Source of the DNA: a virus | IMG/VR virus record: IMGVR_UViG_3300037307_000289 | Length of the DNA: 64,000 nucleotides | Direction: 5' to 3' (one strand) | Shown: piece by piece, positions 1-64,000 of the stretch | How positions within the stretch are numbered: the first letter of the stretch is position 1 | Layout: every line of letters begins with the position of its first letter | The notes under the pieces: generated by a model | Told to the model about the DNA's origin: nothing | Seen by the model: only the letters and a program-made list of their open reading frames with translations | The model's database searches: none | Position numbers and translations under genes: made by a program

Positions 1-168
1 TTCTATGACGAGGATATATCTAAGTTATGCCCTTGTCGAACTTGCATACTTAAATCTCGTTGTTCACAGGTATGTGAAGAAAGATGGAGTCTATATGCAT
101 ACAGGAATGAAACATATGAAGATTATATTAAAAGAGATAATGCCTGGAAGAGTACAAGAAGGAGATAA
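1..168 (+). CDS. 5'-truncated member of the Cys-rich CPC-CLVK mini-protein family (reads ...LCPCRTCILKSRCSQVCEE..., stop at 166-168)
   Basis: Frame 1 from the window edge gives FYDEDISKLCPCRTCILKSRCSQVCEERW..RRR*. This carries the family core C-P-C-x2-C-[IL]-L-K-x2-C-x3-C. The listed ORF 5..193 is in another frame and is probably spurious. Confidence 0.5.
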   Translation, partial: FYDEDISKLCPCRTCILKSRCSQVCEERWSLYAYRNETYEDYIKRDNAWKSTRRR

Positions 169-874
169 GATCTTTCTTTCTTTCTTTGGATAAGGTCCTG
201 GATTCATTATTAGTAAGATAAATGCAAAATCTTTTTTGAACTGAAAAATAGAACTTATCCACATCTCCAATATGATCTGGAAACCGAGCACGTACCTATA
301 CCATGTCTTTTCTTTATATGAGCACTACTTTGTCCTCTTCTGGACGCGCAGCATCTAATTTATTAAAATTTTAGACCGCCCCAAAAAGCGCTCATATGGT
401 GAAGGGAGGGGTCGCCCCTTATGCCCCTATATAACCCCTATACACTATATATATCAATAACTGCATAGAGACGATATCTTGGTCGCCGGATTGAAGGATC
501 CCCAACTGGCATGGACTGGGATAGTCGTCTGTATATGATTGGGATCCATCGGGGATGAAGGGCGCGCCTCATCCCTGCACCCCGGAGGGCGTCCGTGATT
601 ATGATGCCGGACGCCCTCCCCTTAACTATCTTCCAACTCAGTGCCCATCTTCATTTTTTAAAGGAGAGTGTTACATCATTATTAATAAGCTGACTACCCA
701 CAAAAACCGACTTCTAGTACCGAACGGGTTAGCGGCACTATTGAGTATCGGGCGGCATAAAGCTAAAGAGTTTGAGCTATATCCTCTACGGCCTGGAGGG
801 TTGTGCTCCTCATATGCTATTCAGTAAATGCTGATCAGATGCTTCATCAGAGGGTTCCCCGTTAGGGAATTCCC

Positions 875-910
875 AGGCGGGTTTTCTCCTTTCTCCCGCC
901 TGTTTTTTTT
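875..910 (+). terminator. rho-independent terminator: 7-bp GC stem aggcggg/cccgcct, 13-nt loop, then GTTTTTTTT
   Basis: Stem 875-881 pairs with 895-901. A T-tract at 902-910 follows. It closes the GC-rich structured island. Confidence 0.6.
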
Positions 911-983
911 GCTTAAATAGGATGCCGCCCTGGATACTAGATGAGGATGCTATCTATAGGATTTGGAACAAATAAAAAATAAA

Positions 984-1056
984 GTACAGTACAGTACAGT
1001 ACAGTACAGTACAGTACAGTACAGTACAGTACAGTACAGTACAGTACAGTACAGTA
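984..1056. repeat. perfect pentanucleotide microsatellite (GTACA)n, about 14.6 copies
   Basis: Direct reading shows gtaca/acagt reiterated without interruption. It ends 17 nt before the ATG of the 1073 ORF. Confidence 0.95.
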
Positions 1057-1072
1057 GAAAAGGAAGCAACCT

Positions 1073-1318
1073 ATGAAACGTGAAAAGATGGTATCTATAT
1101 ATTTCACTAAAGAAGAGCATGAAGCATTAATGAAGCATATCAATAAGAATACAAATGGATTCAGTCCTAGTGTATCAACATATGTGCGTTCTGTTATTCT
1201 TAAAATGATAAACTCTGAGAAACCCACCGAGACAGCTCCCCCTATAGCGCCCACAGAAAATAAACCAGAAGTCAAATCAAATCAAACGCTTAACTTAGGC
1301 GACCTCTTTAATTTATAA
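1073..1318 (+). CDS. small ribbon-helix-helix (CopG/MobC-like) DNA-binding protein, 81 aa
   Basis: The N-terminus KMVSIYFTKEEHEALMKHI matches the RHH beta-strand plus helix pattern (x-V-x-V-x-L-T-x-E-E-x-E-x-L). An RBS AAAGGAAG lies 8 nt upstream. Confidence 0.5.
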   Translation: MKREKMVSIYFTKEEHEALMKHINKNTNGFSPSVSTYVRSVILKMINSEKPTETAPPIAPTENKPEVKSNQTLNLGDLFNL

Positions 1319-1350
1319 CTAGATTCCGAGCATAATAGAACCAAAAAAAT

Positions 1351-1382
1351 AACCGGGAGAGAATATCCTGCGGTTATTTTTT
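1351..1382 (+). terminator. weak hairpin (aaccg..cggtt) followed by ATTTTTT
   Basis: A short imperfect stem is followed by a T-run just downstream of the RHH gene stop. Confidence 0.3.
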
Positions 1383-1531
1383 GACTGCTATGCCAGAGGG
1401 GAATCTTTCTCACTGGATTACTAGGGACAACCTCTCAGTTTCCATCTCAACTAGGTTGACTAAGTCCAGCTAGGAGTCCAATTTGTTATCTAAACGCACT
1501 AATATGCTATCTAAATGTTTCTACCCTCTCA

Positions 1532-1951
1532 TCATTTAAGATAACAAACTTCATCTAACACCCTGATATAGTTATTCATTAACCCGGGAAGCTTAATAAA
1601 CTTCTCTGGAGCTCTCTTCCCGCGTAAAATCCCTTTCTTTCTCTCACCTGCACGTTTTTCTATCTTATTATCTAACCTAACTAATATAGGATTGTTTCTA
1701 GCAATTAACCCTCTATAAACATCACATCTTATTTTATCTCTTTCGACATCCACTTCACGAATATAATTTGAACGATTATATGCTGCCTTTTCAAATTCTT
1801 CACATACTTGATCGCATGTCACTTTAACTAAGCATTTATGACATGGGCATTTTGGTAGTGTATAGCATCTGATACTTTGAATAGAAATACAATATGGTAC
1901 ATATTGACTGTTATATCTTAGTGATTTACAACCAATGCAAGCTTCAGACAT
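1532..1951 (-). CDS. CPC-CLVK family Cys-rich mini-protein with C-terminal extension (139 aa)
   Basis: N-terminal CIGCKSL; core KCPCHKCLVKVTCDQVC. Confidence 0.7.
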   Translation of the reverse strand: MSEACIGCKSLRYNSQYVPYCISIQSIRCYTLPKCPCHKCLVKVTCDQVCEEFEKAAYNRSNYIREVDVERDKIRCDVYRGLIARNNPILVRLDNKIEKRAGERKKGILRGKRAPEKFIKLPGLMNNYIRVLDEVCYLK

Positions 1952-2189
1952 TGTCTATCTTAGTTCCTTGTCTAACGTAATCTCTTATCATTATTAGTTT
2001 AAAGTTTTTATCATACTCTGGACAAGCATCTACACATACTCCTTTTATTAAACAAGTCATGCAAGGACATCTTGGTATTACTATTCCTTGTTCATCTTCT
2101 CTCATGTAATGCATACAATATAAAGAGGTCTCTGCACTTATGGTATTGGTATATGTTTTACATCCTTTACAACTTGTTTTCTCCATCAC
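1944..2189 (-). CDS. CPC-CLVK family Cys-rich mini-protein (81 aa)
   Basis: N-terminal CKGCKTY; core RCPCMTCLIKGVCVDAC. Confidence 0.7.
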   Translation of the reverse strand: MMEKTSCKGCKTYTNTISAETSLYCMHYMREDEQGIVIPRCPCMTCLIKGVCVDACPEYDKNFKLIMIRDYVRQGTKIDNV

Positions 2190-2399
2190 TTTTCTTTTTC
2201 CTTATTGATATTAGAAAATCCTCACATGCTACTTTACACATTGTCTTAACTAGACATGTATTACTTTAATGAATGGGACCATATGAATCTGCATAGTTGC
2301 AGTAAAATAGCTTGTTTCATATGCTTCCCTATTGCTTATTCTATCTTTACTTTCACACGGTTTACAATAAAAGATTTGGTTACAAATTGAGCATGGCAT
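2190..2399 (-). pseudogene. frameshifted family member: N-terminal MPCSICNQIFYCKPCES (49 aa) in one frame, NTCLVKTMCKVACEDF in another
   Basis: Manual translation of the minus strand. The ATG at 2397-2399 opens a 49-aa fragment with the MPCxxC..KPC N-terminus. The CLVK..C core continues in a -1/+2 frame behind a stop. The CPC triplet is absent. Confidence 0.45.
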
Positions 2400-2405
2400 A
2401 ACCTA

Positions 2406-2639
2406 TCAATCTCTCACTATTCTTTCAATGTAGTTTTCACATATATCTCTACACATTACCTTTACTAAGCAATTAACACAAGGGCACTTATAGTTTAATC
2501 TATATATTTTTCTTATCATTTTATCTGGGTAATAGTGATTTGATGTAGTTGAGTTTAATAAGATTTTTACTTTACCTCTTACTAATTTTGTATTACATGG
2601 TTTAACTTTGAAATGTTTATAACAGTGATTGCATGGCAT
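2406..2639 (-). CDS. CPC-CLVK family mini-protein, MPC subtype (77 aa)
   Basis: MPCNHCYKHFKVKPCN; KCPCVNCLVKVMCRDIC. Confidence 0.7.
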   Translation of the reverse strand: MPCNHCYKHFKVKPCNTKLVRGKVKILLNSTTSNHYYPDKMIRKIYRLNYKCPCVNCLVKVMCRDICENYIERIVRD

Positions 2640-2837
2640 TATAATTTCTCTTGTATTTTTTTAAATTCTTCGCACGCTCGTTCACACATGGACTTAACTA
2701 TGCACTTTCTACATGGGCAATCTGGTATTTTATCCCACATATAAAAAACTTTACAAGTTCCTACACATATTGATTCCTTTATTTCCAGCGCCTTCAAGAA
2801 TCTTTAAAGAGTGACAACCTTCACATTCATTATTCAT
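2639..2837 (-). pseudogene. frameshifted family member: MNNECEGCHSL.. (27 aa) then DCPCRKCIVKSMCERAC in the +1 frame
   Basis: Manual translation. The ATG overlaps the upstream gene's stop (ATGA). The N-terminal CEGC motif and the C-terminal CPC core lie in different frames with no in-frame ATG for the second half. Confidence 0.45.
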
Positions 2838-3112
2838 ATATCCTCTGGTTTAATTTGTCTGCAAAAGTGATACCAAGGAGAACATTGTAATCTCCCTTGT
2901 TCACACATCATTTTAACTAAGCAATCTTTACATGGGCATTCATCTCGTAACCTATAATATCTAGTTTCAAATGTTTCTTTAGTTAAACTCTTTAGAATAT
3001 ATCTTTCTGGTTCATGAGTATAAAACATATCTCCTTTTTTACCATTATAAGGAATACCACTACATGGTCTATTCTCATATACTAGATCACATATTTTACA
3101 AGGCATACCCAA
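2834..3112 (-). CDS. CPC-CLVK family mini-protein, MPC subtype (92 aa)
   Basis: MGMPCKICDLVYENRPC; ECPCKDCLVKMMC. Confidence 0.7.
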   Translation of the reverse strand: MGMPCKICDLVYENRPCSGIPYNGKKGDMFYTHEPERYILKSLTKETFETRYYRLRDECPCKDCLVKMMCEQGRLQCSPWYHFCRQIKPEDI

Positions 3113-3118
3113 TATCCC

Positions 3119-3361
3119 CTAATTAAATTTTAAACCTTCTACTTTAGATAGAAATTCTAAATACTCAGGGCAGTTTAATCTTTTATCTCCACATGCCATT
3201 TTAACCAAACAATTACTACATACACACTGTTCATTTAATAGATTAAAGTAGTTAGTTAGATATTTCTTATTATATATTTCACAAAGTTTATCTATCATTT
3301 TAATTTCTTTACTCTTACATGGGGGGTTCTCATACATTGACTCACAAATATTACAAGGCAC
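3119..3361 (-). CDS. CPC-CLVK family mini-protein, MPC subtype (80 aa)
   Basis: MPCNICESMYENPPC; CVCSNCLVKMAC. Confidence 0.7.
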   Translation of the reverse strand: MPCNICESMYENPPCKSKEIKMIDKLCEIYNKKYLTNYFNLLNEQCVCSNCLVKMACGDKRLNCPEYLEFLSKVEGLKFN

Positions 3362-3668
3362 GTTTTATCACTCTCCATTTACCATTAGAAATATTTTTAA
3401 TAGTAATCACTGAAGTTCCTATTCTTTTTCTCTCTCCGGCACTTAACCCTACAGTATAAGATTCTAATACATCTACTCTTCGTTTTAGATATTCTATAAA
3501 TGGCATACACATAGAGTTGCAGGTAACCTTAACTAAGCATTCTCTACATGGGCATGTTACCATAAACCTAATATATACATTGGTAAACTTACATGAGTTT
3601 AAATTATTTGAATCTTTTACTAGTGAGTTACATCCATTACATTCACTTATTCCTTCTGATCTATTCAT
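3351..3668 (-). CDS. CPC-CLVK family mini-protein (105 aa)
   Basis: CNGCNSL; TCPCRECLVKVTCNSMC. Confidence 0.7.
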   Translation of the reverse strand: MNRSEGISECNGCNSLVKDSNNLNSCKFTNVYIRFMVTCPCRECLVKVTCNSMCMPFIEYLKRRVDVLESYTVGLSAGERKRIGTSVITIKNISNGKWRVIKRAL

Positions 3669-3925
3669 CTTAGTAAAGGTCCTATTAAGAGGTCTTCGTC
3701 CTTAACATTAAGTACTCCATCATAGAATACCATTTTTACTTCTTCAATTTGTTTAGCTATTTCTTCACATCCTTTATGTGAATTACATATAGCTCTAACC
3801 AAACATTTTTTACATGGGCATTTAATTCTTATATCTATATATTTTTCTCTAACTACTTTATGTGCCTCAACAAATGAGCAAGGTCTAACACCAACATGTA
3901 TTCGTTTACACTCGTCACATATCAT
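3665..3925 (-). CDS. CPC-CLVK family mini-protein (86 aa)
   Basis: MICDECKRIH; KCPCKKCLVRAIC. Confidence 0.7.
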   Translation of the reverse strand: MICDECKRIHVGVRPCSFVEAHKVVREKYIDIRIKCPCKKCLVRAICNSHKGCEEIAKQIEEVKMVFYDGVLNVKDEDLLIGPLLR

Positions 3926-4173
3926 TATTTATTCCTTTGTTTGGTAAGCATTTTAATTATATAAGTTCTTTTAATTTTATCTTTATATATTCCTATCTGG
4001 TGTGCCTCATAAAATAAATCACATGGGGTGCTACAAACTGGTTTAACCAGACAATTTTGGCAAGGGCAATCAATGATTTTTTCTGGAACATTTTGGAATA
4101 CTATTTGTTTACATAATTCTTTTTTTAATGAATAGCTATATACAAATGAATTACACCCACTACATTTATTCAT
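3925..4173 (-). CDS. CPC-CLVK family mini-protein (82 aa)
   Basis: CSGCNSF; DCPCQNCLVKPVCSTPC. Confidence 0.7.
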   Translation of the reverse strand: MNKCSGCNSFVYSYSLKKELCKQIVFQNVPEKIIDCPCQNCLVKPVCSTPCDLFYEAHQIGIYKDKIKRTYIIKMLTKQRNK

Positions 4174-4433
4174 CTAGTCCTGACCCATGTTTCAATTCTA
4201 TTTTCAAACTCACCACAGAATTCTTGGCACATTACTTTAATAAGACATTCCTGGCAAGGGCAATATCCGTGTAGTATTCCGTGGATTGTAACTAATTTTC
4301 TACATCCATCATACCCTTGAGATGAATATGTTCTTTCAGTTAGAATAGTATCTGAACTTATTCTAAGTTCGCATGGTAAAATACTATAATATTCTTTACA
4401 TGTTTGACATGGCATTAGATCACCTTGAACCAC
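4170..4433 (-). CDS. CPC-CLVK family mini-protein, MPC subtype (87 aa)
   Basis: MPCQTCKEYYSILPC; YCPCQECLIKVMCQEFC. Confidence 0.7.
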   Translation of the reverse strand: MVQGDLMPCQTCKEYYSILPCELRISSDTILTERTYSSQGYDGCRKLVTIHGILHGYCPCQECLIKVMCQEFCGEFENRIETWVRTR

Positions 4434-4780
4434 AGTTTACATTCATAATCAATTGTTAACTCAGTTCCTTTCTTTATATCATTCAAAGCGTATGCTCTCA
4501 TTAGTTTATTTCTATAGTCTCGTTTTATTCTAACATTAGAATTGTTACTATGATTTAATAGATTTATAGCTCCGAATGAAATAGCATCTTGTTTTTTAGT
4601 CCAATACATAGGATAGTTATTAAAAAATGACTCTTTTTTTACATCATTAAATCCTATTGGTGACACAGCATTAATAACTATTAGCTCATCTTTTTTAATA
4701 TTCTGTGCTGCAACTATACAAAATCCTTTTTTATTGTGAAGTGAAATTTCTATTTTTCCGTCACTGAAAAGTTTTTTCAT
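4415..4780 (-). CDS. minimal SET-domain protein lysine methyltransferase (vSET-like, 121 aa)
   Basis: AISFGAINLLNHSNNSNVR matches the SET NHS(C)xPN pocket motif. KGTELTIDYECKLW matches the E-E-L-T-x-D-Y post-SET motif. Size and layout resemble chlorovirus vSET (119 aa). Recalled from memory, not searched. Confidence 0.75.
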   Translation of the reverse strand: MKKLFSDGKIEISLHNKKGFCIVAAQNIKKDELIVINAVSPIGFNDVKKESFFNNYPMYWTKKQDAISFGAINLLNHSNNSNVRIKRDYRNKLMRAYALNDIKKGTELTIDYECKLWFKVI

Positions 4781-4967
4781 TTTTCTCTCCGAAGAAATAT
4801 TTTGTTTCTATTTCAATTGCACTATCTAATACATCACATGGCTCACTACACATTCCTTTTATAAGACAGATTTTACAGGCGCAATCTTTTATAAGTTTTT
4901 CTAACCTATAACATTTGTTTCTAATGTTATAGTAATAGCATCCTTGACATCCATCAAACTTGTCCAC
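4761..4967 (-). CDS. CPC-CLVK family mini-protein (68 aa)
   Basis: DGCQGC; DCACKICLIKGMCSEPC. Confidence 0.7.
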   Translation of the reverse strand: MDKFDGCQGCYYYNIRNKCYRLEKLIKDCACKICLIKGMCSEPCDVLDSAIEIETKYFFGEKNEKTFQ

Positions 4968-5187
4968 TTTTCTTAGTCCTTGCAGTAATTATTTTAAAGT
5001 TATCACAAGCTGTAATACAAATACCTTTAATAAGACAAGTATTGCATGGGCAAGATTCAATCTCAATAACATCTAGATAAAAAGGATATAGTGATTTACA
5101 ATAATATCTTTTTTTATTTTCATGGTATGCTAAAGATTTACACCCTTCACATTTTTCGGTGTTCATAGGCTGCCTTTTGTAATTCAC
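4954..5187 (-). CDS. CPC-CLVK family mini-protein (77 aa)
   Basis: CEGCKSL; SCPCNTCLIKGICITAC. Confidence 0.7.
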   Translation of the reverse strand: MNYKRQPMNTEKCEGCKSLAYHENKKRYYCKSLYPFYLDVIEIESCPCNTCLIKGICITACDNFKIITARTKKSGQV

Positions 5188-5398
5188 TACATCTTTGTGT
5201 ACATATACCTTTAACTAAGCATTTTCCACAAGGGCAATCTTTAATAAATGATTTTCCCCATATTGCATAGACACATTCTAATATTCTTTTATTTTTCCTA
5301 TCTATCATTACTAGTTTACCTAAATTTTTACATCCTCTACAATGCTTTGGGAAGTTTATATTTCTACATTTGGATTCACTCATTTTAGAAATCATCAT
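5147..5398 (-). CDS. CPC-CLVK family mini-protein (83 aa)
   Basis: CRGCKNL; DCPCGKCLVKGICTQRC. Confidence 0.7.
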   Translation of the reverse strand: MMISKMSESKCRNINFPKHCRGCKNLGKLVMIDRKNKRILECVYAIWGKSFIKDCPCGKCLVKGICTQRCSELQKAAYEHRKM

Positions 5399-5576
5399 CT
5401 ATATCTCTGGTAATGTGATGAAACTTATCGCACCCTTCTTCGCAGACAACTTTAATTAAACAATCTCTGCATGGGCACTCTTGCGCTTTAAACATTTCTA
5501 ATACTTTACAATCTATACCCATATGAAACATAGTACATCCTTCGCAGTCTTTTAGGTATCTCTGTACATGTGTCAT
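5385..5576 (-). CDS. CPC-CLVK family mini-protein (63 aa)
   Basis: CEGCTMF; ECPCRDCLIKVVCEEGC. Confidence 0.7.
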   Translation of the reverse strand: MTHVQRYLKDCEGCTMFHMGIDCKVLEMFKAQECPCRDCLIKVVCEEGCDKFHHITRDIDDDF

Positions 5577-5773
5577 AATAAATTTTCTCTAACTCCTTTC
5601 TTTATTAGTTCATCATATTCTTCACAAGTATTTGTACATACCATCTTTAATAGACATATTTGACATGGGCATTCTTCTGCTTTAACTATACATAATATTT
5701 TGCATCCAACTTGATATTTAACTTCCTGTTCCCCATAGATAAAACACAGTTCACATTCTTTATTGTAATTCAT
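5573..5773 (-). CDS. CPC-CLVK family mini-protein (66 aa)
   Basis: CELCFIY; ECPCQICLLKMVCTNTC. Confidence 0.7.
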   Translation of the reverse strand: MNYNKECELCFIYGEQEVKYQVGCKILCIVKAEECPCQICLLKMVCTNTCEEYDELIKKGVRENLL

Positions 5774-6033
5774 TTTAATCCAACCACTTGTTTATACTCT
5801 TCACACATTTGATCTATTTTACTTGAACAGCACTGCATCTTAACTAAACAGTTTTTGCATGGGCAATATGCATTAAGTTTTTTATATGCCTGAACATAAG
5901 ATGGAATATCAATTATATTGTAGGGTACACTAGTTATATATTTACTGAAAATACCAATAGTAACAGAAGCTTCATCTCGTGGATAATCACATGGACTAAT
6001 CTTAAGAGTATTTTGACAAACTAAACATGGCAT
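5770..6033 (-). CDS. CPC-CLVK family mini-protein, MPC subtype (87 aa)
   Basis: MPCLVCQNTLKISPC; YCPCKNCLVKMQCC. Confidence 0.7.
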   Translation of the reverse strand: MPCLVCQNTLKISPCDYPRDEASVTIGIFSKYITSVPYNIIDIPSYVQAYKKLNAYCPCKNCLVKMQCCSSKIDQMCEEYKQVVGLK

Positions 6034-6036
6034 TGG

Positions 6037-6270
6037 TCACACATGAAATTTTAGAGTCATTCTTTTTATCGCGTTAGTTATTTCAGTTTCAAAGTTTTCT
6101 AAATCTTCACATCTAGCTTGGCAAACTCCTTTTATAATACATTTCTTACATGGGCAATCCTTATATCTAGCTCCTAATGCACAGCATTTTGTATTGAGTT
6201 TTGGGTTGTTAGAGAGACACCCATCACATCCTTCGTAATTTTTCAAGGAGTTTTTCAGTTCTATACGCAT
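6037..6270 (-). CDS. CPC-CLVK family mini-protein (77 aa)
   Basis: YEGCDGC; DCPCKKCIIKGVCQARC. Confidence 0.7.
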   Translation of the reverse strand: MRIELKNSLKNYEGCDGCLSNNPKLNTKCCALGARYKDCPCKKCIIKGVCQARCEDLENFETEITNAIKRMTLKFHV

Positions 6271-6502
6271 CAGTTTCCCTTTTCATTATCATTTCTCTTC
6301 TGTGAAGAAAAAACTCACTGCATTTTTTATTACATGTTACCTTAACTAAACAATCTTTACATACACAGTTAGGAATAAAGTTTAGATCAGATATATTGAA
6401 TAGACATTTATAGTAACCAGGAATCTCTCCGTTATCAACAAATGATCTACACCCTTTACATACTACTAGTTCAGGTTTGTATTCTGATTTGGTGTTCTTC
6501 AT
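6224..6502 (-). CDS. CPC-CLVK family mini-protein (92 aa)
   Basis: CKGCRSF; NCVCKDCLVKVTCNKKC. Confidence 0.65.
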   Translation of the reverse strand: MKNTKSEYKPELVVCKGCRSFVDNGEIPGYYKCLFNISDLNFIPNCVCKDCLVKVTCNKKCSEFFLHRREMIMKRETDAYRTEKLLEKLRRM

Positions 6503-6807
6503 GATCTAAATTTTTCTTTTATTTTTTTAATACCATTATCCTGTAACTTAATAAATACTCTATTTGATGCTAATAGTTCTATATTTAAATATTTTTCACA
6601 TGAAAACACCGAAGGTGGGATACATGACATCTTAACTAAACAATCAATACAAGGGCATTTAACCATCAATATTCTATAAAGTTCTTCAGCAAAATCAAGA
6701 GTTGAATTACCTATAGTTTTATCTACTACCTTATAATTTTCTATAAAATCTAGATTTGTTTTACATGGTTTAATAATATAGTTATCTTGACAAATTTGAC
6801 ATGGCAT
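6499..6807 (-). CDS. CPC-CLVK family mini-protein, MPC subtype (102 aa)
   Basis: MPCQICQDNYIIKPC; KCPCIDCLVKMSC. Confidence 0.7.
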   Translation of the reverse strand: MPCQICQDNYIIKPCKTNLDFIENYKVVDKTIGNSTLDFAEELYRILMVKCPCIDCLVKMSCIPPSVFSCEKYLNIELLASNRVFIKLQDNGIKKIKEKFRS

Positions 6808-7097
6808 TAATTTATTTTACTCCCTTTTACTGTATTTTCAAGAAAATCTTTGTATTTACTACATTTATATTTTGAATAATCACATACTATTTTAACTAGA
6901 CATTCTCTACATGGGCAATCTTTATAAGATTCAGTATAAAATGAAGAAACAAAATCAATCACTTTAGATTTCTTTCCTCTTTTACTAACAAAAAATGTTC
7001 TTTCTTTTATATTCTTAATTCCAGATGGTTCTATTTTTCCTTCTATACTTTCACATGGCTTAACATAAAATACATTTATACAACCTTGGCATGGCAT
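6807..7097 (-). CDS. CPC-CLVK family mini-protein, MPC subtype (96 aa)
   Basis: MPCQGCINVFYVKPC; DCPCRECLVKIVC. Confidence 0.7.
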   Translation of the reverse strand: MPCQGCINVFYVKPCESIEGKIEPSGIKNIKERTFFVSKRGKKSKVIDFVSSFYTESYKDCPCRECLVKIVCDYSKYKCSKYKDFLENTVKGSKIN

Positions 7098-7099
7098 TA

Positions 7100-7306
7100 T
7101 TATCCTCCTGCTAACTCAAACAGTTTTTCTGTCAGTAATTTTTCATCTATATAGAATTTAACTTGTTGCAAAACAAAAATATATTCTTTACAATACTCAC
7201 TACAATTAATTTTTACTAAACAATTTTTACAAGGGCACAATAATTTATTTTGTTTCAGATTGCCTTTAAGAGAGCATATTGTTTCTATTTTGCATCCTTT
7301 ACATAT
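7100..7306 (-). pseudogene. family member lacking a canonical ATG: NICKGCKIETIC...LLCPCKNCLVKINCSEYC...*
   Basis: Manual minus-strand translation of the apparent gap between 7097 and 7299. The open frame holds both family motifs, but the first in-frame sense codon is ATA where other members have ATG. Either a non-canonical start or an inactivated copy. Confidence 0.4.
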
Positions 7307-7622
7307 ATTTCCTCAATTCTTTCTTAGAAAACATTCCAGTAATTTCATCATAATAGAGAACTAAATAACGTTCTATTATATTTCTATATTCTTCACATCT
7401 CTTAGGATATTCTACATTACATGTTGCTTTTACTAAACAATTTCTACATGGGCAGTTGAAATGTAAATCCTTATATACTTTAGTATGAAACACGATAGCA
7501 TTATCACTGTATAATATTGGTCTGAACTCTTTTATTTTTGTAACATCTTTCTCTATTAATATTCCAGTTTCATGTTCACATGGTCTAACTGTATAACTTA
7601 TATCACACGCTGGGCATGGCAT
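7299..7622 (-). CDS. CPC-CLVK family mini-protein, MPC subtype (107 aa)
   Basis: MPCPACDISYTVRPC; NCPCRNCLVKATC. Confidence 0.7.
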   Translation of the reverse strand: MPCPACDISYTVRPCEHETGILIEKDVTKIKEFRPILYSDNAIVFHTKVYKDLHFNCPCRNCLVKATCNVEYPKRCEEYRNIIERYLVLYYDEITGMFSKKELRKYM

Positions 7623-7624
7623 CT

Positions 7625-7897
7625 TTACACCTTAAAGACTGTTTTTAAAACTTCAATTGCTGTCATCCAAGTTGTTCCACTCATAGATGGTTTTAATATT
7701 AATTCTATATAATCTTCACATAAATTATCAGTTTTACACATACTTTTCACTAAACAATCTTTACAAGGGCATGCCTTATTTAATTTTGAGAATGAAAATC
7801 TTACAAATGAATAAGAAACTTGAGGAGTAAAAAGTTTACCACTCTTATATTCACAAGGTTTAAAATTATAAAAATGATCGCAAAATATACAAGGCAT
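7625..7897 (-). CDS. CPC-CLVK family mini-protein, MPC subtype (90 aa)
   Basis: MPCIFCDHFYNFKPC; ACPCKDCLVKSMC. Confidence 0.7.
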   Translation of the reverse strand: MPCIFCDHFYNFKPCEYKSGKLFTPQVSYSFVRFSFSKLNKACPCKDCLVKSMCKTDNLCEDYIELILKPSMSGTTWMTAIEVLKTVFKV

Positions 7898-7905
7898 CGT
7901 TACAC

Positions 7906-8127
7906 CTATTCCTCGTCGTAAACTAGCTTTGATCTAAAATAATTTTCTAGAACATCACAATTATTTTCCTGTGTACAAATCATTTTAACTAAACATGTTC
8001 TACATGGGCATTCAGCTACAAATCTTTTGAATCCTCTCACTGAAAACTTCTCTAATATCTCTTGATCTGTATATTCATGGCACTGTTTTGTATTATCAAA
8101 TCTTAATGCACATTTAACACAGCTCAT
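7906..8127 (-). CDS. CPC-CLVK family mini-protein (73 aa)
   Basis: MSCVKCALRF; ECPCRTCLVKMIC. Confidence 0.7.
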   Translation of the reverse strand: MSCVKCALRFDNTKQCHEYTDQEILEKFSVRGFKRFVAECPCRTCLVKMICTQENNCDVLENYFRSKLVYDEE

Positions 8128-8384
8128 TTCTTTCCTTTCTTAATTAGATCTAGTTCATCAATTAAGATCCAGTTAAATTCAATAGAGAATTGTTTAGTTT
8201 CTATCTTACTTTTAGAGTCTTGGAACAACTTCCGGAATTCGCCTCTCCAGAAGTTGTCCCTCCTCTCTATATATTCATGACAAGAATCAGAACACATAAC
8301 TTTAACTACACAATACATGCAAGGGCAGTTATCTAACGGCGGGCACTTTTCTATTTTTAAACATCCCTGACATTGCTCTTTCAT
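8124..8384 (-). CDS. CPC-CLVK family mini-protein (86 aa)
   Basis: CQGCLKIEKC; NCPCMYCVVKVMCSDSC. Confidence 0.65.
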   Translation of the reverse strand: MKEQCQGCLKIEKCPPLDNCPCMYCVVKVMCSDSCHEYIERRDNFWRGEFRKLFQDSKSKIETKQFSIEFNWILIDELDLIKKGKK

Positions 8385-8583
8385 TTTTTAACTGCTCCCT
8401 CAGTCTTATTCTATGAAATTCATCACAATATTCTTCACATGTTACTTTAACTATGCAATTTTTACATGGACACTTTAACATATCTTTATATTGTATGTAG
8501 CATTTAGAAACTCTAGCTTCAGTTATACACCCTTTACAAGTCTTTCTGAATCTAGGTTTTGTTTTTTTCTTTCCAGACTTCAT
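8329..8583 (-). CDS. CPC-CLVK family mini-protein (84 aa)
   Basis: CKGCITE; KCPCKNCIVKVTCEEYC. Confidence 0.65.
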   Translation of the reverse strand: MKSGKKKTKPRFRKTCKGCITEARVSKCYIQYKDMLKCPCKNCIVKVTCEEYCDEFHRIRLREQLKNERAMSGMFKNRKVPAVR

Positions 8584-8749
8584 TTATTTCCTTCAATGAG
8601 TAGTAGTATTTTTCACAATCTCTATCACATGTAACTTTGACTAGACATAATCTACAGACGCATACCTCAATACCTTCATTAAATACGTAGAACACTCTAC
8701 ATAGTTTTTTCTTTTTATTGTATTTTCTACACCCAAGACAGTCGTTCAT
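8552..8749 (-). CDS. CPC-CLVK family mini-protein (65 aa)
   Basis: CLGCRKY; CVCRLCLVKVTCDRDC. Confidence 0.65.
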   Translation of the reverse strand: MNDCLGCRKYNKKKKLCRVFYVFNEGIEVCVCRLCLVKVTCDRDCEKYYYSLKEINEVWKEKNKT

Positions 8750-9936
8750 TCTTTCATTGATATTACTGGTTTTATTCTGTCAATTATTTCTGCAGTTGGG
8801 TCTATTGCTGCTTCAATTACTTTAGGATCTTTATATGCACCCTTTAATTCATCAGTTGGTAACCTGGAAAAATAGATTCCTTTCTCTTTCATACGGTCGC
8901 TTGCTTCTTTATTAGATAGATTCTCATTAGCCCATTTTCTTGAACCTATACGGCCAGCGCCATGAGGGGCAGAATAGTTCCATTCTCGATTACTTTTACC
9001 TTTACATAGAAGTATTCCGTCCTCCATATTAAATGGAATAATAATTTCCTGATCTTTATATGCAGAGATTGCACCTTTTCTAATAATAAAATCTCTAAAA
9101 TCAACATAGTTATGAACTGAACTAACAATTCTATTTGATACTATACTTTTATTAAGTTCTTTCTTTAATACTTTCATAATTTCTTCCATCATGACTATTC
9201 TATTTACTAGTGCATATGTTTGAGCAATCAGAAGATCAACTAGATAATCAAACATATCTGCTCCCTCTAAATATGACAGAGGATGTTTTCCAGCTTTCTT
9301 CTGATGATAATTTGCACTTTTCAATCCATATTGTCTTGACCCTGAATGAATTGTAATCCAGGTATTCCCAGTAGTTTGTGATTCACCAACTTCAATAAAA
9401 TGATTTCCACCACCAAGAGTTCCTAATGATTTAACTACCCTGTCATAAGCTATACCAAACTTATCACATCTTTCTTTTATAGAATCAACACTTATAAATG
9501 GGGTTATATGTTTAGTTTGAAACTTACTATCATATTTTTCAGTGAATGTGACTAACTGAGGATTTACTAATGCTAAAAGTAATCCTATTCTATATTCAAT
9601 AAAATCCTTATTTACATCTGTACCAAACGGTATAACACTACGGATTAACCCGTCTATGCGCTCAGGAGAGAGATCTTTAAGTGTGCCTTGTCCTATATCA
9701 AATGATAACATTCCACATCCCTTATCGACTCCTATTACGTTTGGGATCACCTTGTTAGGCAACTCCATTGTAAATCCAATGACAGCTCCCTTTCCTGCAT
9801 GAGTATCAGGCATAATTGAAACTGGATTTGTAAATGCTTCATGACTAATAAACTCATATATTTGTTTCATTGTTTCTTCATCAATATTATCAATCAATAC
9901 TAAAGCAGTTGTGTATTTGCCTCTTACTTTAAACAT
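8746..9936 (-). CDS. rtcB: RtcB-family RNA 3'-phosphate/tRNA-splicing ligase (396 aa)
   Basis: Signature RtcB motifs are present: IMPDTHAGKG, GVDKGCGM, GGGNHFIEV and a C-terminal HNYV. Length is typical for the family. Confidence 0.9.
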   Translation of the reverse strand: MFKVRGKYTTALVLIDNIDEETMKQIYEFISHEAFTNPVSIMPDTHAGKGAVIGFTMELPNKVIPNVIGVDKGCGMLSFDIGQGTLKDLSPERIDGLIRSVIPFGTDVNKDFIEYRIGLLLALVNPQLVTFTEKYDSKFQTKHITPFISVDSIKERCDKFGIAYDRVVKSLGTLGGGNHFIEVGESQTTGNTWITIHSGSRQYGLKSANYHQKKAGKHPLSYLEGADMFDYLVDLLIAQTYALVNRIVMMEEIMKVLKKELNKSIVSNRIVSSVHNYVDFRDFIIRKGAISAYKDQEIIIPFNMEDGILLCKGKSNREWNYSAPHGAGRIGSRKWANENLSNKEASDRMKEKGIYFSRLPTDELKGAYKDPKVIEAAIDPTAEIIDRIKPVISMKE

Positions 9937-10196
9937 TACTTTCCTCTCTTTCTTCTTTTTATACTGATATAAGTAACATCGTTTAGAGTTAAATCTTTGT
10001 GCATCTTCCCCATTTTATCCTTTTCTTTACATCTATTCTTACACATTGGTTTGACCACACATGTTTTACATGGGCAATCTTTAAAATATTTCTTAATCAT
10101 CCAACATGCAACTAATAATTCTCCTATAGACCACAGATCTGGGATCTTACATCCTGAGCATTCTTTGTTTGGATTTATTTTTAAGTTCTGCCGCAT
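9936..10196 (-). CDS. CPC-CLVK family mini-protein (86 aa)
   Basis: CSGCKIP; DCPCKTCVVKPMCKNRC. Confidence 0.7.
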   Translation of the reverse strand: MRQNLKINPNKECSGCKIPDLWSIGELLVACWMIKKYFKDCPCKTCVVKPMCKNRCKEKDKMGKMHKDLTLNDVTYISIKRRKRGK

Positions 10197-10389
10197 ATCC
10201 TATTGGGTTACTCCTTAGAAATCTAAAGTCATCACACGAAACATCACACATAGTAATAATCAAACATTTTATACATGGGCATATAGGTCTATTTTCTTTT
10301 GATACCGGGCAAAGTTTGGTTCCATTAGTTTTTATTTGTTGAATATAAGCGGAACAACTTTTACACTCTTCCAGAAATGAACTTTCCAT
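10147..10389 (-). CDS. CPC-CLVK family mini-protein, divergent core (80 aa); first gene of the leftward array
   Basis: CKSCSAY; ICPCIKCLIITMCDVSC. Confidence 0.65.
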   Translation of the reverse strand: MESSFLEECKSCSAYIQQIKTNGTKLCPVSKENRPICPCIKCLIITMCDVSCDDFRFLRSNPIGYAAELKNKSKQRMLRM

Positions 10390-10416
10390 TTAATAACCTC
10401 ACACATGTATTTATAT

Positions 10417-10434
10417 GGGATCATTTATGATCCC
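10417..10434. promoter_or_regulatory. perfect 18-bp palindrome GGGATCATTTATGATCCC in the divergent intergenic region
   Basis: 8-bp arms with a 2-bp centre lie between the start of the minus-strand array (10389) and the plus-strand ORF. Candidate operator. Confidence 0.3.
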
Positions 10435-10511
10435 TTCGAGAAGTCTATTTGAACTATATATATTAATATTTGAAATCATTGAATTTAACTCTAACTTTAG
10501 GAGGGATAACT

Positions 10512-10841
10512 ATGTTTAAAGCTTTCGATTTGGGAAAACCGTCAGATATTTCTATCTGTGGAAAGTGTAGATTTATTAACAAAAATACCTGTATGAATCC
10601 ATTTTCGTTTTCCTTTCAGAGCAGGGTTCTCGACGGGTATATTTCCTGCACGAAGTTCAGCAGAAGACCTGAGGAAAAACAGGATTGCTCTAAGTGTCAT
10701 CTGGGGGGAGACTGTCCGATGACTCCAGATACCTGTCCCGGAGCAATCGACAAGAAACAGGTTGAGATGGTTATGCAGGACAGCTCTCCGATGGGGGAAA
10801 TACTCAGGTCTATCCTACTTGACTTGAAGCCGAATCGGTAG
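10512..10841 (+). CDS. Cys-rich hypothetical protein (about 109 aa from the internal Met), GC-richer than its surroundings
   Basis: A strong RBS AGGAGGG lies 6 nt before the internal ATG at 10512 (MFKAFDLGKPSD..). The track ORF starts at 10470 without an RBS. Multiple Cys (CGKC, CSKCHLGGDCP). Codon GC is visibly higher than in neighbouring genes. Confidence 0.4.
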   Translation: MFKAFDLGKPSDISICGKCRFINKNTCMNPFSFSFQSRVLDGYISCTKFSRRPEEKQDCSKCHLGGDCPMTPDTCPGAIDKKQVEMVMQDSSPMGEILRSILLDLKPNR

Positions 10842-10849
10842 GAAATCAG

Positions 10850-10876
10850 GGAGTAAGGACTAGAAATCCTTACTCC
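10850..10876. other. perfect 10-bp stem hairpin (ggagtaagga / tccttactcc, 7-nt loop) between convergent genes
   Basis: Read directly, immediately after the TAG stop at 10839-10841. No U-tract on either strand. Confidence 0.4.
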
Positions 10877-10886
10877 ATGACAAGTA

Positions 10887-11210
10887 TTAGTGAAATGATA
10901 AATAATCTCTTGGTGGGAATTCCCTTTCAATGAAAGGATTCTCTATTAATAAACAAATACCATCAGTATTTTTTCCTTGTTCTTTCAATCTTTTTATAAT
11001 TTCTTTTAGGGTTGGTTCATAGTTTGATCTAAAGTAAGAACAATCCCCAACAATTTTTTTTGCTATTGAATGATTATGATAAGAAGATTCCCCAGTCATT
11101 TTTTCTTGCTCATATCTAGCTCTACAACATGGAAAAGTTATACAACTTCTACATAAACAATCTGGATCTTTTCTAGCACCCAAGAAATACCTCGCAATAG
11201 TTTTTACCAA
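10887..11210 (-). CDS. hypothetical Cys-containing protein (107 aa)
   Basis: ORF only. CLCRSC..PCC motif. No family recognised. Confidence 0.4.
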   Translation of the reverse strand: MVKTIARYFLGARKDPDCLCRSCITFPCCRARYEQEKMTGESSYHNHSIAKKIVGDCSYFRSNYEPTLKEIIKRLKEQGKNTDGICLLIENPFIEREFPPRDYLSFH

Positions 11211-11511
11211 AGTCTGTTAAGGTAATATCTCCATCCATATTAACTTCAATCATTCTCTTAAGTTTTAATGTCCCTAATACAATTTCAAGTTGTTTTGGTC
11301 TCCAATCCAAAGTAGCTAACAAAACATCGTCAGCAATAGCACCAGTCTTTTTGCACTGCTCATAAATAGCTTTTAATGCTTTAGCTTCGTTTGGTTCAGC
11401 TTGACCATCTTCACATACTTTCTTGGTTCTCCTGTTCAACCAAGTAATGAATCCTATAACCAAAATTAAAAAAATACCACCTATAACTAACAACAATACT
11501 GCCTCTGCCAT
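11173..11511 (-). CDS. hypothetical membrane-anchored protein (112 aa), N-terminal TM helix
   Basis: The N-terminal hydrophobic segment LLLVIGGIFLILVIGFITWL is followed by a soluble domain. Confidence 0.45.
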   Translation of the reverse strand: MAEAVLLLVIGGIFLILVIGFITWLNRRTKKVCEDGQAEPNEAKALKAIYEQCKKTGAIADDVLLATLDWRPKQLEIVLGTLKLKRMIEVNMDGDITLTDFGKNYCEVFLGC

Positions 11512-11521
11512 TGTTCCTCCT

Positions 11522-11785
11522 TCACGGATAGAAGTTTAGTTGCTTGTCTAATTCTGAGTTCACTTTGATTATTTCAAATAATGTTAGTGAATCTTTTTTT
11601 GTTACACCACAATAAGGACATTCAAAATCTGATTTTAAAGCAGTTAAACCTTTTTGAATAGCTAGCTCAAAAAATATTCCACAGTTTGGGCATCTCAATA
11701 CAATTTTATACTGATTAGGTCCAACCTCGACTGTTTTGAATAATCTATTCTTTGATGCTGCGGGAGGTCTTCCAGACGGGCTCAT
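11522..11785 (-). CDS. zinc-ribbon hypothetical protein (87 aa)
   Basis: CPNC..(x19)..CPYC pair. Confidence 0.45.
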   Translation of the reverse strand: MSPSGRPPAASKNRLFKTVEVGPNQYKIVLRCPNCGIFFELAIQKGLTALKSDFECPYCGVTKKDSLTLFEIIKVNSELDKQLNFYP

Positions 11786-11844
11786 CTTTCTCCTTTCGAT
11801 TTGAAAAAATAAGTTCTCTTCTTCAAATATTAATATATATAGTT

Positions 11845-12345
11845 CTATTCAACCAAACCATCATCAACTGCCATACTATAAGCTACTGATAATGGAGTCA
11901 TTGCACCGAGATGATATTCGTCTCTTGCAATATTTGATCCAACAAAACGACAATCCTTATCATGCCCATATCTCGCTATCAACAGTATATTATCAACTGG
12001 AGCGAGAGAACTTCTGTAATACATATCATAGACATCCGGGCCAACCTCTGTGGTGCCTAAGAAGTTCAGGGAAGGTTCTGGATTAAAATAACATTGTATT
12101 CCTGCTTCTATTAAGCTTTCATCTTCAAAGATTTTAAACTTACACTTTGGAAAATAAATATCAGGGAGTTCAGGAAATTCTATTTTTAATTCCTTTTTAA
12201 TAATTTCATTTGTTTCTCTTATAATAATGTATTTGCTTAAAGGATCCCAAATTTGAGTCATATATATTTCAACTTTTTCTTGAACGGATTCTAGTAAATA
12301 GTCTCTAGCTTTAATAAATAAACTAACAAGTTCTTCATCATCCAT
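11845..12345 (-). CDS. hypothetical acidic protein (166 aa)
   Basis: ORF with consistent AT-rich codon usage in the operon context. Confidence 0.45.
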   Translation of the reverse strand: MDDEELVSLFIKARDYLLESVQEKVEIYMTQIWDPLSKYIIIRETNEIIKKELKIEFPELPDIYFPKCKFKIFEDESLIEAGIQCYFNPEPSLNFLGTTEVGPDVYDMYYRSSLAPVDNILLIARYGHDKDCRFVGSNIARDEYHLGAMTPLSVAYSMAVDDGLVE

Positions 12346-12399
12346 TGCTATATCTCCGTCAATGGTAGGATTAGAGGGAGGGTTTCCCCTCCCTCATAA

Positions 12400-12879
12400 T
12401 TAGTTTTCTTTGATTAGGTCAGCTGCAATTAAAACTTCAACAACACTTGGTTCAATTGATTGTGGTAAATCTTCAAATGAAATTTTAAATGGATTTGATA
12501 GTGTAAATTCTTCATCAACAATCTTTTCAAATTCTTTAATCTGTGCTTCTCTTTGTTCAATAGCTGACTTAAACTTTTTCTTTAGTTTATTCATTTCTTT
12601 TTCAAATGCATCAGCCTTCGCTACAATAACAAATGAGTTATTTTGAATCATTGGTTTTCCAGCAGAATCTTTATCTGAATACTCTTGAGCTAGTTTGACT
12701 CTCTCAAGTTCAAAATCTAGAAAATCTTGATCTGGTTTTCTTGCCTCATCCAATGCGTCAACTTCCGACTTAATAGCAATTCTATTCTTAGCTAAAAAAT
12801 AACTAAACTTAACTCCATACTTCATGTCACCAAAACGATTAAACACCTCATTCAAACGCAATACATCTAATTTCTTCAT
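12400..12879 (-). CDS. hypothetical coiled-coil protein (159 aa)
   Basis: ORF with a Lys/Glu-rich helical region. Confidence 0.45.
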   Translation of the reverse strand: MKKLDVLRLNEVFNRFGDMKYGVKFSYFLAKNRIAIKSEVDALDEARKPDQDFLDFELERVKLAQEYSDKDSAGKPMIQNNSFVIVAKADAFEKEMNKLKKKFKSAIEQREAQIKEFEKIVDEEFTLSNPFKISFEDLPQSIEPSVVEVLIAADLIKEN

Positions 12880-12903
12880 TGTTTCCTGTTCCTTTCTTAT
12901 TAG

Positions 12904-13410
12904 TTAACAGCCACAACAACTGTTTTCATTATTTTGTTCTAAATCACAAGAACTTTTTCCCTCTGCTTCATCCAATAAAACATTTAAATATGGAATGCTT
13001 AAATCATAAGCTGGAGGCAGCCATCCTTTATAAGTATATAATTGTTCTAATGTTTTCTTCATAGCATCTGAAGATTTTGTGACTATAAATGACGAAGCTA
13101 TTAATACTTTTATACATTTGCAATATACAAAAATATCTTCATCTTGTTTTAAATTGTTATTCCAGTTGAAAATCAATTCACAAAAACCCTCTAAGAATTG
13201 ACCATACTTTCCACTGGTATTTTGATCAATACAAAATGTTACTAATTCCCTAGTAATCTTTTTACAAAAGTCAATATCAAATTCTTCAACTCTCTCATCT
13301 TTTTGGAGAGACGAAATATGTTGCATTATTAATAAGTAAAACTCCTTAAATTCTGGTGGGTATTCATCTATACTATTTTCTATAAACTGAATTGTTCTAT
13401 TAAAGTCCAC
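12904..13410 (-). CDS. hypothetical helical protein (168 aa) ending in CCGC, immediately downstream of radical SAM enzyme 1
   Basis: Stop/start coupled to 13412..14740. C-terminal ..NENSCCGC. Confidence 0.45.
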   Translation of the reverse strand: MDFNRTIQFIENSIDEYPPEFKEFYLLIMQHISSLQKDERVEEFDIDFCKKITRELVTFCIDQNTSGKYGQFLEGFCELIFNWNNNLKQDEDIFVYCKCIKVLIASSFIVTKSSDAMKKTLEQLYTYKGWLPPAYDLSIPYLNVLLDEAEGKSSCDLEQNNENSCCGC

Positions 13411-13411
13411 T

Positions 13412-14740
13412 TTAAAAACCCCCTTTATATTTTTCGTAATAAAGTTTTAAAGACTGTTTTTGTTCTTCACAAACGAAACTATAAATGTAAGGATGAAGTC
13501 CCAAGTCGTATATTTCATCTAACATAGCTTTAACTTTGGCATGTTCTAATAAACAAACAGTTGGGATAGGAGTGAATGTTGTTGAGTTAGTTTCATACAT
13601 TGATCCCCAACACTGTCCACAACATAAATGTTTTATAAGACAAGTTTGACAATATGGAAAATTATCTTCATCAACGCTGGTCCATGCAGTAAGTAAAGAT
13701 GCATTTAGAGCCTTTATTCCAGATATTTCATTATTTTCTATTTCAAATTTCCATAAGTTGTGAGGTTTATAAGATGCTCTATGACAAATAGAATGAGTTA
13801 AATCGCCTAATCTCAATTGAATTGTGTTTTGTACTGAGCATCCGCTGCCTCTTCCAACCCTTCCAAACATACTAAATAAATTACTAAGTCTACTATTTCT
13901 AAGATTAGTCATAAACTTATCTGGGTCATTCCCAACTTTAATATAGTAATAATTAACTAAAAATCTCATAAATTTATAGAAGTCATCTATTTGTTTTATT
14001 GTCCATTCTACATTTCTTACTTCTAAGAAATAAATTGAATCCCAAGACATTTTATGTTTTTCAAACATTTCTTGAAACCATAAATAATTTTGTTTCCACT
14101 TATGAATATTTTTACTATACATCATTGGATGAAATGCATAACTATACTTTGAACAAAACTTAAATAAGTCGTCATAGTATTTATCATCTCTAACTTTACC
14201 ACTTATAAATGGTCTATTTTCATCAACATATTTCCCATCAACTGATGCACTTAAATAAATATAGGTCCCATTATCGAATGCTTTATTAATTAGATATTCG
14301 ACTTTTTTAGTTTTTTCTTTACTAAAAATGAATGACATATTGGTTGGGATAACTACATAATGTGTTTGACATAAATCATTTCTAATATAGAAATCCAATA
14401 TTTTTTCAATTAAAACGAAACCAGCGTATTGAGCAAATACCTCTCCTGAGAATGGTTCTATAATAGGATAAAGCTCATTTTTTTCTAACCACTTAATAAG
14501 AATATCGAAATTATCTAATACTCTTTTTGGATTAGATATATCGTCTGGATATATTTGATCTTTATACTTTGCATAATAACAGTAAGTACATTCTAGATCA
14601 CACTTTGCATTTAACTGAACTTCTAACTTTGCAAAGTTGCCATATTTTTCTTTATCTGATAGATTTTCTCTTTTCCATGCGTTAAAAAAAGTTCTATCTA
14701 AAAAACTTTTTACTAATAGATCATCATGATTTAAAATCAT
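13412..14740 (-). CDS. radical SAM enzyme with C-terminal SPASM domain (peptide/protein-modifying type, 442 aa)
   Basis: CDLECTYCYY gives the CxxxCx(Y)C radical SAM cluster motif. The C-terminal CQTCLIKHLCCGQC gives the canonical SPASM Cx2Cx5Cx3C motif. Confidence 0.8.
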   Translation of the reverse strand: MILNHDDLLVKSFLDRTFFNAWKRENLSDKEKYGNFAKLEVQLNAKCDLECTYCYYAKYKDQIYPDDISNPKRVLDNFDILIKWLEKNELYPIIEPFSGEVFAQYAGFVLIEKILDFYIRNDLCQTHYVVIPTNMSFIFSKEKTKKVEYLINKAFDNGTYIYLSASVDGKYVDENRPFISGKVRDDKYYDDLFKFCSKYSYAFHPMMYSKNIHKWKQNYLWFQEMFEKHKMSWDSIYFLEVRNVEWTIKQIDDFYKFMRFLVNYYYIKVGNDPDKFMTNLRNSRLSNLFSMFGRVGRGSGCSVQNTIQLRLGDLTHSICHRASYKPHNLWKFEIENNEISGIKALNASLLTAWTSVDEDNFPYCQTCLIKHLCCGQCWGSMYETNSTTFTPIPTVCLLEHAKVKAMLDEIYDLGLHPYIYSFVCEEQKQSLKLYYEKYKGGF

Positions 14741-14756
14741 ATACTAAACCTTTCAT

Positions 14757-15209
14757 TTAAACTTTACTAGTTCTGTTGGTACCATAATATGTTGAATTGA
14801 CCGATACATAATTAGTATTATTAACAGATCCATTATAGGGGCTAGCTAAATATGATGCATTATATGAAGAACAATCTGAAGTATAATACCCGCCACAATA
14901 TCCTGGATAGTATCCACCATTATTACTACTATAATATGGTGAAGAATAATTAGGAGTAGTTAAATTAGAACCATCATTACTATTATAATGTGGAGTATTT
15001 CTAATAGCAACCAAGTATGATCCATCATTGGTAGTATAATGTGGTAAAGCTTGAACTGACGAATAGTGTGGTGTGCTTCTAACAGTTACGTTATATGCAA
15101 CATTTGCTCTATTATTATCCAAAAAGTCTGCATTGGTTCTTACTTCACTCAAATAACTGAATGAAACTTTTGATTGTCCTTGTGTAACTCCTGACCAAGT
15201 GAATGCCAT
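14757..15209 (-). CDS. Tyr/Ser/Asn/His-rich repeat protein (150 aa) with reiterated (T/S)P(H/N/Y)Y(S/T)(S/T) motifs; candidate modification substrate
   Basis: TPHYSS, LPHYTT, TPHYNS, TPNYSS and SPYYSS repeats. N-terminus MAFTWSGVT is shared with two other proteins in the cluster. Confidence 0.5.
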   Translation of the reverse strand: MAFTWSGVTQGQSKVSFSYLSEVRTNADFLDNNRANVAYNVTVRSTPHYSSVQALPHYTTNDGSYLVAIRNTPHYNSNDGSNLTTPNYSSPYYSSNNGGYYPGYCGGYYTSDCSSYNASYLASPYNGSVNNTNYVSVNSTYYGTNRTSKV

Positions 15210-15239
15210 TTTTAGATTCCTCTTTTAATAAATTAGTTA

Positions 15240-15785
15240 TTACGAATAAGATACATTGTGTGGTGTAGCTCTATAAGACCCCATATGAGATGATCTTTGA
15301 GTCGCCTGAACAGATGTATAATGCCCACTAAGTCTATGAGTATTATAGTGAATACTATAATGAGGGCCACTTCTATGAGAACCATGATATGTACCATAAA
15401 ACCCAGTATCTACATTATTATTATAACTACTATTGTGGGTTCCATGATGCCCTGTATCTACATTATTTTGATAACTTGAATAATGAGGTCCAGACCTATT
15501 TGTACTATTGTGTGTAGTAAAATGAGATGAACAAACATTGTTATCATGAACATAATCCAAGGCATTTCTTAGTTCGACAAAATCATCATATTCAATTTTT
15601 CCAGCAGTAGCAACTGGCAATTCACTCCATGAATAATTTGAAATGCCTAGATTTGCACATAAAGTATCGGTGTTTGTTTTTGCCTCATTAAAATGAGTTG
15701 GAATAATTTTTGTCCCTGCTGATACTGAAGTCCATGAGAAAGACATTTTAATTTTCCTCTTTAATAATATTGAAATAGTGTTCAC
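15240..15785 (-). CDS. His/Tyr/Ser/Asn-rich repeat protein (about 181 aa), paralogous to 14757..15209; start uncertain because it overlaps the upstream ORF by about 38 nt
   Basis: N-terminus ..MSFSWTSVSAG. Repeats GPHYSS, GPHYSI and SGHYTS. Confidence 0.5.
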   Translation of the reverse strand: MNTISILLKRKIKMSFSWTSVSAGTKIIPTHFNEAKTNTDTLCANLGISNYSWSELPVATAGKIEYDDFVELRNALDYVHDNNVCSSHFTTHNSTNRSGPHYSSYQNNVDTGHHGTHNSSYNNNVDTGFYGTYHGSHRSGPHYSIHYNTHRLSGHYTSVQATQRSSHMGSYRATPHNVSYS

Positions 15786-16224
15786 TAATTTTAAACCCTG
15801 GAACGTTTAAACAGTTAATCTCGTTTGTTAATCTAGAACAAGTTTCTTCTAAAAGTCTTATTTTTTCTAAAAGTGGTGATGAATCAGATGTTACCCTTCG
15901 CAAAAATGAAATTCTTTCTTGCAGATCTTCATTTCTATAAAAATCTTTACAGAAATTTTCAACTATAATAACAAAAGATAGTATGAAATCTTTTAACTCG
16001 GGTTCTAGAAACCTTGAGTACATAATGCCTAGTAAATGTTCTGTACACTTCATTAATAAATTTCCATCAATATTATCTGGAGTTTTTCCTTCTGCTTTTA
16101 ACTTAAATGATAGTTCCATCATTTCCAAAACAAAAAAATACTCAATACCAAGTTCTTTTGAGAAAACATAACATGATCTAGGAGATGATAGAAAAAATCT
16201 ACAAATTTCAAAAAGTTGTTCCAT
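15748..16224 (-). CDS. hypothetical helical protein (158 aa) immediately downstream of radical SAM enzyme 2
   Basis: ORF coupled to 16226..17584. Same positional relationship as 12904..13410 has to radical SAM enzyme 1. Confidence 0.45.
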   Translation of the reverse strand: MEQLFEICRFFLSSPRSCYVFSKELGIEYFFVLEMMELSFKLKAEGKTPDNIDGNLLMKCTEHLLGIMYSRFLEPELKDFILSFVIIVENFCKDFYRNEDLQERISFLRRVTSDSSPLLEKIRLLEETCSRLTNEINCLNVPGFKISEHYFNIIKEEN

Positions 16225-16225
16225 A

Positions 16226-17584
16226 TTATATCCTTCCTAAAATTTTCTTTACATAAAATTCAAACGCCCCATTTCCAAACATTCTAATAGTTGAAAGCAC
16301 CGAAGCTTCCATAGTACTCCCTTCATAAACATTATCTAATTGACAAGAGCATCCTTCTAAAAATGTTGAAAATAAATAACTAAACTTCTTATTTTTATAA
16401 ATAGGTGAAATTTGATTACAGCAAGCTAGTTCATGAATTGCAGCCATTCTTATGGTTGTTCTATGAATAATAAAATCTTGAAACCCTCTATTAACATACA
16501 ACATTTTTAGAAATTGCTTTTTATTATTAATATCTGCAATACCAGTCTTTACTATAATTTCATTTCTTCCAGCTTCTATATTATCTATTTCTTTTTTATT
16601 TTTGTTCCATTTTTTTACTTCATTTTCATATTCTGGATAATTTGTATAATAACTTCTGTGGCACCCATATAAAGTATTTGGCAAGTCTCCAAACCCAAAG
16701 CATGAATCACCAGATGAACAAGAAAACATTCTTGGTTTAGTAAAATATTCTTTATAATATGGAAGTTTGTCTACCCATCTATTAAAATAGAAACAAGAAG
16801 GATAAAAAATATGTTTATATCTTTCTTCATTACCTATTTCAAATTGTAGTTTAATCATTTTTAAAAACGAAATTCCATCATCTTGTGTATAGTTATCTGG
16901 CACTACAAGAGTTGGATTAACGAATTGTGATATTGTAATTTTTTTATTACCTATACTTTCAATCCATTTTTTTAAGCAGTCTTCAAAGAAATCATAATAA
17001 TTAACAAGAACTTCCTTATCACACATTTTTCTAACTATTTCTTTCGTTATTGTAGATTTAATTGTGAAACTTATATTATGAAAATCTTCGACATTTGAAA
17101 TTACTTCTTTAACATTATTTACTATAGTATTTGTTGAACCACCCAATCTGTTCTTATCAGTAATCCATTCTGGGCCATCTAATGATATTTGAAAAGATAC
17201 ATTAAGTTTTCTATTCTTAGGTAAAATTTCATTAACAAAATTTATTATATTCTTTGGTGGAGTCATAAAATTTGACGACATATGAATATTATTTAATTTT
17301 GGAAAAGAATCAACTGCTTCTTTATAAAAATCTTTAAATAAACTTAATGTTAATGTGGGTTCTGTTCCCCAATGTGAGAGACTATCTAAATCTTCACCCA
17401 TCATTTCTTTTAGCTCTTTTAAAAGATCCCCATTTTTAATTCTTTCTATAATTTTTGAGTGAACCTTTTTTAAGAAGTCTGTTTTTGGAATAAAACAATA
17501 TTTACAATTTAAATTACACCAACCAGATGAAAATAATTGAATAGCACTAGCCACATTTTCAGAAAAGTATTCGTTCAATTTCAT
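16226..17584 (-). CDS. radical SAM enzyme with C-terminal auxiliary Cys clusters (SPASM/twitch-like, 452 aa)
   Basis: GWCNLNCKYC gives the CxxxCxYC motif. C-terminal Cys groups CSSGDSC..GC and ACCN..GCSC. Confidence 0.75.
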   Translation of the reverse strand: MKLNEYFSENVASAIQLFSSGWCNLNCKYCFIPKTDFLKKVHSKIIERIKNGDLLKELKEMMGEDLDSLSHWGTEPTLTLSLFKDFYKEAVDSFPKLNNIHMSSNFMTPPKNIINFVNEILPKNRKLNVSFQISLDGPEWITDKNRLGGSTNTIVNNVKEVISNVEDFHNISFTIKSTITKEIVRKMCDKEVLVNYYDFFEDCLKKWIESIGNKKITISQFVNPTLVVPDNYTQDDGISFLKMIKLQFEIGNEERYKHIFYPSCFYFNRWVDKLPYYKEYFTKPRMFSCSSGDSCFGFGDLPNTLYGCHRSYYTNYPEYENEVKKWNKNKKEIDNIEAGRNEIIVKTGIADINNKKQFLKMLYVNRGFQDFIIHRTTIRMAAIHELACCNQISPIYKNKKFSYLFSTFLEGCSCQLDNVYEGSTMEASVLSTIRMFGNGAFEFYVKKILGRI

Positions 17585-18453
17585 TAGTATTTTTCCACCA
17601 TCGAAAAAGATTTGTTAGAAGTTGTATCTAATATATTACATTCACATAACTTATTAAAACCAAACATGTTTTCATAATAGTAAGGAACTCTAACTTGAAA
17701 TATAGTTCCTTCCTCTAAGTCTAAACATGCTTGATCTAAAGCTGTTTTATCAATTTGATTACTGCCCCATTGATCTAGTAATGCTTTAACACTAATATAG
17801 AAATTTATAGTAGATTCTGGTTTAGAAAGAAGAGAACTAGAATAGTGCAATCCATCAGGTCTTCTGTTAGGGTCTACTATATTATAGAGACCACTTTGAT
17901 TATATTTATCAACATGATATTTTTGAAGATATGCACAAATTCCATCTTTCCAAGTTAAAAACTTTCTATGTGTATTATTGATATTTGGATTAATCTGGTT
18001 TTTAACTAAATGAAAAAATAAAAATGACTTTAAATCATTTATTTTTAATGGATCATTAACTTCTGGAAATGTAAAATAAGTATTATAAGACTCATCTTGA
18101 ATATATGTTTCAACTTGTTCAAGAATTGCTGTTGTATCAAAATTTTGATTTATTAGATCCACTAAATTTAGTTCTGAAAAAACTACATAATCAATATTAA
18201 GATTTTGACACCAGGTTTCACAATACGATTGGTCAAAGGAATATGTACTTTCCGTTCCACCAAACAAAGAGGTATAATTTTTATTATGATATGAAAAGCA
18301 TACCACTGAAGTAGTAGAGTTATTTTTCAAGATAGTTAATAAATCTTCATGGCCAGTATGAAGTTCTCCGTTCCCCTTTACATTGAAGGTCGAAACACCA
18401 ATATTACTCCCTACTATATTTTCTAAATCGAACCAGCTAGTTAAAACTTGCAT
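17584..18453 (-). CDS. HxGH-motif nucleotidyltransferase-fold protein (289 aa)
   Basis: GNGELHTGHEDLL resembles the (T/H)xGH signature of cytidylyl/adenylyltransferase-type Rossmann enzymes. No further assignment. Confidence 0.4.
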   Translation of the reverse strand: MQVLTSWFDLENIVGSNIGVSTFNVKGNGELHTGHEDLLTILKNNSTTSVVCFSYHNKNYTSLFGGTESTYSFDQSYCETWCQNLNIDYVVFSELNLVDLINQNFDTTAILEQVETYIQDESYNTYFTFPEVNDPLKINDLKSFLFFHLVKNQINPNINNTHRKFLTWKDGICAYLQKYHVDKYNQSGLYNIVDPNRRPDGLHYSSSLLSKPESTINFYISVKALLDQWGSNQIDKTALDQACLDLEEGTIFQVRVPYYYENMFGFNKLCECNILDTTSNKSFSMVEKY

Positions 18454-18465
18454 TTTTAGTTCCTC

Positions 18466-19500
18466 TTATAAATATGTTTTAATCAAGTTTTGAAAATCTG
18501 TTTTATTTTTTTCATAAGCAAATTTTTCTCTTGCTCTTTCAACTATGTCAAAAGAAACTTCACTTAAGTCAGGATTATCATTTTTTAGTTTAACTAGATT
18601 GCTTAATAGTTCGTCTTCTTTATTACAACCAAAATATAAACCTTTTGCCCAATCAATCCACCTGTAATCAAATGATCTATCTGTTCTATCATTACATACT
18701 AATGGGATTGTTCCACATAAAATGCTTTGTAATAAAGTAACATTAAATATTTCAGAAAATCGCCCATGTGGCAAAACAAAATATTTATACTGATTTAAAA
18801 TTTCAGATACAGAGTTTTGTGGAACCATTGGTAAAATATTTATTCCACTTTCTAATACTTTTCTTTTATAGTCATCATCTAAATAACTAGATATTTCAGA
18901 ATAAAAATCTATTTCTATACCATTGTAATTTTTATATTTATCAAGAAATTCAGTAGAAACTTTTATTGGCATAATATAACCCATGTAACAAAATAGCTTT
19001 TTTCTTTCATTCCATGGAATTATTGGTTTATATACTTTTGGATTTACCGGAAACCAACTCTTTATTATTTTATCTTTTACCCATAAAGGAAATTCAACAT
19101 CTCTAACTGGGCCATTTAATGTTATAGCATGATCCATTGATTCATTATAAAATTTTACTGTAAACCAAACCTTAGCACTATCTTCAGTATTGTTTTCTCC
19201 TTGGTCTTCAAACTTTATCATTAGCCCATCATAAGAATGAACTATACATATAACTTTTGTGTCTGGAAAAAACTTTTTATAATAATAAGTGGTATCTGTA
19301 CTCTTGTGATATATCTCATTCAAAACAACAACATCAGGTTTTTCTCTTATCATTTCAGTTATTAAATGTGGCGACTGATCCTGATGTTTTTGTTCGTATA
19401 TTTCAATATTTTCAATTTCTTTTAACCACTCTAATATCACATTACCGGTGTACTCTATTCCAGAACCAACATTGAAATTGTAATAGAACAGTTTTTTCAT
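18466..19500 (-). CDS. putative GT-B fold glycosyltransferase (344 aa)
   Basis: The C-terminal region RFSEIFNVTLLQSILCGTIPLVCNDR resembles the GT4-type E..F..llEAm..G.P.I donor-binding motif. Confidence 0.45.
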   Translation of the reverse strand: MKKLFYYNFNVGSGIEYTGNVILEWLKEIENIEIYEQKHQDQSPHLITEMIREKPDVVVLNEIYHKSTDTTYYYKKFFPDTKVICIVHSYDGLMIKFEDQGENNTEDSAKVWFTVKFYNESMDHAITLNGPVRDVEFPLWVKDKIIKSWFPVNPKVYKPIIPWNERKKLFCYMGYIMPIKVSTEFLDKYKNYNGIEIDFYSEISSYLDDDYKRKVLESGINILPMVPQNSVSEILNQYKYFVLPHGRFSEIFNVTLLQSILCGTIPLVCNDRTDRSFDYRWIDWAKGLYFGCNKEDELLSNLVKLKNDNPDLSEVSFDIVERAREKFAYEKNKTDFQNLIKTYL

Positions 19501-19838
19501 CTATTCTCCTTTTGAAAACATTCATAACATTTAAATATTTGTTCTAAATTTTCCTCTTTGCCTTCCAATTTTTTTTCAATATAATAATCTTCGCATGAGC
19601 TACAAACCAATAGAATATAACTTTCTCCATCAATCATAAATCTTCCGTTAGAATATTTTAAGTTTTGTATTGTATCCCAACATAGTCTTACTTCTTTTCT
19701 ATACTTTCCTCTGTTAGTACATGTTGGAGAAAAAGCAGAATTATATGAAGTACAACTATTCTGTTTTAATTTTGGAGTACTATAAAATTTATCAACTTTG
19801 TAATTATTTTCTAAATTCTTATTCCAGTTAAATGCCAT
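19497..19838 (-). CDS. zinc-ribbon protein (113 aa) with MAFNW N-terminus
   Basis: CSSC...CYEC pairs. The N-terminus MAFNW resembles MAFTW/MSFSW of the repeat proteins. Confidence 0.45.
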   Translation of the reverse strand: MAFNWNKNLENNYKVDKFYSTPKLKQNSCTSYNSAFSPTCTNRGKYRKEVRLCWDTIQNLKYSNGRFMIDGESYILLVCSSCEDYYIEKKLEGKEENLEQIFKCYECFQKENR

Positions 19839-20724
19839 TTCCGTAATCCCAAACTCTGTAAAGTTGTTTTGTTTTTCTATCTCTTATTATTATTGAAATT
19901 ATTGATTTATTCATAGTTATTTCATTATTAACATGAGTGAATGAATCTAATTTATATTTAATGGATCTTAAAACTAAATCATCTATATTTTTAGATAAAT
20001 TATCAATATCATTATCATTCCTAAACTTGTTAAAAAAAGGGACCATTTTACTAAAAACTTCTACAACTTCAGGAGGATAAGTTTTAAATGAAACATCATA
20101 TGCTAAACCATTTTTATTTCTCAGTATAGGAACCATTTTATAAGTACCACTACAATACTTTTCCCAGAAATGTTTATATAAAAATCCCCAAGTTCCTTCT
20201 GGAGAAACAGCTTGAAAACATCTATTTATAAATTTACTTCCTGATCTATCTGTATATAAAAAATAATGTCTACTAAGAACTAATTTGACCCATGCAGTAT
20301 TTCCCTCAATAGACCAATTGCATAAATAAGGTTCGTATCCTTCTTTTATCCAGATTTCATCTATTTCTTTTCTGACTTGTTTAAAGATTTCATCTTCAAA
20401 TAGTTCATATATAAACTCTTTGTCTGGAAGAAATAAATAATCAAATTTCTTTTCACTCAACCATTTTATTGCATTTTCTTCATCATATTCAGATATCTTA
20501 GTTGGGATTCCTCTAAATACATTTATATCATGATAATTATCCCAAATAACACAAAGAAGTTTTTGCCCCATACCAACTGAGTACTTATACAAATGTTCGT
20601 GAGTAAAATCAAATAAATGTAATCCTCTAGAATATCCAACACAACTATATGTATAATTGGGGTCAACTAATTGTTTCAGCTTTTTCCAATCTCTTATTAC
20701 TTCCATCTTACTCCTTCTGTCCAT
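19828..20724 (-). CDS. hypothetical protein (298 aa)
   Basis: ORF in operon context. Trp/Tyr-rich. No family recognised. Confidence 0.45.
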   Translation of the reverse strand: MDRRSKMEVIRDWKKLKQLVDPNYTYSCVGYSRGLHLFDFTHEHLYKYSVGMGQKLLCVIWDNYHDINVFRGIPTKISEYDEENAIKWLSEKKFDYLFLPDKEFIYELFEDEIFKQVRKEIDEIWIKEGYEPYLCNWSIEGNTAWVKLVLSRHYFLYTDRSGSKFINRCFQAVSPEGTWGFLYKHFWEKYCSGTYKMVPILRNKNGLAYDVSFKTYPPEVVEVFSKMVPFFNKFRNDNDIDNLSKNIDDLVLRSIKYKLDSFTHVNNEITMNKSIISIIIRDRKTKQLYRVWDYGNGI

Positions 20725-21500
20725 GCTTTATAATCATCAAATGAAAATGTTGCATGGACCCACCCATTCATTTTATAGAAGTTAATAACTTTCAAGCCTT
20801 CAATTTCTTTTATATGTTCTCTAACGTGTTCTATATTTTCAAAATCAGGTAATAAAAGTTTTTTATTTATTCTATCTTTTAAATGTTTTGGTAACCCGCT
20901 AATTGTTCTTGAAATTGAATTACCATAAGAATCAGTTTGTGAGTCCAATAAGTCCAGTTTTAATCCCCACCTGTCGTAGACATAATCAGTATATCCTACT
21001 GATCTAAATCTATCTTTTCCTCCTTGCCCTTGATACTCAAACTGTAGATTATAAACTCCATGAATAATATATCTAGTTGCAACTGCTTCAAATAATGAGT
21101 TATAAGTATCCTTATCATCTAGAACACCTTTTTCTTTTAAACATTCAATAGGAAACTGTTCAGAAAACTCATTATCAATTTCTTTTAAATAATCTTGGTA
21201 AGGAAAATAATTTCCTGTTAATATTAAACCAACATCAGAATATTTTTTTAAATATTCAATATCTGATTCATATACAGGGAATGTTTCTATATTATTTTTC
21301 CCCAAAAGCTTTTCAAATACTTTTGCTCTGTTGTTGAATAGTATTCCAACTACCCAGTCACACTTCTGAGCAGACTCTGCACATTTTTGATGCCCAGAAT
21401 GAAATTTTCCTTGAAAAATCCATAGTCCTCTAGTTCCGTTTTCGGGGTGCAACCTTTTTAAATCATCATATGAATAAACTATTATTCCTTTTCTAGACAT
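20697..21500 (-). CDS. HxGH-motif nucleotidyltransferase-fold protein (267 aa)
   Basis: WIFQGKFHSGHQK fits the G-x-F-x(3)-H-x-G-H cytidylyltransferase-like signature. Confidence 0.45.
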   Translation of the reverse strand: MSRKGIIVYSYDDLKRLHPENGTRGLWIFQGKFHSGHQKCAESAQKCDWVVGILFNNRAKVFEKLLGKNNIETFPVYESDIEYLKKYSDVGLILTGNYFPYQDYLKEIDNEFSEQFPIECLKEKGVLDDKDTYNSLFEAVATRYIIHGVYNLQFEYQGQGGKDRFRSVGYTDYVYDRWGLKLDLLDSQTDSYGNSISRTISGLPKHLKDRINKKLLLPDFENIEHVREHIKEIEGLKVINFYKMNGWVHATFSFDDYKAWTEGVRWK

Positions 21501-22665
21501 TACAAATCCCCTTTTCTAAAAACTTATCATAATTATTTTCATAGAAAAACTCTTCAAATATTCCACAGTTATAATATAGTTTAAAAAATGACTTATACAT
21601 TTTCAATACTTCATCATTCAACTGCCTTTGTTTATCACTCAATCTATAAATATAATATGTTTTTCCATATTTGCTAGTATGCGGAATAGTTTCATCTTCT
21701 TTACTATGTGCAAATAACCAATGATTCAAACATGAAATTTTATCTTTATACTTTTCTAACTTTGAAAGAAAATATTCTATTGACTTAACATCATCTTTTA
21801 TTAAATTATTCCATCCATGTATTACTGTAATCTTAACGTGACATTTTCTTTCTATAAAATATTTCATAACTTCTATAGCTGAATCTACATCTATTCCTTT
21901 ATTCATTATATCATACATTCTGTTAGATGGGAATTCTATTCCTATAATTGGTCTAAATCTATCATGTGGAATTCCTTTTTCATTTAATGCTTTTAGGATC
22001 TCCCTATCTCCTCGTATAAAAAAAGTATAGTAAGATTCTTTCTTTAAATTCTGAAATAGTGTTAAAATATCTCTTGGTGTTACAGAAAGTTTGTTTAACC
22101 AAATAGTATTTCTGTTTGGTTTTATTATTGGTATTTGATCTGCATCCACATCTGCATCAATACCATAATCCCTATTGCAAAATTTACACTTTCCCCAGTA
22201 ACATTTATTTCCATATGATAGAGAATAGTTGTAATATATCTCTAACTTATCAATATCTCTTAAATTTGGCAAAACTAAATTCCATGTTTTTTCGCTAGGT
22301 TTTATTCCTAATATTTCAAACATATTTCTTTTATCTGAAGTAAAGTTTTCAGAATCAACATGGAAATCTAAATAGTTAACAGCTGGGCCTCCAACTATAA
22401 ATTTAACATTTTTATTTTCTTTTATTAATGTTTCTACATACTTAAACTCTGTATCAAAACCACAAGAAATATATACAGTTCCTTCAACACTAGGATAAAA
22501 TTTATTAGTTGGGTCAATCCAAAGCATTTTTCCTTTATTTTTAATTACATTCCAAACAGATGAAAACCCATTTTTTAGAAATAAGACTCCATCTTCTATT
22601 TTGTAAAATTGAATATAAGTTTCCATTATTTCTTCTCTGATTCGCCTAGATGATTTTTTCTCCAC
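21493..22665 (-). CDS. Cys-cluster enzyme with a Cx4Cx2C motif, possibly a radical SAM variant (390 aa)
   Basis: GNKCYWGKCKFCN with an aromatic before the last Cys, as in radical SAM loops. Paralog of the next gene, sharing the E(F/Y)PS(N/D)(R/K)M(Y/L)..MNKG block. Confidence 0.45.
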   Translation of the reverse strand: MEKKSSRRIREEIMETYIQFYKIEDGVLFLKNGFSSVWNVIKNKGKMLWIDPTNKFYPSVEGTVYISCGFDTEFKYVETLIKENKNVKFIVGGPAVNYLDFHVDSENFTSDKRNMFEILGIKPSEKTWNLVLPNLRDIDKLEIYYNYSLSYGNKCYWGKCKFCNRDYGIDADVDADQIPIIKPNRNTIWLNKLSVTPRDILTLFQNLKKESYYTFFIRGDREILKALNEKGIPHDRFRPIIGIEFPSNRMYDIMNKGIDVDSAIEVMKYFIERKCHVKITVIHGWNNLIKDDVKSIEYFLSKLEKYKDKISCLNHWLFAHSKEDETIPHTSKYGKTYYIYRLSDKQRQLNDEVLKMYKSFFKLYYNCGIFEEFFYENNYDKFLEKGICNV

Positions 22666-23807
22666 TTATCATCTTTTTCTGAAACATCATAAACTTTTAA
22701 AAATGGATATGAATTAATTAGTTTTCTAATTTCACTATTTATAATTTTTTGTTTTTCAGTTTGTTTGGATAAACCAACATAAACATCATAATCTGTCTCA
22801 CATATATCCATATCTTCTAATGTATATTCCTCAGACATTTTTCTATCTGGCATAATAGTAAGAGGATAAACATTAGCAGTAATTGTATTTGGTTTAGAAA
22901 TAAGTGAAATTTTATCTAGAAAATATTTCATGCTATCTAAATCATCATAATCAGTTGGTTTCCACCCTAAGATAAAATTGAAATGTAATCTAATATCGTT
23001 CTGACTACATACTTCAATAAAATTTAAGTAGTCTTTTACAGTTGCCCCTTTATTCATATACTTTAACATTTTATCTGATGGGTATTCTATTCCTAAATTA
23101 AAAGCTAGATACTTAGGATCGACTTTCAATAATGGTAATATTTCTTTTAATGCTTTAGTAGAATAATTATCTCCTCTTATATATGTTGCATAAACAACAT
23201 CATCTCTTTTTTCAAATTGAGGATATAATTTTTTCATAAAAAATGGAGGCATTGAATAAACATGCAACCAAATAAACTTTTTATGTGGACTGTCGATAAC
23301 TGGAACTGTATAAGTTTCTCTATACTTTAATTTTCCAGTTATTTTACAGTATCTACATTTTCCCCAATAACATCCATATCCATCTACTAATGCAACACTA
23401 TACCCAATTGGCTTTTCAGTTTCAACTACTTCTAGATTCCATTCTGATATTTGCCCATTACATAAAAGATCTTCAGCGTTTAAATTGCTAATATGAAAGT
23501 TTGGTAATTCTTTTCCTAGTTTAATTCCATAATGTAAAACAAGTGGGCCACAAACGTATACTTCAAGATTTGAATATGTTTGTGCCCACTTGTATAATAA
23601 TCTTAAACTCTTAGAATACCAAACTGATGCATAAATAATTCCTTCTGTTGCAACTATAGTTTCTTCTTCAACATTTCTCCAAACCATCTCTCCTTGTTCT
23701 TTTAGTTGGTTCCATACTAACGACAAACCATTATTAAAGTTTACAATTCGATCAGGGCCATAGAGAAAATCTTCTTCTCTATAAAATTGAAGAAAATACT
23801 TTTTCAT
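22626..23807 (-). CDS. paralogous Cx4Cx2C Cys-cluster enzyme (393 aa)
   Basis: GYGCYWGKCRYCK. Shares motif blocks with 21493..22665. Confidence 0.45.
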   Translation of the reverse strand: MKKYFLQFYREEDFLYGPDRIVNFNNGLSLVWNQLKEQGEMVWRNVEEETIVATEGIIYASVWYSKSLRLLYKWAQTYSNLEVYVCGPLVLHYGIKLGKELPNFHISNLNAEDLLCNGQISEWNLEVVETEKPIGYSVALVDGYGCYWGKCRYCKITGKLKYRETYTVPVIDSPHKKFIWLHVYSMPPFFMKKLYPQFEKRDDVVYATYIRGDNYSTKALKEILPLLKVDPKYLAFNLGIEYPSDKMLKYMNKGATVKDYLNFIEVCSQNDIRLHFNFILGWKPTDYDDLDSMKYFLDKISLISKPNTITANVYPLTIMPDRKMSEEYTLEDMDICETDYDVYVGLSKQTEKQKIINSEIRKLINSYPFLKVYDVSEKDDKWRKNHLGESEKK

Positions 23808-24812
23808 TTACATTGCCCACTTTCCAAGTGTTAATCCTGTAAACAAATACATTGAGATAAATCCTAAACATGAAAGTGTTGCTACATATTCAGGCCCCCA
23901 TTTCTCTTTATATAAAGGCCAATAATTTACAGTTGGTATTGCTCCTATTGGTTGAAAGATTGCAACTGCTGCTATAGCATTCCAAGGAAGAATAAACCAA
24001 ATAATAATAAGTTGTAATATACCACAAGCTATTAACATATTTTGATAACCAAATTTCATTCCCAACCATGCATTTGGCCATCTTGATCCAGCTGCTATAA
24101 AACTTAATCCTGCTGTAATATATATTGAAGTTTGTTGACTAAAACCTTGTGCTTTAATAGCAGGGACAAACTGTGTAATTGCATATTGATAACCAGATGA
24201 GAAAAATCCACAGATTGCCATCAAAAACCAGAATCTCCAATCTTTACAGAGCTTCAAAAAGATAGACCATTTCCATCCTTCAATCTTATCATCTGGCATC
24301 ATTATATAAGTAAGGATTCCTGATATACCAAAAACAGTTGCTAGAATAAGTGTTGAAGAAGACCACCCCCATTTTAACAATACAGCACTAAGAAATAATA
24401 AAAAGAATATTGAACCAATATTCTTCGCTGCACCTTGAGGGCATATAGAATAAGCTTCATTCTTATTTATTAATTTCATTGGTCCAGAAAAAGGTATTAC
24501 TTTGATTAATGCCCCAGATAAACCAAATAGTATTCCAAATATATAAGGACTATAATTTAATCCAATAATTCCACCTATACCAAGAATTACTGCCGCCGCC
24601 ATAGCTTTTCTTGAACTAACATTATCAAGCAATGGTCCAATAAAAAACATAGCAGCAGAGAGAGAAATAAAAAAGATTGATAATCCTTGCATAAACCAAG
24701 GAATGACAAGATCAGTTTTAGCTAATGTTGTCATACCATGCTGGATCGCATAGGATCCAAATACGGCTAGAGCTAACGGAAACCACATCCACTTTAATGA
24801 CGAACTACCCAT
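23808..24812 (-). CDS. polytopic membrane protein, MFS-transporter-like (334 aa)
   Basis: At least 9 hydrophobic helices. GPLLDNVSSRKAM resembles MFS motif A (GxLaDrxGrkxxl). Confidence 0.55.
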   Translation of the reverse strand: MGSSSLKWMWFPLALAVFGSYAIQHGMTTLAKTDLVIPWFMQGLSIFFISLSAAMFFIGPLLDNVSSRKAMAAAVILGIGGIIGLNYSPYIFGILFGLSGALIKVIPFSGPMKLINKNEAYSICPQGAAKNIGSIFFLLFLSAVLLKWGWSSSTLILATVFGISGILTYIMMPDDKIEGWKWSIFLKLCKDWRFWFLMAICGFFSSGYQYAITQFVPAIKAQGFSQQTSIYITAGLSFIAAGSRWPNAWLGMKFGYQNMLIACGILQLIIIWFILPWNAIAAVAIFQPIGAIPTVNYWPLYKEKWGPEYVATLSCLGFISMYLFTGLTLGKWAM

Positions 24813-24857
24813 TTTACTTGAACTCCTTTCAATTTTGATTTGACTACTAGTTAAAGT

Positions 24858-26144
24858 TTATTTTACTTTTACCCAATGTCTACCATTAACAGCAACTTGA
24901 TTATTTGGACCCCAAAATTCAGCTGTCTCGGGTTTCTTATAAACTCCTACAATTCGTTCAGGGTATAGAGCTTTTTCTTGATCAGTCATTTTAACTAAGC
25001 TACCATCTGCATCGTTGGTCAATACATCACCAGAAACACATGATGTTGCATCATTAACATAAGCTAAAACCCAACCGCAAACTGCAATAGAGACTTGGGT
25101 TTTATTAGAGTCTTGACCAACACCATAACCAAATGTGTCAGAAGCTATTCCAATAACTGATTTTTGACATCTTTCACTACAAATGTAAGCTCCCTGAAGT
25201 GTATCATAATAACATTTTCCCGCGATAAATTCTGGATCAGCTAAATCTTGAAAATCAGCTATGTCGTTCCATATTGCATTGTAAACTCTAGTTGCATAGA
25301 AGTAACCATCATAATTTAGTCTAGAAGTATTTGTTGGGTCAGTAGATCCTGAATAAAGATATCCAGCAGCTTTATATTCATTATTAATATTTAATGAAGC
25401 ATAACATATAATTGTATCATCAGGATTAATTCTTAATCTTTCATTAGAAACCCCGGAAGCATCGTTAGTCCAAAATCTAATTCTACCAGGTGTTATTCCA
25501 GTACTTACTGTTCCTACCACTTCAGCTAAAATTCTTGCTGCTTGGCTATTGTATGTAGAACCATCATCACAATTCCATACAATACTTCCAATATTATCTG
25601 AATTTGTTAAAGCAGAAAAGCTTTCTGGCGCTGTACTTCTACTTTTTAAGAATCTAAAATATGATTCATTGCCGTCATTACTAAATCTGCCTAGTAACAT
25701 ACTGCTAGCAGAATATGTAGTCCCTAACACCTGAAATATGTAATTGGATCCACCTATTATTAAACCTTCGTCAATATTATAATTAGTTAATCTTCCTAGA
25801 GGAGTCATTTTCCATCTAATAGCATTATCTGTTTTAAATTCAATTTTTCCGCCGGTTACATCTATTACTTCTATGCTTGAATCTCCTTGATATATTTTAT
25901 TTGTTGAAAAGTCACCTATACTAGTATCGACATAACTCTTAACTGCTTTTTCAGTTGGTAATGCAGTATCTGAATTTCCTGCTAAAGTAGTATCAGTAGA
26001 AAATTCATTTATATTTGTTAATGTAGCGTCTAATTGTAAAGAATTAAATAAACCTTTTCTAGTAGCGTCCAAGACCGTGGATGATCCATGAACGATTGTT
26101 TGAGAAGAAGTTAGAACGAGATTTCCGTTTCTAAACTTTGCCAT
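24858..26144 (-). CDS. tail-fiber-like protein (428 aa) carrying one copy of the shared fiber module
   Basis: INEFSTDTTLAGNSDTALPTEKAVKSYVDTSI..KIYQGDSSIEVIDVTG. A GGAGGAAT RBS precedes the ATG. Confidence 0.6.
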   Translation of the reverse strand: MAKFRNGNLVLTSSQTIVHGSSTVLDATRKGLFNSLQLDATLTNINEFSTDTTLAGNSDTALPTEKAVKSYVDTSIGDFSTNKIYQGDSSIEVIDVTGGKIEFKTDNAIRWKMTPLGRLTNYNIDEGLIIGGSNYIFQVLGTTYSASSMLLGRFSNDGNESYFRFLKSRSTAPESFSALTNSDNIGSIVWNCDDGSTYNSQAARILAEVVGTVSTGITPGRIRFWTNDASGVSNERLRINPDDTIICYASLNINNEYKAAGYLYSGSTDPTNTSRLNYDGYFYATRVYNAIWNDIADFQDLADPEFIAGKCYYDTLQGAYICSERCQKSVIGIASDTFGYGVGQDSNKTQVSIAVCGWVLAYVNDATSCVSGDVLTNDADGSLVKMTDQEKALYPERIVGVYKKPETAEFWGPNNQVAVNGRHWVKVK

Positions 26145-26233
26145 GATGGGATTCCTCCGTCAACCTGACCACCTATCTATTGGGAGATAGGACGAGGTGA
26201 AAATATTTATTATTTGTTCTAAAAAATATAATG

Positions 26234-26462
26234 TTATGGCGTTGGAATTGGTAAGTCCAACATTCTTTCAGCAGCAGATTTAATCTTTGCATCTAATACT
26301 ACTTGTTCAACATTAACAGGAATATGTGTAGTGTTTGGATCAGATTTCATTCTTGCTATTTCCATTAAGTGCTTCGGAGTTAGATGCCATAAGATTTTCG
26401 CCATCTTTTACTATAACTTCCGAGGCCTCTAAATAAAGATTGCCATCTTTAATATATGCCAT
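26234..26462 (-). CDS. two overlapping mini-ORFs (40 aa MAYIKDGNLYLEASEV.. and 38 aa MKSDPNTTHIPVNVEQ..), possibly one frameshifted small gene
   Basis: Manual translation. ATG/TGA overlap ATGAAATCTGA. Below the ORF-track size cutoff. Confidence 0.2.
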
Positions 26463-26464
26463 AG

Positions 26465-26839
26465 TTAAATCCCCGCTTTAATTATTACTTGAGGCTTAGT
26501 TGGCCACACTGGTTTTTCTGGGTCAGTTGTATTCTTAGGTAAATCTCTCAATGCTTTTCTGTACATTGTTATATCAATTTGTTCTTGTTCGTTATATCTT
26601 GAAAAGACATCTGGAAGTACCATAAAATCAGTTCTATTTAATATTACATCTCTTTCCAATCTTAATTTTTCATATGCTTTGTCTTTTAGTTCTTGTTCAG
26701 TGAATTCTGGATCAGGAACGTTTCCATTTGATAACCATTCTTTGTATGCAATCCAATCATAATTTGCATCATCATTTGGAATAAAACATGTAGTTTCAGT
26801 ATTCTGAACTCCAGATGAAGTTATTTTATATTTTGCCAT
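26465..26839 (-). CDS. tail fiber assembly (Tfa-like) chaperone (124 aa)
   Basis: C-terminal MYRKALRDLPKNTTDPEKPVWPTKP matches the Tfa motif W..YR..L..VD.......WP..P (lambda Tfa sequence recalled from memory). Sits directly downstream of a fiber gene. Confidence 0.5.
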   Translation of the reverse strand: MAKYKITSSGVQNTETTCFIPNDDANYDWIAYKEWLSNGNVPDPEFTEQELKDKAYEKLRLERDVILNRTDFMVLPDVFSRYNEQEQIDITMYRKALRDLPKNTTDPEKPVWPTKPQVIIKAGI

Positions 26840-26850
26840 TTTTAAACTCC

Positions 26851-27918
26851 TTATGAAATCTCACATGATGCAGTCCAGTTACATACCATACTCAAGGTAG
26901 CTGCTACATTTACTGTTCCATACCAATAGAATCCTGTTGTACTAACAGTTGGTGTTCCAGCATTATAATCTGTATTATTTGTCCAACTACGAACTTTTCC
27001 TGCTGCACCAGTATCAGTAGAATATATAGTAACTGTGGGGGTATAACATTTTTCAACTGCAAATTTAACGTCTGCTCCACCTGTTCCTATTGTTGAAGCT
27101 CCTCCAACACTAAGATATTCTAAAGCACAACCATTTGATGTTATAGTACCTGGTGCTGTAAACATATTATAACTTTTTTCGTAATATCGTTTACACAAGT
27201 TCCCTTCTTTATTTAAAGTTCTTAATTCAAACGGGGTTGGTTGTGAACCAACTTCTAATTGAACACCTATCATATAAAATGCATTATTTATTGCTGACAA
27301 TAGATTTGCTTGATTTGGTCCATAATAATAATTACCTGAAAGCCAAGTATTAAATGTAGAAGTTAGTGCGTTACCCGGAGCTACATCCCAGCATATATTT
27401 ACACCACGATCATTAGTTGACCCAAATGTTACACCAGATGAAGGAAATGTTATTGGAATTACAACATAAGTCCATACAGAATTAGGCATTGTATAAGGAA
27501 CAACATACGAATAGTTACTACTTGTCCCTCTAAATGCAACATAATAAGTTCCGGGATTATTAGTCCATGCCCAAAAACTTAAAACACAACTTTTTCCTTT
27601 TATATAATTAAAGTCATATCCTTCAACAGAATATAATATTGCTACCCATTGAGCTGTGCCTGTAGCAGAGCAATAAACTTGTAATGGAGAATGAATAAAT
27701 GGGGCATCTGCTGGTGGTGTACCTGTTTGTCTATATCCAACTGTTCCAGTCAAAGACCCAGTTTCTAAACTGAATCTATCAGGCAAGAAGTTTGATGTAG
27801 TTCCAGTTATTCCAGAAAGTGTAGTTCCTCTTTGCCATATTTGCATCGCGCCGTTTATAATTAGGTTTCTTCTATAAGGATTTTGTAAAACAGTATTTTG
27901 TATTTTTGTTAAAGACAT
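26851..27918 (-). CDS. tail-fiber tip / receptor-binding paralog 1 (355 aa)
   Basis: Family blocks: MSLTKIQN..NLIINGAMQIWQRGT, GVQLEVGS.PT.FE and L.LCKRYYEKSY. Confidence 0.6.
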   Translation of the reverse strand: MSLTKIQNTVLQNPYRRNLIINGAMQIWQRGTTLSGITGTTSNFLPDRFSLETGSLTGTVGYRQTGTPPADAPFIHSPLQVYCSATGTAQWVAILYSVEGYDFNYIKGKSCVLSFWAWTNNPGTYYVAFRGTSSNYSYVVPYTMPNSVWTYVVIPITFPSSGVTFGSTNDRGVNICWDVAPGNALTSTFNTWLSGNYYYGPNQANLLSAINNAFYMIGVQLEVGSQPTPFELRTLNKEGNLCKRYYEKSYNMFTAPGTITSNGCALEYLSVGGASTIGTGGADVKFAVEKCYTPTVTIYSTDTGAAGKVRSWTNNTDYNAGTPTVSTTGFYWYGTVNVAATLSMVCNWTASCEIS

Positions 27919-27920
27919 AT

Positions 27921-29003
27921 TTATGCCTCTCCAAGTTCACATCTTGCAGTCCATTGAGTACCAAAACTATGTCCAGCTATAGCTGTATGAGGAGCTGCCC
28001 AATAAAACCCTTTAGTATTAGGATTAGAAGATGTTACTGTATGGTCTGTTGAGTTACTCCATAAATATGCTTTACCAGATGTTCCTGTAGCAGGGGAATA
28101 ATATGTAATTCCTGGTGTTGCTCTTTTTTCTACTCTGAAATTTTGATAAGATCCAAATGCTGCTACACTTGATGCTGCATCTACTCCTAAATAATCCCAT
28201 ATCATTCCAGGAACTTCATTAGAGGCACCTGGTATTGCTCCTAACTGATAGCTTTTTTCATAATACCTCTGACACAATCTTAATTCTTCTTCTTGACTTT
28301 TAAATTCAAAATCTGTAGCTTTATCTCCTATTTCTAATTGAACTCCTGTTAAATAATAACCAGCACCATTAGTAGCTGCTGCATTTACAATATTTGATGG
28401 AGCTGAAACATTGCCTGTAGTCCATTGATTTAAATTGCTTGTATAATATGTAGACCCACAAGCTAAAATCCAGTAAATAACTAACCCAACTCCATTAGTT
28501 GTATCAAATGTACCACCAGGAGAATTAAATATTATAGGTATTTCTACTTTTGTCCATGTTCCAGAAGGTAAAAGGTATGGAGCAACATAACTATAAGTTG
28601 ACATATTATCTTTAAAAACTACTGCATAAGTACCAGATATAGTAGTCCAACACCAAAAACTTAGTACACATTGCTGATTTTTTAAATAGTTATAATCATA
28701 TCCTTCAACATAATATCCTATTAAAATCCATTGCCCTGCCCCAACAGATGAATCAGCAGTTGGAAAAAGACAAGCCAATGGAGTAGTAAATCCTGTTGGA
28801 GGAGTTCCTGACTTATTGTATGTAATTACTGCATCAGTATTTTCACTAATAAAAAATCTATCTGCCAAATATTTAGTTCCAGAATTTCCTGTTATTCCTG
28901 TTAATGAAGTTCCACGCTGCCAAATTTTCATATCTCCATTAATAATGAAGTTCTTTTTTGAAGCATACTGAATTAATTTATTATTAATTTTAGTTAAACT
29001 CAT
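27921..29003 (-). CDS. tail-fiber tip paralog 2 (about 360 aa). The start is placed at the internal MSLTKINN; the track ORF extends to 29090.
   Basis: The N-terminus MSLTKINNKLIQ..NFIINGDMKIWQRGTS aligns with the other paralog starts. The 29-aa upstream extension overlaps paralog 3. Confidence 0.6.
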   Translation of the reverse strand: MSLTKINNKLIQYASKKNFIINGDMKIWQRGTSLTGITGNSGTKYLADRFFISENTDAVITYNKSGTPPTGFTTPLACLFPTADSSVGAGQWILIGYYVEGYDYNYLKNQQCVLSFWCWTTISGTYAVVFKDNMSTYSYVAPYLLPSGTWTKVEIPIIFNSPGGTFDTTNGVGLVIYWILACGSTYYTSNLNQWTTGNVSAPSNIVNAAATNGAGYYLTGVQLEIGDKATDFEFKSQEEELRLCQRYYEKSYQLGAIPGASNEVPGMIWDYLGVDAASSVAAFGSYQNFRVEKRATPGITYYSPATGTSGKAYLWSNSTDHTVTSSNPNTKGFYWAAPHTAIAGHSFGTQWTARCELGEA

Positions 29004-30088
29004 CAGTATCCTCCAATCTCTGCATTTGCAACCCACTGAACTGCGCAACTTCTTGTTGCTGTAGCTGTATAAGCACTTGCTGAATACCAATAAAAACCAC
29101 TAGGAATAGGAACTACAGTTGCTGAATATGAAGATCCTATCCCAAAATTATGATATGTGCCAGATGCCCCAGTATGGGGAGAATAAACTGTTACAGTTGG
29201 AGTTGCTCTTTTTTCAGTGTTAAATCTAACATTTTGGCCAGCATAACTTGTGGTACCACCAGTTAAAACATGGTATCTCCAACTCATTCCTCCATATAAA
29301 GGATATGTTCCCGGAACAGTTTCTAATGGATAACTTTTTTCATAATATCTTTGGCATAAAGAAATTTCTTCCGCTTTACTTCTAAACTCATAATCTGTTG
29401 CTGAATCTCCAACTTCTAATTGAACTCCAGTTATATAAAAATCATTTCCTATTGTATCAGCAAAATTAACTTGATTAGGAGGGCAAGTTTTATTTCCAGC
29501 TATCCAAACATTTGGATTACCACCTAAAAGATTTGATCCTCCTGCTAAAATTATAGCAAAGATACATCCAATTCCATTTCCTGAATCAAATGTACCACCA
29601 GGTGAATTAAATGTTACTGGAGCTATAACTTTAGTCCATGTAGATGATGGTAATGTAAACGGAATCATATAAGTATATGTATATGCGTTATCTCTAAATG
29701 AAGCTCCATAAGATCCAGGTTTATTAGTCCATGCCCAAAAACTTAAAGTACATCTTTTTCCTTTTATAAAGTTAAAATCATATCCTTCAATATAGTATAT
29801 TATTGCAACCCATTGATCTGAAGTTAAAGATGTATCAGCAGTAGCTATATAAAATTGATTTGAATATAAAAACCCTTGTCCAGTAGGAACTCCTGTACTT
29901 CTACCGCTAGTTAATGAACCATCAAACGCAGTAGAAGAAATCCATCTATCAGCAATAATATAAGCTGTGGATCCAGTTTGCCCTGTATAACTAGTTCTTC
30001 TTTGATATATTTCCATATTTCCATTAATGAAAATATTCTTTCGATATGGAGATTGTATAAGATTTTTATGAACAGTAGTTAAAGACAT
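29003..30088 (-). CDS. tail-fiber tip paralog 3 (361 aa)
   Basis: MSLTTVHKNLIQ..IFINGNMEIYQRRTS; GVQLEVGDSATDYEF; LCQRYYEKSY. Confidence 0.6.
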   Translation of the reverse strand: MSLTTVHKNLIQSPYRKNIFINGNMEIYQRRTSYTGQTGSTAYIIADRWISSTAFDGSLTSGRSTGVPTGQGFLYSNQFYIATADTSLTSDQWVAIIYYIEGYDFNFIKGKRCTLSFWAWTNKPGSYGASFRDNAYTYTYMIPFTLPSSTWTKVIAPVTFNSPGGTFDSGNGIGCIFAIILAGGSNLLGGNPNVWIAGNKTCPPNQVNFADTIGNDFYITGVQLEVGDSATDYEFRSKAEEISLCQRYYEKSYPLETVPGTYPLYGGMSWRYHVLTGGTTSYAGQNVRFNTEKRATPTVTVYSPHTGASGTYHNFGIGSSYSATVVPIPSGFYWYSASAYTATATRSCAVQWVANAEIGGY

Positions 30089-30090
30089 TT

Positions 30091-31647
30091 TTATAACTCC
30101 GAATCAACTGTCCAATTAAATTCATATAATTCATTAGAAACACCATTTGAAGATAACTGTATATAAGATGCTACTCTATTAGTTGTTGTTTCTGAAACAG
30201 ATGTTACTGCAATTTTAGTAGCTGGATTATTATAAAGCCCAACATAATTTGAACTACCATCTTGTGACCAAACTAATACGGTAGTTGGTGTAACTCTTTT
30301 TGTTACTTTAAAATCGTAACCACTAGTTCCAAATAATCTTGTTAAAACTGTACTTGGAATAATTCCATGCGCTCCACCAGCTGCACTCCCAGGAGCTGTT
30401 CCATAATCGTAGCTTTTTTCATAAAATCTTAGGCATAATTGAAGTTCTTCACCAAATGATCTTTGTTCAAACTTTGTTGCAACAGATCCAACTTCTAATT
30501 GTACTCTTGATAAATCAAAAGTCCCAACCCAACTTGATACAGAATTTCCCGGTAAGAAACGAATATACATATAATTATTAGTACCAATAGTCATTCCAGA
30601 TATAGAAGCTATATTAAAAGTTATTGTGATCTTTTGCCAAGATGTAGTTAATGTAAATGACCCAATTGAAACATTAGTAGCTGTTGAGCCTCCAGATCCA
30701 AAATTTTGACCATATGTCATAGCAAGAGTAGTAGTTAGACTTGCTTTAGCATAAAAAGATAAAGTTGCTGTTTGCCCAGCTAAGCTTCTAACATTTTCAA
30801 CTCTATGTTCTAATAAAAGATAATCTCCTGTTCCAGTTTTATTAATACTCATATAAAATTCTGGTTCTCCTGGAACACTAGTTTGACCAGGCGTAAATGA
30901 TGTTCTAGTTACAGTTCCTGTTGTAGCAGTTCCGCCTCTCCATCTATCAGCATTATAAACGTTAGTAAGATTTGATATTGATGTTCCTCTTTGCCAAATA
31001 TTAAAATCACCATTAATTATATAGTTTTTTCTTCCAGATATTTCAACAAATGTATCTGCATGATAACCATCTAAAGTATCTGCATTTGTTAATGGAATAT
31101 CGTCAGTATTTGGACTTACAAATAAGAGTTTTGTTCCAACTGGTAATTCTTCATCAAATGTTACAGTTGTTCCTGAAATTGAATATGCTTCAGATAATTG
31201 TCTAACTCCATCAATATAAATTGAAATCATTCCTTCGTCTGGTGTAAATGGCAATGTTACATCATCAGTAGCTTCAGTTAATGTAGTTTCATAAGTATTA
31301 GTATTCCATTCATGATTACTTACATTATATGAACCATAGATTGCAAATTCAACAATATCTGTAGCTTGTAATGAAGCGCCAAATGTAATAGTTTTTGAGT
31401 TTGTTTCCACATATTGAGTTGAGTTAGCTGGGCTACTTGTAACTCTTTCAGCTTTTTGCCCATTAATATATACTACTAATGTATTAGAACCAGGAACATA
31501 TGACCCTGACAATGTAAACACTGTATATGAACTGGCACCTTGTGAACCAGTTTGCTTTTCATATAAACGAACTGAGGACACTCCGCCAATATCAGCTTGA
31601 GTTTTAGTCTTAGTTAAAAATTTACCATTTCTTGAAATAGCTGGCAT
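30091..31647 (-). CDS. tail-fiber tip paralog 4 with 170-aa N-terminal extension (518 aa)
   Basis: NYIINGDFNIWQRGTS; RVQLEVGSVATKFE; LCLRFYEKSY. Confidence 0.6.
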   Translation of the reverse strand: MPAISRNGKFLTKTKTQADIGGVSSVRLYEKQTGSQGASSYTVFTLSGSYVPGSNTLVVYINGQKAERVTSSPANSTQYVETNSKTITFGASLQATDIVEFAIYGSYNVSNHEWNTNTYETTLTEATDDVTLPFTPDEGMISIYIDGVRQLSEAYSISGTTVTFDEELPVGTKLLFVSPNTDDIPLTNADTLDGYHADTFVEISGRKNYIINGDFNIWQRGTSISNLTNVYNADRWRGGTATTGTVTRTSFTPGQTSVPGEPEFYMSINKTGTGDYLLLEHRVENVRSLAGQTATLSFYAKASLTTTLAMTYGQNFGSGGSTATNVSIGSFTLTTSWQKITITFNIASISGMTIGTNNYMYIRFLPGNSVSSWVGTFDLSRVQLEVGSVATKFEQRSFGEELQLCLRFYEKSYDYGTAPGSAAGGAHGIIPSTVLTRLFGTSGYDFKVTKRVTPTTVLVWSQDGSSNYVGLYNNPATKIAVTSVSETTTNRVASYIQLSSNGVSNELYEFNWTVDSEL

Positions 31648-31696
31648 TAAATCAGTCCTCCTTTATAGTTCTGCACTAAATAAAACATAACCACCA

Positions 31697-32728
31697 TCAC
31701 CTCTTATTAATATATGGTTTAGCAGCAGTTAAACCTGTAAAATTGCCCAAAATTAACTTACACCCATAAGAACTAGCATATTGTAAATTTGCAGCTGCTG
31801 CACTTTGTGTATAACCAGTTACTGCTGGGTCCTCTATTTTCATAGCAGCAGAAGCGGTTACAGTAGATGGTGTAGTTCTCATTGAAGGAGAAAAAGAGAT
31901 AGCAAATTCAGCAGAAGTAGTTGACGAAGCAGAACCACTTCCTCCTTGAATAATTTGACAATATCTTTTAGCTAAATTTAATTCCTCAGAAATATGTCTC
32001 ATTTCAAAATCAGTTGCTATAGACCCAACTTCTAACTGTACCCCGTTTAGTCTTACTTCATTATTTATACTATCAAGACCATTAACTTGATTATTTGATG
32101 CAATATAATTTCCATTTAACCATGTATCTAATGTTGATGTACTATAAGTTCCTCCAGATGGAGCTGCAATAGTCCACCAAATTGAAAATCCTTCATTGTA
32201 TGTAGTTTCCCAGGTTCCAGAAGAAAGGCTAGAGTACATTGGAATTGTAATAATTTTCTTTTCCCAGGCGTTAGATTGATTAATTACATATTCAGAAACA
32301 TACGATCTATCTGGAGTGGCATTTCTAATTGAAAGTGAATATATTCCAGTTTTATAAGCTCTTATCCAGAAAGATAGAGTAATATATGTATTTGCATATA
32401 ATGCTCTTGCATCATATCCTTCAACTGAATAACCAATAGCTGAGTACTGACTAGATGATAAAGATGTATCTGCGGTGGTTACTATAAAATATAATGAATC
32501 TGTAAAATAATGGCCTGATTCAGATACTGTTGGGACTGATTGTGATTGAGTGTAACGAAGCACACCATCTGAAAAATTAGAAACGTAGAATCTATCAGCT
32601 AAATAAGTTCTAGAACCGCTACTAGTTATATTTAAACGATCTGTTCCTCGTTGCCACAAACGGAAATCCCCATTTATTATATAGTTTCTTCTTCCAATAC
32701 CTATATTTGAGTTACTTAAAAGCGCCAT
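31697..32728 (-). CDS. tail-fiber tip paralog 5 (343 aa)
   Basis: NYIINGDFRLWQRGTD; GVQLEVGSIATDFE; LAKRYCQ. Confidence 0.55.
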   Translation of the reverse strand: MALLSNSNIGIGRRNYIINGDFRLWQRGTDRLNITSSGSRTYLADRFYVSNFSDGVLRYTQSQSVPTVSESGHYFTDSLYFIVTTADTSLSSSQYSAIGYSVEGYDARALYANTYITLSFWIRAYKTGIYSLSIRNATPDRSYVSEYVINQSNAWEKKIITIPMYSSLSSGTWETTYNEGFSIWWTIAAPSGGTYSTSTLDTWLNGNYIASNNQVNGLDSINNEVRLNGVQLEVGSIATDFEMRHISEELNLAKRYCQIIQGGSGSASSTTSAEFAISFSPSMRTTPSTVTASAAMKIEDPAVTGYTQSAAAANLQYASSYGCKLILGNFTGLTAAKPYINKR

Positions 32729-32743
32729 ACTTTTATCTCCAAA

Positions 32744-33835
32744 CTATATTTCTGCATTAGCAGTCCATTGAAAAGCAAAAACATCGCTTATACTTGCAGT
32801 AGCAGAATATGCATTAAAACCATATTCTGAACTACTACCTGTTGTTGCTGCTTGATCGGTACCAGTATTTAAATTTCTAACATTTCCAGAAGCGCCTGTT
32901 GCTGTACTATAAATTGTTAGTACAGCTGTATTTGGTTTTTGTACTTTATAAGCTAAATAACCTACTCCTGCTCCGTTTCCTCTAATTCCAATTACTGATC
33001 CAGCACTAGAAATAGACCCTGGAGCTGTTTCTAAAGCATAAGATTTTTCATAATATCTTTGGCATAAAGCTAATTCAGTTTGATATAATCTAGATTCAAA
33101 ATCTGTAGCTACTGGTCCTAATTCAAACTGAATATTTTTCAAAAAGAAATTATTATTTGTACTGCTAAAGAAATTAACTTGACTACTAGTTGCATATTTT
33201 GCACTAGAGCTCTCCCAAATATTAGGATTACTTGTTTGAAAATCAGTACCACATAGTAAAGTCCATCTAATATTTAAACCAGTTGTATCTGGGGCATAAG
33301 TCCATGTTCCAGATAAACCATCATGCATAGTAAATGTAATTGTTTTATATTCCCATGTGTCTGATTGATTGATTGTATAAGTGGCAACATAATTTCTATC
33401 CGCTCCAGAATTATTCATTGCTATACAAAAAGTACCAGTTTGATAAGCTCTAACCCAAAATGAAAGAGTACAAACTTTTCCCATTATATGCCTAATATCA
33501 ACTCCTTCTATTCTATATCTTAATGTAACTTGTTCTCCTGATGAAGTTGAAGCATCTGCTGTAGTACAATTAATTCTAAAAGCATATGGAGTAAAAATAT
33601 TAGAGGGACTAGATGTAGCTCTTGTTATTGAAGCTACGCCTGCTGTAGCAGCCCCAACACTAAGAGCAAATCTATCTGGTCCAAAAATAGTGGTGCTTGG
33701 GCCTATTCCTGTCTGTGATACACCAGCAGTTCTTTGCCAGATATCAAATGCCCCATTTATTATAAGATTCTTTCTAGCATATGGAATACTACTACCAAGC
33801 ATTGATTGTACTTGTTCCGAATATTTAGTTGCCAT
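32744..33835 (-). CDS. tail-fiber tip paralog 6 (363 aa)
   Basis: NLIINGAFDIWQRT; IQFELGPVATDFE; LCQRYYEKSY. Confidence 0.6.
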   Translation of the reverse strand: MATKYSEQVQSMLGSSIPYARKNLIINGAFDIWQRTAGVSQTGIGPSTTIFGPDRFALSVGAATAGVASITRATSSPSNIFTPYAFRINCTTADASTSSGEQVTLRYRIEGVDIRHIMGKVCTLSFWVRAYQTGTFCIAMNNSGADRNYVATYTINQSDTWEYKTITFTMHDGLSGTWTYAPDTTGLNIRWTLLCGTDFQTSNPNIWESSSAKYATSSQVNFFSSTNNNFFLKNIQFELGPVATDFESRLYQTELALCQRYYEKSYALETAPGSISSAGSVIGIRGNGAGVGYLAYKVQKPNTAVLTIYSTATGASGNVRNLNTGTDQAATTGSSSEYGFNAYSATASISDVFAFQWTANAEI

Positions 33836-33847
33836 TACTAATCCTCT

Positions 33848-34999
33848 TTATGTGTAAAGTTCTGAGTCAGCTACCCAATGAAAGGATATTTTATTACCAG
33901 TTGTTTGTGCAGAAGCTAATAGTAGTCTAGAAAATCCACCTCTTGCTATATAACCTGTAGAACCTCCAACTATTGGATACGTTATATTTACATCTACCCC
34001 AGTATTTAAATTTCTACAATAAATAGATCCAGGAATTCTAGACCAAAGTCTTTCAGTGTTTGGTGAAAAAGAATATAAAGTAGGTATGGCTCGTTTTGTA
34101 ACTACAAAGGCATAATCCCCCTCTATTTCAGTTGTTGATGGAATTCTACATATTTTCGCTCCAACATCAGTTATTGTCCCTATTGTAATTTCTGGACTAT
34201 AACTTTTTTCAAAATATCTTTGACAAGCAGCTAATTCTTGATCTATAGTTCTTCCCATTCCTATTGTTGGCCCTATTCCAGGCTCAAATTTAATATTAGC
34301 AAAATAAATATTTCTTCCTGAACTACCAAATAGATCACCTTGAGTCATATGCGCACTATAATAATTACCACTATACCATGTATTAATTGAGTCAGCTGGG
34401 ATTCTGCCATCACCGCCACATCTTAATATGAAATATATTCGCAAACCTACTTCTCTATCTCTTCTCCATGCGCCACTATCAGTCATTTGAAGTGTTATAG
34501 TTTTATATTCCCAAGTATTTTCTTCTTCTATTTCATAAGGTGTAATATAACATAAATCATTTGCATAATTTTTTAATGCAACAAAATATTTACCTGGATT
34601 ACTAGATTTTACAAAAAATGAAAGAGTGCATTTTTTTCCAATTAATGTAGTAGAATTGTGCCCTTCTATTTTTTGACCTATATAATATAATGCTGGGTCT
34701 GTTCCTCCAGAAACAGTAGTTGAAGTAATTTTTATACTATACTGTGACTCATAGTTATAATTTGGAGGAATATCTGAACTTCTTTCAATTGTTGCATAAC
34801 TAACATTTGGATTTGGTTCTATAAAGCTTTGATAATAAAACCATCTATCAGCAGTATAAAACCCTGTAACTCCATCAAATCCAAAATTAGAAGAATTAAA
34901 AGTAGTGTTTCGCTGCCAAAAATTAAAATACCCATTCAATAAAAAGTTAGGCCTTACAATATCTTGACTTGAAACCATTTCTAAATTATATATTTTCAT
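33848..34999 (-). CDS. tail-fiber tip paralog 7, most divergent (383 aa)
   Basis: NFLLNGYFNFWQRNT; IKFEPGIGPT; ACQRYFEKSY. Confidence 0.55.
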   Translation of the reverse strand: MKIYNLEMVSSQDIVRPNFLLNGYFNFWQRNTTFNSSNFGFDGVTGFYTADRWFYYQSFIEPNPNVSYATIERSSDIPPNYNYESQYSIKITSTTVSGGTDPALYYIGQKIEGHNSTTLIGKKCTLSFFVKSSNPGKYFVALKNYANDLCYITPYEIEEENTWEYKTITLQMTDSGAWRRDREVGLRIYFILRCGGDGRIPADSINTWYSGNYYSAHMTQGDLFGSSGRNIYFANIKFEPGIGPTIGMGRTIDQELAACQRYFEKSYSPEITIGTITDVGAKICRIPSTTEIEGDYAFVVTKRAIPTLYSFSPNTERLWSRIPGSIYCRNLNTGVDVNITYPIVGGSTGYIARGGFSRLLLASAQTTGNKISFHWVADSELYT

Positions 35000-35014
35000 A
35001 ATAAATCTCCCTAA

Positions 35015-38000
35015 TTATGATATAACTCTCCATCCTGTTGTTGAATCAACATATACAAGAGTCACATCTGCACGATCTTCATCTAATACATAATCATCTT
35101 CAATCTCTTCAATTTTATTACCATTTCTTCCCAGTGTACAATTATTTGTACCAAAGTTAACTGATGCATCAACAATCTTAATTTCATCACCAGTAGTTGG
35201 AGAACCAGGTAGAGTAATAGTAATTGCCCCACCAGATGTTTTAACTAATAGTTTGTCTCCATCCTGCGCTGAATAGTTCGAAGTTATTGTTGACCATCTT
35301 GTTACTGCAGCAGGTTGTGTAGAATCAGGATTATATAGAACTCCCCAATTTCTAAAGTCATCAGCTCCGCCTGCTGTCACTCTTAATCTTAAATCTAAAC
35401 CAGTATTTGTAAAGTAATGAATTTCATTGATAGTTACAGTTTCCCAATTAGTTCCATCAGCAGTCATTTCAAATGTATGACCAGCTGTTGTATCGCTATA
35501 ATCTACATATAGAATAGCTTGTGTAACAGCTGCCATTCCTGCATTTGAGTCATATAGATCATTTGATTCTAATATTTCTCCAACTGACGATGCTGAATAC
35601 ATATGGTTTGCAACTGAATGAGTCATAGTTGTTTCACCAGTATTAACATCATCAGTAGTTCTAAATGTATCAAAACCAGCGTTTAAATAAATTGAATTGT
35701 CTAATAATCTTTCATAGAATTGTGCCTCTAGATTTGTATCAATATAAATCTTTGTTGCACGTTCAGTTGGAACGGCTGCGTTTGAATTATCAGCTAATGC
35801 AGAATCGCTAGAAAATTCATTAACTCTTTGCCCTGATGCTAAAGCAAGACCATCACTATTTATAGTTGCTTCAACTGATCCATCAATTGTGCATGTTACT
35901 GTACCATTTGAACCTGTATCAGTAACTTCAACAGTTGAATCTCCTGCTATAATTAGATTTTGTGGACCTCCAACTGTTGAACCATCTACATTAACCCAAG
36001 TAGCTGTAGTTGCATCATATTGAATAATATCTAGGTTTTGAACTCCAGTAATATTAACATCTCCCAAATCTGCTAATAGATCAGGAGAAGTTCCTGAAGT
36101 ACCGCTTGAACCTGAACTACCTGATGTACCTGATGAACCACTAGTACCAGATGTTCCGCTAGTTCCTGAACTACCCGAAGTTCCACTTGAACCTGAAGTT
36201 CCAGATGAACCACTTGTACCTGCATCACCAGTTGGCCCCTGTTCTCCTGAAGTTCCAGATGAACCACTAGTTCCTGAACTACCAGATGTACCTGATGAAC
36301 CACTTGTACCTGAACTACCAGATGTACCTGAGCTTCCTGATGTTCCACTAGTACCTGAACTACCTGACGTACCAGATGTTCCACTTGACCCTGAACTTCC
36401 AGATGAACCAGATGTGCCTGAGCTACCAGAAGTTCCTGATGAACCAGATGTACCAGATGTGCCTGAGCTACCTGATGTGCCTGATGTGCCTGAGCTACCT
36501 GATGTACCTGATGAACCACTAGTACCTGAGCTACCTGATGTTCCTGAGCTACCTGATGTACCAGATGTTCCAGCTAATGATGATGAAGCAGATACTCTAC
36601 TTGTTACTAGACCTCTCCAGTCTATGTATGAATTTTCAGAATCTCCAGATGCTGAAACCATTTTAACATTACTATAAGTATCCCATCCATCATTTGTTTG
36701 ATAAATAAATGTTGCAATTGGTGTAAATTCTGCAGATGGTAAACCCAATGTGTAAATACTATCAATTTCTTCAATAGCTGCATCTCTTGCTGCTGTTCTT
36801 GTTGAATATTCATTTTGTCCCTGAATAGCAATAAAAGGCATACTAGGATCAGGAATAGCAAAGACGTGTGCTAGTACAAAATAGTTATTTGCTGAAACTT
36901 GAGTTTGACTTCCTGAACTACTTGTAATTTGGTTATAATTAACTCTTTGTCCAGTAGTTCCATAAGTCATTAAGAATGATTCTGGTCTCTTTCTCCAATC
37001 TGATCCATCTAAATAAAATAGTGGAATTTCTGCTGCATCAAATGGAGAGCTAACCCCTTGTTGTGGTATAGTATGCAAAATATCTTCATCAAAGAACGAA
37101 CCTTCCTGAATAATGAATTGATTTTGTCTATCTGAAGTAGGTGGGTCATCATTATTACTATCCTCAGTTGCAAGATCTAATACGGCCATACCCGAACCAT
37201 ATCTAGATCCAAATGTTGAGTGTAAATAATAATGTGTCGCCCAGTCCATGGTTACACCATGGCGTTCGTCAGCTTTAATTATCCATATATTACTTGAACT
37301 ATCCCAATAACCATTGGCAACAAATGCATAATTTTTTAATAAGTTTAAACTAAACGTATTAACAGCATTAATATTTTCATCATTATCAAGATAGAAGAAC
37401 CACATTCCTTCAGTTGGAGGACTTGAGAATGTATAAGTTTTAGTTCCTACTTCGTGTTCAACACCTTTAATTAGATATGTAAATGTTGATCCTGTTGGTT
37501 GAATTGACAAACTTTGTGAAGTAGCATCATCCCAAACCAAAGTAGATTCTGTTCTATCAAAGATACCAGTTGGTTCAAATGTGAATGTTCCAAGATAGTT
37601 CATAACTTCTTGAAGAGTTGTACTTGTTCCTGAACTACCTGAAGTACCAGATGATCCGCTTGTACCACTTGAGCCTGAAGTTCCTGAACTACCCGAGGTT
37701 CCGCTTGATCCACTAGTTCCTGATGAACCACTAGTTCCAGATGAACCTGAACTGCCAGATGTACCTGATGTACCACTTGATCCACTAGTTCCTGATGAAC
37801 CACTTGTTCCTGAACTACCTGATGTTCCAGATGATCCTGATGTGCCGCTAGAACCTGATGTACCTGATGTACCACTAGTTCCTGATGTACCACTAGAACC
37901 TGATGATCCTGAGGAACCACTAGAACCTGATGAACCGCTAGTACCTGATGAACCGCTAGTACCTGAACTACCTGAAGTTCCAGATGTTCCGCTTGATCCT

Positions 38001-39262
38001 GATGAACCAGATGTACCAGATGAACCGGAACTGCCTGACGTACCAGATGTTCCTGAACTTCCTGATGTTCCTGAACTGCCCGATGTTCCAGAAGTTCCAT
38101 TGCTACCTGATCTTGCAAAGTCGAAATAGAAATATTGATCGTCTGTTGCATTATCACCAGCAACAACATTAGTTACAGAAACTTTCCAATAACCAGATTC
38201 ATCACTAACTGCTGTTACTGTAAATATACCATATATACTTGTTGAGATATTTCTGCGAATTGTTAATGTACCCTTATTAGGATTTAAAGGGTCATCCCAA
38301 CTTGAAATCCAATTTGATATATCATCATCACCTTGTGTGAGATCGTCTATATAAAGTTCTGTAACAGATCCCCATGAGGCATTATTCATCCTGAAATAAC
38401 CATCTCCAGGATCAGCCTCTGCGGTTACATTATCAAATCTATAAAACGCACCAGCTGCAATTGGATTACCTGATGTACCAGAACTTCCACTTGAACCACT
38501 TGAGCCTGAGGTTCCTGAGCTTCCACTTGTACCTGATGTTCCAGAAGTACCACTTATTCCATTAGTTCCAGAAGTACCACTAGTTCCAGAAGTACCTGAT
38601 GCTTCAGCATTAGCTTCAGCTATAATCCATTCAAATTTATAATTTTGTGAGTCGGTTTCTCCTGTTAGTAGAACAGTAAAACTAGTTTCGTCTCTAGCTA
38701 TAACTGTCCATGCATAAATTGAAGGAGTAGCGTCAACACTATTAGTTATACTACCTGAAACTTTATATGTTGAAGTTCCTTGACTTTCAGAAAAGATTAC
38801 TATAAATGATGATGAATCATCCGGAATACTAAATATTCCAGCTGTAACCCCTTCTCCTGATGTACCACTAGTTCCGCTAGAACCTGAACTACCTGATGTT
38901 CCACTTGATCCACTTGTTCCACTTGATCCACTTGTTCCAGATGACCCTACATGATTATCAACGTAAAATTTAACTGCTTTTTCAGTTGGAACAGCTAAAT
39001 CAGAATCTCCTGATAATGTTCCATCTGTAGAAAATTCATTAACACCTGTACCATTTTTTAAACTAGTAACCCCTGTATCTGTAATTGAAAATACGGAAAC
39101 ATTTGATGTATCGGTAACCTTGAATCCATCTTCATCTTGCATTTGTAGTGAATCAAGAATAATCTTCTTATCATCACCAACATTCCAGTCACCGGTTAGG
39201 GTATTGGTTCCATCTCGTTTTACAACAAGATCTTTTCGTATCCATTTAGGATCAAATGTCAT
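35015..39262 (-). CDS. giant tail fiber with collagen-like (G-T/S-S)n triplet tracts (1415 aa)
   Basis: Three long [13 protein letters not shown].. tracts. Two copies of the shared module ([29 protein letters not shown]; [29 protein letters not shown]). Confidence 0.75.
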
Positions 39263-39282
39263 ATCAGGTAGCCTCTTAGGGA

Positions 39283-39342
39283 ATTAAAAAAAAAATAGTT
39301 GAAAAACTGTGGAGAAGCTCCAAACTTCGAAGCTTCTCCACA
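39283..39342 (-). terminator. rho-independent terminator on the minus strand: perfect 12-bp stem (tgtggagaagct/agcttctccaca), 11-nt loop, then a T-rich tract
   Basis: In minus orientation the hairpin is followed by GTTTTTCAACTATTTTTTTTTTT. Lies just past the stop of the 2337-aa fiber gene. Confidence 0.65.
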
Positions 39343-39357
39343 ATTCGTTTGATAAGA

Positions 39358-42300
39358 TTAAATGATAAAGAAGTTGGTTCCGTCACAAACAAATGTATAT
39401 GCTTGATAGCCAGTATCAATAATAATTTGTGACTGACCATCAATCATACCAGGTGTGGTTGTGATATAAACCTTATTACCATCAGTTGATTTCTTCTTGA
39501 TAATAATCTTACCATCTGTTGATTCCAATAGTTGAATAGTAACATCTCCAGCAGTTGTGTCTGCTAGAATTACATCTCCAGTTGAAGCTGTTGTATCTGC
39601 ATAAACGTTTCTTACATTGATTAGATCTAGTTCTTGTCTTAGATCGTTAATTTCAGTATCAACATAAGTTTTAACTGCTTGTTCAGTTGGAACTGCTGTA
39701 TCTGAATTACCCACTAGTGTTCCATCAATTGAAAATTCAACAATTGAAGCTCCAGTTTGTAATGTTAGACCAGAAGTATTAACTGTTGCATATGCTGTAT
39801 TATTTGCCTCAAATATAATACTTCCAGTTTGATCAATAGAAATATTAGTATCTGCTGCAGTTCCAATTGTAATCAAGTTTACTCCACCATCAAATACTAG
39901 AGTTGAACCTGCGTACAATTTAGCTGTATCCGCTGTTTGATCTAGATCCAATCTTGAATCTCCAGAAACACCAAATGTTTGACTTGTTGTTGCACCGTCA
40001 ATAATTTGAGTTGTTCCTGCATATAGATCTGCTAGATCATTTGATGCATCCAAGAATAGTCTTGAATCTGCTGCTAAACCAATTGTTTGTGCTGTATCTG
40101 TAAAGTTACCAACTGAAATATTACCTGAATTTAATGAGATCTGATTTGATCCTTGTAATAAGGTAATAAATGTATCATCGCCTTTACCAAGTGTCTGACT
40201 TGTATCACCTAAAAGCAACAATTGAGTGGTACCAGCATAACATGCAATTGAATTTCCAGCTTGATCTACAACAATTCTTGAATCTGTTGAAATACCTAAT
40301 GTTTGTGCTGTTGTTCCACCAGTAAATATATCTGATGCTCCAGCAGTCATTGTTATAGTATTTGCTCCTTGTGCTAATGTAATTAAAGTATCTCCAGATA
40401 CACCAACTACTTGTGTTGCAACTGCTCCTGCAAATACTCTTGTTGCACCTGCATAAAGATCAGCAGTATTTGTTGATTGATCTAGAACTAGACTTGAATC
40501 TCCAGCAACACCAAAGATTTGTGTGGTTGTTGCTCCATCAATAATTTGAGTTGTTCCTGCATAAAGATCAGCTGTTCCTGTTGCAAGTTCTAGTCTTGAA
40601 TCGCTTGACAAACCAACTCTTTGTGATGAACCCAAGCTTAGTACATCAGCAGGAGTTGCTCCACCATAAACAGTTACTAAATTATTAGTAACTTCTAATC
40701 TTGATTCTGTTGCTTGACCAATTGTTTGTGTTGTAGCATTAAATGTTGAAACAGCAACATTATCAGCAGTAACAGTAATAACTCCAGCATCTGTACCATC
40801 ATCAATAACTTCAACCTTTGAGTCATCTTGCCAAATTAGATTTGCTTGACCACCAATTTGTGAATCAACATATGTCTTAACTGCTTTTTCAGTTGGTACT
40901 GCATCATCTGAATCACCAGCTAAAGTAACATCTGTTGAAAATTCATTAACTGATGTTCCTAGTTGAAGTGTTAGACCATCACTATCAAATTGACCTCTTT
41001 GTGCTAAACCAGTTACGAATATAATATTATTTGATGTTTGGTCAACTTTAATATATTCGTCACCAAGAGTTTCAAATCTTCTATTATCATCATTCCACCA
41101 AGCAACTTTATAACCATCTGGATCATCTTCTCTGGTTGCAACAGCTTGGGTTTGGCCAGTTTCGCCAACTCTAAATGTATCTGTTGATTCTTGAAAAATA
41201 AATTGATAGATTGGGGATGACCCACGATCAACTTCAAGACCTGCGATTCCTCTTGTTACACCTGGTCCTGGATCTCCATAGTTTACTGTGATGATATTAT
41301 CTTCAGTTTTTACTTCTTCATTAAATACAATAAAAGCGGTTCCATCAATTGATAGATTACCTCTAACTGTTAGATCACCTTCAACACTTACTCCAGTATT
41401 TTCAACTTGCATTTGAAGAGTATTACCAGTGTAAGCGTTAATTTGATCGTCAGTTTGATTAATAGTAAAGTATGTATCGCCTGAAACACCAAGTGTTAAT
41501 ACGTTTGTTGTTCCATTAACAACCTTAACAGTTCCTGCATATAAATCAATTGTATCATTTGTTTGATCTGTTTCTAATCTTGAATCTCCAGCAACACCAA
41601 ATACTTGTAGATTCAATTCGCCTCTAACAATTCTATTTACTCCTGCATATAGATCAGCATAATCATTTGCTTGATCAAAGAATAGATTTGAATCACCAGC
41701 AACACCAAAGATTTGTGTGGTTGTTGCTCCATCAATAATTTGAGTTGTTCCTGCATATAGATCAGCTAGATCGTTTGTTGTATCAAGAACTAGTCTTGAA
41801 TCTGCTGCTTGACCAATTCTCAATGTTGTTAATGACAATTGAGCGACATTTATATTACCAGCAGAGAAACTAATAATATCTGCAACATTATTAATATTCA
41901 TTCTGGTATCTGCAGTCATACCAACTGTAACTGCTGTTAATGAACCACTAAAAACATTAGTTGTTCCTGCATATAGATCAACTGTAGGAGCTGGGGAAAC
42001 AACTAATTCAACTCTTGAACTTGCAGATTGTCCAATTCTTTGTGTATTCAATGTTAATGATTGAACATCTGTATTATCAGCTTTGGTTACAATTGAACCA
42101 GTACCTGCATCAGTTACTCTAACTTCTGAATCACCTTCCCAAATTCTATTTGCTTGACCACCAATTTGTGAATCAACATAAGCTTTAACTGCTGCTTGTG
42201 TTGGTACAATATTATCTGATGGTGTAACATCTCCTAGTGTATCATCAGTTGAAAATTCATTGATCTTTGCACCAGTTGCTAATTGAACTCCAGTTGAATC

Positions 42301-45300
42301 AAATAAAGCAATCTGATCTGTTGAATCAACATCATGTATATGAATACCAGCAGTATTACCATATAAAAATGCTGTTCCAGGAGCCGCATTAGGATTTCCA
42401 ATTCCGAATGTATTTGATGTTGCATAGAATACTATATCAATTGAATTAATAAATAATGATGCTGATGTTGAATCTAACGCTATTTTTACTGTGTCTGGTG
42501 AATCGCCTGCATAGATATCTACAGTTTGATCTTGTGTATGAATATCAATTCCTGCATTTGTACCATTATCACCAAACCAAACTCTATTTGATGTAACACT
42601 ACCTTTTTGTGAAGGAGTATTAAAGAATAGTTCAGTATCATCTAGATCTGCTTTAAAGTTAACACTAGTTATATCACCAAGTGTTACACCATTGTCTGTA
42701 AATAAACCAACTTCAAGACCATCAGCTTTAATAGAAACAGCGCCATCTGTTCCTGTATCTGTTACAACTACTTCGGAGTTTAATTGCCAAATTCTATTTG
42801 GTGCCATTCCAGAAATTTGTGTGTCAACATAATCCTTAACTGCATGTTCTGTTACTAAAGCTGTTGTTGAATCTCCTGTCAATGATGGGTCATTTGTAAA
42901 CTCATTGATGATTGCACCACCAAGAGTTCCACCTTGGGCCATTTGAAGTCCATTAGAAGTCAATTGCATTCCATAACCAGAACCAATATGGAAATCAATA
43001 ACATCTGTTAGACCTGATAGATAAATTCTTGTATCTGAATCTCTACCAATTACTTGAACACCATCAGTCCAATACCCTTGAATAGTGCTATTGACCCAAA
43101 CATTTAATGCACCATCGCCTTGGTTTACTTCTAGTACTACATTTCCTGATACACCAATACTTTGATCAAAACCAAATCTTGCAACAGAAGCAGGTGTTGC
43201 CCCAGCGTATAACTCAATTAAGTCATCACCAACTAACAATCTTGATTCTGCTGCTTTACCAATTCTTTGAGTTGATGAAAGAACATCAAAATATGCAACT
43301 TGAACTCCATCAGTTACGATTTGAACATAACCAGTTGCAGTTCCATCGTCAACAACTTCAACCTTAGAATCATCAGCCCAAATCTTATCAGGATTTAGAT
43401 TTGCAATTTGAGTATCAACATATACCTTAACTGCATGTTCTGTTGGTACTGATGCACTTGAATCATCTACTAGTGTAGTATCATTTGAAATATCATTTAC
43501 TGGTACGCCATTATCTAGTGTTAATGAACCACCTGCAACTGTAACGCCAGCATTAAATGTTGTTAGTCCTGTAAATGGTCTTAGACCAGTTAGTCTAGCG
43601 TATTGTAGATGGTCATCATCTGCTAGTCCTGATAATGAACCGTGATCTGTTACTTGACCAGGTACTGAAGAAATTTTTGCATATCTCCAGTCAGCATAAT
43701 CTCCGCCTTGTGCTGGTCTAGCAGATGTTTTTACAGAGTTTGTAAATGAGTTACTTGTTTGGTACAGAACAGAACCAATTGCTACAAATTCTGCAAATGG
43801 AACTCCTTGTAGAACCATTTCATTGATTTGATTGGCTTGTTCTTGTGCTGTTGTTAAATCAGAATATTGTGTTTGACCAAGAATACCAATAATTTTACGA
43901 CTATTATCATAGTCATTAGTAGCAAAATAGTGAACATAAACATAATAATTATCTGTTGCTTCTGTTAGCTGCCATGATCCACCAGATAGTTCATTCCATG
44001 CCATACGGCCTGAACCAGTGGTAATCAATGGGAAGTTATTAGCAGTACTACTTCTCCAATTTCCTGCTCCTGCTCCAGATCTGTAGAAAATAGGAATATT
44101 TGCAGGCGCAGATTTAGTAGGAATACTTGTAGTAATATCTTCATCGAAAATAGTACCTGCTGAAACAGATAGTTGTGCTTCAACATCTAGACTTCCAGTT
44201 CCATCAGTTACAAGATCACCAATACCTAAACCATCAAGATAAACTGTTCCTCTTGAGTTATGTAGATTCCAGTGTGTGGCGCCATCCATGATAATTCCAT
44301 GTCTTTCATCACCAACATAGATGGCCTTATTATTTGTGGCATCCCAATAAATAACTGAAACGTATGGAACAGTAAAAATATAGTCATTAGACCATGTAGT
44401 AGAATGAGTCAATATTCCATTGTCGTTAAAATAAATATAATGTAGTCCTTCTACATCAGTAATTTCAACTGAAGTAGAAGAGTCTATAACATATCTTTGA
44501 CCTCTAATAAAAATATCAAATGAATCACCAACTGGAACAATACTGAAAACTCTACTTGTACTATCAAATGAAATTGTAGAATCATTTCTTTGTTCAATAC
44601 CATTTGGGTCTCTCATTGAGTAATGAATATCATCAATATATGATCTTACTGCTTTTTCAGAAGCTACAACTGTATCTGATCCTACTCCGCCATTGTATCC
44701 ACCAAGTGTATTATCAGTTGAAAACTCATTGATTGCTGAACCTGCAGATAAAGTAAGCCCATTAGAATCAAATTGACCAACTGTGACGTTAGCAGACTTA
44801 AATGTAATCAAATTGGTTGATTGGTCAATAGTAATAATTGTATCTGCGCTAACACCAAGTGATTGTGTAAGAAGTCCTAAATTTAATACTTCGGTGGTTG
44901 CTGATTTAACAGATACTACATTAGTATTTGTATCTAAATCAATTCTAGTATCGCCGCTTGGGCCAATTCTTACAATCTTTGTAGTTCCAAGATCTTCAAA
45001 TCTACCCATTTCTGTATCATTAATTTGAATTGTCACATACTGAGTAGCTTCTGATGTTGAGTCTTGAACTTCTACTTTTGAATTTCCTTCATCAATAATA
45101 TATCTTGGTACACCGCCGATTTGGTTATCAACATAATCTTTAACTGCATAAGAAGTTGGTAATGTTGTTGCACTTGAACTTAATGTTGAGTTTGAAATAG
45201 CATTAACTGAAACGCCTGATGCTAAAGAGAAGTCCTCTAATACTTGTAGATCTTTAGCAAATGCTGCTTTTGAACCTGCCCAAATTGTTCTCTTAACATC

Positions 45301-46371
45301 AGTATCAACACCCAAGAACAAGAACTCGCCGCTACTAAATACACCAGCTGTTAATGATGCTAGGGTAGTCCAGGTTCCCCCAAATTGAGTTTCAGCTTTA
45401 ACACTTACATTTAGATTATCTCTAATTTGGAAGTATGCTGCTGTTCCTGCACTATTTCTATAAGCAAAACCATATGTGTTGTTTGGTAGTGCAAATAAAG
45501 ACCCGCCAGTCTTTGTGGTGGTTGCAACAATTGTAGAAGCAACTATTTCATTACCATCAGGATCAATGATACCAACCCCAAGATCATTGCTATCATTATA
45601 TGCATAAACAACATGACCATTTGATAGTAAAGTAGTTGGGTAATCAACTAAAGTTCCAAGTACTCCAAGAGATGTTGCTCCTAATACTTGGGTTCCTTGA
45701 CGATCATATATATAATACCAAGCAGAAGTTGAGTTGGTAATAAACACCATAAAATTACCATCTTGTAAACCAACAACTTCGTTTCTATCAACATTTGCAG
45801 AACTGATAATAACTTCAGTTCTTACTACATCTCCATCTTGGTCAAAAATTTGGAAAGCATTTTTTGACGAACCATTGGAATAACCAATAACAAAATTACC
45901 ATCTGCTAGAGGAGTTACAGAAAATTCTGTAAACCCTCCTGTACCTGCAACTACAGTAGAAACTGTAACAACATTCAATCTTTCATCATAAATGATGAAT
46001 CTAATTCTTGGTGTTGCAGCTTCATAGAAAGCAATAACAACATTGCCGTTAGCAAGAGTTGCTGCCTTTAGATAGTTTCCTGTTGCTGCTGCTCCGATTG
46101 TTACAGCGGAAACAACGACAGATCCTGATGGATTAACAACTGCTACTTTGTAATCAGTATCTGCATATGCAACAAGCATATTACCGCTTCTTAATTTAGC
46201 AGTTGCTAGAGCTTGATCTCCATTTACAGCTAGATTTCCTAAGGCAACGCTTTGTGCCCAGTCTGCTACATCAAGACCAGCACTTCCAGCCAGTGAAACT
46301 AATGAGTTTACATCTCCACCATTCACTGAAAATAGTGGAATTTGGTTTAACCATCTTGGGTCGAAAGTCAT
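39358..46371 (-). CDS. giant tail fiber protein (2337 aa) with six copies of the about 60-aa fiber module and internal LYAG-type beta repeats
   Basis: Modules such as [54 protein letters not shown] recur 6 times. DLYAGTTQIIDGATTTQIFGVAGDS repeats 3 times. Confidence 0.8.
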   Translation of the reverse strand: MTFDPRWLNQIPLFSVNGGDVNSLVSLAGSAGLDVADWAQSVALGNLAVNGDQALATAKLRSGNMLVAYADTDYKVAVVNPSGSVVVSAVTIGAAATGNYLKAATLANGNVVIAFYEAATPRIRFIIYDERLNVVTVSTVVAGTGGFTEFSVTPLADGNFVIGYSNGSSKNAFQIFDQDGDVVRTEVIISSANVDRNEVVGLQDGNFMVFITNSTSAWYYIYDRQGTQVLGATSLGVLGTLVDYPTTLLSNGHVVYAYNDSNDLGVGIIDPDGNEIVASTIVATTTKTGGSLFALPNNTYGFAYRNSAGTAAYFQIRDNLNVSVKAETQFGGTWTTLASLTAGVFSSGEFLFLGVDTDVKRTIWAGSKAAFAKDLQVLEDFSLASGVSVNAISNSTLSSSATTLPTSYAVKDYVDNQIGGVPRYIIDEGNSKVEVQDSTSEATQYVTIQINDTEMGRFEDLGTTKIVRIGPSGDTRIDLDTNTNVVSVKSATTEVLNLGLLTQSLGVSADTIITIDQSTNLITFKSANVTVGQFDSNGLTLSAGSAINEFSTDNTLGGYNGGVGSDTVVASEKAVRSYIDDIHYSMRDPNGIEQRNDSTISFDSTSRVFSIVPVGDSFDIFIRGQRYVIDSSTSVEITDVEGLHYIYFNDNGILTHSTTWSNDYIFTVPYVSVIYWDATNNKAIYVGDERHGIIMDGATHWNLHNSRGTVYLDGLGIGDLVTDGTGSLDVEAQLSVSAGTIFDEDITTSIPTKSAPANIPIFYRSGAGAGNWRSSTANNFPLITTGSGRMAWNELSGGSWQLTEATDNYYVYVHYFATNDYDNSRKIIGILGQTQYSDLTTAQEQANQINEMVLQGVPFAEFVAIGSVLYQTSNSFTNSVKTSARPAQGGDYADWRYAKISSVPGQVTDHGSLSGLADDDHLQYARLTGLRPFTGLTTFNAGVTVAGGSLTLDNGVPVNDISNDTTLVDDSSASVPTEHAVKVYVDTQIANLNPDKIWADDSKVEVVDDGTATGYVQIVTDGVQVAYFDVLSSTQRIGKAAESRLLVGDDLIELYAGATPASVARFGFDQSIGVSGNVVLEVNQGDGALNVWVNSTIQGYWTDGVQVIGRDSDTRIYLSGLTDVIDFHIGSGYGMQLTSNGLQMAQGGTLGGAIINEFTNDPSLTGDSTTALVTEHAVKDYVDTQISGMAPNRIWQLNSEVVVTDTGTDGAVSIKADGLEVGLFTDNGVTLGDITSVNFKADLDDTELFFNTPSQKGSVTSNRVWFGDNGTNAGIDIHTQDQTVDIYAGDSPDTVKIALDSTSASLFINSIDIVFYATSNTFGIGNPNAAPGTAFLYGNTAGIHIHDVDSTDQIALFDSTGVQLATGAKINEFSTDDTLGDVTPSDNIVPTQAAVKAYVDSQIGGQANRIWEGDSEVRVTDAGTGSIVTKADNTDVQSLTLNTQRIGQSASSRVELVVSPAPTVDLYAGTTNVFSGSLTAVTVGMTADTRMNINNVADIISFSAGNINVAQLSLTTLRIGQAADSRLVLDTTNDLADLYAGTTQIIDGATTTQIFGVAGDSNLFFDQANDYADLYAGVNRIVRGELNLQVFGVAGDSRLETDQTNDTIDLYAGTVKVVNGTTNVLTLGVSGDTYFTINQTDDQINAYTGNTLQMQVENTGVSVEGDLTVRGNLSIDGTAFIVFNEEVKTEDNIITVNYGDPGPGVTRGIAGLEVDRGSSPIYQFIFQESTDTFRVGETGQTQAVATREDDPDGYKVAWWNDDNRRFETLGDEYIKVDQTSNNIIFVTGLAQRGQFDSDGLTLQLGTSVNEFSTDVTLAGDSDDAVPTEKAVKTYVDSQIGGQANLIWQDDSKVEVIDDGTDAGVITVTADNVAVSTFNATTQTIGQATESRLEVTNNLVTVYGGATPADVLSLGSSQRVGLSSDSRLELATGTADLYAGTTQIIDGATTTQIFGVAGDSSLVLDQSTNTADLYAGATRVFAGAVATQVVGVSGDTLITLAQGANTITMTAGASDIFTGGTTAQTLGISTDSRIVVDQAGNSIACYAGTTQLLLLGDTSQTLGKGDDTFITLLQGSNQISLNSGNISVGNFTDTAQTIGLAADSRLFLDASNDLADLYAGTTQIIDGATTSQTFGVSGDSRLDLDQTADTAKLYAGSTLVFDGGVNLITIGTAADTNISIDQTGSIIFEANNTAYATVNTSGLTLQTGASIVEFSIDGTLVGNSDTAVPTEQAVKTYVDTEINDLRQELDLINVRNVYADTTASTGDVILADTTAGDVTIQLLESTDGKIIIKKKSTDGNKVYITTTPGMIDGQSQIIIDTGYQAYTFVCDGTNFFII

Positions 46372-46459
46372 AATAAATTTCCTCCACTTAATATTGACGG
46401 GTAATCAAACTTAATCATGTATTTGTTCCAAAAATATAGTAAGATTAAAACCGTTATAA

Positions 46460-48472
46460 TTAAACTATAAATAGATTTGCACCATTACTAATAATAGTTA
46501 CTGACTTCAAATATGTTCCGATAACATACAAAGATTGAAAATCTATGCTACCAAAAGTAGGTATGATTGTAACTTTATGTTGACTTGCGTTCTTTACTAT
46601 ATATTTACCATCAATTTTTGGTATCATGTGTAGAACTATATCTCCAGTTGAGTCTACAATTATCGCTTCTCCTGAAACTGCAGTAGAATCTTGTGTTACA
46701 GACTTAATAGTCATTATATCAAGATGTTCAATAATATTATCTATATATGTCTTTACAGCTCGTTCAGTTGGAATCGAAGTATCAGAGTTACTAACTAATG
46801 TCCCATCAGTTGAAAACTTATTGATTCTTGCGCCATACTCTAGTATAAAACCATCTTTATCAAAGTTTGCTATTTCTTTGCTTCCTTCAATTAAAGACTG
46901 ATTTGAATATGTTACTTTAATTTCTATTTGTCTTGCTCTAACAAAACTGGTACTATCTGTAGTAACTACTTTAACTCTAGTTGAAAGATTTTTAACATCA
47001 TCCCAAGTCCAATCTAACGGCGCTTGTGAATCATGAGTAATATCATAATATTGTGACCAACCTGCAGTTCCATAAAAATCAATTGCAGTTCCAACAGTGC
47101 TTCCAGAAAACAATGGGTATAAATACATTTCAGAAACACTAGGCCCATGTTTTGTTGCATAAATTCTAAGTTCAACTTTTAATATTGTACCAACAGCAGT
47201 TGAATCTACAGAATTATTATGATTATTATTTTGAATGTAAGTTCCTGGTGTAGAACTTGTAAAAGCATAAGTTAATAGATTTCCATCCACCATATTTTGT
47301 GGATTAGTCCAATTTGAAGTAGAATATCCATTATATCTAAATGTTGAAACTAAAGTTCCAGTTGAGTCTCCTAAAACTAGATCTCTAGTTTTAATAACTA
47401 CACCACTAAACCCTGTATTATCAAATGTTTCTACACTTGTCAAACCTTTATAAATTTTATTTACACTTACAGAAATAGAAGCAATTGCATTATCTACATA
47501 TGTTTTGACTGCTTTTTCAGTAGGAAGTACAAGATCTGAATTTCCAGATAATGTTACATCTGTAGAAATTTCATTAATATAATTTACTAAAGTAAGGCCT
47601 GATACTAAAGTTAAGCCAGTACTATCTAGAACTGCTTCCGAATTTACACCAACGAAAAAATTCATTGATGAAGAAGATAATGACAGCCTTGTACTAGTGC
47701 TCGAACCTAATCTTTGTGTAGTATCGGTTAGTAATAAAGTTGAATTGTTTGTAAATGCTTCTATACTTGAGGTTGAATCTATTAAAAAATAGTGATTTGA
47801 TTCTGGCTTACCAAGTGTTAAAAGATTTCCTGATATATATAATCTTTGTTCTCCATCAAATCCCATTCTCATAGATGGATAACCAATTTCAAATTGGTCT
47901 AGTGGAGTTGGGCCATAAATGTTTAGTTTATCATCAGTTATGAGTAATCTAGATTTATCATCTAAATCTTTACCAATTCTAATAGATGTGGCTAATGCAT
48001 CAAAATATGCAACTTGCTGATTGTCTGCTACTATTTGAATATAACCAGCATCTGTGCTATCATCAACTACTTCTACTTTAGAATCATTTTGCCAAATTTT
48101 ATTTGGGTTAAGTCCTGAAATTTTAGCATCAATATAAGCAGTTGTATCTATTAATATTTGTGCATCTTGATTGTCAATATATGTTTTAACCGCTTTTTCA
48201 GTAGGAACATGTGCATCACTATTTCCAGATAATGCTTGGTCTATTGTAAATTCTGTAATTGTTGCCCCGGCAGATAGAGTAATATCATCAGCTGTTAAAT
48301 CTGTAAAAAATGCACTATTTGCATCATTTATACCAATAGAAGCTGGTGACGCAAAGAGATTTTCAAATGAGATTTTCTTAGTCTCAGACGCACTAGCATC
48401 AACTATTGGAAACACATCAGATAAATCTGCAGTTACCAATGCGTTAAGTTGTGTTATCTTTTTATCAGCCAT
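46460..48472 (-). CDS. tail fiber protein (670 aa) with three module copies
   Basis: [64 protein letters not shown] and INKFSTDGTLVSNSDTSIPTERAVKTYIDNII. Confidence 0.7.
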   Translation of the reverse strand: MADKKITQLNALVTADLSDVFPIVDASASETKKISFENLFASPASIGINDANSAFFTDLTADDITLSAGATITEFTIDQALSGNSDAHVPTEKAVKTYIDNQDAQILIDTTAYIDAKISGLNPNKIWQNDSKVEVVDDSTDAGYIQIVADNQQVAYFDALATSIRIGKDLDDKSRLLITDDKLNIYGPTPLDQFEIGYPSMRMGFDGEQRLYISGNLLTLGKPESNHYFLIDSTSSIEAFTNNSTLLLTDTTQRLGSSTSTRLSLSSSSMNFFVGVNSEAVLDSTGLTLVSGLTLVNYINEISTDVTLSGNSDLVLPTEKAVKTYVDNAIASISVSVNKIYKGLTSVETFDNTGFSGVVIKTRDLVLGDSTGTLVSTFRYNGYSTSNWTNPQNMVDGNLLTYAFTSSTPGTYIQNNNHNNSVDSTAVGTILKVELRIYATKHGPSVSEMYLYPLFSGSTVGTAIDFYGTAGWSQYYDITHDSQAPLDWTWDDVKNLSTRVKVVTTDSTSFVRARQIEIKVTYSNQSLIEGSKEIANFDKDGFILEYGARINKFSTDGTLVSNSDTSIPTERAVKTYIDNIIEHLDIMTIKSVTQDSTAVSGEAIIVDSTGDIVLHMIPKIDGKYIVKNASQHKVTIIPTFGSIDFQSLYVIGTYLKSVTIISNGANLFIV

Positions 48473-48502
48473 TAGATAATATCCTTACAGTTATACTCTA
48501 TT

Positions 48503-48790
48503 TTAGTCGAATAAAACACTTGATCCTGACTTATCATATAAATTTTGTAATTTGCTTCCTTTTAGTTGATCAGATTCAGATGCATACTTTTTAAGAAAAC
48601 CTTCTAACAACTTTAACTGTTCTATCGTGTTGTATGCAGTATCAACTATTTGCATTTCGATTGGGTCAGGATCTTCCTTGTTTTCAAGGAACTCTAAAAG
48701 TGTGGCTAATGACTGAAAGCTTTCTTGTACTTCACTAGAGTTGAGTTCCCTCAAAAACTTGAAAACTAATCTGTCTGAGGTTTTTGGCAT
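48503..48790 (-). CDS. hypothetical protein (95 aa)
   Basis: ORF in the fiber operon. No family recognised. Confidence 0.4.
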   Translation of the reverse strand: MPKTSDRLVFKFLRELNSSEVQESFQSLATLLEFLENKEDPDPIEMQIVDTAYNTIEQLKLLEGFLKKYASESDQLKGSKLQNLYDKSGSSVLFD

Positions 48791-48821
48791 AGCTTGCTCC
48801 TAAAGTTAAATGTAAACTGTT

Positions 48822-49166
48822 TTATCCTTTAATCTGTTTAGCTGGTTCTGCTGGTGGCAATAAAATTCTATTAATATGTCTCATAAGTGCTTCTGCATTT
48901 TGTTGTGTATTTATTCCAACATCAACTAAAGTTTTTAAAGCTAGAATATTTTTTGAATCTGCTGTTTCTTGTTGTAATGCAAATATTCTAGCATGTGATA
49001 ATTCCATATTATCTGTCATTATATTTATAGCACAATCTTCAAAAGGTACAGGATCTGTTCCATCACCTTTGTATCTCAATCCTTTTCTATAAAGCATACA
49101 CTCATCGCTACATGTTTTGAAATTCCTAAATGGGCATTTTCTCTTTTCATTATTCTTAGTTAACAT
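48822..49166 (-). CDS. hypothetical Cys-containing protein (114 aa)
   Basis: ORF. CPFRNFKTCSDEC. Confidence 0.4.
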   Translation of the reverse strand: MLTKNNEKRKCPFRNFKTCSDECMLYRKGLRYKGDGTDPVPFEDCAINIMTDNMELSHARIFALQQETADSKNILALKTLVDVGINTQQNAEALMRHINRILLPPAEPAKQIKG

Positions 49167-49181
49167 TAAATATTCCTTTCT

Positions 49182-51152
49182 TTAGATTTTTTGTTGAATT
49201 GTAAAACAATTACCACGAGGTCTCCAATCTGGAGGAATAGTTGCATATGTATTAGTTAAACCAGCATAGTTTGTATAGTATGATTCATATGGGTAGTTAG
49301 AAATGGGCGTTGTAGCACCACCCCAATCAGTATAACCACTAAAAGTATGCGTATGTGAGTTTGTTCCGCCTGAACATCTATTAGTACCATCACAGCTTTC
49401 ATAACTAGTAGTACCACTATAAGAGTGTTGATGGTTCCCAATACCTACATAATGTCTATGTGCATAATAGTGATTGTGGTCTGGCATTGAGTGTGAATGT
49501 GATGGTTGAGTCCAAGTTGACCCTGGTTTTACAGCACCTCCAGGATTACCACCAGCTCCGCTTCCTTTAGTAATATAAACCAATCTATCGTCAACTGATG
49601 TAATTAAATTATAACCAGCTACTGCAGTATCTTTATAGAATAAAATCATTTCTCCAGCTGGAATAGATGGATTTGAAAACTCTGCGTGAGTATGATTACC
49701 AAATGCAACCTGTGAACCACCAGTACCAACTGAACCATTTGTGTTTAAATTTGTAAATGTAACGCCAGACGCTGTAATATAAGTTTGTGAGTGATGCCCA
49801 TTCCCATGTGGACTAGGAGCGAAGCCTGTATGACCACTAGCGGCAAATGAAAGATTTGTTAATAGATCATGGTCTGTAACAGTGCCTCCTCCGCCTCCTC
49901 CTCCGCTTGTTCCACCACCACTACCTGCAACTACATAATCAAGATTTTGTGGTGCGGGTTGCCATATTCTAATATAATCTCCATTGTTTATTATTTCAAT
50001 TTTAGAAGGAATTATTTGCTCGTGAGTTGCCGAGTCATAAATTTGAATTAAAAAAGCAGATGTGCCATCTAAACCTCTAACATCAATATTAGCATGATAC
50101 CCTTCAGAATATGGTCCATTCCAATCACTTACATCTATATACCCTTCAACATTTGTAGCCATCATTAATTTAGGTTCAAAAATCATATTAACTGGTACTG
50201 TAGAACTAGCATTTGTTAATGCTCTTCCTAGTAACTGGTAATAAGGATATGGTTTTACATTTGTTACTTTACCAGCTTCTGAATTTGATAAATATAATAA
50301 ATCTCCTGTCCCAACTAAAATTCCAGTTTCTACTGGAACCTCTTCAACGTATCCTGATATTAATCCTTTTCCATCTGTTATACCAACTTTTATACAAACT
50401 AAATCTGCTTGATGAGTGAGATCATCAGATAAGGTTGCAACAACTCCTCCAGTTGTTGAATCAATTCTACAAATATCTCCAATTGCAACAGAAGATGTGT
50501 TTATATCAGATAACTCAGTGCCTCCCCCTCCAACTTCTCCCCATCTATCTATATAACCAAACCAAAATTTATCATTGGCAGCATCATAAACTACTCTTCC
50601 TTGATAACCATAAGTAAATCCTGGCAAACTAGTTTCAATACCAGCATAAACTTTAATATATCGTCTTTGGTTGATTATATTTTGTGGGTCTTTATCCAAA
50701 ATATCAACAACTTCATGAAAACTACCATTCCATTGTACTCTAACTGCATGTAGGAATACCCATGTTCCAGAGAATGAGAGAGCTGATCTTTGACTTGGTT
50801 TTAAAATTACAAACTTTGCTTGAGGAGCTGGGCGAGATTTTTCATAAGAGTATTCTAATAAAACATAGTAATAACCATCTTCGTCAAATCCTCCACCAAA
50901 ATTTTCATAGAAAGCAGCATCTTTAAAATCTATGATGGTGGAAGTTTGTACTTGAATTCTAACATCATCTTTATATATAACTCCAGGAGCTATAACTATT
51001 ATAGATGTTCCATCAAGTATTCCTCTAAGTGAATCATATTTCTCTAATGCATTTTCCCCATGTGTCACCACTCTGGTAATCTTATTAACAGTATCACTGT
51101 TATAAGATGCGAATGGATCAACAGTTCTAATTTGATTTGGGTATTGTGACAT
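49182..51152 (-). CDS. tail fiber/receptor-binding protein with Gly-rich linker and His-rich C-terminal tip (656 aa)
   Basis: A GGGGTSGGGGGGG linker is followed by the dense His/HxH region HSHSMPDHNHYYAHRHYVGIGNHQHS, reminiscent of metal-binding fiber tips such as T4 gp37/gp12. Confidence 0.5.
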   Translation of the reverse strand: MSQYPNQIRTVDPFASYNSDTVNKITRVVTHGENALEKYDSLRGILDGTSIIVIAPGVIYKDDVRIQVQTSTIIDFKDAAFYENFGGGFDEDGYYYVLLEYSYEKSRPAPQAKFVILKPSQRSALSFSGTWVFLHAVRVQWNGSFHEVVDILDKDPQNIINQRRYIKVYAGIETSLPGFTYGYQGRVVYDAANDKFWFGYIDRWGEVGGGGTELSDINTSSVAIGDICRIDSTTGGVVATLSDDLTHQADLVCIKVGITDGKGLISGYVEEVPVETGILVGTGDLLYLSNSEAGKVTNVKPYPYYQLLGRALTNASSTVPVNMIFEPKLMMATNVEGYIDVSDWNGPYSEGYHANIDVRGLDGTSAFLIQIYDSATHEQIIPSKIEIINNGDYIRIWQPAPQNLDYVVAGSGGGTSGGGGGGGTVTDHDLLTNLSFAASGHTGFAPSPHGNGHHSQTYITASGVTFTNLNTNGSVGTGGSQVAFGNHTHAEFSNPSIPAGEMILFYKDTAVAGYNLITSVDDRLVYITKGSGAGGNPGGAVKPGSTWTQPSHSHSMPDHNHYYAHRHYVGIGNHQHSYSGTTSYESCDGTNRCSGGTNSHTHTFSGYTDWGGATTPISNYPYESYYTNYAGLTNTYATIPPDWRPRGNCFTIQQKI

Positions 51153-51337
51153 TATAAATCTCCTTTGCTTAATCCTCTAATTCTGCAATAATAGCGAACT
51201 ATATTTCCTATATTTTTGTTCTAAATAATCTCATTGGTTAGCAACGAAAAAATACGGATGATATTATTAAGATATCATCTATATATATTAATATGTGATA
51301 GATGATATTTATTTTTTTTTGAGAATGGTGGAAGGAA

Positions 51338-51364
51338 GGGGAGCCACATTTCTAGTAGCTCCCC
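51338..51364. other. 7-bp GC hairpin (ggggagc..gctcccc) preceded by T9 in the intergenic region upstream of the fiber operon
   Basis: Read directly. Not a canonical terminator in either orientation. Possible promoter-region structure. Confidence 0.25.
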
Positions 51365-51430
51365 GTAACCTCATCGTTAACTTATTACTAAATATATTAG
51401 TAATTTATGTAGTTATTTGTTCTAAAGTTA

Positions 51431-52042
51431 TTATGAATTTAGAAGGTGTTCGTCTATCAAATCATTACTAGGATCATTAGTTGGAATCTCAATATATTTC
51501 CATCCATAGGATTCTAACTTTAATTTTTTATTCATGTCTAATAATAGATCATTATTGTGCCAGAAAGTATCTGGAAACTGTATTACAACTTTTAGTATGG
51601 GATCACAAAAGTCGGTTATAAACTCAAATTTTAATTTTTGGTCAACTCCAAACTGTCTTATTAAATAATCACTTCTTACATTAGAGTAATGAACTCTTAG
51701 AAAATCTTTAATTCTATTTTTCATAGCTTTCATTGGATTTTTTTCAATTTCTTTTTGTAGAATAGCTTCAATATCTAGTTCTTCAATTTCTGGTTCAATT
51801 GGTTCAGGATTTTTTTCTTGTTGGTCTGCAAATAATTCTTTATTTTTTCCAAATTTAGATCTTGCATTAAATTCTTTGCTAGTTATTGGAGCATTAGGAT
51901 ATCTTTTTCTGTAGTCGTCAAAAGTAATATTATGTTTTTCTAAATGTTTTGGACTTAAAGTTAGAAAGCTTTTTCCACAAATTTGGCAGATAAGTTTTCC
52001 TTTCTCATCGAATTCTGGGAATGGAAGTTTAGCTAGTGGCAT
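51431..52042 (-). CDS. MucR/Ros-like zinc-finger DNA-binding protein (203 aa)
   Basis: ICQICGKSFLTLSPKHLEKHNITFDDYRKRYP fits the MucR/Ros C-x2-C-x(12)-H-x3-H finger with the characteristic LxxHLxxxH..T..YR block. Confidence 0.4.
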   Translation of the reverse strand: MPLAKLPFPEFDEKGKLICQICGKSFLTLSPKHLEKHNITFDDYRKRYPNAPITSKEFNARSKFGKNKELFADQQEKNPEPIEPEIEELDIEAILQKEIEKNPMKAMKNRIKDFLRVHYSNVRSDYLIRQFGVDQKLKFEFITDFCDPILKVVIQFPDTFWHNNDLLLDMNKKLKLESYGWKYIEIPTNDPSNDLIDEHLLNS

Positions 52043-52081
52043 ATTCGTCTCCTTCGGATTTCAATTTTAATTTTGTTCTAA

Positions 52082-52504
52082 ATGGAGAGGTATATCGTGA
52101 CTCAAATTCTTGATATTAAAGCAGATAAAAATTTTCCTTATCATTATATTGTATCAGTTGGTTGTTATTCAGGAATTAATGAACCAAGAACTGGTCAATT
52201 TTATTTAAAGTATAAAGTTGTTAGTTTTACGCACGATGATATTGAAAAAGTAAGAAGCGCAATTATGCTTGGAAGTGATCAATTATTTAAAACTAATATG
52301 AAAGATGCTATGAATTTATGCGAATGTAATGAATTAGTTTCAACATTATCATCATTAAAATTTGCTTGTAGAGCAAATATTATAAGTATGCATCATTTTT
52401 CAAGTGAATATGAGATTGATGAAGATTGGTTTAAAAATATTGTAGAAAATGCACACAGAATAGAATCTTATAGAAAACTTCTACAGGAGTCGCTGATGAA
52501 ATGA
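52082..52504 (+). CDS. hypothetical protein (140 aa), first gene of the rightward block
   Basis: ORF with an ATGA overlap onto the next gene. Confidence 0.45.
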   Translation: MERYIVTQILDIKADKNFPYHYIVSVGCYSGINEPRTGQFYLKYKVVSFTHDDIEKVRSAIMLGSDQLFKTNMKDAMNLCECNELVSTLSSLKFACRANIISMHHFSSEYEIDEDWFKNIVENAHRIESYRKLLQESLMK

Positions 52505-53058
52505 AAATTTACAGATTCATTGGTGAGTATGAATTTCTAAGTAATTTTCATCCAGTTGTAATTATTTTTGAAGGTATTAGATATGCTTCCGTTGAACATG
52601 CTTACGTAGCCTCAAAAACCATGGACAAACAATTCAGAAAGAAGATTGCAAAACTTACTGGAAATTATGCTGCATTAGCAAAAAAAATGGGGAGAAAATG
52701 CAGAGTCCGTCCTGGTTGGGAAGAAATTAAACTGAGATTAATGAGAGATTTTTTAACTCAAAAATTCACACAAGAGCCACTTAAAACTCAATTACTTCAA
52801 ACGGGTGATCAAGAACTTATTGAAGGAAATTATTGGCACGATAATTATTGGGGGGAATGTATTTGCGAAAAATGTAACGGCGTAGTAAATTCACAAAACC
52901 ATCTAGGAAAACTCCTGATGGAAATACGAGAAAAAGTGAAAGGAAAAGAAAATGTTTCTACTGTTTGTTATTCTTCTCATGGTTGCGATTGGGGTGTTCC
53001 TTCCGAGGTACATTCCACAAACGATCCGCAAGGAGACGGGAAGGGGTCACACGATTGA
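52501..53058 (+). CDS. NADAR (YbiA/DUF1768) domain protein
   Basis: GEYEFLSNFHPV..EGIRYASVEHAYVASK..YWG..NHLGKLLMEIREKV matches YbiA almost block for block (compared with E. coli YbiA from memory). The last about 30 aa appear to be a run-on tail. Confidence 0.85.
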   Translation: MKIYRFIGEYEFLSNFHPVVIIFEGIRYASVEHAYVASKTMDKQFRKKIAKLTGNYAALAKKMGRKCRVRPGWEEIKLRLMRDFLTQKFTQEPLKTQLLQTGDQELIEGNYWHDNYWGECICEKCNGVVNSQNHLGKLLMEIREKVKGKENVSTVCYSSHGCDWGVPSEVHSTNDPQGDGKGSHD

Positions 53059-54778
53059 AGTTTCACTCTCATGGGTTAGTTGGTTGATCAGAGGGATTTG
53101 TGGTCTTATCATTGCCCTCTGTGTTGCATCGACCAGCTGCGTTATTGTTGGTTCAGATGAAGTTGGTCATCTAAAACGTATTTATATGGGTTCTGAAATG
53201 CCTCAGGGAAGAATAATCGCTTTACCTTCTGAAAAGGGGCCTCAAGCAAGAATTCTTACACCTGGATTCCATTTCATTCCTCTTGTTCGAATCTTTCAAG
53301 AAGTTGAAATGTTGAAGATCGTCACAATCGAACAGGGAAAGTATGGGTTTTTAGTTGCCAGAGATGGAAAACCTCTCCCCGGCGATAAATTTATGGCACC
53401 AGAATTTGAATCTCCGGATAAAATGATTGATGCCCTTTATTTTATGGGATATACTGAAAATGATAGCGATTTTAAAGGACCAAGGGGAACCAAAGGACCT
53501 CAATTGACAGTTCTATCCCCAGGTCAATATAGAATCAATAGGTATCTTTTTGAAGTATATCAAGGAAATTCAACTGCTATTCCTGCTGGTAGTGTTGGGG
53601 TTGTTAAATCAAATGTTGGTGATGATTACAAAGGCGCTCCTATTCTTCCAGAAGGTGTTAAATCAACTGACCTTTCAGTTCCTATTGTTCCAAAAGGATA
53701 TAGAGGTGTTTGGAAGGATGTTCTTGAACCAGGCGAGTATTATATTAATGAAAAGGCGTATCATGTAACTCCAGTAGATACCAGAGTCCAGACTTGGGAT
53801 TATTCTGGTGGTTACAAACGTCGCTGGATTGATCTTAAGATTACAGATGAAGGTAAGATTGAGCAGTCTGTTAGGGAAGAATCCGTAAAGATGCCTCAGG
53901 ATGCTGCTGATGAAGCAGTTGTTCTTCGTATTGAAGGATGGGATATCTTTTTGGATTCCAGACTTCAAGTTCAAGTAGATCCTGAAAATGCTCCATTCGT
54001 TGTTGCAGCGGTTGGTGGCATCAAAGAGATTGAGAATAAGATCATCACTCCTCTTTATCGCTCAATGTTGAGAAACGTTGCGTCACAGGACATTGTTATT
54101 TCTGAACCTGTTTTAGATAAAGACGGGAAACCCGTTATGACTTGGGAGAATAAGCCCAAGTTGGAGACCAAAATCAGACCTAGAAAGGTTCTTGATCTTC
54201 TGTATCATCGGGAAGAGTTGGAAAAAGAAGTTTTCGGTAAACTCTATCCCGAAGGTCGCAAAACTGGTCTTTCACTACAGGGTGTTCGCTTTGGCGATCC
54301 TGCTGTTCCCCCTGAGCTTCTGGTTCCTGCAAAACGCAAGCAGTTGGCACAGCAGCTGGAAGAGACTTATGCTCAAGAAAAGCAGGCACAGACTGCACGT
54401 GTTCAAACTGAAAAAGAACGCGCCAAAGCTGATCAACAAGCTGGTCTTATGAAGTCTGAAATTGGCAAGGAAATTGCTGACAACGTAGCAGTCGCTCGTC
54501 AGAAGGCTGGTAAAGGTGAGGAAGATTATATGAAGGCTCTTGCAAGAGGACAAGAAGCACAAGCAAGTGTTCTTGGCAAAGAAAAAGCTTTCGAACTCGC
54601 CTATATTAAAGAGGTTCTAGCAGCTATTAAAGAGCATCCTGAAATGATTAAAGTTCCGAATACTTTAGTATTGGGATCAGGAAGTTCTCTTGAAGGTGCA
54701 GCTGCAATTCTTGGGCCCAGCAATATTGGGCTTGGATTGCATAGCGCAAATCCACAGAAACCTGCTCCTAAGCAGTAG
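52952..54778 (+). CDS. SPFH/band-7 (flotillin-like) membrane protein (up to 608 aa; start uncertain because it overlaps the NADAR ORF by about 100 nt)
   Basis: N-terminal TM segments. The C-terminal Ala/Gln/Lys/Glu-rich coiled region QAQTARVQTEKERAKADQQAG..KALARGQEAQA is typical of flotillin/YqiK tails. Confidence 0.55.
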   Translation: MFLLFVILLMVAIGVFLPRYIPQTIRKETGRGHTIEVSLSWVSWLIRGICGLIIALCVASTSCVIVGSDEVGHLKRIYMGSEMPQGRIIALPSEKGPQARILTPGFHFIPLVRIFQEVEMLKIVTIEQGKYGFLVARDGKPLPGDKFMAPEFESPDKMIDALYFMGYTENDSDFKGPRGTKGPQLTVLSPGQYRINRYLFEVYQGNSTAIPAGSVGVVKSNVGDDYKGAPILPEGVKSTDLSVPIVPKGYRGVWKDVLEPGEYYINEKAYHVTPVDTRVQTWDYSGGYKRRWIDLKITDEGKIEQSVREESVKMPQDAADEAVVLRIEGWDIFLDSRLQVQVDPENAPFVVAAVGGIKEIENKIITPLYRSMLRNVASQDIVISEPVLDKDGKPVMTWENKPKLETKIRPRKVLDLLYHREELEKEVFGKLYPEGRKTGLSLQGVRFGDPAVPPELLVPAKRKQLAQQLEETYAQEKQAQTARVQTEKERAKADQQAGLMKSEIGKEIADNVAVARQKAGKGEEDYMKALARGQEAQASVLGKEKAFELAYIKEVLAAIKEHPEMIKVPNTLVLGSGSSLEGAAAILGPSNIGLGLHSANPQKPAPKQ

Positions 54779-54829
54779 ATAAATCTGAGAGGGAGGATTG
54801 AGAAATCAGTCCTCCCTCAAGGAGTTTAA

Positions 54830-55207
54830 ATGTACACAGCAGTCTTTGATGGATCAGCACAACCAAATCCAGGAACAAAACATATTGGAGGAGCAGTTTA
54901 TAAAGATGGAAAAACTATTTATACATTTTCTATAAGAAGAAATCATGGAACAAATAATGAAGCAGAATATGAAGCTCTTATTGAAATTGCATCATATTTA
55001 AATGGATCAGGTATTGAAGAAGTAGAAATAACTGGAGATTCAATGTTGGTTGTAAATCAAGTTAATGGTTTATGGAAATGTAATGTTCCTCAATTACAAG
55101 AGTATAAAGAAAAAATTATACGATTACTCTCTGGAATCAAATATTCTTTAAAACATGTACCGAGAGAACAAAATACTTTTGCAGATAAATTGTCGAAAGG
55201 AACTTGA
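54830..55207 (+). CDS. rnhA: RNase H (RNase HI-like, 125 aa)
   Basis: FDGSAQPNPG..GTNNEAEYEALI..ITGDSMLVVNQ..HVPREQNTFADKL carries the D-E-D-D catalytic pattern of RNase H. Confidence 0.8.
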   Translation: MYTAVFDGSAQPNPGTKHIGGAVYKDGKTIYTFSIRRNHGTNNEAEYEALIEIASYLNGSGIEEVEITGDSMLVVNQVNGLWKCNVPQLQEYKEKIIRLLSGIKYSLKHVPREQNTFADKLSKGT

Positions 55208-56058
55208 AATTGAAAATTCATCTTTTGATCATCGACCCTCAATTTGACTTCTGCGATCCAAGAGGTTCCCTTTCTGTGGCAGGAGCGCACGAAGATATGC
55301 ATCGCCTTGCGAAAATGATTCATCGCATTGGCGCAAAACTTGATGATATTCACGTTACACTCGACAGTCATCACCTTGTCGATATTGCACATCCTATTTT
55401 CTGGATTGATTCCAAAGGGAAGCATCCCAATCCCTTCACTCTTATTTTCCTGGATGACGTGAAGAATGGAATGTGGAGAACCACCAATCCACATTTCCAA
55501 AAAAGAGCTTTGGAGTATGTTCAAGCTCTAAAGGACAACAATCGCTATATCCTTTGTATTTGGAATCCACACTGCCTTATAGGTTCAAATGGAACCAAGG
55601 TGTACAACGGCCCAGATGATCCAAAATTCCCTGCCGATCAACGCCTTTATGATGCCCTTCTATCTTGGGAGAATGAGTTCGCCATGGTCGACTACGTGAC
55701 CAAGGGCTCAAATATGTGGACGGAACACTATTCTGCAGTTCAAGCTGACGTTCCCGATCCTGAAGATCCCGACACTCAGCTTAACATGCGCCTTATTAAA
55801 ACCCTTCAAGAGGCGGATATTATTCTTCTTTCTGGAGAAGCTCTTTCCCACTGTGTGTTGAATACAGTCACGGATATTGCAAACAACTTCGGCGAGGAGA
55901 ACATCAAGAAGATGGTTCTCCTGACCGATGCAACTTCCCCTGTTCCCAATCCTCCTGGCCCTGGAGCTCCTGACTTTTTCAAGATGGGGCAGGATTTCAT
56001 CCGCGACATGAAAAAACGTGGTATGCAGGTTTCTACCACGGTTGAATTTCTGAAGTAG
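55204..56058 (+). CDS. isochorismatase-family cysteine hydrolase, nicotinamidase/pyrazinamidase-like (284 aa)
   Basis: LLIIDPQFDFCDPRGSLSV, HCLIGSNGTKV and LSGEALSHCVLNT parallel PncA blocks (LLVDLQNDFCAGGALAV / HCVQNSEGA / GLATDYCV), including the catalytic Cys (compared with E. coli PncA from memory). Confidence 0.75.
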   Translation: MKLKIHLLIIDPQFDFCDPRGSLSVAGAHEDMHRLAKMIHRIGAKLDDIHVTLDSHHLVDIAHPIFWIDSKGKHPNPFTLIFLDDVKNGMWRTTNPHFQKRALEYVQALKDNNRYILCIWNPHCLIGSNGTKVYNGPDDPKFPADQRLYDALLSWENEFAMVDYVTKGSNMWTEHYSAVQADVPDPEDPDTQLNMRLIKTLQEADIILLSGEALSHCVLNTVTDIANNFGEENIKKMVLLTDATSPVPNPPGPGAPDFFKMGQDFIRDMKKRGMQVSTTVEFLK

Positions 56059-56068
56059 GAGGTGCCTG

Positions 56069-56827
56069 ATGCCTAAATTAATGGGAACTGACGAAACTCA
56101 AGTTATTAAAATTGCAGGAGCAGGGAACTTTCAGTTTTCTGCAATTCGCATTGAAGATTTGGGGGCAACCGAATATTCATTGGTCACAATTGTTTGCGAT
56201 GTCTCTGGAAGTGTTGAAACTTTCAAAGATGGTTTATTGAAAATGATCAAAACTGTTGTTGCAGCTTGCAAAAAGAATCCAAGGGCAGAAAATCTTTTGC
56301 TTCGTCTCCTTGTTTTCAACAGTCAAATAACGGAGATTCATGGATTTAAAGAGCTCAGCAGCATTGATCCTGACAAGTATGACCCTCTCAATCCTGACGG
56401 GTTTACTGCATTATTTGATGCTTCATATGATGGCGTTGGTGCAACTCTTGAGTTCGCCAAACGCTTGATTGAACAGGATTTCAACTGCAATGGAGTTGTT
56501 TACATCATTACAGATGGAATGGACAACCGCAGCAGAATGACTCCTTCTGGTATTAAGAAGAAGATTCTTGAAGCTCTTTCAAATGAGCAGATTGAATCTC
56601 TTTCAACTATTCTTATTGCTTTGCATGATCCCAATTCAGGTTGGGCTGCAGATGTGAAAGATGCATTGGATCGCTTTCATAAAGATGCTGGTCTTAATGC
56701 CTTCGTTGATATTGGTGCTGCAACTCCTCAAAAGTTGGCGAAGTTGGCCAACTGGGTGAGCGAAAGTGTCAGCAGCACTTCACAGGCTCTAGGAACTGGA
56801 GCTCCAAGTCAGGTGCTTAAGTTCTAG
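56069..56827 (+). CDS. von Willebrand factor A (vWA) domain protein (252 aa)
   Basis: The MIDAS motif DVSGSV follows a hydrophobic strand. A second block is IITDGMDN. Confidence 0.7.
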   Translation: MPKLMGTDETQVIKIAGAGNFQFSAIRIEDLGATEYSLVTIVCDVSGSVETFKDGLLKMIKTVVAACKKNPRAENLLLRLLVFNSQITEIHGFKELSSIDPDKYDPLNPDGFTALFDASYDGVGATLEFAKRLIEQDFNCNGVVYIITDGMDNRSRMTPSGIKKKILEALSNEQIESLSTILIALHDPNSGWAADVKDALDRFHKDAGLNAFVDIGAATPQKLAKLANWVSESVSSTSQALGTGAPSQVLKF

Positions 56828-56849
56828 AGTGGTCGAGGCGGCGGGTGAA

Positions 56850-56873
56850 GGGTGGGGTCTTAGGATCCCACCC
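56850..56873. other. GC-rich hairpin (gggtggggtc / gatcccaccc, loop ttag) between the vWA gene and a CPC-family gene
   Basis: Read directly. One mismatch in a 10-bp stem. No U-tract. Confidence 0.3.
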
Positions 56874-56890
56874 AGCCTGGAGAAATAACT

Positions 56891-57109
56891 ATGAAACCAA
56901 AAACTTGTGACGGTTGTACTAGATGGTCTAATTTTTTTCATGGTTGTACATTTTTTGCAGATTCATTAGAAGATATGTATATATGTCCATGTCAAGATTG
57001 TCTAGTAAAACCCATGTGTAAAACAGGAATTATTTGCCCTGTATTTAGAAAAAGAGTAGATGAATATTTTGGATTACAAAAGGGATTGAAATACCCGGAG
57101 GAGAAATGA
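56891..57109 (+). CDS. CPC-CLVK family mini-protein on the plus strand (72 aa)
   Basis: CDGCTRW; ICPCQDCLVKPMCKTGIIC. Stop overlaps the next ATG. Confidence 0.7.
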   Translation: MKPKTCDGCTRWSNFFHGCTFFADSLEDMYICPCQDCLVKPMCKTGIICPVFRKRVDEYFGLQKGLKYPEEK

Positions 57110-57768
57110 AAACTTTAATACTAGGAGATATACACGCTGAGTTTGGCAAGCTTAATACAATAATTAATAATAAAAATCCAGATCTAGTTATTTGCTGCGG
57201 CGATTTTGGATATTGGCCAGGAATCAAAACTTTACCACAATTTGAAGATATCAAACCCAAGAACTCAAAAATTCTTTGGATAGATGGAAACCATGAAAAC
57301 CATTGGGCATTAAAAGAAAGAAAATCAGATGAGATAGTTCCTAATATAATCTATATGCCACGCGGTTCTACTTATGATCTTCCTGATGGAAGAAGAATCC
57401 TTTTCATGGGAGGGGCGGATTCCATTGATAAACAATGGAGAAAACTTGGTTATGATTGGTTTCCAGAAGAGATAATTACTCAAAAAGATATAATTAACTT
57501 ACCTGATTGTAAAATTGATATTTTGATAAGTCATACATGTTCAAATGAAATTAAAGATGAAAAAATGATTAAACTTAACCCACTTAAACTAAAAGATCCT
57601 TCAAATGATGCATTAAGTTATATTTGGAATAAGTATCGCCCAAGCATGTGGTTTTTTGGTCACTGGCATAAATTTGTTCAGGGTGGTTACCAAGGAACCT
57701 TATGGTGGGCATTAAGTCATCCAACTGAAGGAACTCGTTGGTGGATTTGGCTCCCGGAGAAAAGGTAA
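57106..57768 (+). CDS. calcineurin-like metallophosphoesterase / Ser-Thr phosphatase (220 aa)
   Basis: GDIHA, GDFG, GNHENH and GHWH motifs in the canonical order. Confidence 0.8.
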   Translation: MKTLILGDIHAEFGKLNTIINNKNPDLVICCGDFGYWPGIKTLPQFEDIKPKNSKILWIDGNHENHWALKERKSDEIVPNIIYMPRGSTYDLPDGRRILFMGGADSIDKQWRKLGYDWFPEEIITQKDIINLPDCKIDILISHTCSNEIKDEKMIKLNPLKLKDPSNDALSYIWNKYRPSMWFFGHWHKFVQGGYQGTLWWALSHPTEGTRWWIWLPEKR

Positions 57769-57950
57769 TGCCTAAAATTCTAGATCAAACTGAAATTGAA
57801 GAATTACTTAAAAGAATGAGAGAAATACAAAATGATGAAAGAAATCTATTAGCAATTAGAGTTATTGCATTAAAAATAGAAACATATCTATTACAAATGG
57901 ATGTAATTCTATTAGAAGAGGAAGTTAAAAACAATGACAAAAACTTATGA
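57738..57950 (+). CDS. small hypothetical protein (70 aa)
   Basis: ORF only. Overlaps both neighbours. Confidence 0.3.
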   Translation: MVDLAPGEKVMPKILDQTEIEELLKRMREIQNDERNLLAIRVIALKIETYLLQMDVILLEEEVKNNDKNL

Positions 57951-58158
57951 AATTCCAGCTAAATTTATGTTAACTACTGATGCAGATCCAAAACAAATTG
58001 GATATCTTGTTTTAAATGCAGAAATAAATATTAATGAAATGCCAAAAGTTATAGCTAAATTTGACGATGGCAAAACAATAACAGGAATAGTTAGAGTACA
58101 CTTCAGCATGCCAGAGGAGGCAGAAGAATCATGTCAAAACGAATCGCAGAAAGTTTGA
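57934..58158 (+). CDS. small hypothetical protein (74 aa)
   Basis: ORF only. Confidence 0.35.
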   Translation: MTKTYEIPAKFMLTTDADPKQIGYLVLNAEININEMPKVIAKFDDGKTITGIVRVHFSMPEEAEESCQNESQKV

Positions 58159-59237
58159 ACATCATCAAGCACCCCATTACCAAAGCTATTTTGGATCGCT
58201 CCACCGAAATTCTAATGCCTTTGAAAGAGGTTGAGGATTGGTGGGGATATGATCTCATGGCTAGAAAACCCAGTCCAGCGTATGATGAATATGGTATATT
58301 CCAAGGGACGGATTTGGATCTTGCATGCTTTCTTTATGCTCTTTCGGAACGTGATGCAGTTATCAACATTCCGGTTTACAAGAGCATGACCCAGAAGAAG
58401 GAACGGGTCGACGAGAAGGTGACCTCCCAGTACAACAGAAATGGGAAGATCATAGGCCTTGGAGCCAACAAGCATTTCTTTTCATTCAACATCAAGATTC
58501 TAGACCAGAATGTCATTGGTCAGGATGAAGTCGGACGTCCAAGAACTTTTTCTCTCACCGACTATTATGGAAAATGGTATGAAGGGTGGAAGACGATTCA
58601 GTTCACTCCAACTTTGAGGGAGAATAAGTTCATCACCGAAAGCGGTTTATGGTCAGGCAACAAAATCTATTTCAAGAATTTCGCCCATCCGAACCGCTGG
58701 ACTTCATTCTTCGGACATCATTATGTCATTACCAAACTGATGATTGAACGCCTTGAAGATGAAGCCAAATATCTCAATGGAGTCATCAAATGGATGCAGG
58801 AAAACGGTGTCAAATTCGAGAAGGGTGAAGGCCCCGAAGAACATGAATATGAATACGGAGACAAGAAGCAGATGAAGTTCAAGGCTTCTGAAGTTGAAGT
58901 ATTCGTTCCAGAATCCTGTATCATTGGGGAATATGAAAAATACCCTCTCGGAATGGCGGAGCTCGCTTTGGCTTATCAAAAACGCAAAGCTCTCAACCGC
59001 GCCATTGGTCGCCTCCGTTTCATGACCAGAGCAACCGAGATGGCTCACTTCCAGAATCCCGCTGCTCTTCCCTCATGGTTGCAGGGTGTTACATGGGAGG
59101 ATGGATTCAAAAAGCCTGGTGGAAGAACCACCTGGAAAAGATTGAAACTGTATCAACCTGCAGTCGGCGAATATTCAGTTTCCATTTTGAAACGGGAATA
59201 TGAGAAGTCTCAAACCGTTTCTGCCGATTCATACTGA
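58131..59237 (+). CDS. hypothetical protein (368 aa), GC-richer codon usage
   Basis: Long ORF. No family recognised. Confidence 0.5.
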   Translation: MSKRIAESLNIIKHPITKAILDRSTEILMPLKEVEDWWGYDLMARKPSPAYDEYGIFQGTDLDLACFLYALSERDAVINIPVYKSMTQKKERVDEKVTSQYNRNGKIIGLGANKHFFSFNIKILDQNVIGQDEVGRPRTFSLTDYYGKWYEGWKTIQFTPTLRENKFITESGLWSGNKIYFKNFAHPNRWTSFFGHHYVITKLMIERLEDEAKYLNGVIKWMQENGVKFEKGEGPEEHEYEYGDKKQMKFKASEVEVFVPESCIIGEYEKYPLGMAELALAYQKRKALNRAIGRLRFMTRATEMAHFQNPAALPSWLQGVTWEDGFKKPGGRTTWKRLKLYQPAVGEYSVSILKREYEKSQTVSADSY

Positions 59238-59288
59238 TTCCAAAATGGGAGGGAGAGGGAAACTTCTCCCTCCTAACGAAAGGTTAAA

Positions 59289-60092
59289 ATGTTAAAAATA
59301 GACACGTTTTCTGAAATTGGTTCACAACATAAAATATGTGAAGATTACTGTATCGGCCAAAATGAGCCATTTCCATTACTTATTTTATCTGATGGATGTT
59401 CAAGTTCAAAAAATACTGATATGGGAGCAAGAATTATTTGTCATTTGACAAAGCAATATATCACTCAAAATCAACAATATTTAAATAAAGTTATTCCTTC
59501 ACAACTAGGAGACTGGGTTATACATAATGCACAAATGACTGCCAAAAACTTGGGTCTCTCGGAAGAATGTTTAGATGCTACTCTAATTATTGCTTATTAT
59601 GTTAAAGAAGAAAATTGTATAAGAATAATAGTTTTTGGTGATGGTGATATAATTCATCAAACCCCAAACGGAACTATATTTAGACATCATATTCATTACA
59701 AACCAAATGCTCCTTATTATCTTTCATATAGAATTAACATGTTTAGAAACCAATCATATCATCAAATGAAAGTTGATAAAACTATTTTGTTAGATGGGGT
59801 CAAAACCGAGACGGTTGCATACGATCAACCATATGTTATGAATATTTTTTTAGACATGGATGAATTTCCTAAGATTCTAATCTGCACTGATGGGATTGAA
59901 TCTTTCCTAAAAGATGTGGTCAACCCTGTAACAGAACCCGAACTAAAATACATATTGAATGGATTTCTTTCATTTAAAACAACAACCGGGGAATTTCTAA
60001 AAAGAAGAGCTACAAATGCTCTAAAGAAATTAACTGCTGAGAATTTTATTCATTATGATGATTTAACTATTGGTGCAATACTAAAGGAGTAA
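59289..60092 (+). CDS. PP2C-like Ser/Thr phosphatase (267 aa)
   Basis: Asp-containing blocks in PP2C order: ICEDYC, ILSDGCSSS, VFGDGDIIH and C-terminal YDDLTIGAI. Confidence 0.45.
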   Translation: MLKIDTFSEIGSQHKICEDYCIGQNEPFPLLILSDGCSSSKNTDMGARIICHLTKQYITQNQQYLNKVIPSQLGDWVIHNAQMTAKNLGLSEECLDATLIIAYYVKEENCIRIIVFGDGDIIHQTPNGTIFRHHIHYKPNAPYYLSYRINMFRNQSYHQMKVDKTILLDGVKTETVAYDQPYVMNIFLDMDEFPKILICTDGIESFLKDVVNPVTEPELKYILNGFLSFKTTTGEFLKRRATNALKKLTAENFIHYDDLTIGAILKE

Positions 60093-60094
60093 TA

Positions 60095-60403
60095 ATGGAA
60101 TATTATCCAACAGATCTAGTAGACCCAAATCAATTGAAAATGCAGTATCAAGGAGTTCCTGTAATGTCTAGAAGCTACATTGGGAACTTACAAGAAGGTA
60201 ACTATGTGAAGATAAGAAGAAATCAAGAGGCATTTTGGGTTCTTCTTGATAAATTAGAAGGAGAAATTATTAAAGGTAAAGTTTTCTACAAGTTATCTTT
60301 CAATAGATATAAAGTTGGAGATTATCTATTCTTCGATCGAAAATATGTTTTTGATGTCTACGTAGGAGACATGTGGAATATGATACCAGTTCAAACTTCT
60401 TAG
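60095..60403 (+). CDS. hypothetical protein (102 aa)
   Basis: ORF only. Confidence 0.4.
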   Translation: MEYYPTDLVDPNQLKMQYQGVPVMSRSYIGNLQEGNYVKIRRNQEAFWVLLDKLEGEIIKGKVFYKLSFNRYKVGDYLFFDRKYVFDVYVGDMWNMIPVQTS

Positions 60404-60412
60404 GAGAGAATA

Positions 60413-62089
60413 GTGGATGTCATAGTTAATGGTCAAAAAATATCATTGAGTCAAAAGAACTTCGTTGCAAAAGGTGGCGAAGGTTCAATATTCAAGAGAA
60501 ACGGAACTGCTTTCAAAATATATGAAGAAATTTCAAAGATGGTTCCTGTTGAGAAATTGAAAGAATTAAAAGAATTAGATCATCCTAATATTGTAAGACC
60601 TCTAGATATTATTATGAATGAAAAGAAACATGCTATTGGTTTTACAATGGCATGGATTGGAGATGATAACTATCCATTAGTTAAATTATTTACAAATACA
60701 TTCAGAGAAGCAAATAATGTAAATGATGCAATGACTTTAGAACTAGTTGAGAATATTAAGAAAGCTACTTACTACATTCACGAACATAATTGCTTAATAG
60801 TTGATGGCAATGAACTTAACTATCTTGTAGCTCCAAATTTTATCAATCCTTACTTCATTGATACTAATGCATGGCAAACCAAAAATTTTCCTGCATCAGC
60901 TATCATGCCTTCAATAAGAGATTGGACTACAGATTCCTTTACGCAATTAACTGATTGGTTCTCATTTGGAATTGTAACATTTCAACTATTCACTGGAATA
61001 CACCCCTTCAAAGGAAAACATAGAGATTTCAGACCAAATGATTTCCGTGGTCGTATCATGAAGAATATGTCAGTCTTTAATCCTCAGGTTTCAATTCCTC
61101 CAACAGTGAGAGATTTTAATTTAATTCCTGGAGCTTATAAAGACTGGTATTATAATGTATTTGAAAATGGAAAGAGAACCCCTCCTCCTGTTCTTCCTGG
61201 TCAAGCAGGAAAGACTCAGGTTAAAGTTATCCTTATTAAAAGCACAGATAACTTTGAATTTTCTGAAGTTAAAGAATATCCAGAAGATATTCTATATCAT
61301 AATGGTTTAACTGAAGTTACAAAAACAAAAACCAAAATATACATTAGACGAACTGACTATGATATTAAACCTGGAGAAGAAATGCTTATTGTTTCAGCAT
61401 ATCAGATTCCAGTTATAGCGAGTGTTGAAAACAAGGTTCTTAAATTGAGAACTTTAGATAACACTTATAAACTAAAACCAATTGCTTTAACATGTACAGA
61501 TAAAATGATTATCGACGATACTTTATTTGTCAGGAATGAAGAAAAATTAATTCAATTAGATTTTACAGTGATGGGCAACAATCTTTTGCCTATCATAAAT
61601 AAAACATGGACGATTGAATCATTTTCAAGTCAGTTGTTCAGCAATATGATTGTACAAAGTGTTCTAGGAAGGACTTACTTTGCAATTCCCAATCCTTCAA
61701 AAGGAACATTTCATATAGTTGCTATTCCTGATTTAGACAAATACAAAATCATTGATGCAAAATATGAAAATTTAGTTTCAGTTTTAATGCTGAACCATAA
61801 CGGAGTTTATTCACGCTGCGTTATTAAATTCACAGAAAAATTTGATAAATATAAGATTAGAATTGATGACCAGGTTGATTACGAAGCAATAAACTTCATT
61901 TGCCTTTCTCAAGGCGTCTGTATCATGATCCATTCTGATACAGTTGAAATTTTCTTTAATAAATTCGATAAGGATGATGTAAAGAAAATTTCCGATCCTC
62001 AAATCAATTCATCTATGAGATTGTGTAAAGATGGTACCAAAGTTAGATTTTTTCAAGGCAAAAAACTCTATAATTTTTCAATGAAGTAG
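60413..62089 (+). CDS. eukaryotic-like protein kinase domain protein (558 aa)
   Basis: Gly loop GGEGSIF, AFKIY (VAIK-like Lys), catalytic-loop-like HEHNCLIVDGNELN, and DWFSFGIVTFQLFTGIHPF matching the D-x-W-S-x-G..PF subdomain IX block. Then a long C-terminal extension. Confidence 0.55.
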   Translation: MDVIVNGQKISLSQKNFVAKGGEGSIFKRNGTAFKIYEEISKMVPVEKLKELKELDHPNIVRPLDIIMNEKKHAIGFTMAWIGDDNYPLVKLFTNTFREANNVNDAMTLELVENIKKATYYIHEHNCLIVDGNELNYLVAPNFINPYFIDTNAWQTKNFPASAIMPSIRDWTTDSFTQLTDWFSFGIVTFQLFTGIHPFKGKHRDFRPNDFRGRIMKNMSVFNPQVSIPPTVRDFNLIPGAYKDWYYNVFENGKRTPPPVLPGQAGKTQVKVILIKSTDNFEFSEVKEYPEDILYHNGLTEVTKTKTKIYIRRTDYDIKPGEEMLIVSAYQIPVIASVENKVLKLRTLDNTYKLKPIALTCTDKMIIDDTLFVRNEEKLIQLDFTVMGNNLLPIINKTWTIESFSSQLFSNMIVQSVLGRTYFAIPNPSKGTFHIVAIPDLDKYKIIDAKYENLVSVLMLNHNGVYSRCVIKFTEKFDKYKIRIDDQVDYEAINFICLSQGVCIMIHSDTVEIFFNKFDKDDVKKISDPQINSSMRLCKDGTKVRFFQGKKLYNFSMK

Positions 62090-62091
62090 AA

Positions 62092-62670
62092 ATGTCAGGG
62101 GGTGAAATTCCCCCTGACAATAACTTAACAAAGGAGCTATCTATGAAAAAGTTATTTGCAGCAGTTGTTATGGTTCTCTGTTTCTTTAGTTTTGCATCGG
62201 CGGATAGTTTTTGTGAGGAGAATTTTGGTATTCCTTTTTTCAGCGATAGAAATTTATCTGAAGCTCAGATGACCAAAAATTTTGGAAAAAGTATAACTAG
62301 AAATAGTGATTTTACAGTTTGGATGGATAGGAATGGAACAAGTATAACTTTATTTTTTAAACAGGAAAAATTAGTTGGTGCTACAAGTATGGTTGCTATA
62401 GTGGCTGAGTCAAGTCAAGCTATTAGTGAGGTAACAAAACTTTTTATTGAAATGAAAAAGATTATTGATGCAGAAAAAGATTATCAATTAGTTAAAGAAA
62501 TTGGAATGGAATTTAGCGGATTAAAATCAAAAGGATTTCTTTATAAATGTAAAAGAAATTCTATGGAAAGAATGGTAATATATATTTCTAAAGACCCTAA
62601 AAATCAATTACTAGGTATAACTGTTCATTCTTATTTGTCTGGATTTGGACTTAGAGAATTTGATCAATGA
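62092..62670 (+). CDS. secreted/periplasmic hypothetical protein (192 aa) with N-terminal signal peptide
   Basis: The signal-like segment MKKLFAAVVMVLCFFSFASA comes after a short N-terminal segment. The start may be the internal MKKLF. Confidence 0.5.
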   Translation: MSGGEIPPDNNLTKELSMKKLFAAVVMVLCFFSFASADSFCEENFGIPFFSDRNLSEAQMTKNFGKSITRNSDFTVWMDRNGTSITLFFKQEKLVGATSMVAIVAESSQAISEVTKLFIEMKKIIDAEKDYQLVKEIGMEFSGLKSKGFLYKCKRNSMERMVIYISKDPKNQLLGITVHSYLSGFGLREFDQ

Positions 62671-62948
62671 AAGAATATTCATACTGCGATGGGTGTTTAA
62701 CATATGAATTAGTTAAAGAAGAAAAAAGAAAAGGAGAAAGTGATTCAAGGTGTTTGGCAGAACTTTCTCCTGGTTGTCATTGTGCTGATTGTTTGGTTAA
62801 ACCAACATGTAGGGCAAAAAATACTTGTATGAAGTTTGTTAAACAAGTTATCCTTACTTTTCCAAATAGAGGAACAGTAGAAGGATTTGTTGATAAATCA
62901 CCACTTAAAGAACAACTAATAGAAGAAAGAGTTTGGCCAATAATATGA
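62667..62948 (+). CDS. CPC-CLVK family mini-protein on the plus strand (93 aa)
   Basis: CDGCLTY; GCHCADCLVKPTCRAKNTC. Confidence 0.65.
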   Translation: MKEYSYCDGCLTYELVKEEKRKGESDSRCLAELSPGCHCADCLVKPTCRAKNTCMKFVKQVILTFPNRGTVEGFVDKSPLKEQLIEERVWPII

Positions 62949-63244
62949 TCTTACATAAAGAAATCTTAGAAGGTTTTACCAATATTGAAAGTGAAGTAGA
63001 TCAATTAAGATCTCTTCAAGGAGAATGTGGAGAACTTATTGCTGCAATACAAAATTATACAAGGAAAGATAAACCAACTGCAATAGTAGATGTTCTTAAT
63101 GAAGTAGTGGATGTCTATTTCTTAATTCAACAAATTCAGTGGTATCATCCAACTACTTTTTCTCAACTATGTAAAAATAAATTAGAAAAAGTCCAAAAGA
63201 CTTTGGAGGCACGTGGTGGCACTGTTAGAAAAGCTAAGAAATGA
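62933..63244 (+). CDS. MazG-like nucleotide pyrophosphohydrolase domain protein (103 aa)
   Basis: ECGELIAAI and NEVVDVYFLIQQI fit the E-x2-E-L / E-x2-D helix pair of small MazG/HisE-type domains. Confidence 0.5.
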   Translation: MANNMILHKEILEGFTNIESEVDQLRSLQGECGELIAAIQNYTRKDKPTAIVDVLNEVVDVYFLIQQIQWYHPTTFSQLCKNKLEKVQKTLEARGGTVRKAKK

Positions 63245-63629
63245 TCTTAAGCAGACAATGCTTACTAAAGATGAAGAAAAGAAAAATACTATTAAAATGG
63301 TTCTAGGTGAAATTCCAAGATTGAATAAACTTGCCAATGAAATTCCTACTGATGCAGAAGTTGAAGGAATCATCCGGAAGCTTATCAAATCAGAAACTCA
63401 GGTTTTAGAGCTGACTAAAAAGGATATTAATCAGTCTGAATATATTAAGGTTCTATCGAGTTATCTTCCTCAATCATTGAGTAAAGAAGAGATTAAAGAA
63501 TGGATTTCATCAAACATTGATCTTTCTAAATATGATAACCCAATCAAAGCTATGGGTGAAATTATGAAAGCTTTGAAGGGAAAAGTTGATGGTGGGGTTG
63601 TTAGAAATATACTTACCAATATATATTAA
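63213..63629 (+). CDS. yqeY: GatB/YqeY domain protein (138 aa)
   Basis: LLEKLRNDLKQTMLTKDEEKKNTIKMV, YLPQSLSKEEI and MGEIMKALKGKVDGGVV align closely with Bacillus YqeY (LLERLNQDMK.., YLPEQLSEEEL, MGKVMGAIMPKVKGKADGS), recalled from memory. Confidence 0.8.
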   Translation: MVALLEKLRNDLKQTMLTKDEEKKNTIKMVLGEIPRLNKLANEIPTDAEVEGIIRKLIKSETQVLELTKKDINQSEYIKVLSSYLPQSLSKEEIKEWISSNIDLSKYDNPIKAMGEIMKALKGKVDGGVVRNILTNIY

Positions 63630-63660
63630 TAAATAACAACAACCCTAACTAGGAGGTCTC

Positions 63661-63975
63661 ATGGACATCTTCAAACTGGAAATTCCTGTTACCAACTACA
63701 CTGAGGATGGTGTTTACTACTACACCATGTACTTCGCAAACAGATTCCCTACCAAGGATGAAGTTCTGGCTCTTCTTCAGAAAGAGTTGGAAACCCCTGA
63801 TCCTGATGGTTTTCCTGGTGGTGAAGATCTAACCAAGGAAGCTATGGAGATTCTGACCATTGCAGAGTACCCTATGCTTTACTCCAATTTGGTCATGACC
63901 AACAAAAGAGTTATTCATCCGAAATGGGGTGATTGCCCTATCTCGGCTGAAAGGGTTTACTATGTAGAGATGTAG
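63661..63975 (+). CDS. hypothetical protein (104 aa), GC-richer codon usage
   Basis: ORF only. Preceded by an AGGAGG RBS. Confidence 0.45.
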   Translation: MDIFKLEIPVTNYTEDGVYYYTMYFANRFPTKDEVLALLQKELETPDPDGFPGGEDLTKEAMEILTIAEYPMLYSNLVMTNKRVIHPKWGDCPISAERVYYVEM

Positions 63976-64000
63976 AATACTTATCCGCTGGCAGACCGGT

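Follow-up and report, generated by a model that had tools for sequence, protein, structure and literature searches.

Seven tandem tail-fibre tip genes as a probable variable host-recognition cassette of a large uncultivated tailed phage

The seven consecutive paralogous genes at positions 26851-34999 of the 64,000-nucleotide stretch of viral DNA analysed here ('the window') probably form the variable cassette by which a large uncultivated tailed phage recognizes its hosts; multivalent, leader-docked tips would exchange their bodies in it at two conserved sequence boxes. An initial annotation, made from the letters alone, had described a run of seven consecutive paralogous genes of 343-518 aa, and this description is confirmed by seven minus-strand ORFs (p1-p7) with shared motifs and profile matches. 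These same-strand ORFs lie inside a large fibre-gene module, which is laid out as follows.

39358-48472, minus strand: two more fibre proteins (2337 aa and 670 aa) farther upstream in this module, matching the tail-fibre profile phrog_9851 at E 3e-39 and 1.5e-24
35015-39262, minus strand: collagen-like fibre protein, 1415 aa, directly upstream of p1 (PF01391 Collagen, E 5e-53, and many 'tail fiber' PHROGs)
33848-34999, minus strand: p1, 383 aa, anchorless tip paralogue with leader class E (MKIYNLEMVSS...); phrog_4492, E 8e-38
32744-33835, minus strand: p2, 363 aa, anchorless tip paralogue with leader class B (MATKYSEQVQ...)
31697-32728, minus strand: p3, 343 aa, tip paralogue with leader class C (MALLSNSNIG...); phrog_4492, E 1e-45
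31663-31696, minus strand: 3' remnant of p3, out of frame and corresponding to the final 11 codons of the intact allele, from alignment with L001 and L005
30091-31647, minus strand: p4, 518 aa, N-terminal module plus tip; phrog_4492, E 2e-64, residues 65-518
29003-30088, minus strand: p5, 361 aa, anchorless tip with leader class A (MSLTTVHKNLIQSPYRK); phrog_4492, E 1.5e-48
27921-29003, minus strand: p6, 360 aa, anchorless tip with leader class A; phrog_4492, E 1e-48
26851-27918, minus strand: p7, 355 aa, anchorless tip with leader class A; phrog_4492, E 2e-47
26465-26839, minus strand: tail-fibre assembly chaperone (Tfa-type), 124 aa; PF16778, E 8e-13
24858-26144, minus strand: fibre-like protein, 428 aa, closing the cassette downstream (phrog_18345, phrog_9851 and phrog_9942, tail fibre)

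Across p1-p7 the opposite strand holds no ORF of at least 80 aa. An upstream TTG was rejected as the start of p6, whose true start is the ATG at 29003, with a 1-nt overlap with the p5 stop. No capsid or terminase hallmark was found in the 64-kb window, and the phage type is therefore judged from the fibre module together with typical phage accessory genes.

All seven copies match phrog_4492 ('tail fiber protein') over profile positions ~783-1096 of 1096 (E 8e-38 to 2e-64), and a family HMM recovers six of them at E 1e-95 to 1e-130 and p4 as two pieces (1e-32 and 1e-37); judged by these profiles, the similarity among the copies is homology, not chance. The three shared motif blocks previously pointed out are real in the paralogue alignment: an N-x3-N-G...Q-R block is invariant across the seven copies, GVQLEVG..ATDFE is present in six (p1 has the variant NIKFEPGIGPTIG), and LCQRYYEKSY is exact in four (p2, p5, p6, p7), nearly matched in p1 and p4, and replaced by LAKRYCQIIQ in p3. 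The tip domain has more than 3000 homologues, many with PF03906 (T7 tail-fibre N-terminus) or PF12571 (tail-collar fibre) ahead of the domain, and its tblastn matches are annotated tail fibres of HMO-2011, cyanophages, pelagiphages and Stenotrophomonas, Ralstonia and Acidovorax phages; it also forms the end of tail fibres in many podo-, sipho- and myoviruses. In the cassette, p4 alone carries the domain as the C-terminal part of a longer fibre protein, behind a ~200-aa N-terminal module, and the remaining copies (p1-p3, p5-p7) start only 13-22 aa before the domain and have no fibre shaft. Such anchorless forms are common in the phrog_4492-type family (46 of the 120 top matches are ~340-372 aa long).

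The predicted AlphaFold model of p2 (pLDDT 91.7) consists of a beta-jelly-roll of the CBM4 type followed by a second beta-sandwich, and this two-domain fold aligns with viral tail fibres in BFVD (phiAp1, P-TIM68, S-H34, S-B28) at TMq 0.75-0.87. The CBM_4_9 profile (PF02018) scores 22.0 bits in p4 and 15.9 bits in p2, both under its gathering threshold of 25.9, and has no match in the other five copies; no solved structure is related by sequence to the tip proteins. Compared with the CBM4, CBM9, CBM16 and CBM22 modules of glycoside hydrolases, the tips show sequence identity of only 9-19% and a sub-threshold Pfam match, and differ in their extra C-terminal beta-sandwich and phage-fibre context; the binding of glycan ligands is a prediction. 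The designation of these genes as fibre tips thus agrees with their membership in a family of tail-fibre C-termini, their location between giant fibre genes and a Tfa chaperone, and their CBM-like fold.

The paralogues have diverged widely, with pairwise amino-acid identities of 26-47%. The closest pair is p5/p6 (46.7%); these are copies 3 and 2 along the plus strand, the very pair singled out by the initial annotation as most alike, although its suggestion of a recent duplication must be abandoned at so low an identity. Each of p5, p6 and p7 has an orthologue of 75-80% identity in a sister lineage, and therefore their triplication predates the lineage split; judged by this divergence, the duplications are old. 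Five copies (p1, p2, p5, p6, p7) have 1:1 orthologues in sister lineages at 73-80% identity and dN/dS 0.20-0.27. The L101 lineage holds those of p5 (75%, dN/dS 0.27), p6 (P0124; 78%, 0.26) and p7 (80%, 0.20), and that of p1 lies at the opposite end of the cassette in L087/L092 (76%, 0.21) and was not found in the recovered L101 tip cassette. Purifying selection acts on these five copies and on the chaperone, whose L101 orthologue is 71% identical (dN/dS 0.20). In p3 of this strain, one extra A near 31707 causes a 3' frameshift with loss of the conserved ...GYVLFSAEL end that is present in the intact 354-aa p3 of L001 and L005, and the C-terminal subdomain is short and divergent. Independent assemblies from several samples have identical gene order. 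In one sister lineage, the p5-p6-p7 triplet is replaced by three tandem C1q-domain genes.

The short leaders ahead of the tip bodies fall into classes A (p5, p6, p7), B (p2), C (p3) and E (p1), and these classes recur in sister lineages. Leader identity reaches at least 60% in 190 pairs of anchorless family members, and body identity is below 50% in 92 of these 190; among background pairs with body identities of 25-50%, mean leader identity is 24%, and at least 60% is reached in only 1.1%. On this comparison the leaders are conserved independently of the tip body and are separate modules. When p5, p6 and p7 are aligned with their orthologues, the first 20 aa are among the best-conserved parts (0.90-0.95). 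The p2 leader was modelled with low confidence (~54), which indicates that it is not packed on the domain.

A similar decoupling is seen in p4, where the N-terminal module (aa 1-~200, window ~31050-31647) is 89% identical to that of P0004 and 71% to that of P0121, with tips at only 10-30%; identity drops from 80-100% to 10-30% just past the IING..WQRG motif. At the nucleotide level, L101 shares a block at 31675-30970 with 87.8% identity, and this block stops at the same box. A virion anchor would be expected to show just such conservation beside swapped tips, and we infer that this module, whose structure model is poor (pLDDT 63), serves as one. The breakpoints coincide with two DNA boxes that recur through the array.

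30963-31036, minus strand: IING..WQRG DNA box (repeat family D7), coinciding with the breakpoint where leader or anchor meets the tip body; also at 27804-27877, 28889-28962, 32623-32696 and 33706-33779
33018-33076, minus strand: CQRYYEKS DNA box (repeat family D5), the breakpoint between the two tip subdomains; also at 27149-27207, 28228-28286, 29310-29368, 30389-30447 and 34179-34237

The second box marks an exchange in the slot-3 gene of L101, where the 3' third is 83% identical to window positions 33067-32716, beginning at the CQRYYEKS box. Three lineages with common flanks differ in cassette content and, as read from these alignments, sister lineages retain flanks and leaders and swap tip bodies at the two conserved boxes.

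The array ends in a gene that had been called a tail fibre assembly protein homologue, and its match to PF16778 (Phage_tail_APC) over residues 57-117, at 48.4 bits, exceeds the curated cut-off of 26.6. Its C-terminal half also matches phrog_4912 ('tail fiber assembly', E 1e-15) and phrog_8716, and its N-terminal ~45 aa, a putative tip-partner module, match phrog_34019. The gene begins 11 nt past the p7 stop, the order is the same in the L101 lineage, and this single chaperone may serve several tips. Elsewhere a tip gene is often accompanied by a small chaperone of its own, and here the ratio is one chaperone to seven tips; small ORFs matching either chaperone half adjoin tip genes in ~27 of 80 IMG/VR loci.

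The intergenic gaps from p1 through the chaperone are 12, 15, 49, 2, -1, 2 and 11 nt, every start codon is preceded by an SD-like GGAG or AGAGG motif, promoter-like and terminator-like sites are not in excess, and the only terminator-like hairpin between the fibre genes is at 39310-39322. In sister lineages the collagen-like gene runs 8-11 nt into the first tip gene. The seven tips, the chaperone and the upstream collagen-like gene are probably one translationally coupled unit. The 1415-aa collagen-like protein, which varies in length by strain (1842 aa in L001, 1313 in L087, 1397 in L101), is a candidate scaffold for the tips. At the other end, orthologues of the 428-aa protein flank the cassette in L087/L092 (80%, C-terminal half) and in L101 (57%, N-terminus). 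Searches of limited sensitivity with Pfam and/or PHROGs on the 2337-, 1415-, 670-, 656- and 428-aa proteins and p4 detected no T4 gp10-like branching or docking domain.

We consider a multivalent set to be the likeliest reading of this organization, and a plausible one. Seven anciently diverged paralogues would encode two-domain tips; the lineage-specific N-terminal module of p4 would anchor that protein in the virion, and the leaders of the other six would probably dock them onto the fibre scaffold. If the leaders do so, the virion would simultaneously present several distinct glycan-binding heads, and adsorption would therefore be multivalent, not switched. Over evolutionary time, the tip bodies would be exchanged by recombination at IING..WQRG and CQRYYEKS, with leaders, anchor and flanks persisting.

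An unlikely alternative is that the tips compete for a few docking sites, such that each virion takes up a random subset and the burst is a mixed, bet-hedging one and not uniformly multivalent. The single leader class of p5, p6 and p7 could mean one common site, one class-A gene suffices in the sister lineages L087 and L091, and there is only one chaperone; however, each of the three leaders is 88-94% identical to its orthologue while paralogue leaders differ by about half, which suggests distinct sites, and tight translational coupling predicts a roughly fixed stoichiometry.

It is rather doubtful that p5, p6 and p7 form one heterotrimeric tip aided by the single Tfa, which would leave fewer distinct fibres than genes. 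The three genes are contiguous and translationally coupled, share one leader class, have each been kept 1:1 across lineages under purifying selection and are followed by one chaperone; in L087/L092 the gene with the p4 anchor is followed by exactly three tandem C1q-domain genes with a common leader (MG[LF]D[LI]NG...), C1q being a heterotrimer of three tandem paralogues. Against this, the phage fibre tips studied so far are, to our knowledge, homotrimers, the domain is usually a single-copy gene or fused to PF03906 and so works as one gene product, and the lone class-A gene of L087 and L091 is again enough. An extended form of the idea, to which we give similarly little credence, treats the leaders as a positional address code by which different CBM-type heads reach defined sites on a hyperbranched fibre, with p5-p6-p7 plus Tfa as a heterotrimeric tip. 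We know of no description of such a leader-addressed fibre with a heterotrimeric tip; if true, this architecture would be new for phage fibres.

Non-virion roles, for example as lectin-like or enzymatic proteins such as soluble glycan binders made during infection, would fit the fold, which is that of carbohydrate-binding modules in glycoside hydrolases, and the six copies that have no recognizable fibre shaft. Such roles are nonetheless very improbable, as the Pfam scan of the tip proteins detected no catalytic domain, the leaders have no visible N-terminal hydrophobic signal sequence, the great majority of homologues form the C-terminus of an annotated tail fibre, the genes sit within a fibre module, a fibre chaperone comes after them, and a Stenotrophomonas prophage has the same family between tail genes M and L-J.

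Least credible of all is the switchable cassette raised in the initial annotation, whether by inversion, shufflon or DGR and with one tip expressed at a time: short boxes common to the copies could in principle support recombination, but every copy is a complete gene in the same orientation, has an SD and ATG of its own and keeps the constant order noted above, the inverted repeats are all short (18-30 nt at 73-90% match) and show no partner geometry, and no invertase, integrase, recombinase or reverse transcriptase was found among the scanned window ORFs of at least 139 aa, in contrast to the Mu G, P1 C and BPP-1 DGR host-range switches, which have an invertase or reverse transcriptase with inverted or template repeats. 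The failure to find switching machinery, together with a separate ribosome-binding site for every gene, makes co-expression as a multivalent set likelier than a switch.

How unusual is an array of seven? The earlier remark that seven is unusually many holds insofar as this is the maximum in the samples examined, but arrays of 5-6 occur in the same family in cyanophages S-H34 and RB11-B, Stenotrophomonas prophages and one sister lineage. The cyanomyoviruses have six (S-H34) and five (RB11-B) copies, and siphovirus-type prophages of Stenotrophomonas maltophilia have 4-6 in tandem between gpM and gpL. These share the domain family (HMM E 1e-13 to 1e-75) and its several-fold amplification in the tail module, but their copies have N-terminal extensions of 45-200 aa and the cyanophage copies are interleaved with other genes, whereas here six of seven copies are reduced to leader plus tip and packed head-to-tail. 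To the extent that we could ascertain, the S-H34 paper (PMC7472177) contains no discussion of the array.

The cassette resembles the tip-Tfa pairs of lambda, Mu and P2 type (Stf-Tfa, S-U, H-G) in having a PF16778 gene directly downstream of a tip gene. Mosaic exchange at conserved linker sequences is a classical pattern of tail-fibre genes, common to these pairs and the cassette. Unlike them, the cassette has seven tips ahead of one chaperone, with no room for others, and no invertible segment, and its chaperone has the extra ~45-aa N-terminal module, elsewhere a stand-alone ORF beside tips of the same family.

Branched complexes with multiple receptor-binding proteins (RBPs) offer a further comparison. 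In Klebsiella phage KP32, a 29-aa N-terminal conserved peptide docks the second receptor-binding protein, RBP2, and the branched KP32/K11 system comprises an anchor, a branching domain and such a peptide (PMC13352976); CBA120-type Ackermannviridae have a branched adsorption complex of TSP1-4 (PMC11414711), and the jumbo phages phiKp24, RaK2 and phiK64-1 have ~10-14 fibres (PMC9700779, PMC10253068). As in these complexes, the cassette has tandem candidate receptor-binding genes, one of them (p4) with a conserved N-terminal module beside swapped tips and the others with just a short conserved N-terminal peptide whose evolution is uncoupled from that of the specificity domain, and specificity modules are exchanged between relatives; by analogy, the leaders resemble the docking peptides of branched systems. 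The cassette differs in that its heads are CBM4-like jelly-rolls plus beta-sandwiches and not beta-helix depolymerase tailspikes, that its neighbours have no detected gp10-like domain, and that a Tfa-type chaperone closes the array. The cassette represents, on a large scale, the known strategy of equipping a phage with several host-recognition proteins, and not a new kind of system.

The cassette at 26465-34999 on the minus strand comprises eight tightly packed genes, seven tandem paralogous tip genes (p1 to p7) followed by a tail fibre assembly (Tfa) chaperone gene, and the plus strand opposite carries no ORF of at least 80 aa:

33848-34999, minus strand, tip gene p1
32744-33835, minus strand, tip gene p2
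31697-32728, minus strand, tip gene p3
30091-31647, minus strand, tip gene p4, the only copy with an N-terminal module ('anchor') of about 200 aa
29003-30088, minus strand, tip gene p5
27921-29003, minus strand, tip gene p6, starting at the ATG at 29003 (1-base overlap with the p5 stop) and not at the TTG upstream
26851-27918, minus strand, tip gene p7
26465-26839, minus strand, Tfa chaperone of 124 aa, matching Pfam Phage_tail_APC above threshold (E 8e-13) and 'tail fiber assembly' PHROGs

From p1 to p7 the tip genes are spaced by 12, 15, 49, 2, -1 and 2 nt, with 11 nt between p7 and the chaperone gene, and a GGAG-type ribosome-binding site lies upstream of every start codon in the cassette. 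Promoter-like and terminator-like sites were no more frequent than in shuffled sequence, searches across the whole window for Rfam families and tRNAs gave no match, and tandem repeats are confined to the neighbouring collagen-like gene. A family HMM recognises seven genes, and no others, across the 64-kb window; their pairwise amino-acid identity is 26-47%, and their alignment has 20 invariant columns and contains the motif blocks first noticed in the sequence (RKNxIINGxFxIWQRGT, GVQLEVGxxATDFE and LCQRYYEKSY).

All seven paralogs match the last ~310 of 1096 positions of the tail-fibre family phrog_4492 (E 8e-38 to 2e-64). Judging from database matches, this tip family is widespread, in cyanophages, pelagiphages and soil and plant-associated bacteria. 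More than 3000 relatives of p2 were found in a protein database search; ~40% of the top matches are stand-alone proteins of ~350 aa, while many others are 450-630 aa long, some with PF03906 (T7 tail-fibre N-terminal) or PF12571 (tail-collar fibre) in front. Matches by tblastn in isolates are below 40% identity, lie on annotated tail fibres, and include HMO-2011, T7-like and T4-like cyanophages, pelagiphages and Methylophilales phages as well as Stenotrophomonas, Ralstonia, Acidovorax and Pseudomonas putida phages; by megablast, none of 50,697 phage records matched the cassette. A profile search of PDB sequences returned nothing at E up to 1; among solved structures the paralogs have no relative by sequence. 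The AlphaFold2 model of p2, from an alignment of 72 sequences, is confident (pLDDT 91.7, pTM 0.88) and has the following parts:

residues 1-20, a floppy leader, unpacked from the domain
residues ~20-245, a beta-jelly-roll
between the jelly-roll and the second sandwich, a helix with LCQRYYEKS
residues 262-360, a second beta-sandwich

This two-domain fold was found again in viral proteins annotated as tail fibre (TM up to 0.87). Paralog matches to Pfam CBM_4_9 were under threshold, so that a 'CBM-like fold' is supported and membership of the Pfam family is not. The initial observation holds, and its annotation of the cassette as fibre tips plus Tfa is well supported.

The chaperone combines a match to phrog_34019, in its N-terminal ~45 aa, with the Pfam Tfa domain, which forms the C-terminal half. 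One half or the other recurs in small ORFs beside tip genes in ~27 of 80 IMG/VR loci, and in some of these (L080, L050) each of two tip genes has such an ORF behind it. The cassette has one chaperone gene to seven tip genes, which may serve all seven or p7 alone, and its short intergenic gaps leave no room for additional chaperones. Small ORFs (~26233-26461) lie between the Tfa gene and a downstream 428-aa gene, with a counterpart in a sister-lineage locus (L092 11151-11417); in the window this stretch appears split into two short ORFs, the distal of which (…MEIARMKSDPNTTHIPVNVEQVVLDAKIKSAAERMLDLPIPTP) matches the C-terminus of an 88-aa L092 protein.

Six copies start just 13-22 residues ahead of the tip domain. 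The leaders fall into five classes:

class A, MSLTK..N..LQ.PYRK, p5, p6 and p7
class B, MATKYSEQVQ..., p2
class C, MALLSNSNIG..., p3
class D, MANKFTDFNPG..., sister lineage only
class E, MKIYNLEMVSS..., p1

Sister lineages show these leader classes again, as do unrelated metagenomic proteins. A comparison of 111 anchorless family members gave 190 pairs whose leaders are at least 60% identical, and in 92 of the 190 body identity is below 50%, down to 28%; random pairs with body identity of 25-50% have a mean leader identity of 24%, reaching at least 60% in 1.1%. The decoupling of leader and body is plain, though the pairs are not independent phylogenetically. Residues 1-20 rank with the most conserved parts of the p5, p6 and p7 orthologs (0.90-0.95).

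Three sister lineages have the flanks in common and a different cassette interior. One (L101-L105), known from four independent samples, has six tip genes and lacks p1; its order is:

first, the fibre gene, then 352 aa with a class-B leader and a body only 34-37% identical to p2
second, 341 aa, class C, 35-44% identical to p3
third, 540 aa, the first 200 aa 89% identical to p4, the tip sharing 10-30% identity with that of p4 and 51% with p2
fourth, orthologs of p5 (75%), p6 (78%), p7 (80%) and Tfa (71%)

In the L087/L092/L093 lineage and in L091 the order is:

first, the fibre gene, then a p2 ortholog (72.5%) or a class-D tip
second, one class-A tip, then one class-C tip
third, a 303-aa protein, the p4 N-terminal module (71%) plus an unrelated 108-aa end
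fourth, three tandem C1q-domain proteins, one also with a Gly-rich domain
fifth, a small ORF, then, at the far end, the ortholog of p1 (76%), and an ortholog of the 428-aa gene

In L092 (8682-11126) the C1q-domain proteins (186, 183 and 439 aa) occupy the p5-p7 positions after the p4-anchor gene and have a common leader, MG[LF]D[LI]NG, the Gly_rich_2 domain being in the 439-aa one.

Module borders can be read from these lineages. Identity between the p4 gene product and the corresponding L101 protein is 80-100% in the first ~200 aa and 10-30% right after the IING..WQRG motif; their common nucleotide block (31675-30970, 87.8% identity) ends inside D7, the repeat family at the DNA box for this motif. 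The L101 slot-3 gene and p2 share their 3′ third at 83% identity (33067-32716 in the window), in a block that begins at the CQRYYEKS box (repeat family D5). Both boxes, which separate leader or anchor, jelly-roll and C-terminal sandwich, thus coincide with recombination breakpoints. A word-indexed search of 5.8 billion proteins gave only two relatives of the p4 N-terminal module, and a further carrier, the protein P0004 (89% identity), escaped that search; the AlphaFold model of this module, from a four-sequence alignment, is too poor for a fold search (pLDDT 63).

The copies are maintained genes, as indicated by dN/dS values against orthologs of 0.21 (p1), 0.24 (p2), 0.27 (p5), 0.26 (p6), 0.20 (p7) and 0.20 (Tfa), next to 0.19 for the neighbouring radical-SAM gene. 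On dN/dS of 0.20-0.27 and one-to-one orthologs the reading as decaying duplicates was rejected, with the exception of a 3′ frameshift in p3 of this strain. The recent duplication proposed earlier for the most similar pair, p5 and p6 (copies 3 and 2 along the plus strand), is not supported by the low identity among paralogs, the closest pairs being p5/p6 (46.7%), p5/p7 (43.8%) and p6/p7 (42.9%), nor by the orthologs of p5, p6 and p7 in a sister lineage, which place the p5-p7 triplication before the lineage split. Orthologs aside, the database protein nearest to p6 shares 43-44% identity with it and is thus no nearer than p5 or p7 are, which fits an ancient in-situ triplication.

The p3 frameshift is an extra A near 31707 (p3 3′ end, 31697-31710), present in the window and in another assembly (L002), which changes the conserved C-terminal ...IIRGDGGYVLFSAEL to ...INKR and cuts the protein to 343 aa. 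In L001 (12140-12172) and L005 (3363-3395) the allele is intact, at 354 aa, and keeps the terminal ...SAEL motif that the family conserves. By sample, truncated p3 occurs in this strain and in SRR12687326, and the intact allele in two others. Truncation removes the final strand of the C-terminal sandwich, which may impair p3 in this strain.

A genetic switch, the 'switchable' cassette of the initial annotation, is unlikely: all seven copies are co-oriented and complete, gene order is identical across independent assemblies, and no invertase, integrase or reverse transcriptase occurs among the scanned window ORFs of at least 139 aa. Inverted repeats are short and imperfect, and a diversity-generating retroelement (DGR) or invertase switch was considered and rejected.

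Seven copies had been considered unusually many. This is the largest array among the loci examined, but it exceeds the next by just one. Counted over flanks of at most 10 kb per side, 63 of 80 IMG/VR loci have one copy, 16 two and one three; in 80 loci from bacterial and MAG genomes, one to six copies occur in 64, 7, 5, 2, 1 and 1. Among cultured cyanomyoviruses, S-H34 carries six in a stretch of 11 kb and RB11-B carries five, and a lambda-like siphovirus-type prophage of Stenotrophomonas maltophilia EA1 (NZ_NEQV01000004.1; L173 7455-15124) has six tandem paralogs. The EA1 array is inserted where fibre-tip genes are unusual, with the lambda-like minor tail gene M on one side and genes L, K/I and J on the other, and related 4-5-copy arrays occur in L163, L147 and L133. 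More distinctive than the count is that six of the seven are leader plus tip only, packed head-to-tail.

The genes upstream of the cassette encode a collagen-like fibre of 1415 aa (PF01391, E 5e-53) and fibre proteins of 2337 and 670 aa, and the one downstream a 428-aa fibre-like protein. The C-terminal domain of the 1415-aa fibre neighbours anchorless tips in only 1 of 80 loci and is therefore not a general docking partner. This fibre (35015-39262; L001 3293-8821), with G-S/T-S repeats, differs in length between close strains, with 1415 aa in the window against 1842 aa in L001 at ~99.6% identity across the adjacent 8.1 kb, and has 1313, 1397 and >1651 aa across lineages; the varying gene size implies a variable fibre length. 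Four large fibre proteins (24858-26144, 35015-39262, 39358-46371 and 46460-48472) share a short motif of the type (S/A)D.A(V/L)PTEKAVK.YVD, matching phrog_9851 positions ~1042-1079, with five stretches within the 2337-aa protein.

Five samples independently assembled the same DNA as the window, within which there is no capsid or terminase gene; further out it encodes an MFS transporter, several radical-SAM-like proteins, RtcB, NADAR, SPFH, a kinase and phosphatases. The MFS gene (23808-24812; PF07690, E 3e-10) is directly downstream of the fibre module. Beyond it come four genes of radical-SAM-like type (22626-23807, 21493-22665, 16226-17584 and 13412-14740) interspersed with several ORFs of unknown function; the sister lineage L092 conserves both the MFS gene and the radical-SAM gene next to it, at 37% and 63% identity. 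The region 13412-24812 may be a modification or peptide-maturation cluster. A ROS/MucR-type regulator (51431-52042, E 1.6e-7) lies at the strand switch beside the fibre module, and the opposite strand (52082-62670) carries NADAR, SPFH/Band-7, metallophosphatase, PP2C phosphatase and protein-kinase-like genes.

We favour, with moderate confidence, a co-expressed, multivalent set of glycan-binding tips that would be carried on a complex fibre apparatus and would evolve through module exchange at the two conserved boxes; our confidence is moderate because we infer virion incorporation, docking and ligands alike. Host recognition is the chief obstacle to predicting and engineering phage host range, and tailspike systems of Klebsiella and enterobacterial phages have supplied nearly all that is understood of multi-RBP mechanisms. 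This locus and its sister lineages offer a natural comparative series for a different, very widespread tip family, in which module borders are clear and recombination breakpoints can be seen. Should the leaders prove to be docking peptides, the sequence of an uncultivated phage would suffice, by a simple rule, to read its valency and perhaps to re-wire it. In Klebsiella phage KP32 an N-terminal 'conserved peptide' docks RBP2 onto the first receptor-binding protein, and the leader pattern here is that described for the RBP2 conserved peptide (PMC13352976). No branching domain was recognised in the neighbouring proteins, so the analogy with KP32 is functional and does not establish membership of that system. 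The cassette is a large new case of the known multi-RBP host-range cassette type.

What the first reader, a model, noticed from the sequence alone, without database searches (positions are those of the whole stretch)
56069..62089. Signalling-type module: vWA protein, metallophosphoesterase, PP2C-like phosphatase and eukaryotic-like kinase
Within 6 kb the plus strand encodes a MIDAS-containing vWA protein, a calcineurin-like phosphoesterase, a PP2C-like phosphatase and a 558-aa protein kinase-fold protein with atypical catalytic-loop residues (HEHN..DGNELN). Kinase, phosphatase and vWA triads are a recurring bacterial signalling arrangement. Carried by a virus, they would reprogramme host phosphosignalling, or a defence system may have been co-opted.
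Basis: partly seen in the sequence, partly recalled or inferred. Interest (0 to 1): 0.5.

Follow-up and report, generated by a model that had tools for sequence, protein, structure and literature searches.

The report
Nicotinamidase-linked kinase–phosphatase–vWA phage cassette
A large uncultured phage carries a kinase, a phosphatase and a metal-binding adaptor protein next to a nicotinamidase gene, and in related huge phages this four-gene set sits inside a complete NAD+ recycling operon, which suggests a phosphorylation switch coupled to NAD+ salvage.

Summary
The kinase, PP2C and vWA proteins keep their catalytic or metal-binding residues, so the kinase is not a pseudokinase. It is a Hanks-type kinase fused to a seven-bladed beta-propeller.

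The module boundaries were wrong. Across 83 related loci (IMG/VR huge-phage contigs up to 618 kb, and MAG contigs), only four gene families recur. Fifty-seven loci, counting the window, hold all four genes, and 51 of those keep this order. Many have the genes abutting.

The metallophosphoesterase and the 368-aa and 102-aa ORFs are lineage-specific inserts. The next most frequent neighbours are PncB/NAPRT, NadD-like, NadE and NrtR. This places the triad inside a Preiss-Handler NAD+ salvage operon in some relatives, for example L046.

The triad matches E. coli YegL-PphC-YegI (the TerY-P triad) in gene order and, weakly, by profile comparison. It fails PADLOC TerY-P models and has a different kinase C-terminus.

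My best reading is a reversible Ser/Thr phospho-switch coupled to nicotinamide-to-NAD+ salvage. The composition and linkage are shown; the function is inferred. I found no description of this arrangement in the literature available here.

The parts
55204..56058 (+). Nicotinamidase (PncA/Pnc1)-like amidohydrolase, 284 aa, TTG start.
   Evidence: A family profile (A5) hits solved nicotinamidases: yeast Pnc1 2h0r at 2.2e-15, plus 1ilw, 3pl1 (M. tuberculosis PncA) and 2wt9. The catalytic D11, K167 and C217 and the metal ligands D54, H56 and H123 ('WPxHC') are kept in 66-67 of 67 relatives. The gene is present in 69 of 84 loci, next to the vWA gene. The window protein alone is below the Pfam Isochorismatase cut-off.
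56069..56827 (+). vWA-domain protein (252 aa) with a complete MIDAS metal site and a near-invariant Ser-rich C-terminal tail. It resembles TerY/YegL.
   Evidence: MIDAS residues D44, S/T46, S48, T113 and D149 are kept in 68 of 68 relatives. Tail residues S231, S233 and S238 are kept in 66-68 of 68. Of 52 relatives, 13 hit Pfam VWA, 5 VWA_2 and 2 VWA_CoxE, and nothing else is hit. JGI labels members 'YegL'. hhalign against E. coli YegL gives E 2e-4, probability 47%, and aligns both the MIDAS region and the Ser-rich tail. There is no sequence hit to PDB or to PADLOC models.
56891..59237 (+). Lineage-specific insert between the vWA and PP2C genes. It holds a 72-aa Cys-rich ORF (56891-57109), a calcineurin-like metallophosphoesterase (57106-57768), 70-aa and 74-aa ORFs, and a 368-aa protein of unknown fold (58131-59237). 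None is part of the conserved cassette.
   Evidence: By tblastn the metallophosphoesterase is found in 5 distinct related loci, at a different position, and the 368-aa protein in 6. Clustering places them in 5 and 8 of 84 loci, counting the window. In many loci vWA and PP2C abut directly. The AF2 model of the 368-aa protein (pLDDT 79.7) has no PDB fold match.
59289..60092 (+). PP2C-type Ser/Thr phosphatase, 267 aa.
   Evidence: Pfam PP2C_2 at 1.7e-11, above the cut-off. The metal-binding Asp residues D19, D35, D118, D201 and D258 are kept in 65 of 65 relatives. hhalign against E. coli PphC gives E 1e-5, probability 82%.
60095..60403 (+). 102-aa ORF between the PP2C and kinase genes. It is a clade-specific insert of unknown function.
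   Evidence: No family hits. tblastn finds it in only two related loci. In most loci PP2C abuts the kinase.
60413..61192 (+). Hanks-type Ser/Thr protein kinase domain (aa 1-260 of the 558-aa protein), predicted to be active.
61253..62089 (+). C-terminal all-beta domain of the kinase protein (aa 281-558), predicted to be a seven-bladed beta-propeller. It is the likely sensor or docking domain.

Best explanation
The real unit is a four-gene, co-directional cassette: a PncA-like nicotinamidase, a TerY/YegL-like vWA protein, a PP2C phosphatase, and a Hanks-type kinase fused to a beta-propeller. It has been inherited as a block in a broad group of uncultured huge, T4-like phages.

Proposed mechanism, with each step marked as shown or inferred:
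1. The nicotinamidase converts nicotinamide to nicotinate. Nicotinamide is the pyridine product of NAD+ cleavage, for example by host NAD+-depleting defences. Homology, catalytic residues and the metal site are shown; the activity is inferred.
2. Nicotinate enters the Preiss-Handler route (PncB, NadD, NadE) to rebuild NAD+. In many relatives these enzymes and an NrtR-type regulator are encoded right beside the cassette (shown). In this window they are absent, so host enzymes would have to do these steps (inferred).
3. The kinase and PP2C form a reversible Ser/Thr switch. The vWA protein, through its MIDAS site and its invariant Ser-rich tail, is the likely adaptor and/or phospho-acceptor. The propeller is the likely input or docking domain. 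All of this step is inferred.
4. The switch gates or reports NAD+ salvage during infection (inferred from the tight genetic linkage).
For: - Active-site conservation. The catalytic or metal residues of all four proteins are kept in 65-73 diverse relatives (alignments).
- Nicotinamidase identity. The family profile hits solved nicotinamidases at 2.2e-15.
- Kinase fold. It is a kinase plus beta-propeller.
- Linkage. In all-against-all clustering of ORFs from 84 loci (83 related loci plus the window), only these four families are near-universal (77, 69, 69 and 68 loci). Fifty-seven loci have all four, 51 of those in the same order, and 22 are packed within 3.2 kb. The kinase has diverged to as little as 27% identity.
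- NAD+ context. The next most frequent real neighbours are Nudix/NrtR (25 loci), NadE (14), PncB (12), a second NAPRT type (7), NadD-like (6) and NAD-dependent ligase (6), confirmed by Pfam and PDB searches. Thirty-five of 84 loci have at least one more NAD-pathway gene within 10 kb.
- L046, a 618-kb viral contig, reads NAPRT-NadE-PncA-vWA-PP2C-kinase-NadD-NrtR, all on one strand.
- A cellular copy on a 1-Mb contig (L083) is followed by an ORF that reads as Nudix/NrtR-like (read from the sequence, not scanned against Pfam).
- Triad homology. The gene order and profile matches agree with E. coli YegL-PphC-YegI. YegI is an experimentally active kinase with an atypical catalytic loop (bioRxiv 10.1101/819920).
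Against: - No experiment bears on any of the activities.
- This window has no PncB, NadD, NadE or Nudix gene in its 64 kb. Here the NAD+ link rests on the nicotinamidase alone plus a nearby NADAR gene.
- In the window the cassette is interrupted by about 2.5 kb of inserted genes.
- Linkage could reflect co-regulation or shared timing rather than physical or regulatory coupling.
- The vWA match to YegL is weak (probability 47%). PADLOC TerY-P models do not recognise the vWA or the kinase.
- The substrate of the nicotinamidase-like enzyme could be another amide. The family carries large insertions relative to PncA.
- No promoter or terminator signal above chance defines an operon.
Confidence: 0.5

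Rival explanations
1. Host-takeover kinase. The kinase phosphorylates host proteins to redirect host metabolism or transcription, as T7 gp0.7 does. PP2C resets or limits this and the vWA protein targets it. The nicotinamidase is merely a neighbouring auxiliary metabolic gene.
For: The kinase is predicted to be active and carries a protein-interaction propeller. The cassette sits in a block of non-structural genes with NADAR, RNase H and SPFH genes. The window lacks the rest of the NAD+ pathway.
Against: The nicotinamidase gene stays directly next to the triad in most loci while every other neighbour changes. In several loci the triad lies in the middle of an NAD+ salvage operon (L046, L042). 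Both are hard to explain if the functions are unrelated.
Confidence: 0.2
2. Phage-borne TerY-P-type defence system. The phage carries a co-opted antiviral triad to exclude competing phages or mobile elements, with the nicotinamidase-like enzyme as an accessory or effector.
For: TerY-P-like triads protect bacteria from phages (Gao et al. 2020, as summarised in PMC11090510). The gene order matches yegL-pphC-yegI. Huge phages are known, from my own knowledge, to carry defence-like systems.
Against: PADLOC models give no hit for the vWA protein or the kinase domain as a whole, and only a weak hit to a model named PP2C. The kinase lacks the zinc-ribbon or OB-fold C-terminus described for TerY-P. 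The cassette appears to be inherited vertically over deep divergence, because the identities of the four proteins fall together, unlike patchy defence islands. No nuclease or other toxic effector is linked. The conserved neighbours are biosynthetic NAD+ genes.
Confidence: 0.12
3. NAD+ salvage genes plus an unrelated, selfishly linked signalling triad, or a remnant of a cellular NrtR regulon captured once, with no phage-specific role for the triad.
For: A cellular copy exists on a 1-Mb high-GC contig, next to an ORF that reads as Nudix/NrtR-like (L083).
Against: All catalytic residues of the triad are under strong purifying selection across the phages. Kinase homologues keep 50% or more identity over the full length in the best 120 of 1212 hits.
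Confidence: 0.08

Closest known systems
TerY-P (TerY-phosphorylation) triad of Anantharaman, Iyer and Aravind 2012; archetype E. coli yegL-pphC-(yegJ)-yegI
   Same: It has the same three components in the same order: a vWA protein with MIDAS, then a PP2C phosphatase, then a Hanks-type Ser/Thr kinase. All three give profile matches to the E. coli proteins (E 2e-4, 1e-5 and 7.6e-6). The vWA proteins share a Ser-rich C-terminal segment. Both kinases have a non-HRD catalytic loop and a non-DFG magnesium loop (10.1101/819920).
   Different: The kinase C-terminus here is a soluble seven-bladed beta-propeller. YegI has a two-pass membrane region, CoCoNuT-linked triads have a zinc ribbon, and the Gao 2020 defence version has an OB fold. 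The cassette is carried by phages. It is fused genetically to a nicotinamidase and NAD+ salvage genes rather than to McrBC-type restriction, type VII secretion or tellurite-resistance genes. PADLOC does not recognise it.
Nicotinamidase PncA/Pnc1 (isochorismatase-like cysteine hydrolases), first step of Preiss-Handler NAD+ salvage
   Same: The Asp-Lys-Cys triad, the Asp/His/His metal site and the 'WPxHC' motif are present. The profile matches solved nicotinamidases at 2.2e-15. In relatives the gene lies next to PncB, NadD and NadE.
   Different: It is about 270-285 aa against 180-216 aa for the solved enzymes, with insertions after the metal-site histidines. The window protein is too divergent to pass Pfam or NCBIfam thresholds on its own. 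It is always coupled to a kinase, phosphatase and vWA triad.
Phage NAD+ reconstitution pathways NARP1, NARP2 and NARP3
   Same: These are phage-encoded enzymes that rebuild NAD+ from its breakdown products or precursors. Relatives of this cassette encode a full nicotinamide-to-NAD+ route.
   Different: The chemistry differs: deamidation to nicotinate followed by PncB, NadD and NadE. The known pathways use Adps+Namat, Nampt+Nmnat, or PnuC+NadR. None of the NARP papers read here mentions a nicotinamidase or a kinase module. The window carries only the first enzyme.
LRRK2/Roco-type and PknD-type kinases (kinase fused to a beta-propeller)
   Same: The domain architecture is a kinase followed by a propeller, and LRRK2 is the top Foldseek match.
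   Different: This is a similarity of architecture only, at about 13% identity. There are no ROC-COR, LRR or transmembrane parts.

Membership tests
TerY-P triad (vWA + PP2C + Ser/Thr kinase) | A vWA-domain protein with an intact MIDAS motif | tested here: met
   D44, S/T46, S48, T113 and D149 are kept in 68 of 68 relatives. Relatives hit only VWA-type Pfam families.
TerY-P triad (vWA + PP2C + Ser/Thr kinase) | The vWA protein is specifically of the TerY/YegL type | tested here: inconclusive
   hhalign against E. coli YegL gives E 2e-4 but only 47% probability. JGI labels members 'YegL'. There is no PADLOC or NCBIfam hit.
TerY-P triad (vWA + PP2C + Ser/Thr kinase) | A PP2C-family phosphatase with its metal-binding aspartates | tested here: met
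   Pfam PP2C_2 at 1.7e-11. D19, D35, D118, D201 and D258 are invariant. The match to PphC is 1e-5.
TerY-P triad (vWA + PP2C + Ser/Thr kinase) | A Hanks-type Ser/Thr kinase with catalytic residues | tested here: met
TerY-P triad (vWA + PP2C + Ser/Thr kinase) | The three genes are adjacent and co-directional | tested here: met
   The genes abut in many relatives and are co-directional in nearly all. In the window they are co-directional but separated by inserts.
TerY-P triad (vWA + PP2C + Ser/Thr kinase) | The kinase is fused at its C-terminus to a zinc ribbon (CoCoNuT-linked form) or an OB fold (defence form of Gao 2020) | tested here: not met
   The C-terminal 280 aa form a beta-propeller. The definition comes from PMC11090510.
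TerY-P triad (vWA + PP2C + Ser/Thr kinase) | Recognition by PADLOC defence-system models | tested here: not met
   There is only a weak hit (2.9e-4) to a model named PP2C. The vWA protein gives nothing, and the kinase gives only short alpha-F motif hits to other systems.
TerY-P triad (vWA + PP2C + Ser/Thr kinase) | Protects a cell from phage infection | not testable with these tools
   This needs plaque assays.
Nicotinamidase (PncA/Pnc1) | The Asp-Lys-Cys catalytic triad | tested here: met
   D11 67/67, K167 67/67 and C217 66/67.
Nicotinamidase (PncA/Pnc1) | The Asp/His/His metal site, including the 'WPxHC' motif | tested here: met
   D54, H56 and H123 are kept in 66-67 of 67 relatives, and W120 in 67 of 67. 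These positions align with Pnc1.
Nicotinamidase (PncA/Pnc1) | Significant sequence match to characterised nicotinamidases | tested here: met
   The family profile hits 2h0r at 2.2e-15, plus four further nicotinamidases. The window protein alone is below the Pfam and NCBIfam cut-offs.
Nicotinamidase (PncA/Pnc1) | Hydrolyses nicotinamide to nicotinate | not testable with these tools
   This needs an enzyme assay.
Phage NAD+ reconstitution pathway (NARP-like) | The phage encodes a set of enzymes sufficient to make NAD+ from a breakdown product | tested here: inconclusive
   The feature is met in relatives that carry PncA, PncB/NAPRT, NadD-like and NadE (L046, L042). It is not met in the window, which has the nicotinamidase only.
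Phage NAD+ reconstitution pathway (NARP-like) | Overcomes NAD+-depleting defence systems | not testable with these tools
   This needs infection assays and NAD+ measurements.
   It is found only in the closest relatives (5 by tblastn; 4 by clustering). There it lies between the NADAR and SPFH genes, not inside the triad.

The most novel reading that the evidence does not exclude
Huge phages encode a fourth, regulated NAD+ reconstitution route of the Preiss-Handler type (nicotinamidase, then PncB, NadD and NadE). A TerY-P-like kinase, phosphatase and vWA sensor is built into the operon. It switches NAD+ rebuilding on or off in response to host NAD+-depleting immunity. This would be the first metabolic counter-defence known to be controlled by phage-encoded Ser/Thr phosphorylation, and the first functional context for the enigmatic TerY-P/YegL-PphC-YegI triad.
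Probability: 0.3. Interest if true: 0.8.

Novelty: new variant of a known kind. Interest (0 to 1): 0.62.

Why it matters
NAD+ depletion is a major bacterial anti-phage strategy. Three phage NAD+ rebuilding pathways had been described by August 2026, and none uses a nicotinamidase or any signalling module.

A conserved phage cassette that joins a nicotinamidase to a kinase, phosphatase and vWA switch, often inside a full Preiss-Handler operon, would add a new route. It would also be the first sign that phages regulate such a route by phosphorylation.

It gives the TerY-P triad, including E. coli YegL-PphC-YegI whose substrates and signal are unknown, a concrete and testable biochemical context: nicotinamide and NAD+.

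The four proteins are small and soluble with predicted active sites, so the hypothesis can be tested directly in vitro and in E. coli defence assays.

Tried and rejected
- Near-identical DNA in GenBank phages: none. Protein searches find the kinase and the nicotinamidase only in uncultured records: the three huge-phage records LR745208, LR756511 and LR756500, plus a weak nicotinamidase match in a 6.5-kb fragment (MT837596). No cultured phage has either, so there is no experimental handle.
- vWA fold by sequence against PDB, using the single protein and two profiles: nothing.
- PADLOC and NCBIfam scans of 52 vWA relatives for a TerY model: nothing relevant.
- The 368-aa inserted protein. It has 443 homologues. 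Its profile gives nothing against PDB. The AF2 model has pLDDT 79.7. Foldseek against PDB gives no match below E 0.3. It is set aside as a clade-specific insert of unknown fold.
- The metallophosphoesterase as a module member: rejected on distribution.
- Promoter and terminator scan to define an operon: counts equal chance.
- tRNA scan of the window: none.
- AFDB fold search: the library was not available.
- The Anantharaman 2012 paper could not be read. The TerY-P definition was taken from PMC11090510 and PMC4978471 instead.
- Pseudokinase hypothesis: rejected.
- Chance juxtaposition: rejected.
- vWA as a MoxR-type virion assembly co-chaperone, as described for jumbo phages in PMC7824862: there is no AAA+ partner in any locus, so it is unlikely.

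Full report
**What is in the window.** The + strand from about 52 kb to 64 kb is a tightly packed co-directional gene block next to a long minus-strand structural block. The structural block includes several paralogous tail-fibre genes, RtcB and radical-SAM genes. There are no tRNAs and no near-identical GenBank phage.

They are a 252-aa protein at 56069-56827, a 220-aa Metallophos protein at 57106-57768 (Pfam 3e-16), a 267-aa PP2C_2 protein at 59289-60092 (1.7e-11) and a 558-aa protein at 60413-62089 (Pkinase 6e-8). Between them lie small ORFs of 72, 70 and 74 aa, a 368-aa ORF and a 102-aa ORF, none with family matches. Upstream are NADAR, SPFH/Band 7 and RNase H genes, and a 284-aa ORF with only a weak isochorismatase/nicotinamidase signal.

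**The kinase.** The protein has 1212 database homologues at E 0.001 or better. The best 120 are nearly all about 560 aa long and share 50% or more identity over the full length. Some lie on contigs of 215-310 kb. Two such contigs carry T4-type capsid and portal genes and the same local gene order as the window.

In an alignment of 28 homologues, and again in 73 sequences from diverse loci, the following are kept in 70-73 of 73:
- the glycine-loop Gly (G21),
- the ATP-binding Lys (K35),
- the catalytic Asp and Asn (D131 and N136 in 'VDGNELN'),
- the Mg-binding Asp (D150),
- the alpha-F Asp (D181 in 'DWFSFG').

**The vWA protein.** The window protein alone is below every Pfam vWA cut-off and gives nothing against PDB sequences. 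The family is large: 813 homologues, and 501 representative clusters at E below 1e-30. JGI annotates members as 'YegL'.

Of 52 diverse members, 13 hit Pfam VWA (best 1.9e-7), 5 hit VWA_2 and 2 hit VWA_CoxE, and no other family is hit. The MIDAS residues (D44-x-S/T46-x-S48, T113, D149) are kept in 68 of 68 relatives. A Ser-rich C-terminal tail (S231, S233, S238, ending in '..PSQxLxF') is almost invariant. I accept it as a MIDAS-bearing vWA protein.

**The PP2C.** The canonical metal-binding aspartates (D19, D35-G36, D118, D201-G202, D257-D258) are invariant in 65 relatives.

**What the module really is.** I fetched 46 IMG/VR loci (contigs up to 618 kb, kinase identity 29-53%) and 38 GTDB loci. 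The GTDB loci are all MAGs with mutually inconsistent taxonomy, from Thermoplasmatales to Patescibacteria, which fits mis-binned phage contigs.

tblastn with every window protein showed that only four co-occur with the kinase: the 284-aa ORF at 55204-56058, the vWA protein and the PP2C, on the same strand and usually in that order.

An unbiased all-against-all clustering of every ORF in 84 loci (83 related loci plus the window) gave the same answer. The families present in the most loci were kinase 77, 284-aa protein 69, vWA 69 and PP2C 68. The next clusters were antisense shadow ORFs of these genes. Fifty-seven loci have all four, 51 of those in the order 284-aa, vWA, PP2C, kinase, and 22 are packed within 3.2 kb. 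In loci such as L032, L036 and L039 the four genes abut.

The metallophosphoesterase appears only in the closest relatives (5 by tblastn, 4 by clustering), at a different position between the NADAR and SPFH genes. The 368-aa protein appears in 7 related loci. By tblastn the 102-aa protein appears in two. These are lineage-specific insertions into an older four-gene cassette.

**The fourth gene is a nicotinamidase.** A profile of 31 family members hits solved nicotinamidases: yeast Pnc1 at 2.2e-15, P. horikoshii and M. tuberculosis PncA, and the Acinetobacter enzyme. The alignment covers the hallmark motifs. The catalytic Asp-Lys-Cys (D11, K167, C217) and the metal ligands (D54, H56, H123 within 'WPxHC') are kept in 66-67 of 67 relatives. 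It is the most conserved of the four proteins, at 40-68% identity where the kinase is about 30%.

**NAD+ context.** After the four core families, the most frequent real neighbours within 10 kb are:
- Nudix proteins, many with the NrtR winged-helix domain (25 loci),
- NAD synthase NadE, some with the glutaminase domain (14),
- nicotinate phosphoribosyltransferase PncB (12),
- a second NAPRT type (7; best PDB matches are nicotinate PRTases),
- a NadD-like nucleotidyltransferase (6),
- NAD-dependent DNA ligase (6).

Thirty-five of 84 loci have at least one further NAD-pathway gene. In L046, from a 618-kb viral contig, the order is NAPRT-NadE-nicotinamidase-vWA-PP2C-kinase-NadD-NrtR on one strand. 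L042 is similar. So in part of this phage group the triad is embedded in a complete Preiss-Handler salvage operon.

A high-GC copy on a 1.0-Mb contig (L083) has the nicotinamidase, the vWA protein, a repeat-filled gap and the kinase, followed by an ORF that reads as Nudix/NrtR-like. That reading is from the sequence and was not scanned against Pfam. A cellular version therefore exists.

The window itself has no PncB, NadD, NadE or Nudix gene in its 64 kb. Its only other NAD/ADP-ribose-related gene nearby is NADAR.

**Comparison with what is known.** The TerY-P triad is defined as a TerY-like vWA protein, a PP2C enzyme and a Ser/Thr kinase. In CoCoNuT-linked forms the kinase is fused to a zinc ribbon, and in the stand-alone defence form to an OB fold. 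It has been proposed to be a metal-sensing phosphorylation switch (PMC11090510; PMC4978471).

E. coli yegL-pphC-(yegJ)-yegI has the same gene order. hhalign of the phage families against the three E. coli proteins gives:
- E 2e-4 for vWA against YegL (probability 47%, with the MIDAS region and the Ser-rich tail aligned),
- 1e-5 for PP2C against PphC (82%),
- 7.6e-6 for the kinase against YegI (84%, 238 columns).

YegI is an active kinase with a deviant catalytic loop. It is dephosphorylated by PphC, and its substrates are unknown (bioRxiv 10.1101/819920).

The phage triad thus works like, and is probably related to, TerY-P. Three things differ. PADLOC defence models do not recognise the vWA protein or the kinase. 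The kinase C-terminus is a propeller. The genomic partners are NAD+ enzymes rather than restriction, secretion or tellurite genes.

The known phage NAD+ reconstitution pathways are NARP1, NARP2 and, since August 2026, NARP3 (PnuC plus NadR). The papers read here mention no nicotinamidase, no Preiss-Handler enzymes and no kinase module. Two broad surveys, of jumbo-phage gene content and of NAD+/ADP-ribose systems in viruses, do not mention nicotinamidase, PP2C or TerY. Full-text searches combining nicotinamidase, vWA, PP2C and phage found nothing relevant. In GenBank phages the kinase and the nicotinamidase occur only in uncultured records, chiefly three huge-phage records, and in no cultured phage.

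**Mechanism proposed.** Shown by computation:
- the composition of the cassette,
- intact active sites in all four proteins,
- deep co-inheritance and co-linearity,
- frequent embedding among PncB, NadD, NadE and NrtR genes.

Inferred:
- The nicotinamidase turns nicotinamide released by NAD+ cleavage into nicotinate for resynthesis of NAD+ by phage or host enzymes.
- The kinase and PP2C reversibly phosphorylate a cassette component. The invariant Ser-rich tail of the vWA protein is the best candidate.
- The propeller provides the input or docking surface, and the vWA MIDAS site tethers a partner.
- The switch gates or reports NAD+ salvage.

The main rivals are a host-directed takeover kinase with an unrelated neighbour, and a phage-borne TerY-P defence system. 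Both are weakened by the invariant adjacency to the nicotinamidase and by the biosynthetic, non-toxic nature of the conserved neighbours. Neither is excluded.

**Verdict.** The module boundaries and the functional reading needed correction. The finding is a new variant of a known kind: a TerY-P-like triad with a new kinase architecture, a new carrier and a new functional partner. It comes with a testable link to phage NAD+ counter-defence. Interest is moderate to high. The biology is inferred only, and the window's own copy lacks the rest of the NAD+ pathway.

Noticed in passing
window 56891-57109 and 62667-62948 (+): Two small Cys-rich ORFs (72 and 93 aa) are paralogues sharing 'C.C.DCLVKP.C' (BLASTP 2e-6). 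One is inserted in the cassette and one lies just downstream. Neither has a family match. They may be zinc-binding proteins.
   Followed up: partly
window 62093-62119: A perfect 10-bp GC-rich hairpin (TGTCAGGGGG..CCCCCTGACA) starts three bases after the kinase stop codon. The listed start of the next ORF (62092) lies inside it. The real start is probably the internal Met at about 62143, which opens a signal-peptide-like 'MKKLFAAVVMVLCFFSFASA'. The hairpin may mark the end of the transcription unit.
   Followed up: no
window 58131-59237 (+): The 368-aa protein belongs to a well-conserved family of 443 homologues with 54% or more identity among the best 120. It gives a fairly confident AF2 model (pLDDT 79.7, pTM 0.83) that has no PDB fold match. 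It may be a new fold, confined to the window's phage clade.
   Followed up: yes
window 52082-55207 (+): A conserved upstream block holds a 140-aa ORF, NADAR (7.8e-22), an SPFH/Band 7 protein of about 600 aa and a small RNase H. It is syntenic with 248-kb and 309-kb relatives. NADAR is an ADP-ribose-related domain, which may connect with the NAD+ theme.
   Followed up: partly
L083 9567-10000 (1.0-Mb high-GC MAG contig): In this cellular copy of the cassette, the place of the PP2C gene is taken by a short-period repeat that translates as 'GPWTVDR...' in several frames. The kinase follows, and then an ORF that reads as Nudix/NrtR-like.
   Followed up: no
GTDB loci L049-L086; P0275: Contigs carrying this phage cassette are deposited in MAGs labelled Thermoplasmatales, Promethearchaeota, Thorarchaeota, Patescibacteria, Myxococcota and others. 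These are probably huge-phage contigs mis-binned into cellular genomes.
   Followed up: no
window 8746-9936, 13412-14740, 16226-17584 (-): There is an RtcB RNA ligase (phrog_1075, 2.9e-105) and two paralogous radical-SAM-like proteins. A relative (L002) also carries RtcB and a CCA-adding enzyme next to the cassette. This points to an RNA-repair theme.
   Followed up: no
window 24858-51152 (-): There is a long run of tail-fibre-like genes, including at least three paralogues matching phrog_4492, two giant ORFs of 1415 and 2337 aa, and a 656-aa protein with poly-Gly tracts and a His-rich C-terminus ('HSHSMPDHNHYYAHRHY').
   Followed up: no
window 51431-52042 (-), 62933-63629 (+): A ROS/MucR-type zinc-finger regulator sits at the divergent junction between the structural block and the cassette block. 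Downstream of the cassette are a MazG-like pyrophosphohydrolase and a YqeY/GatB-like protein.
   Followed up: no
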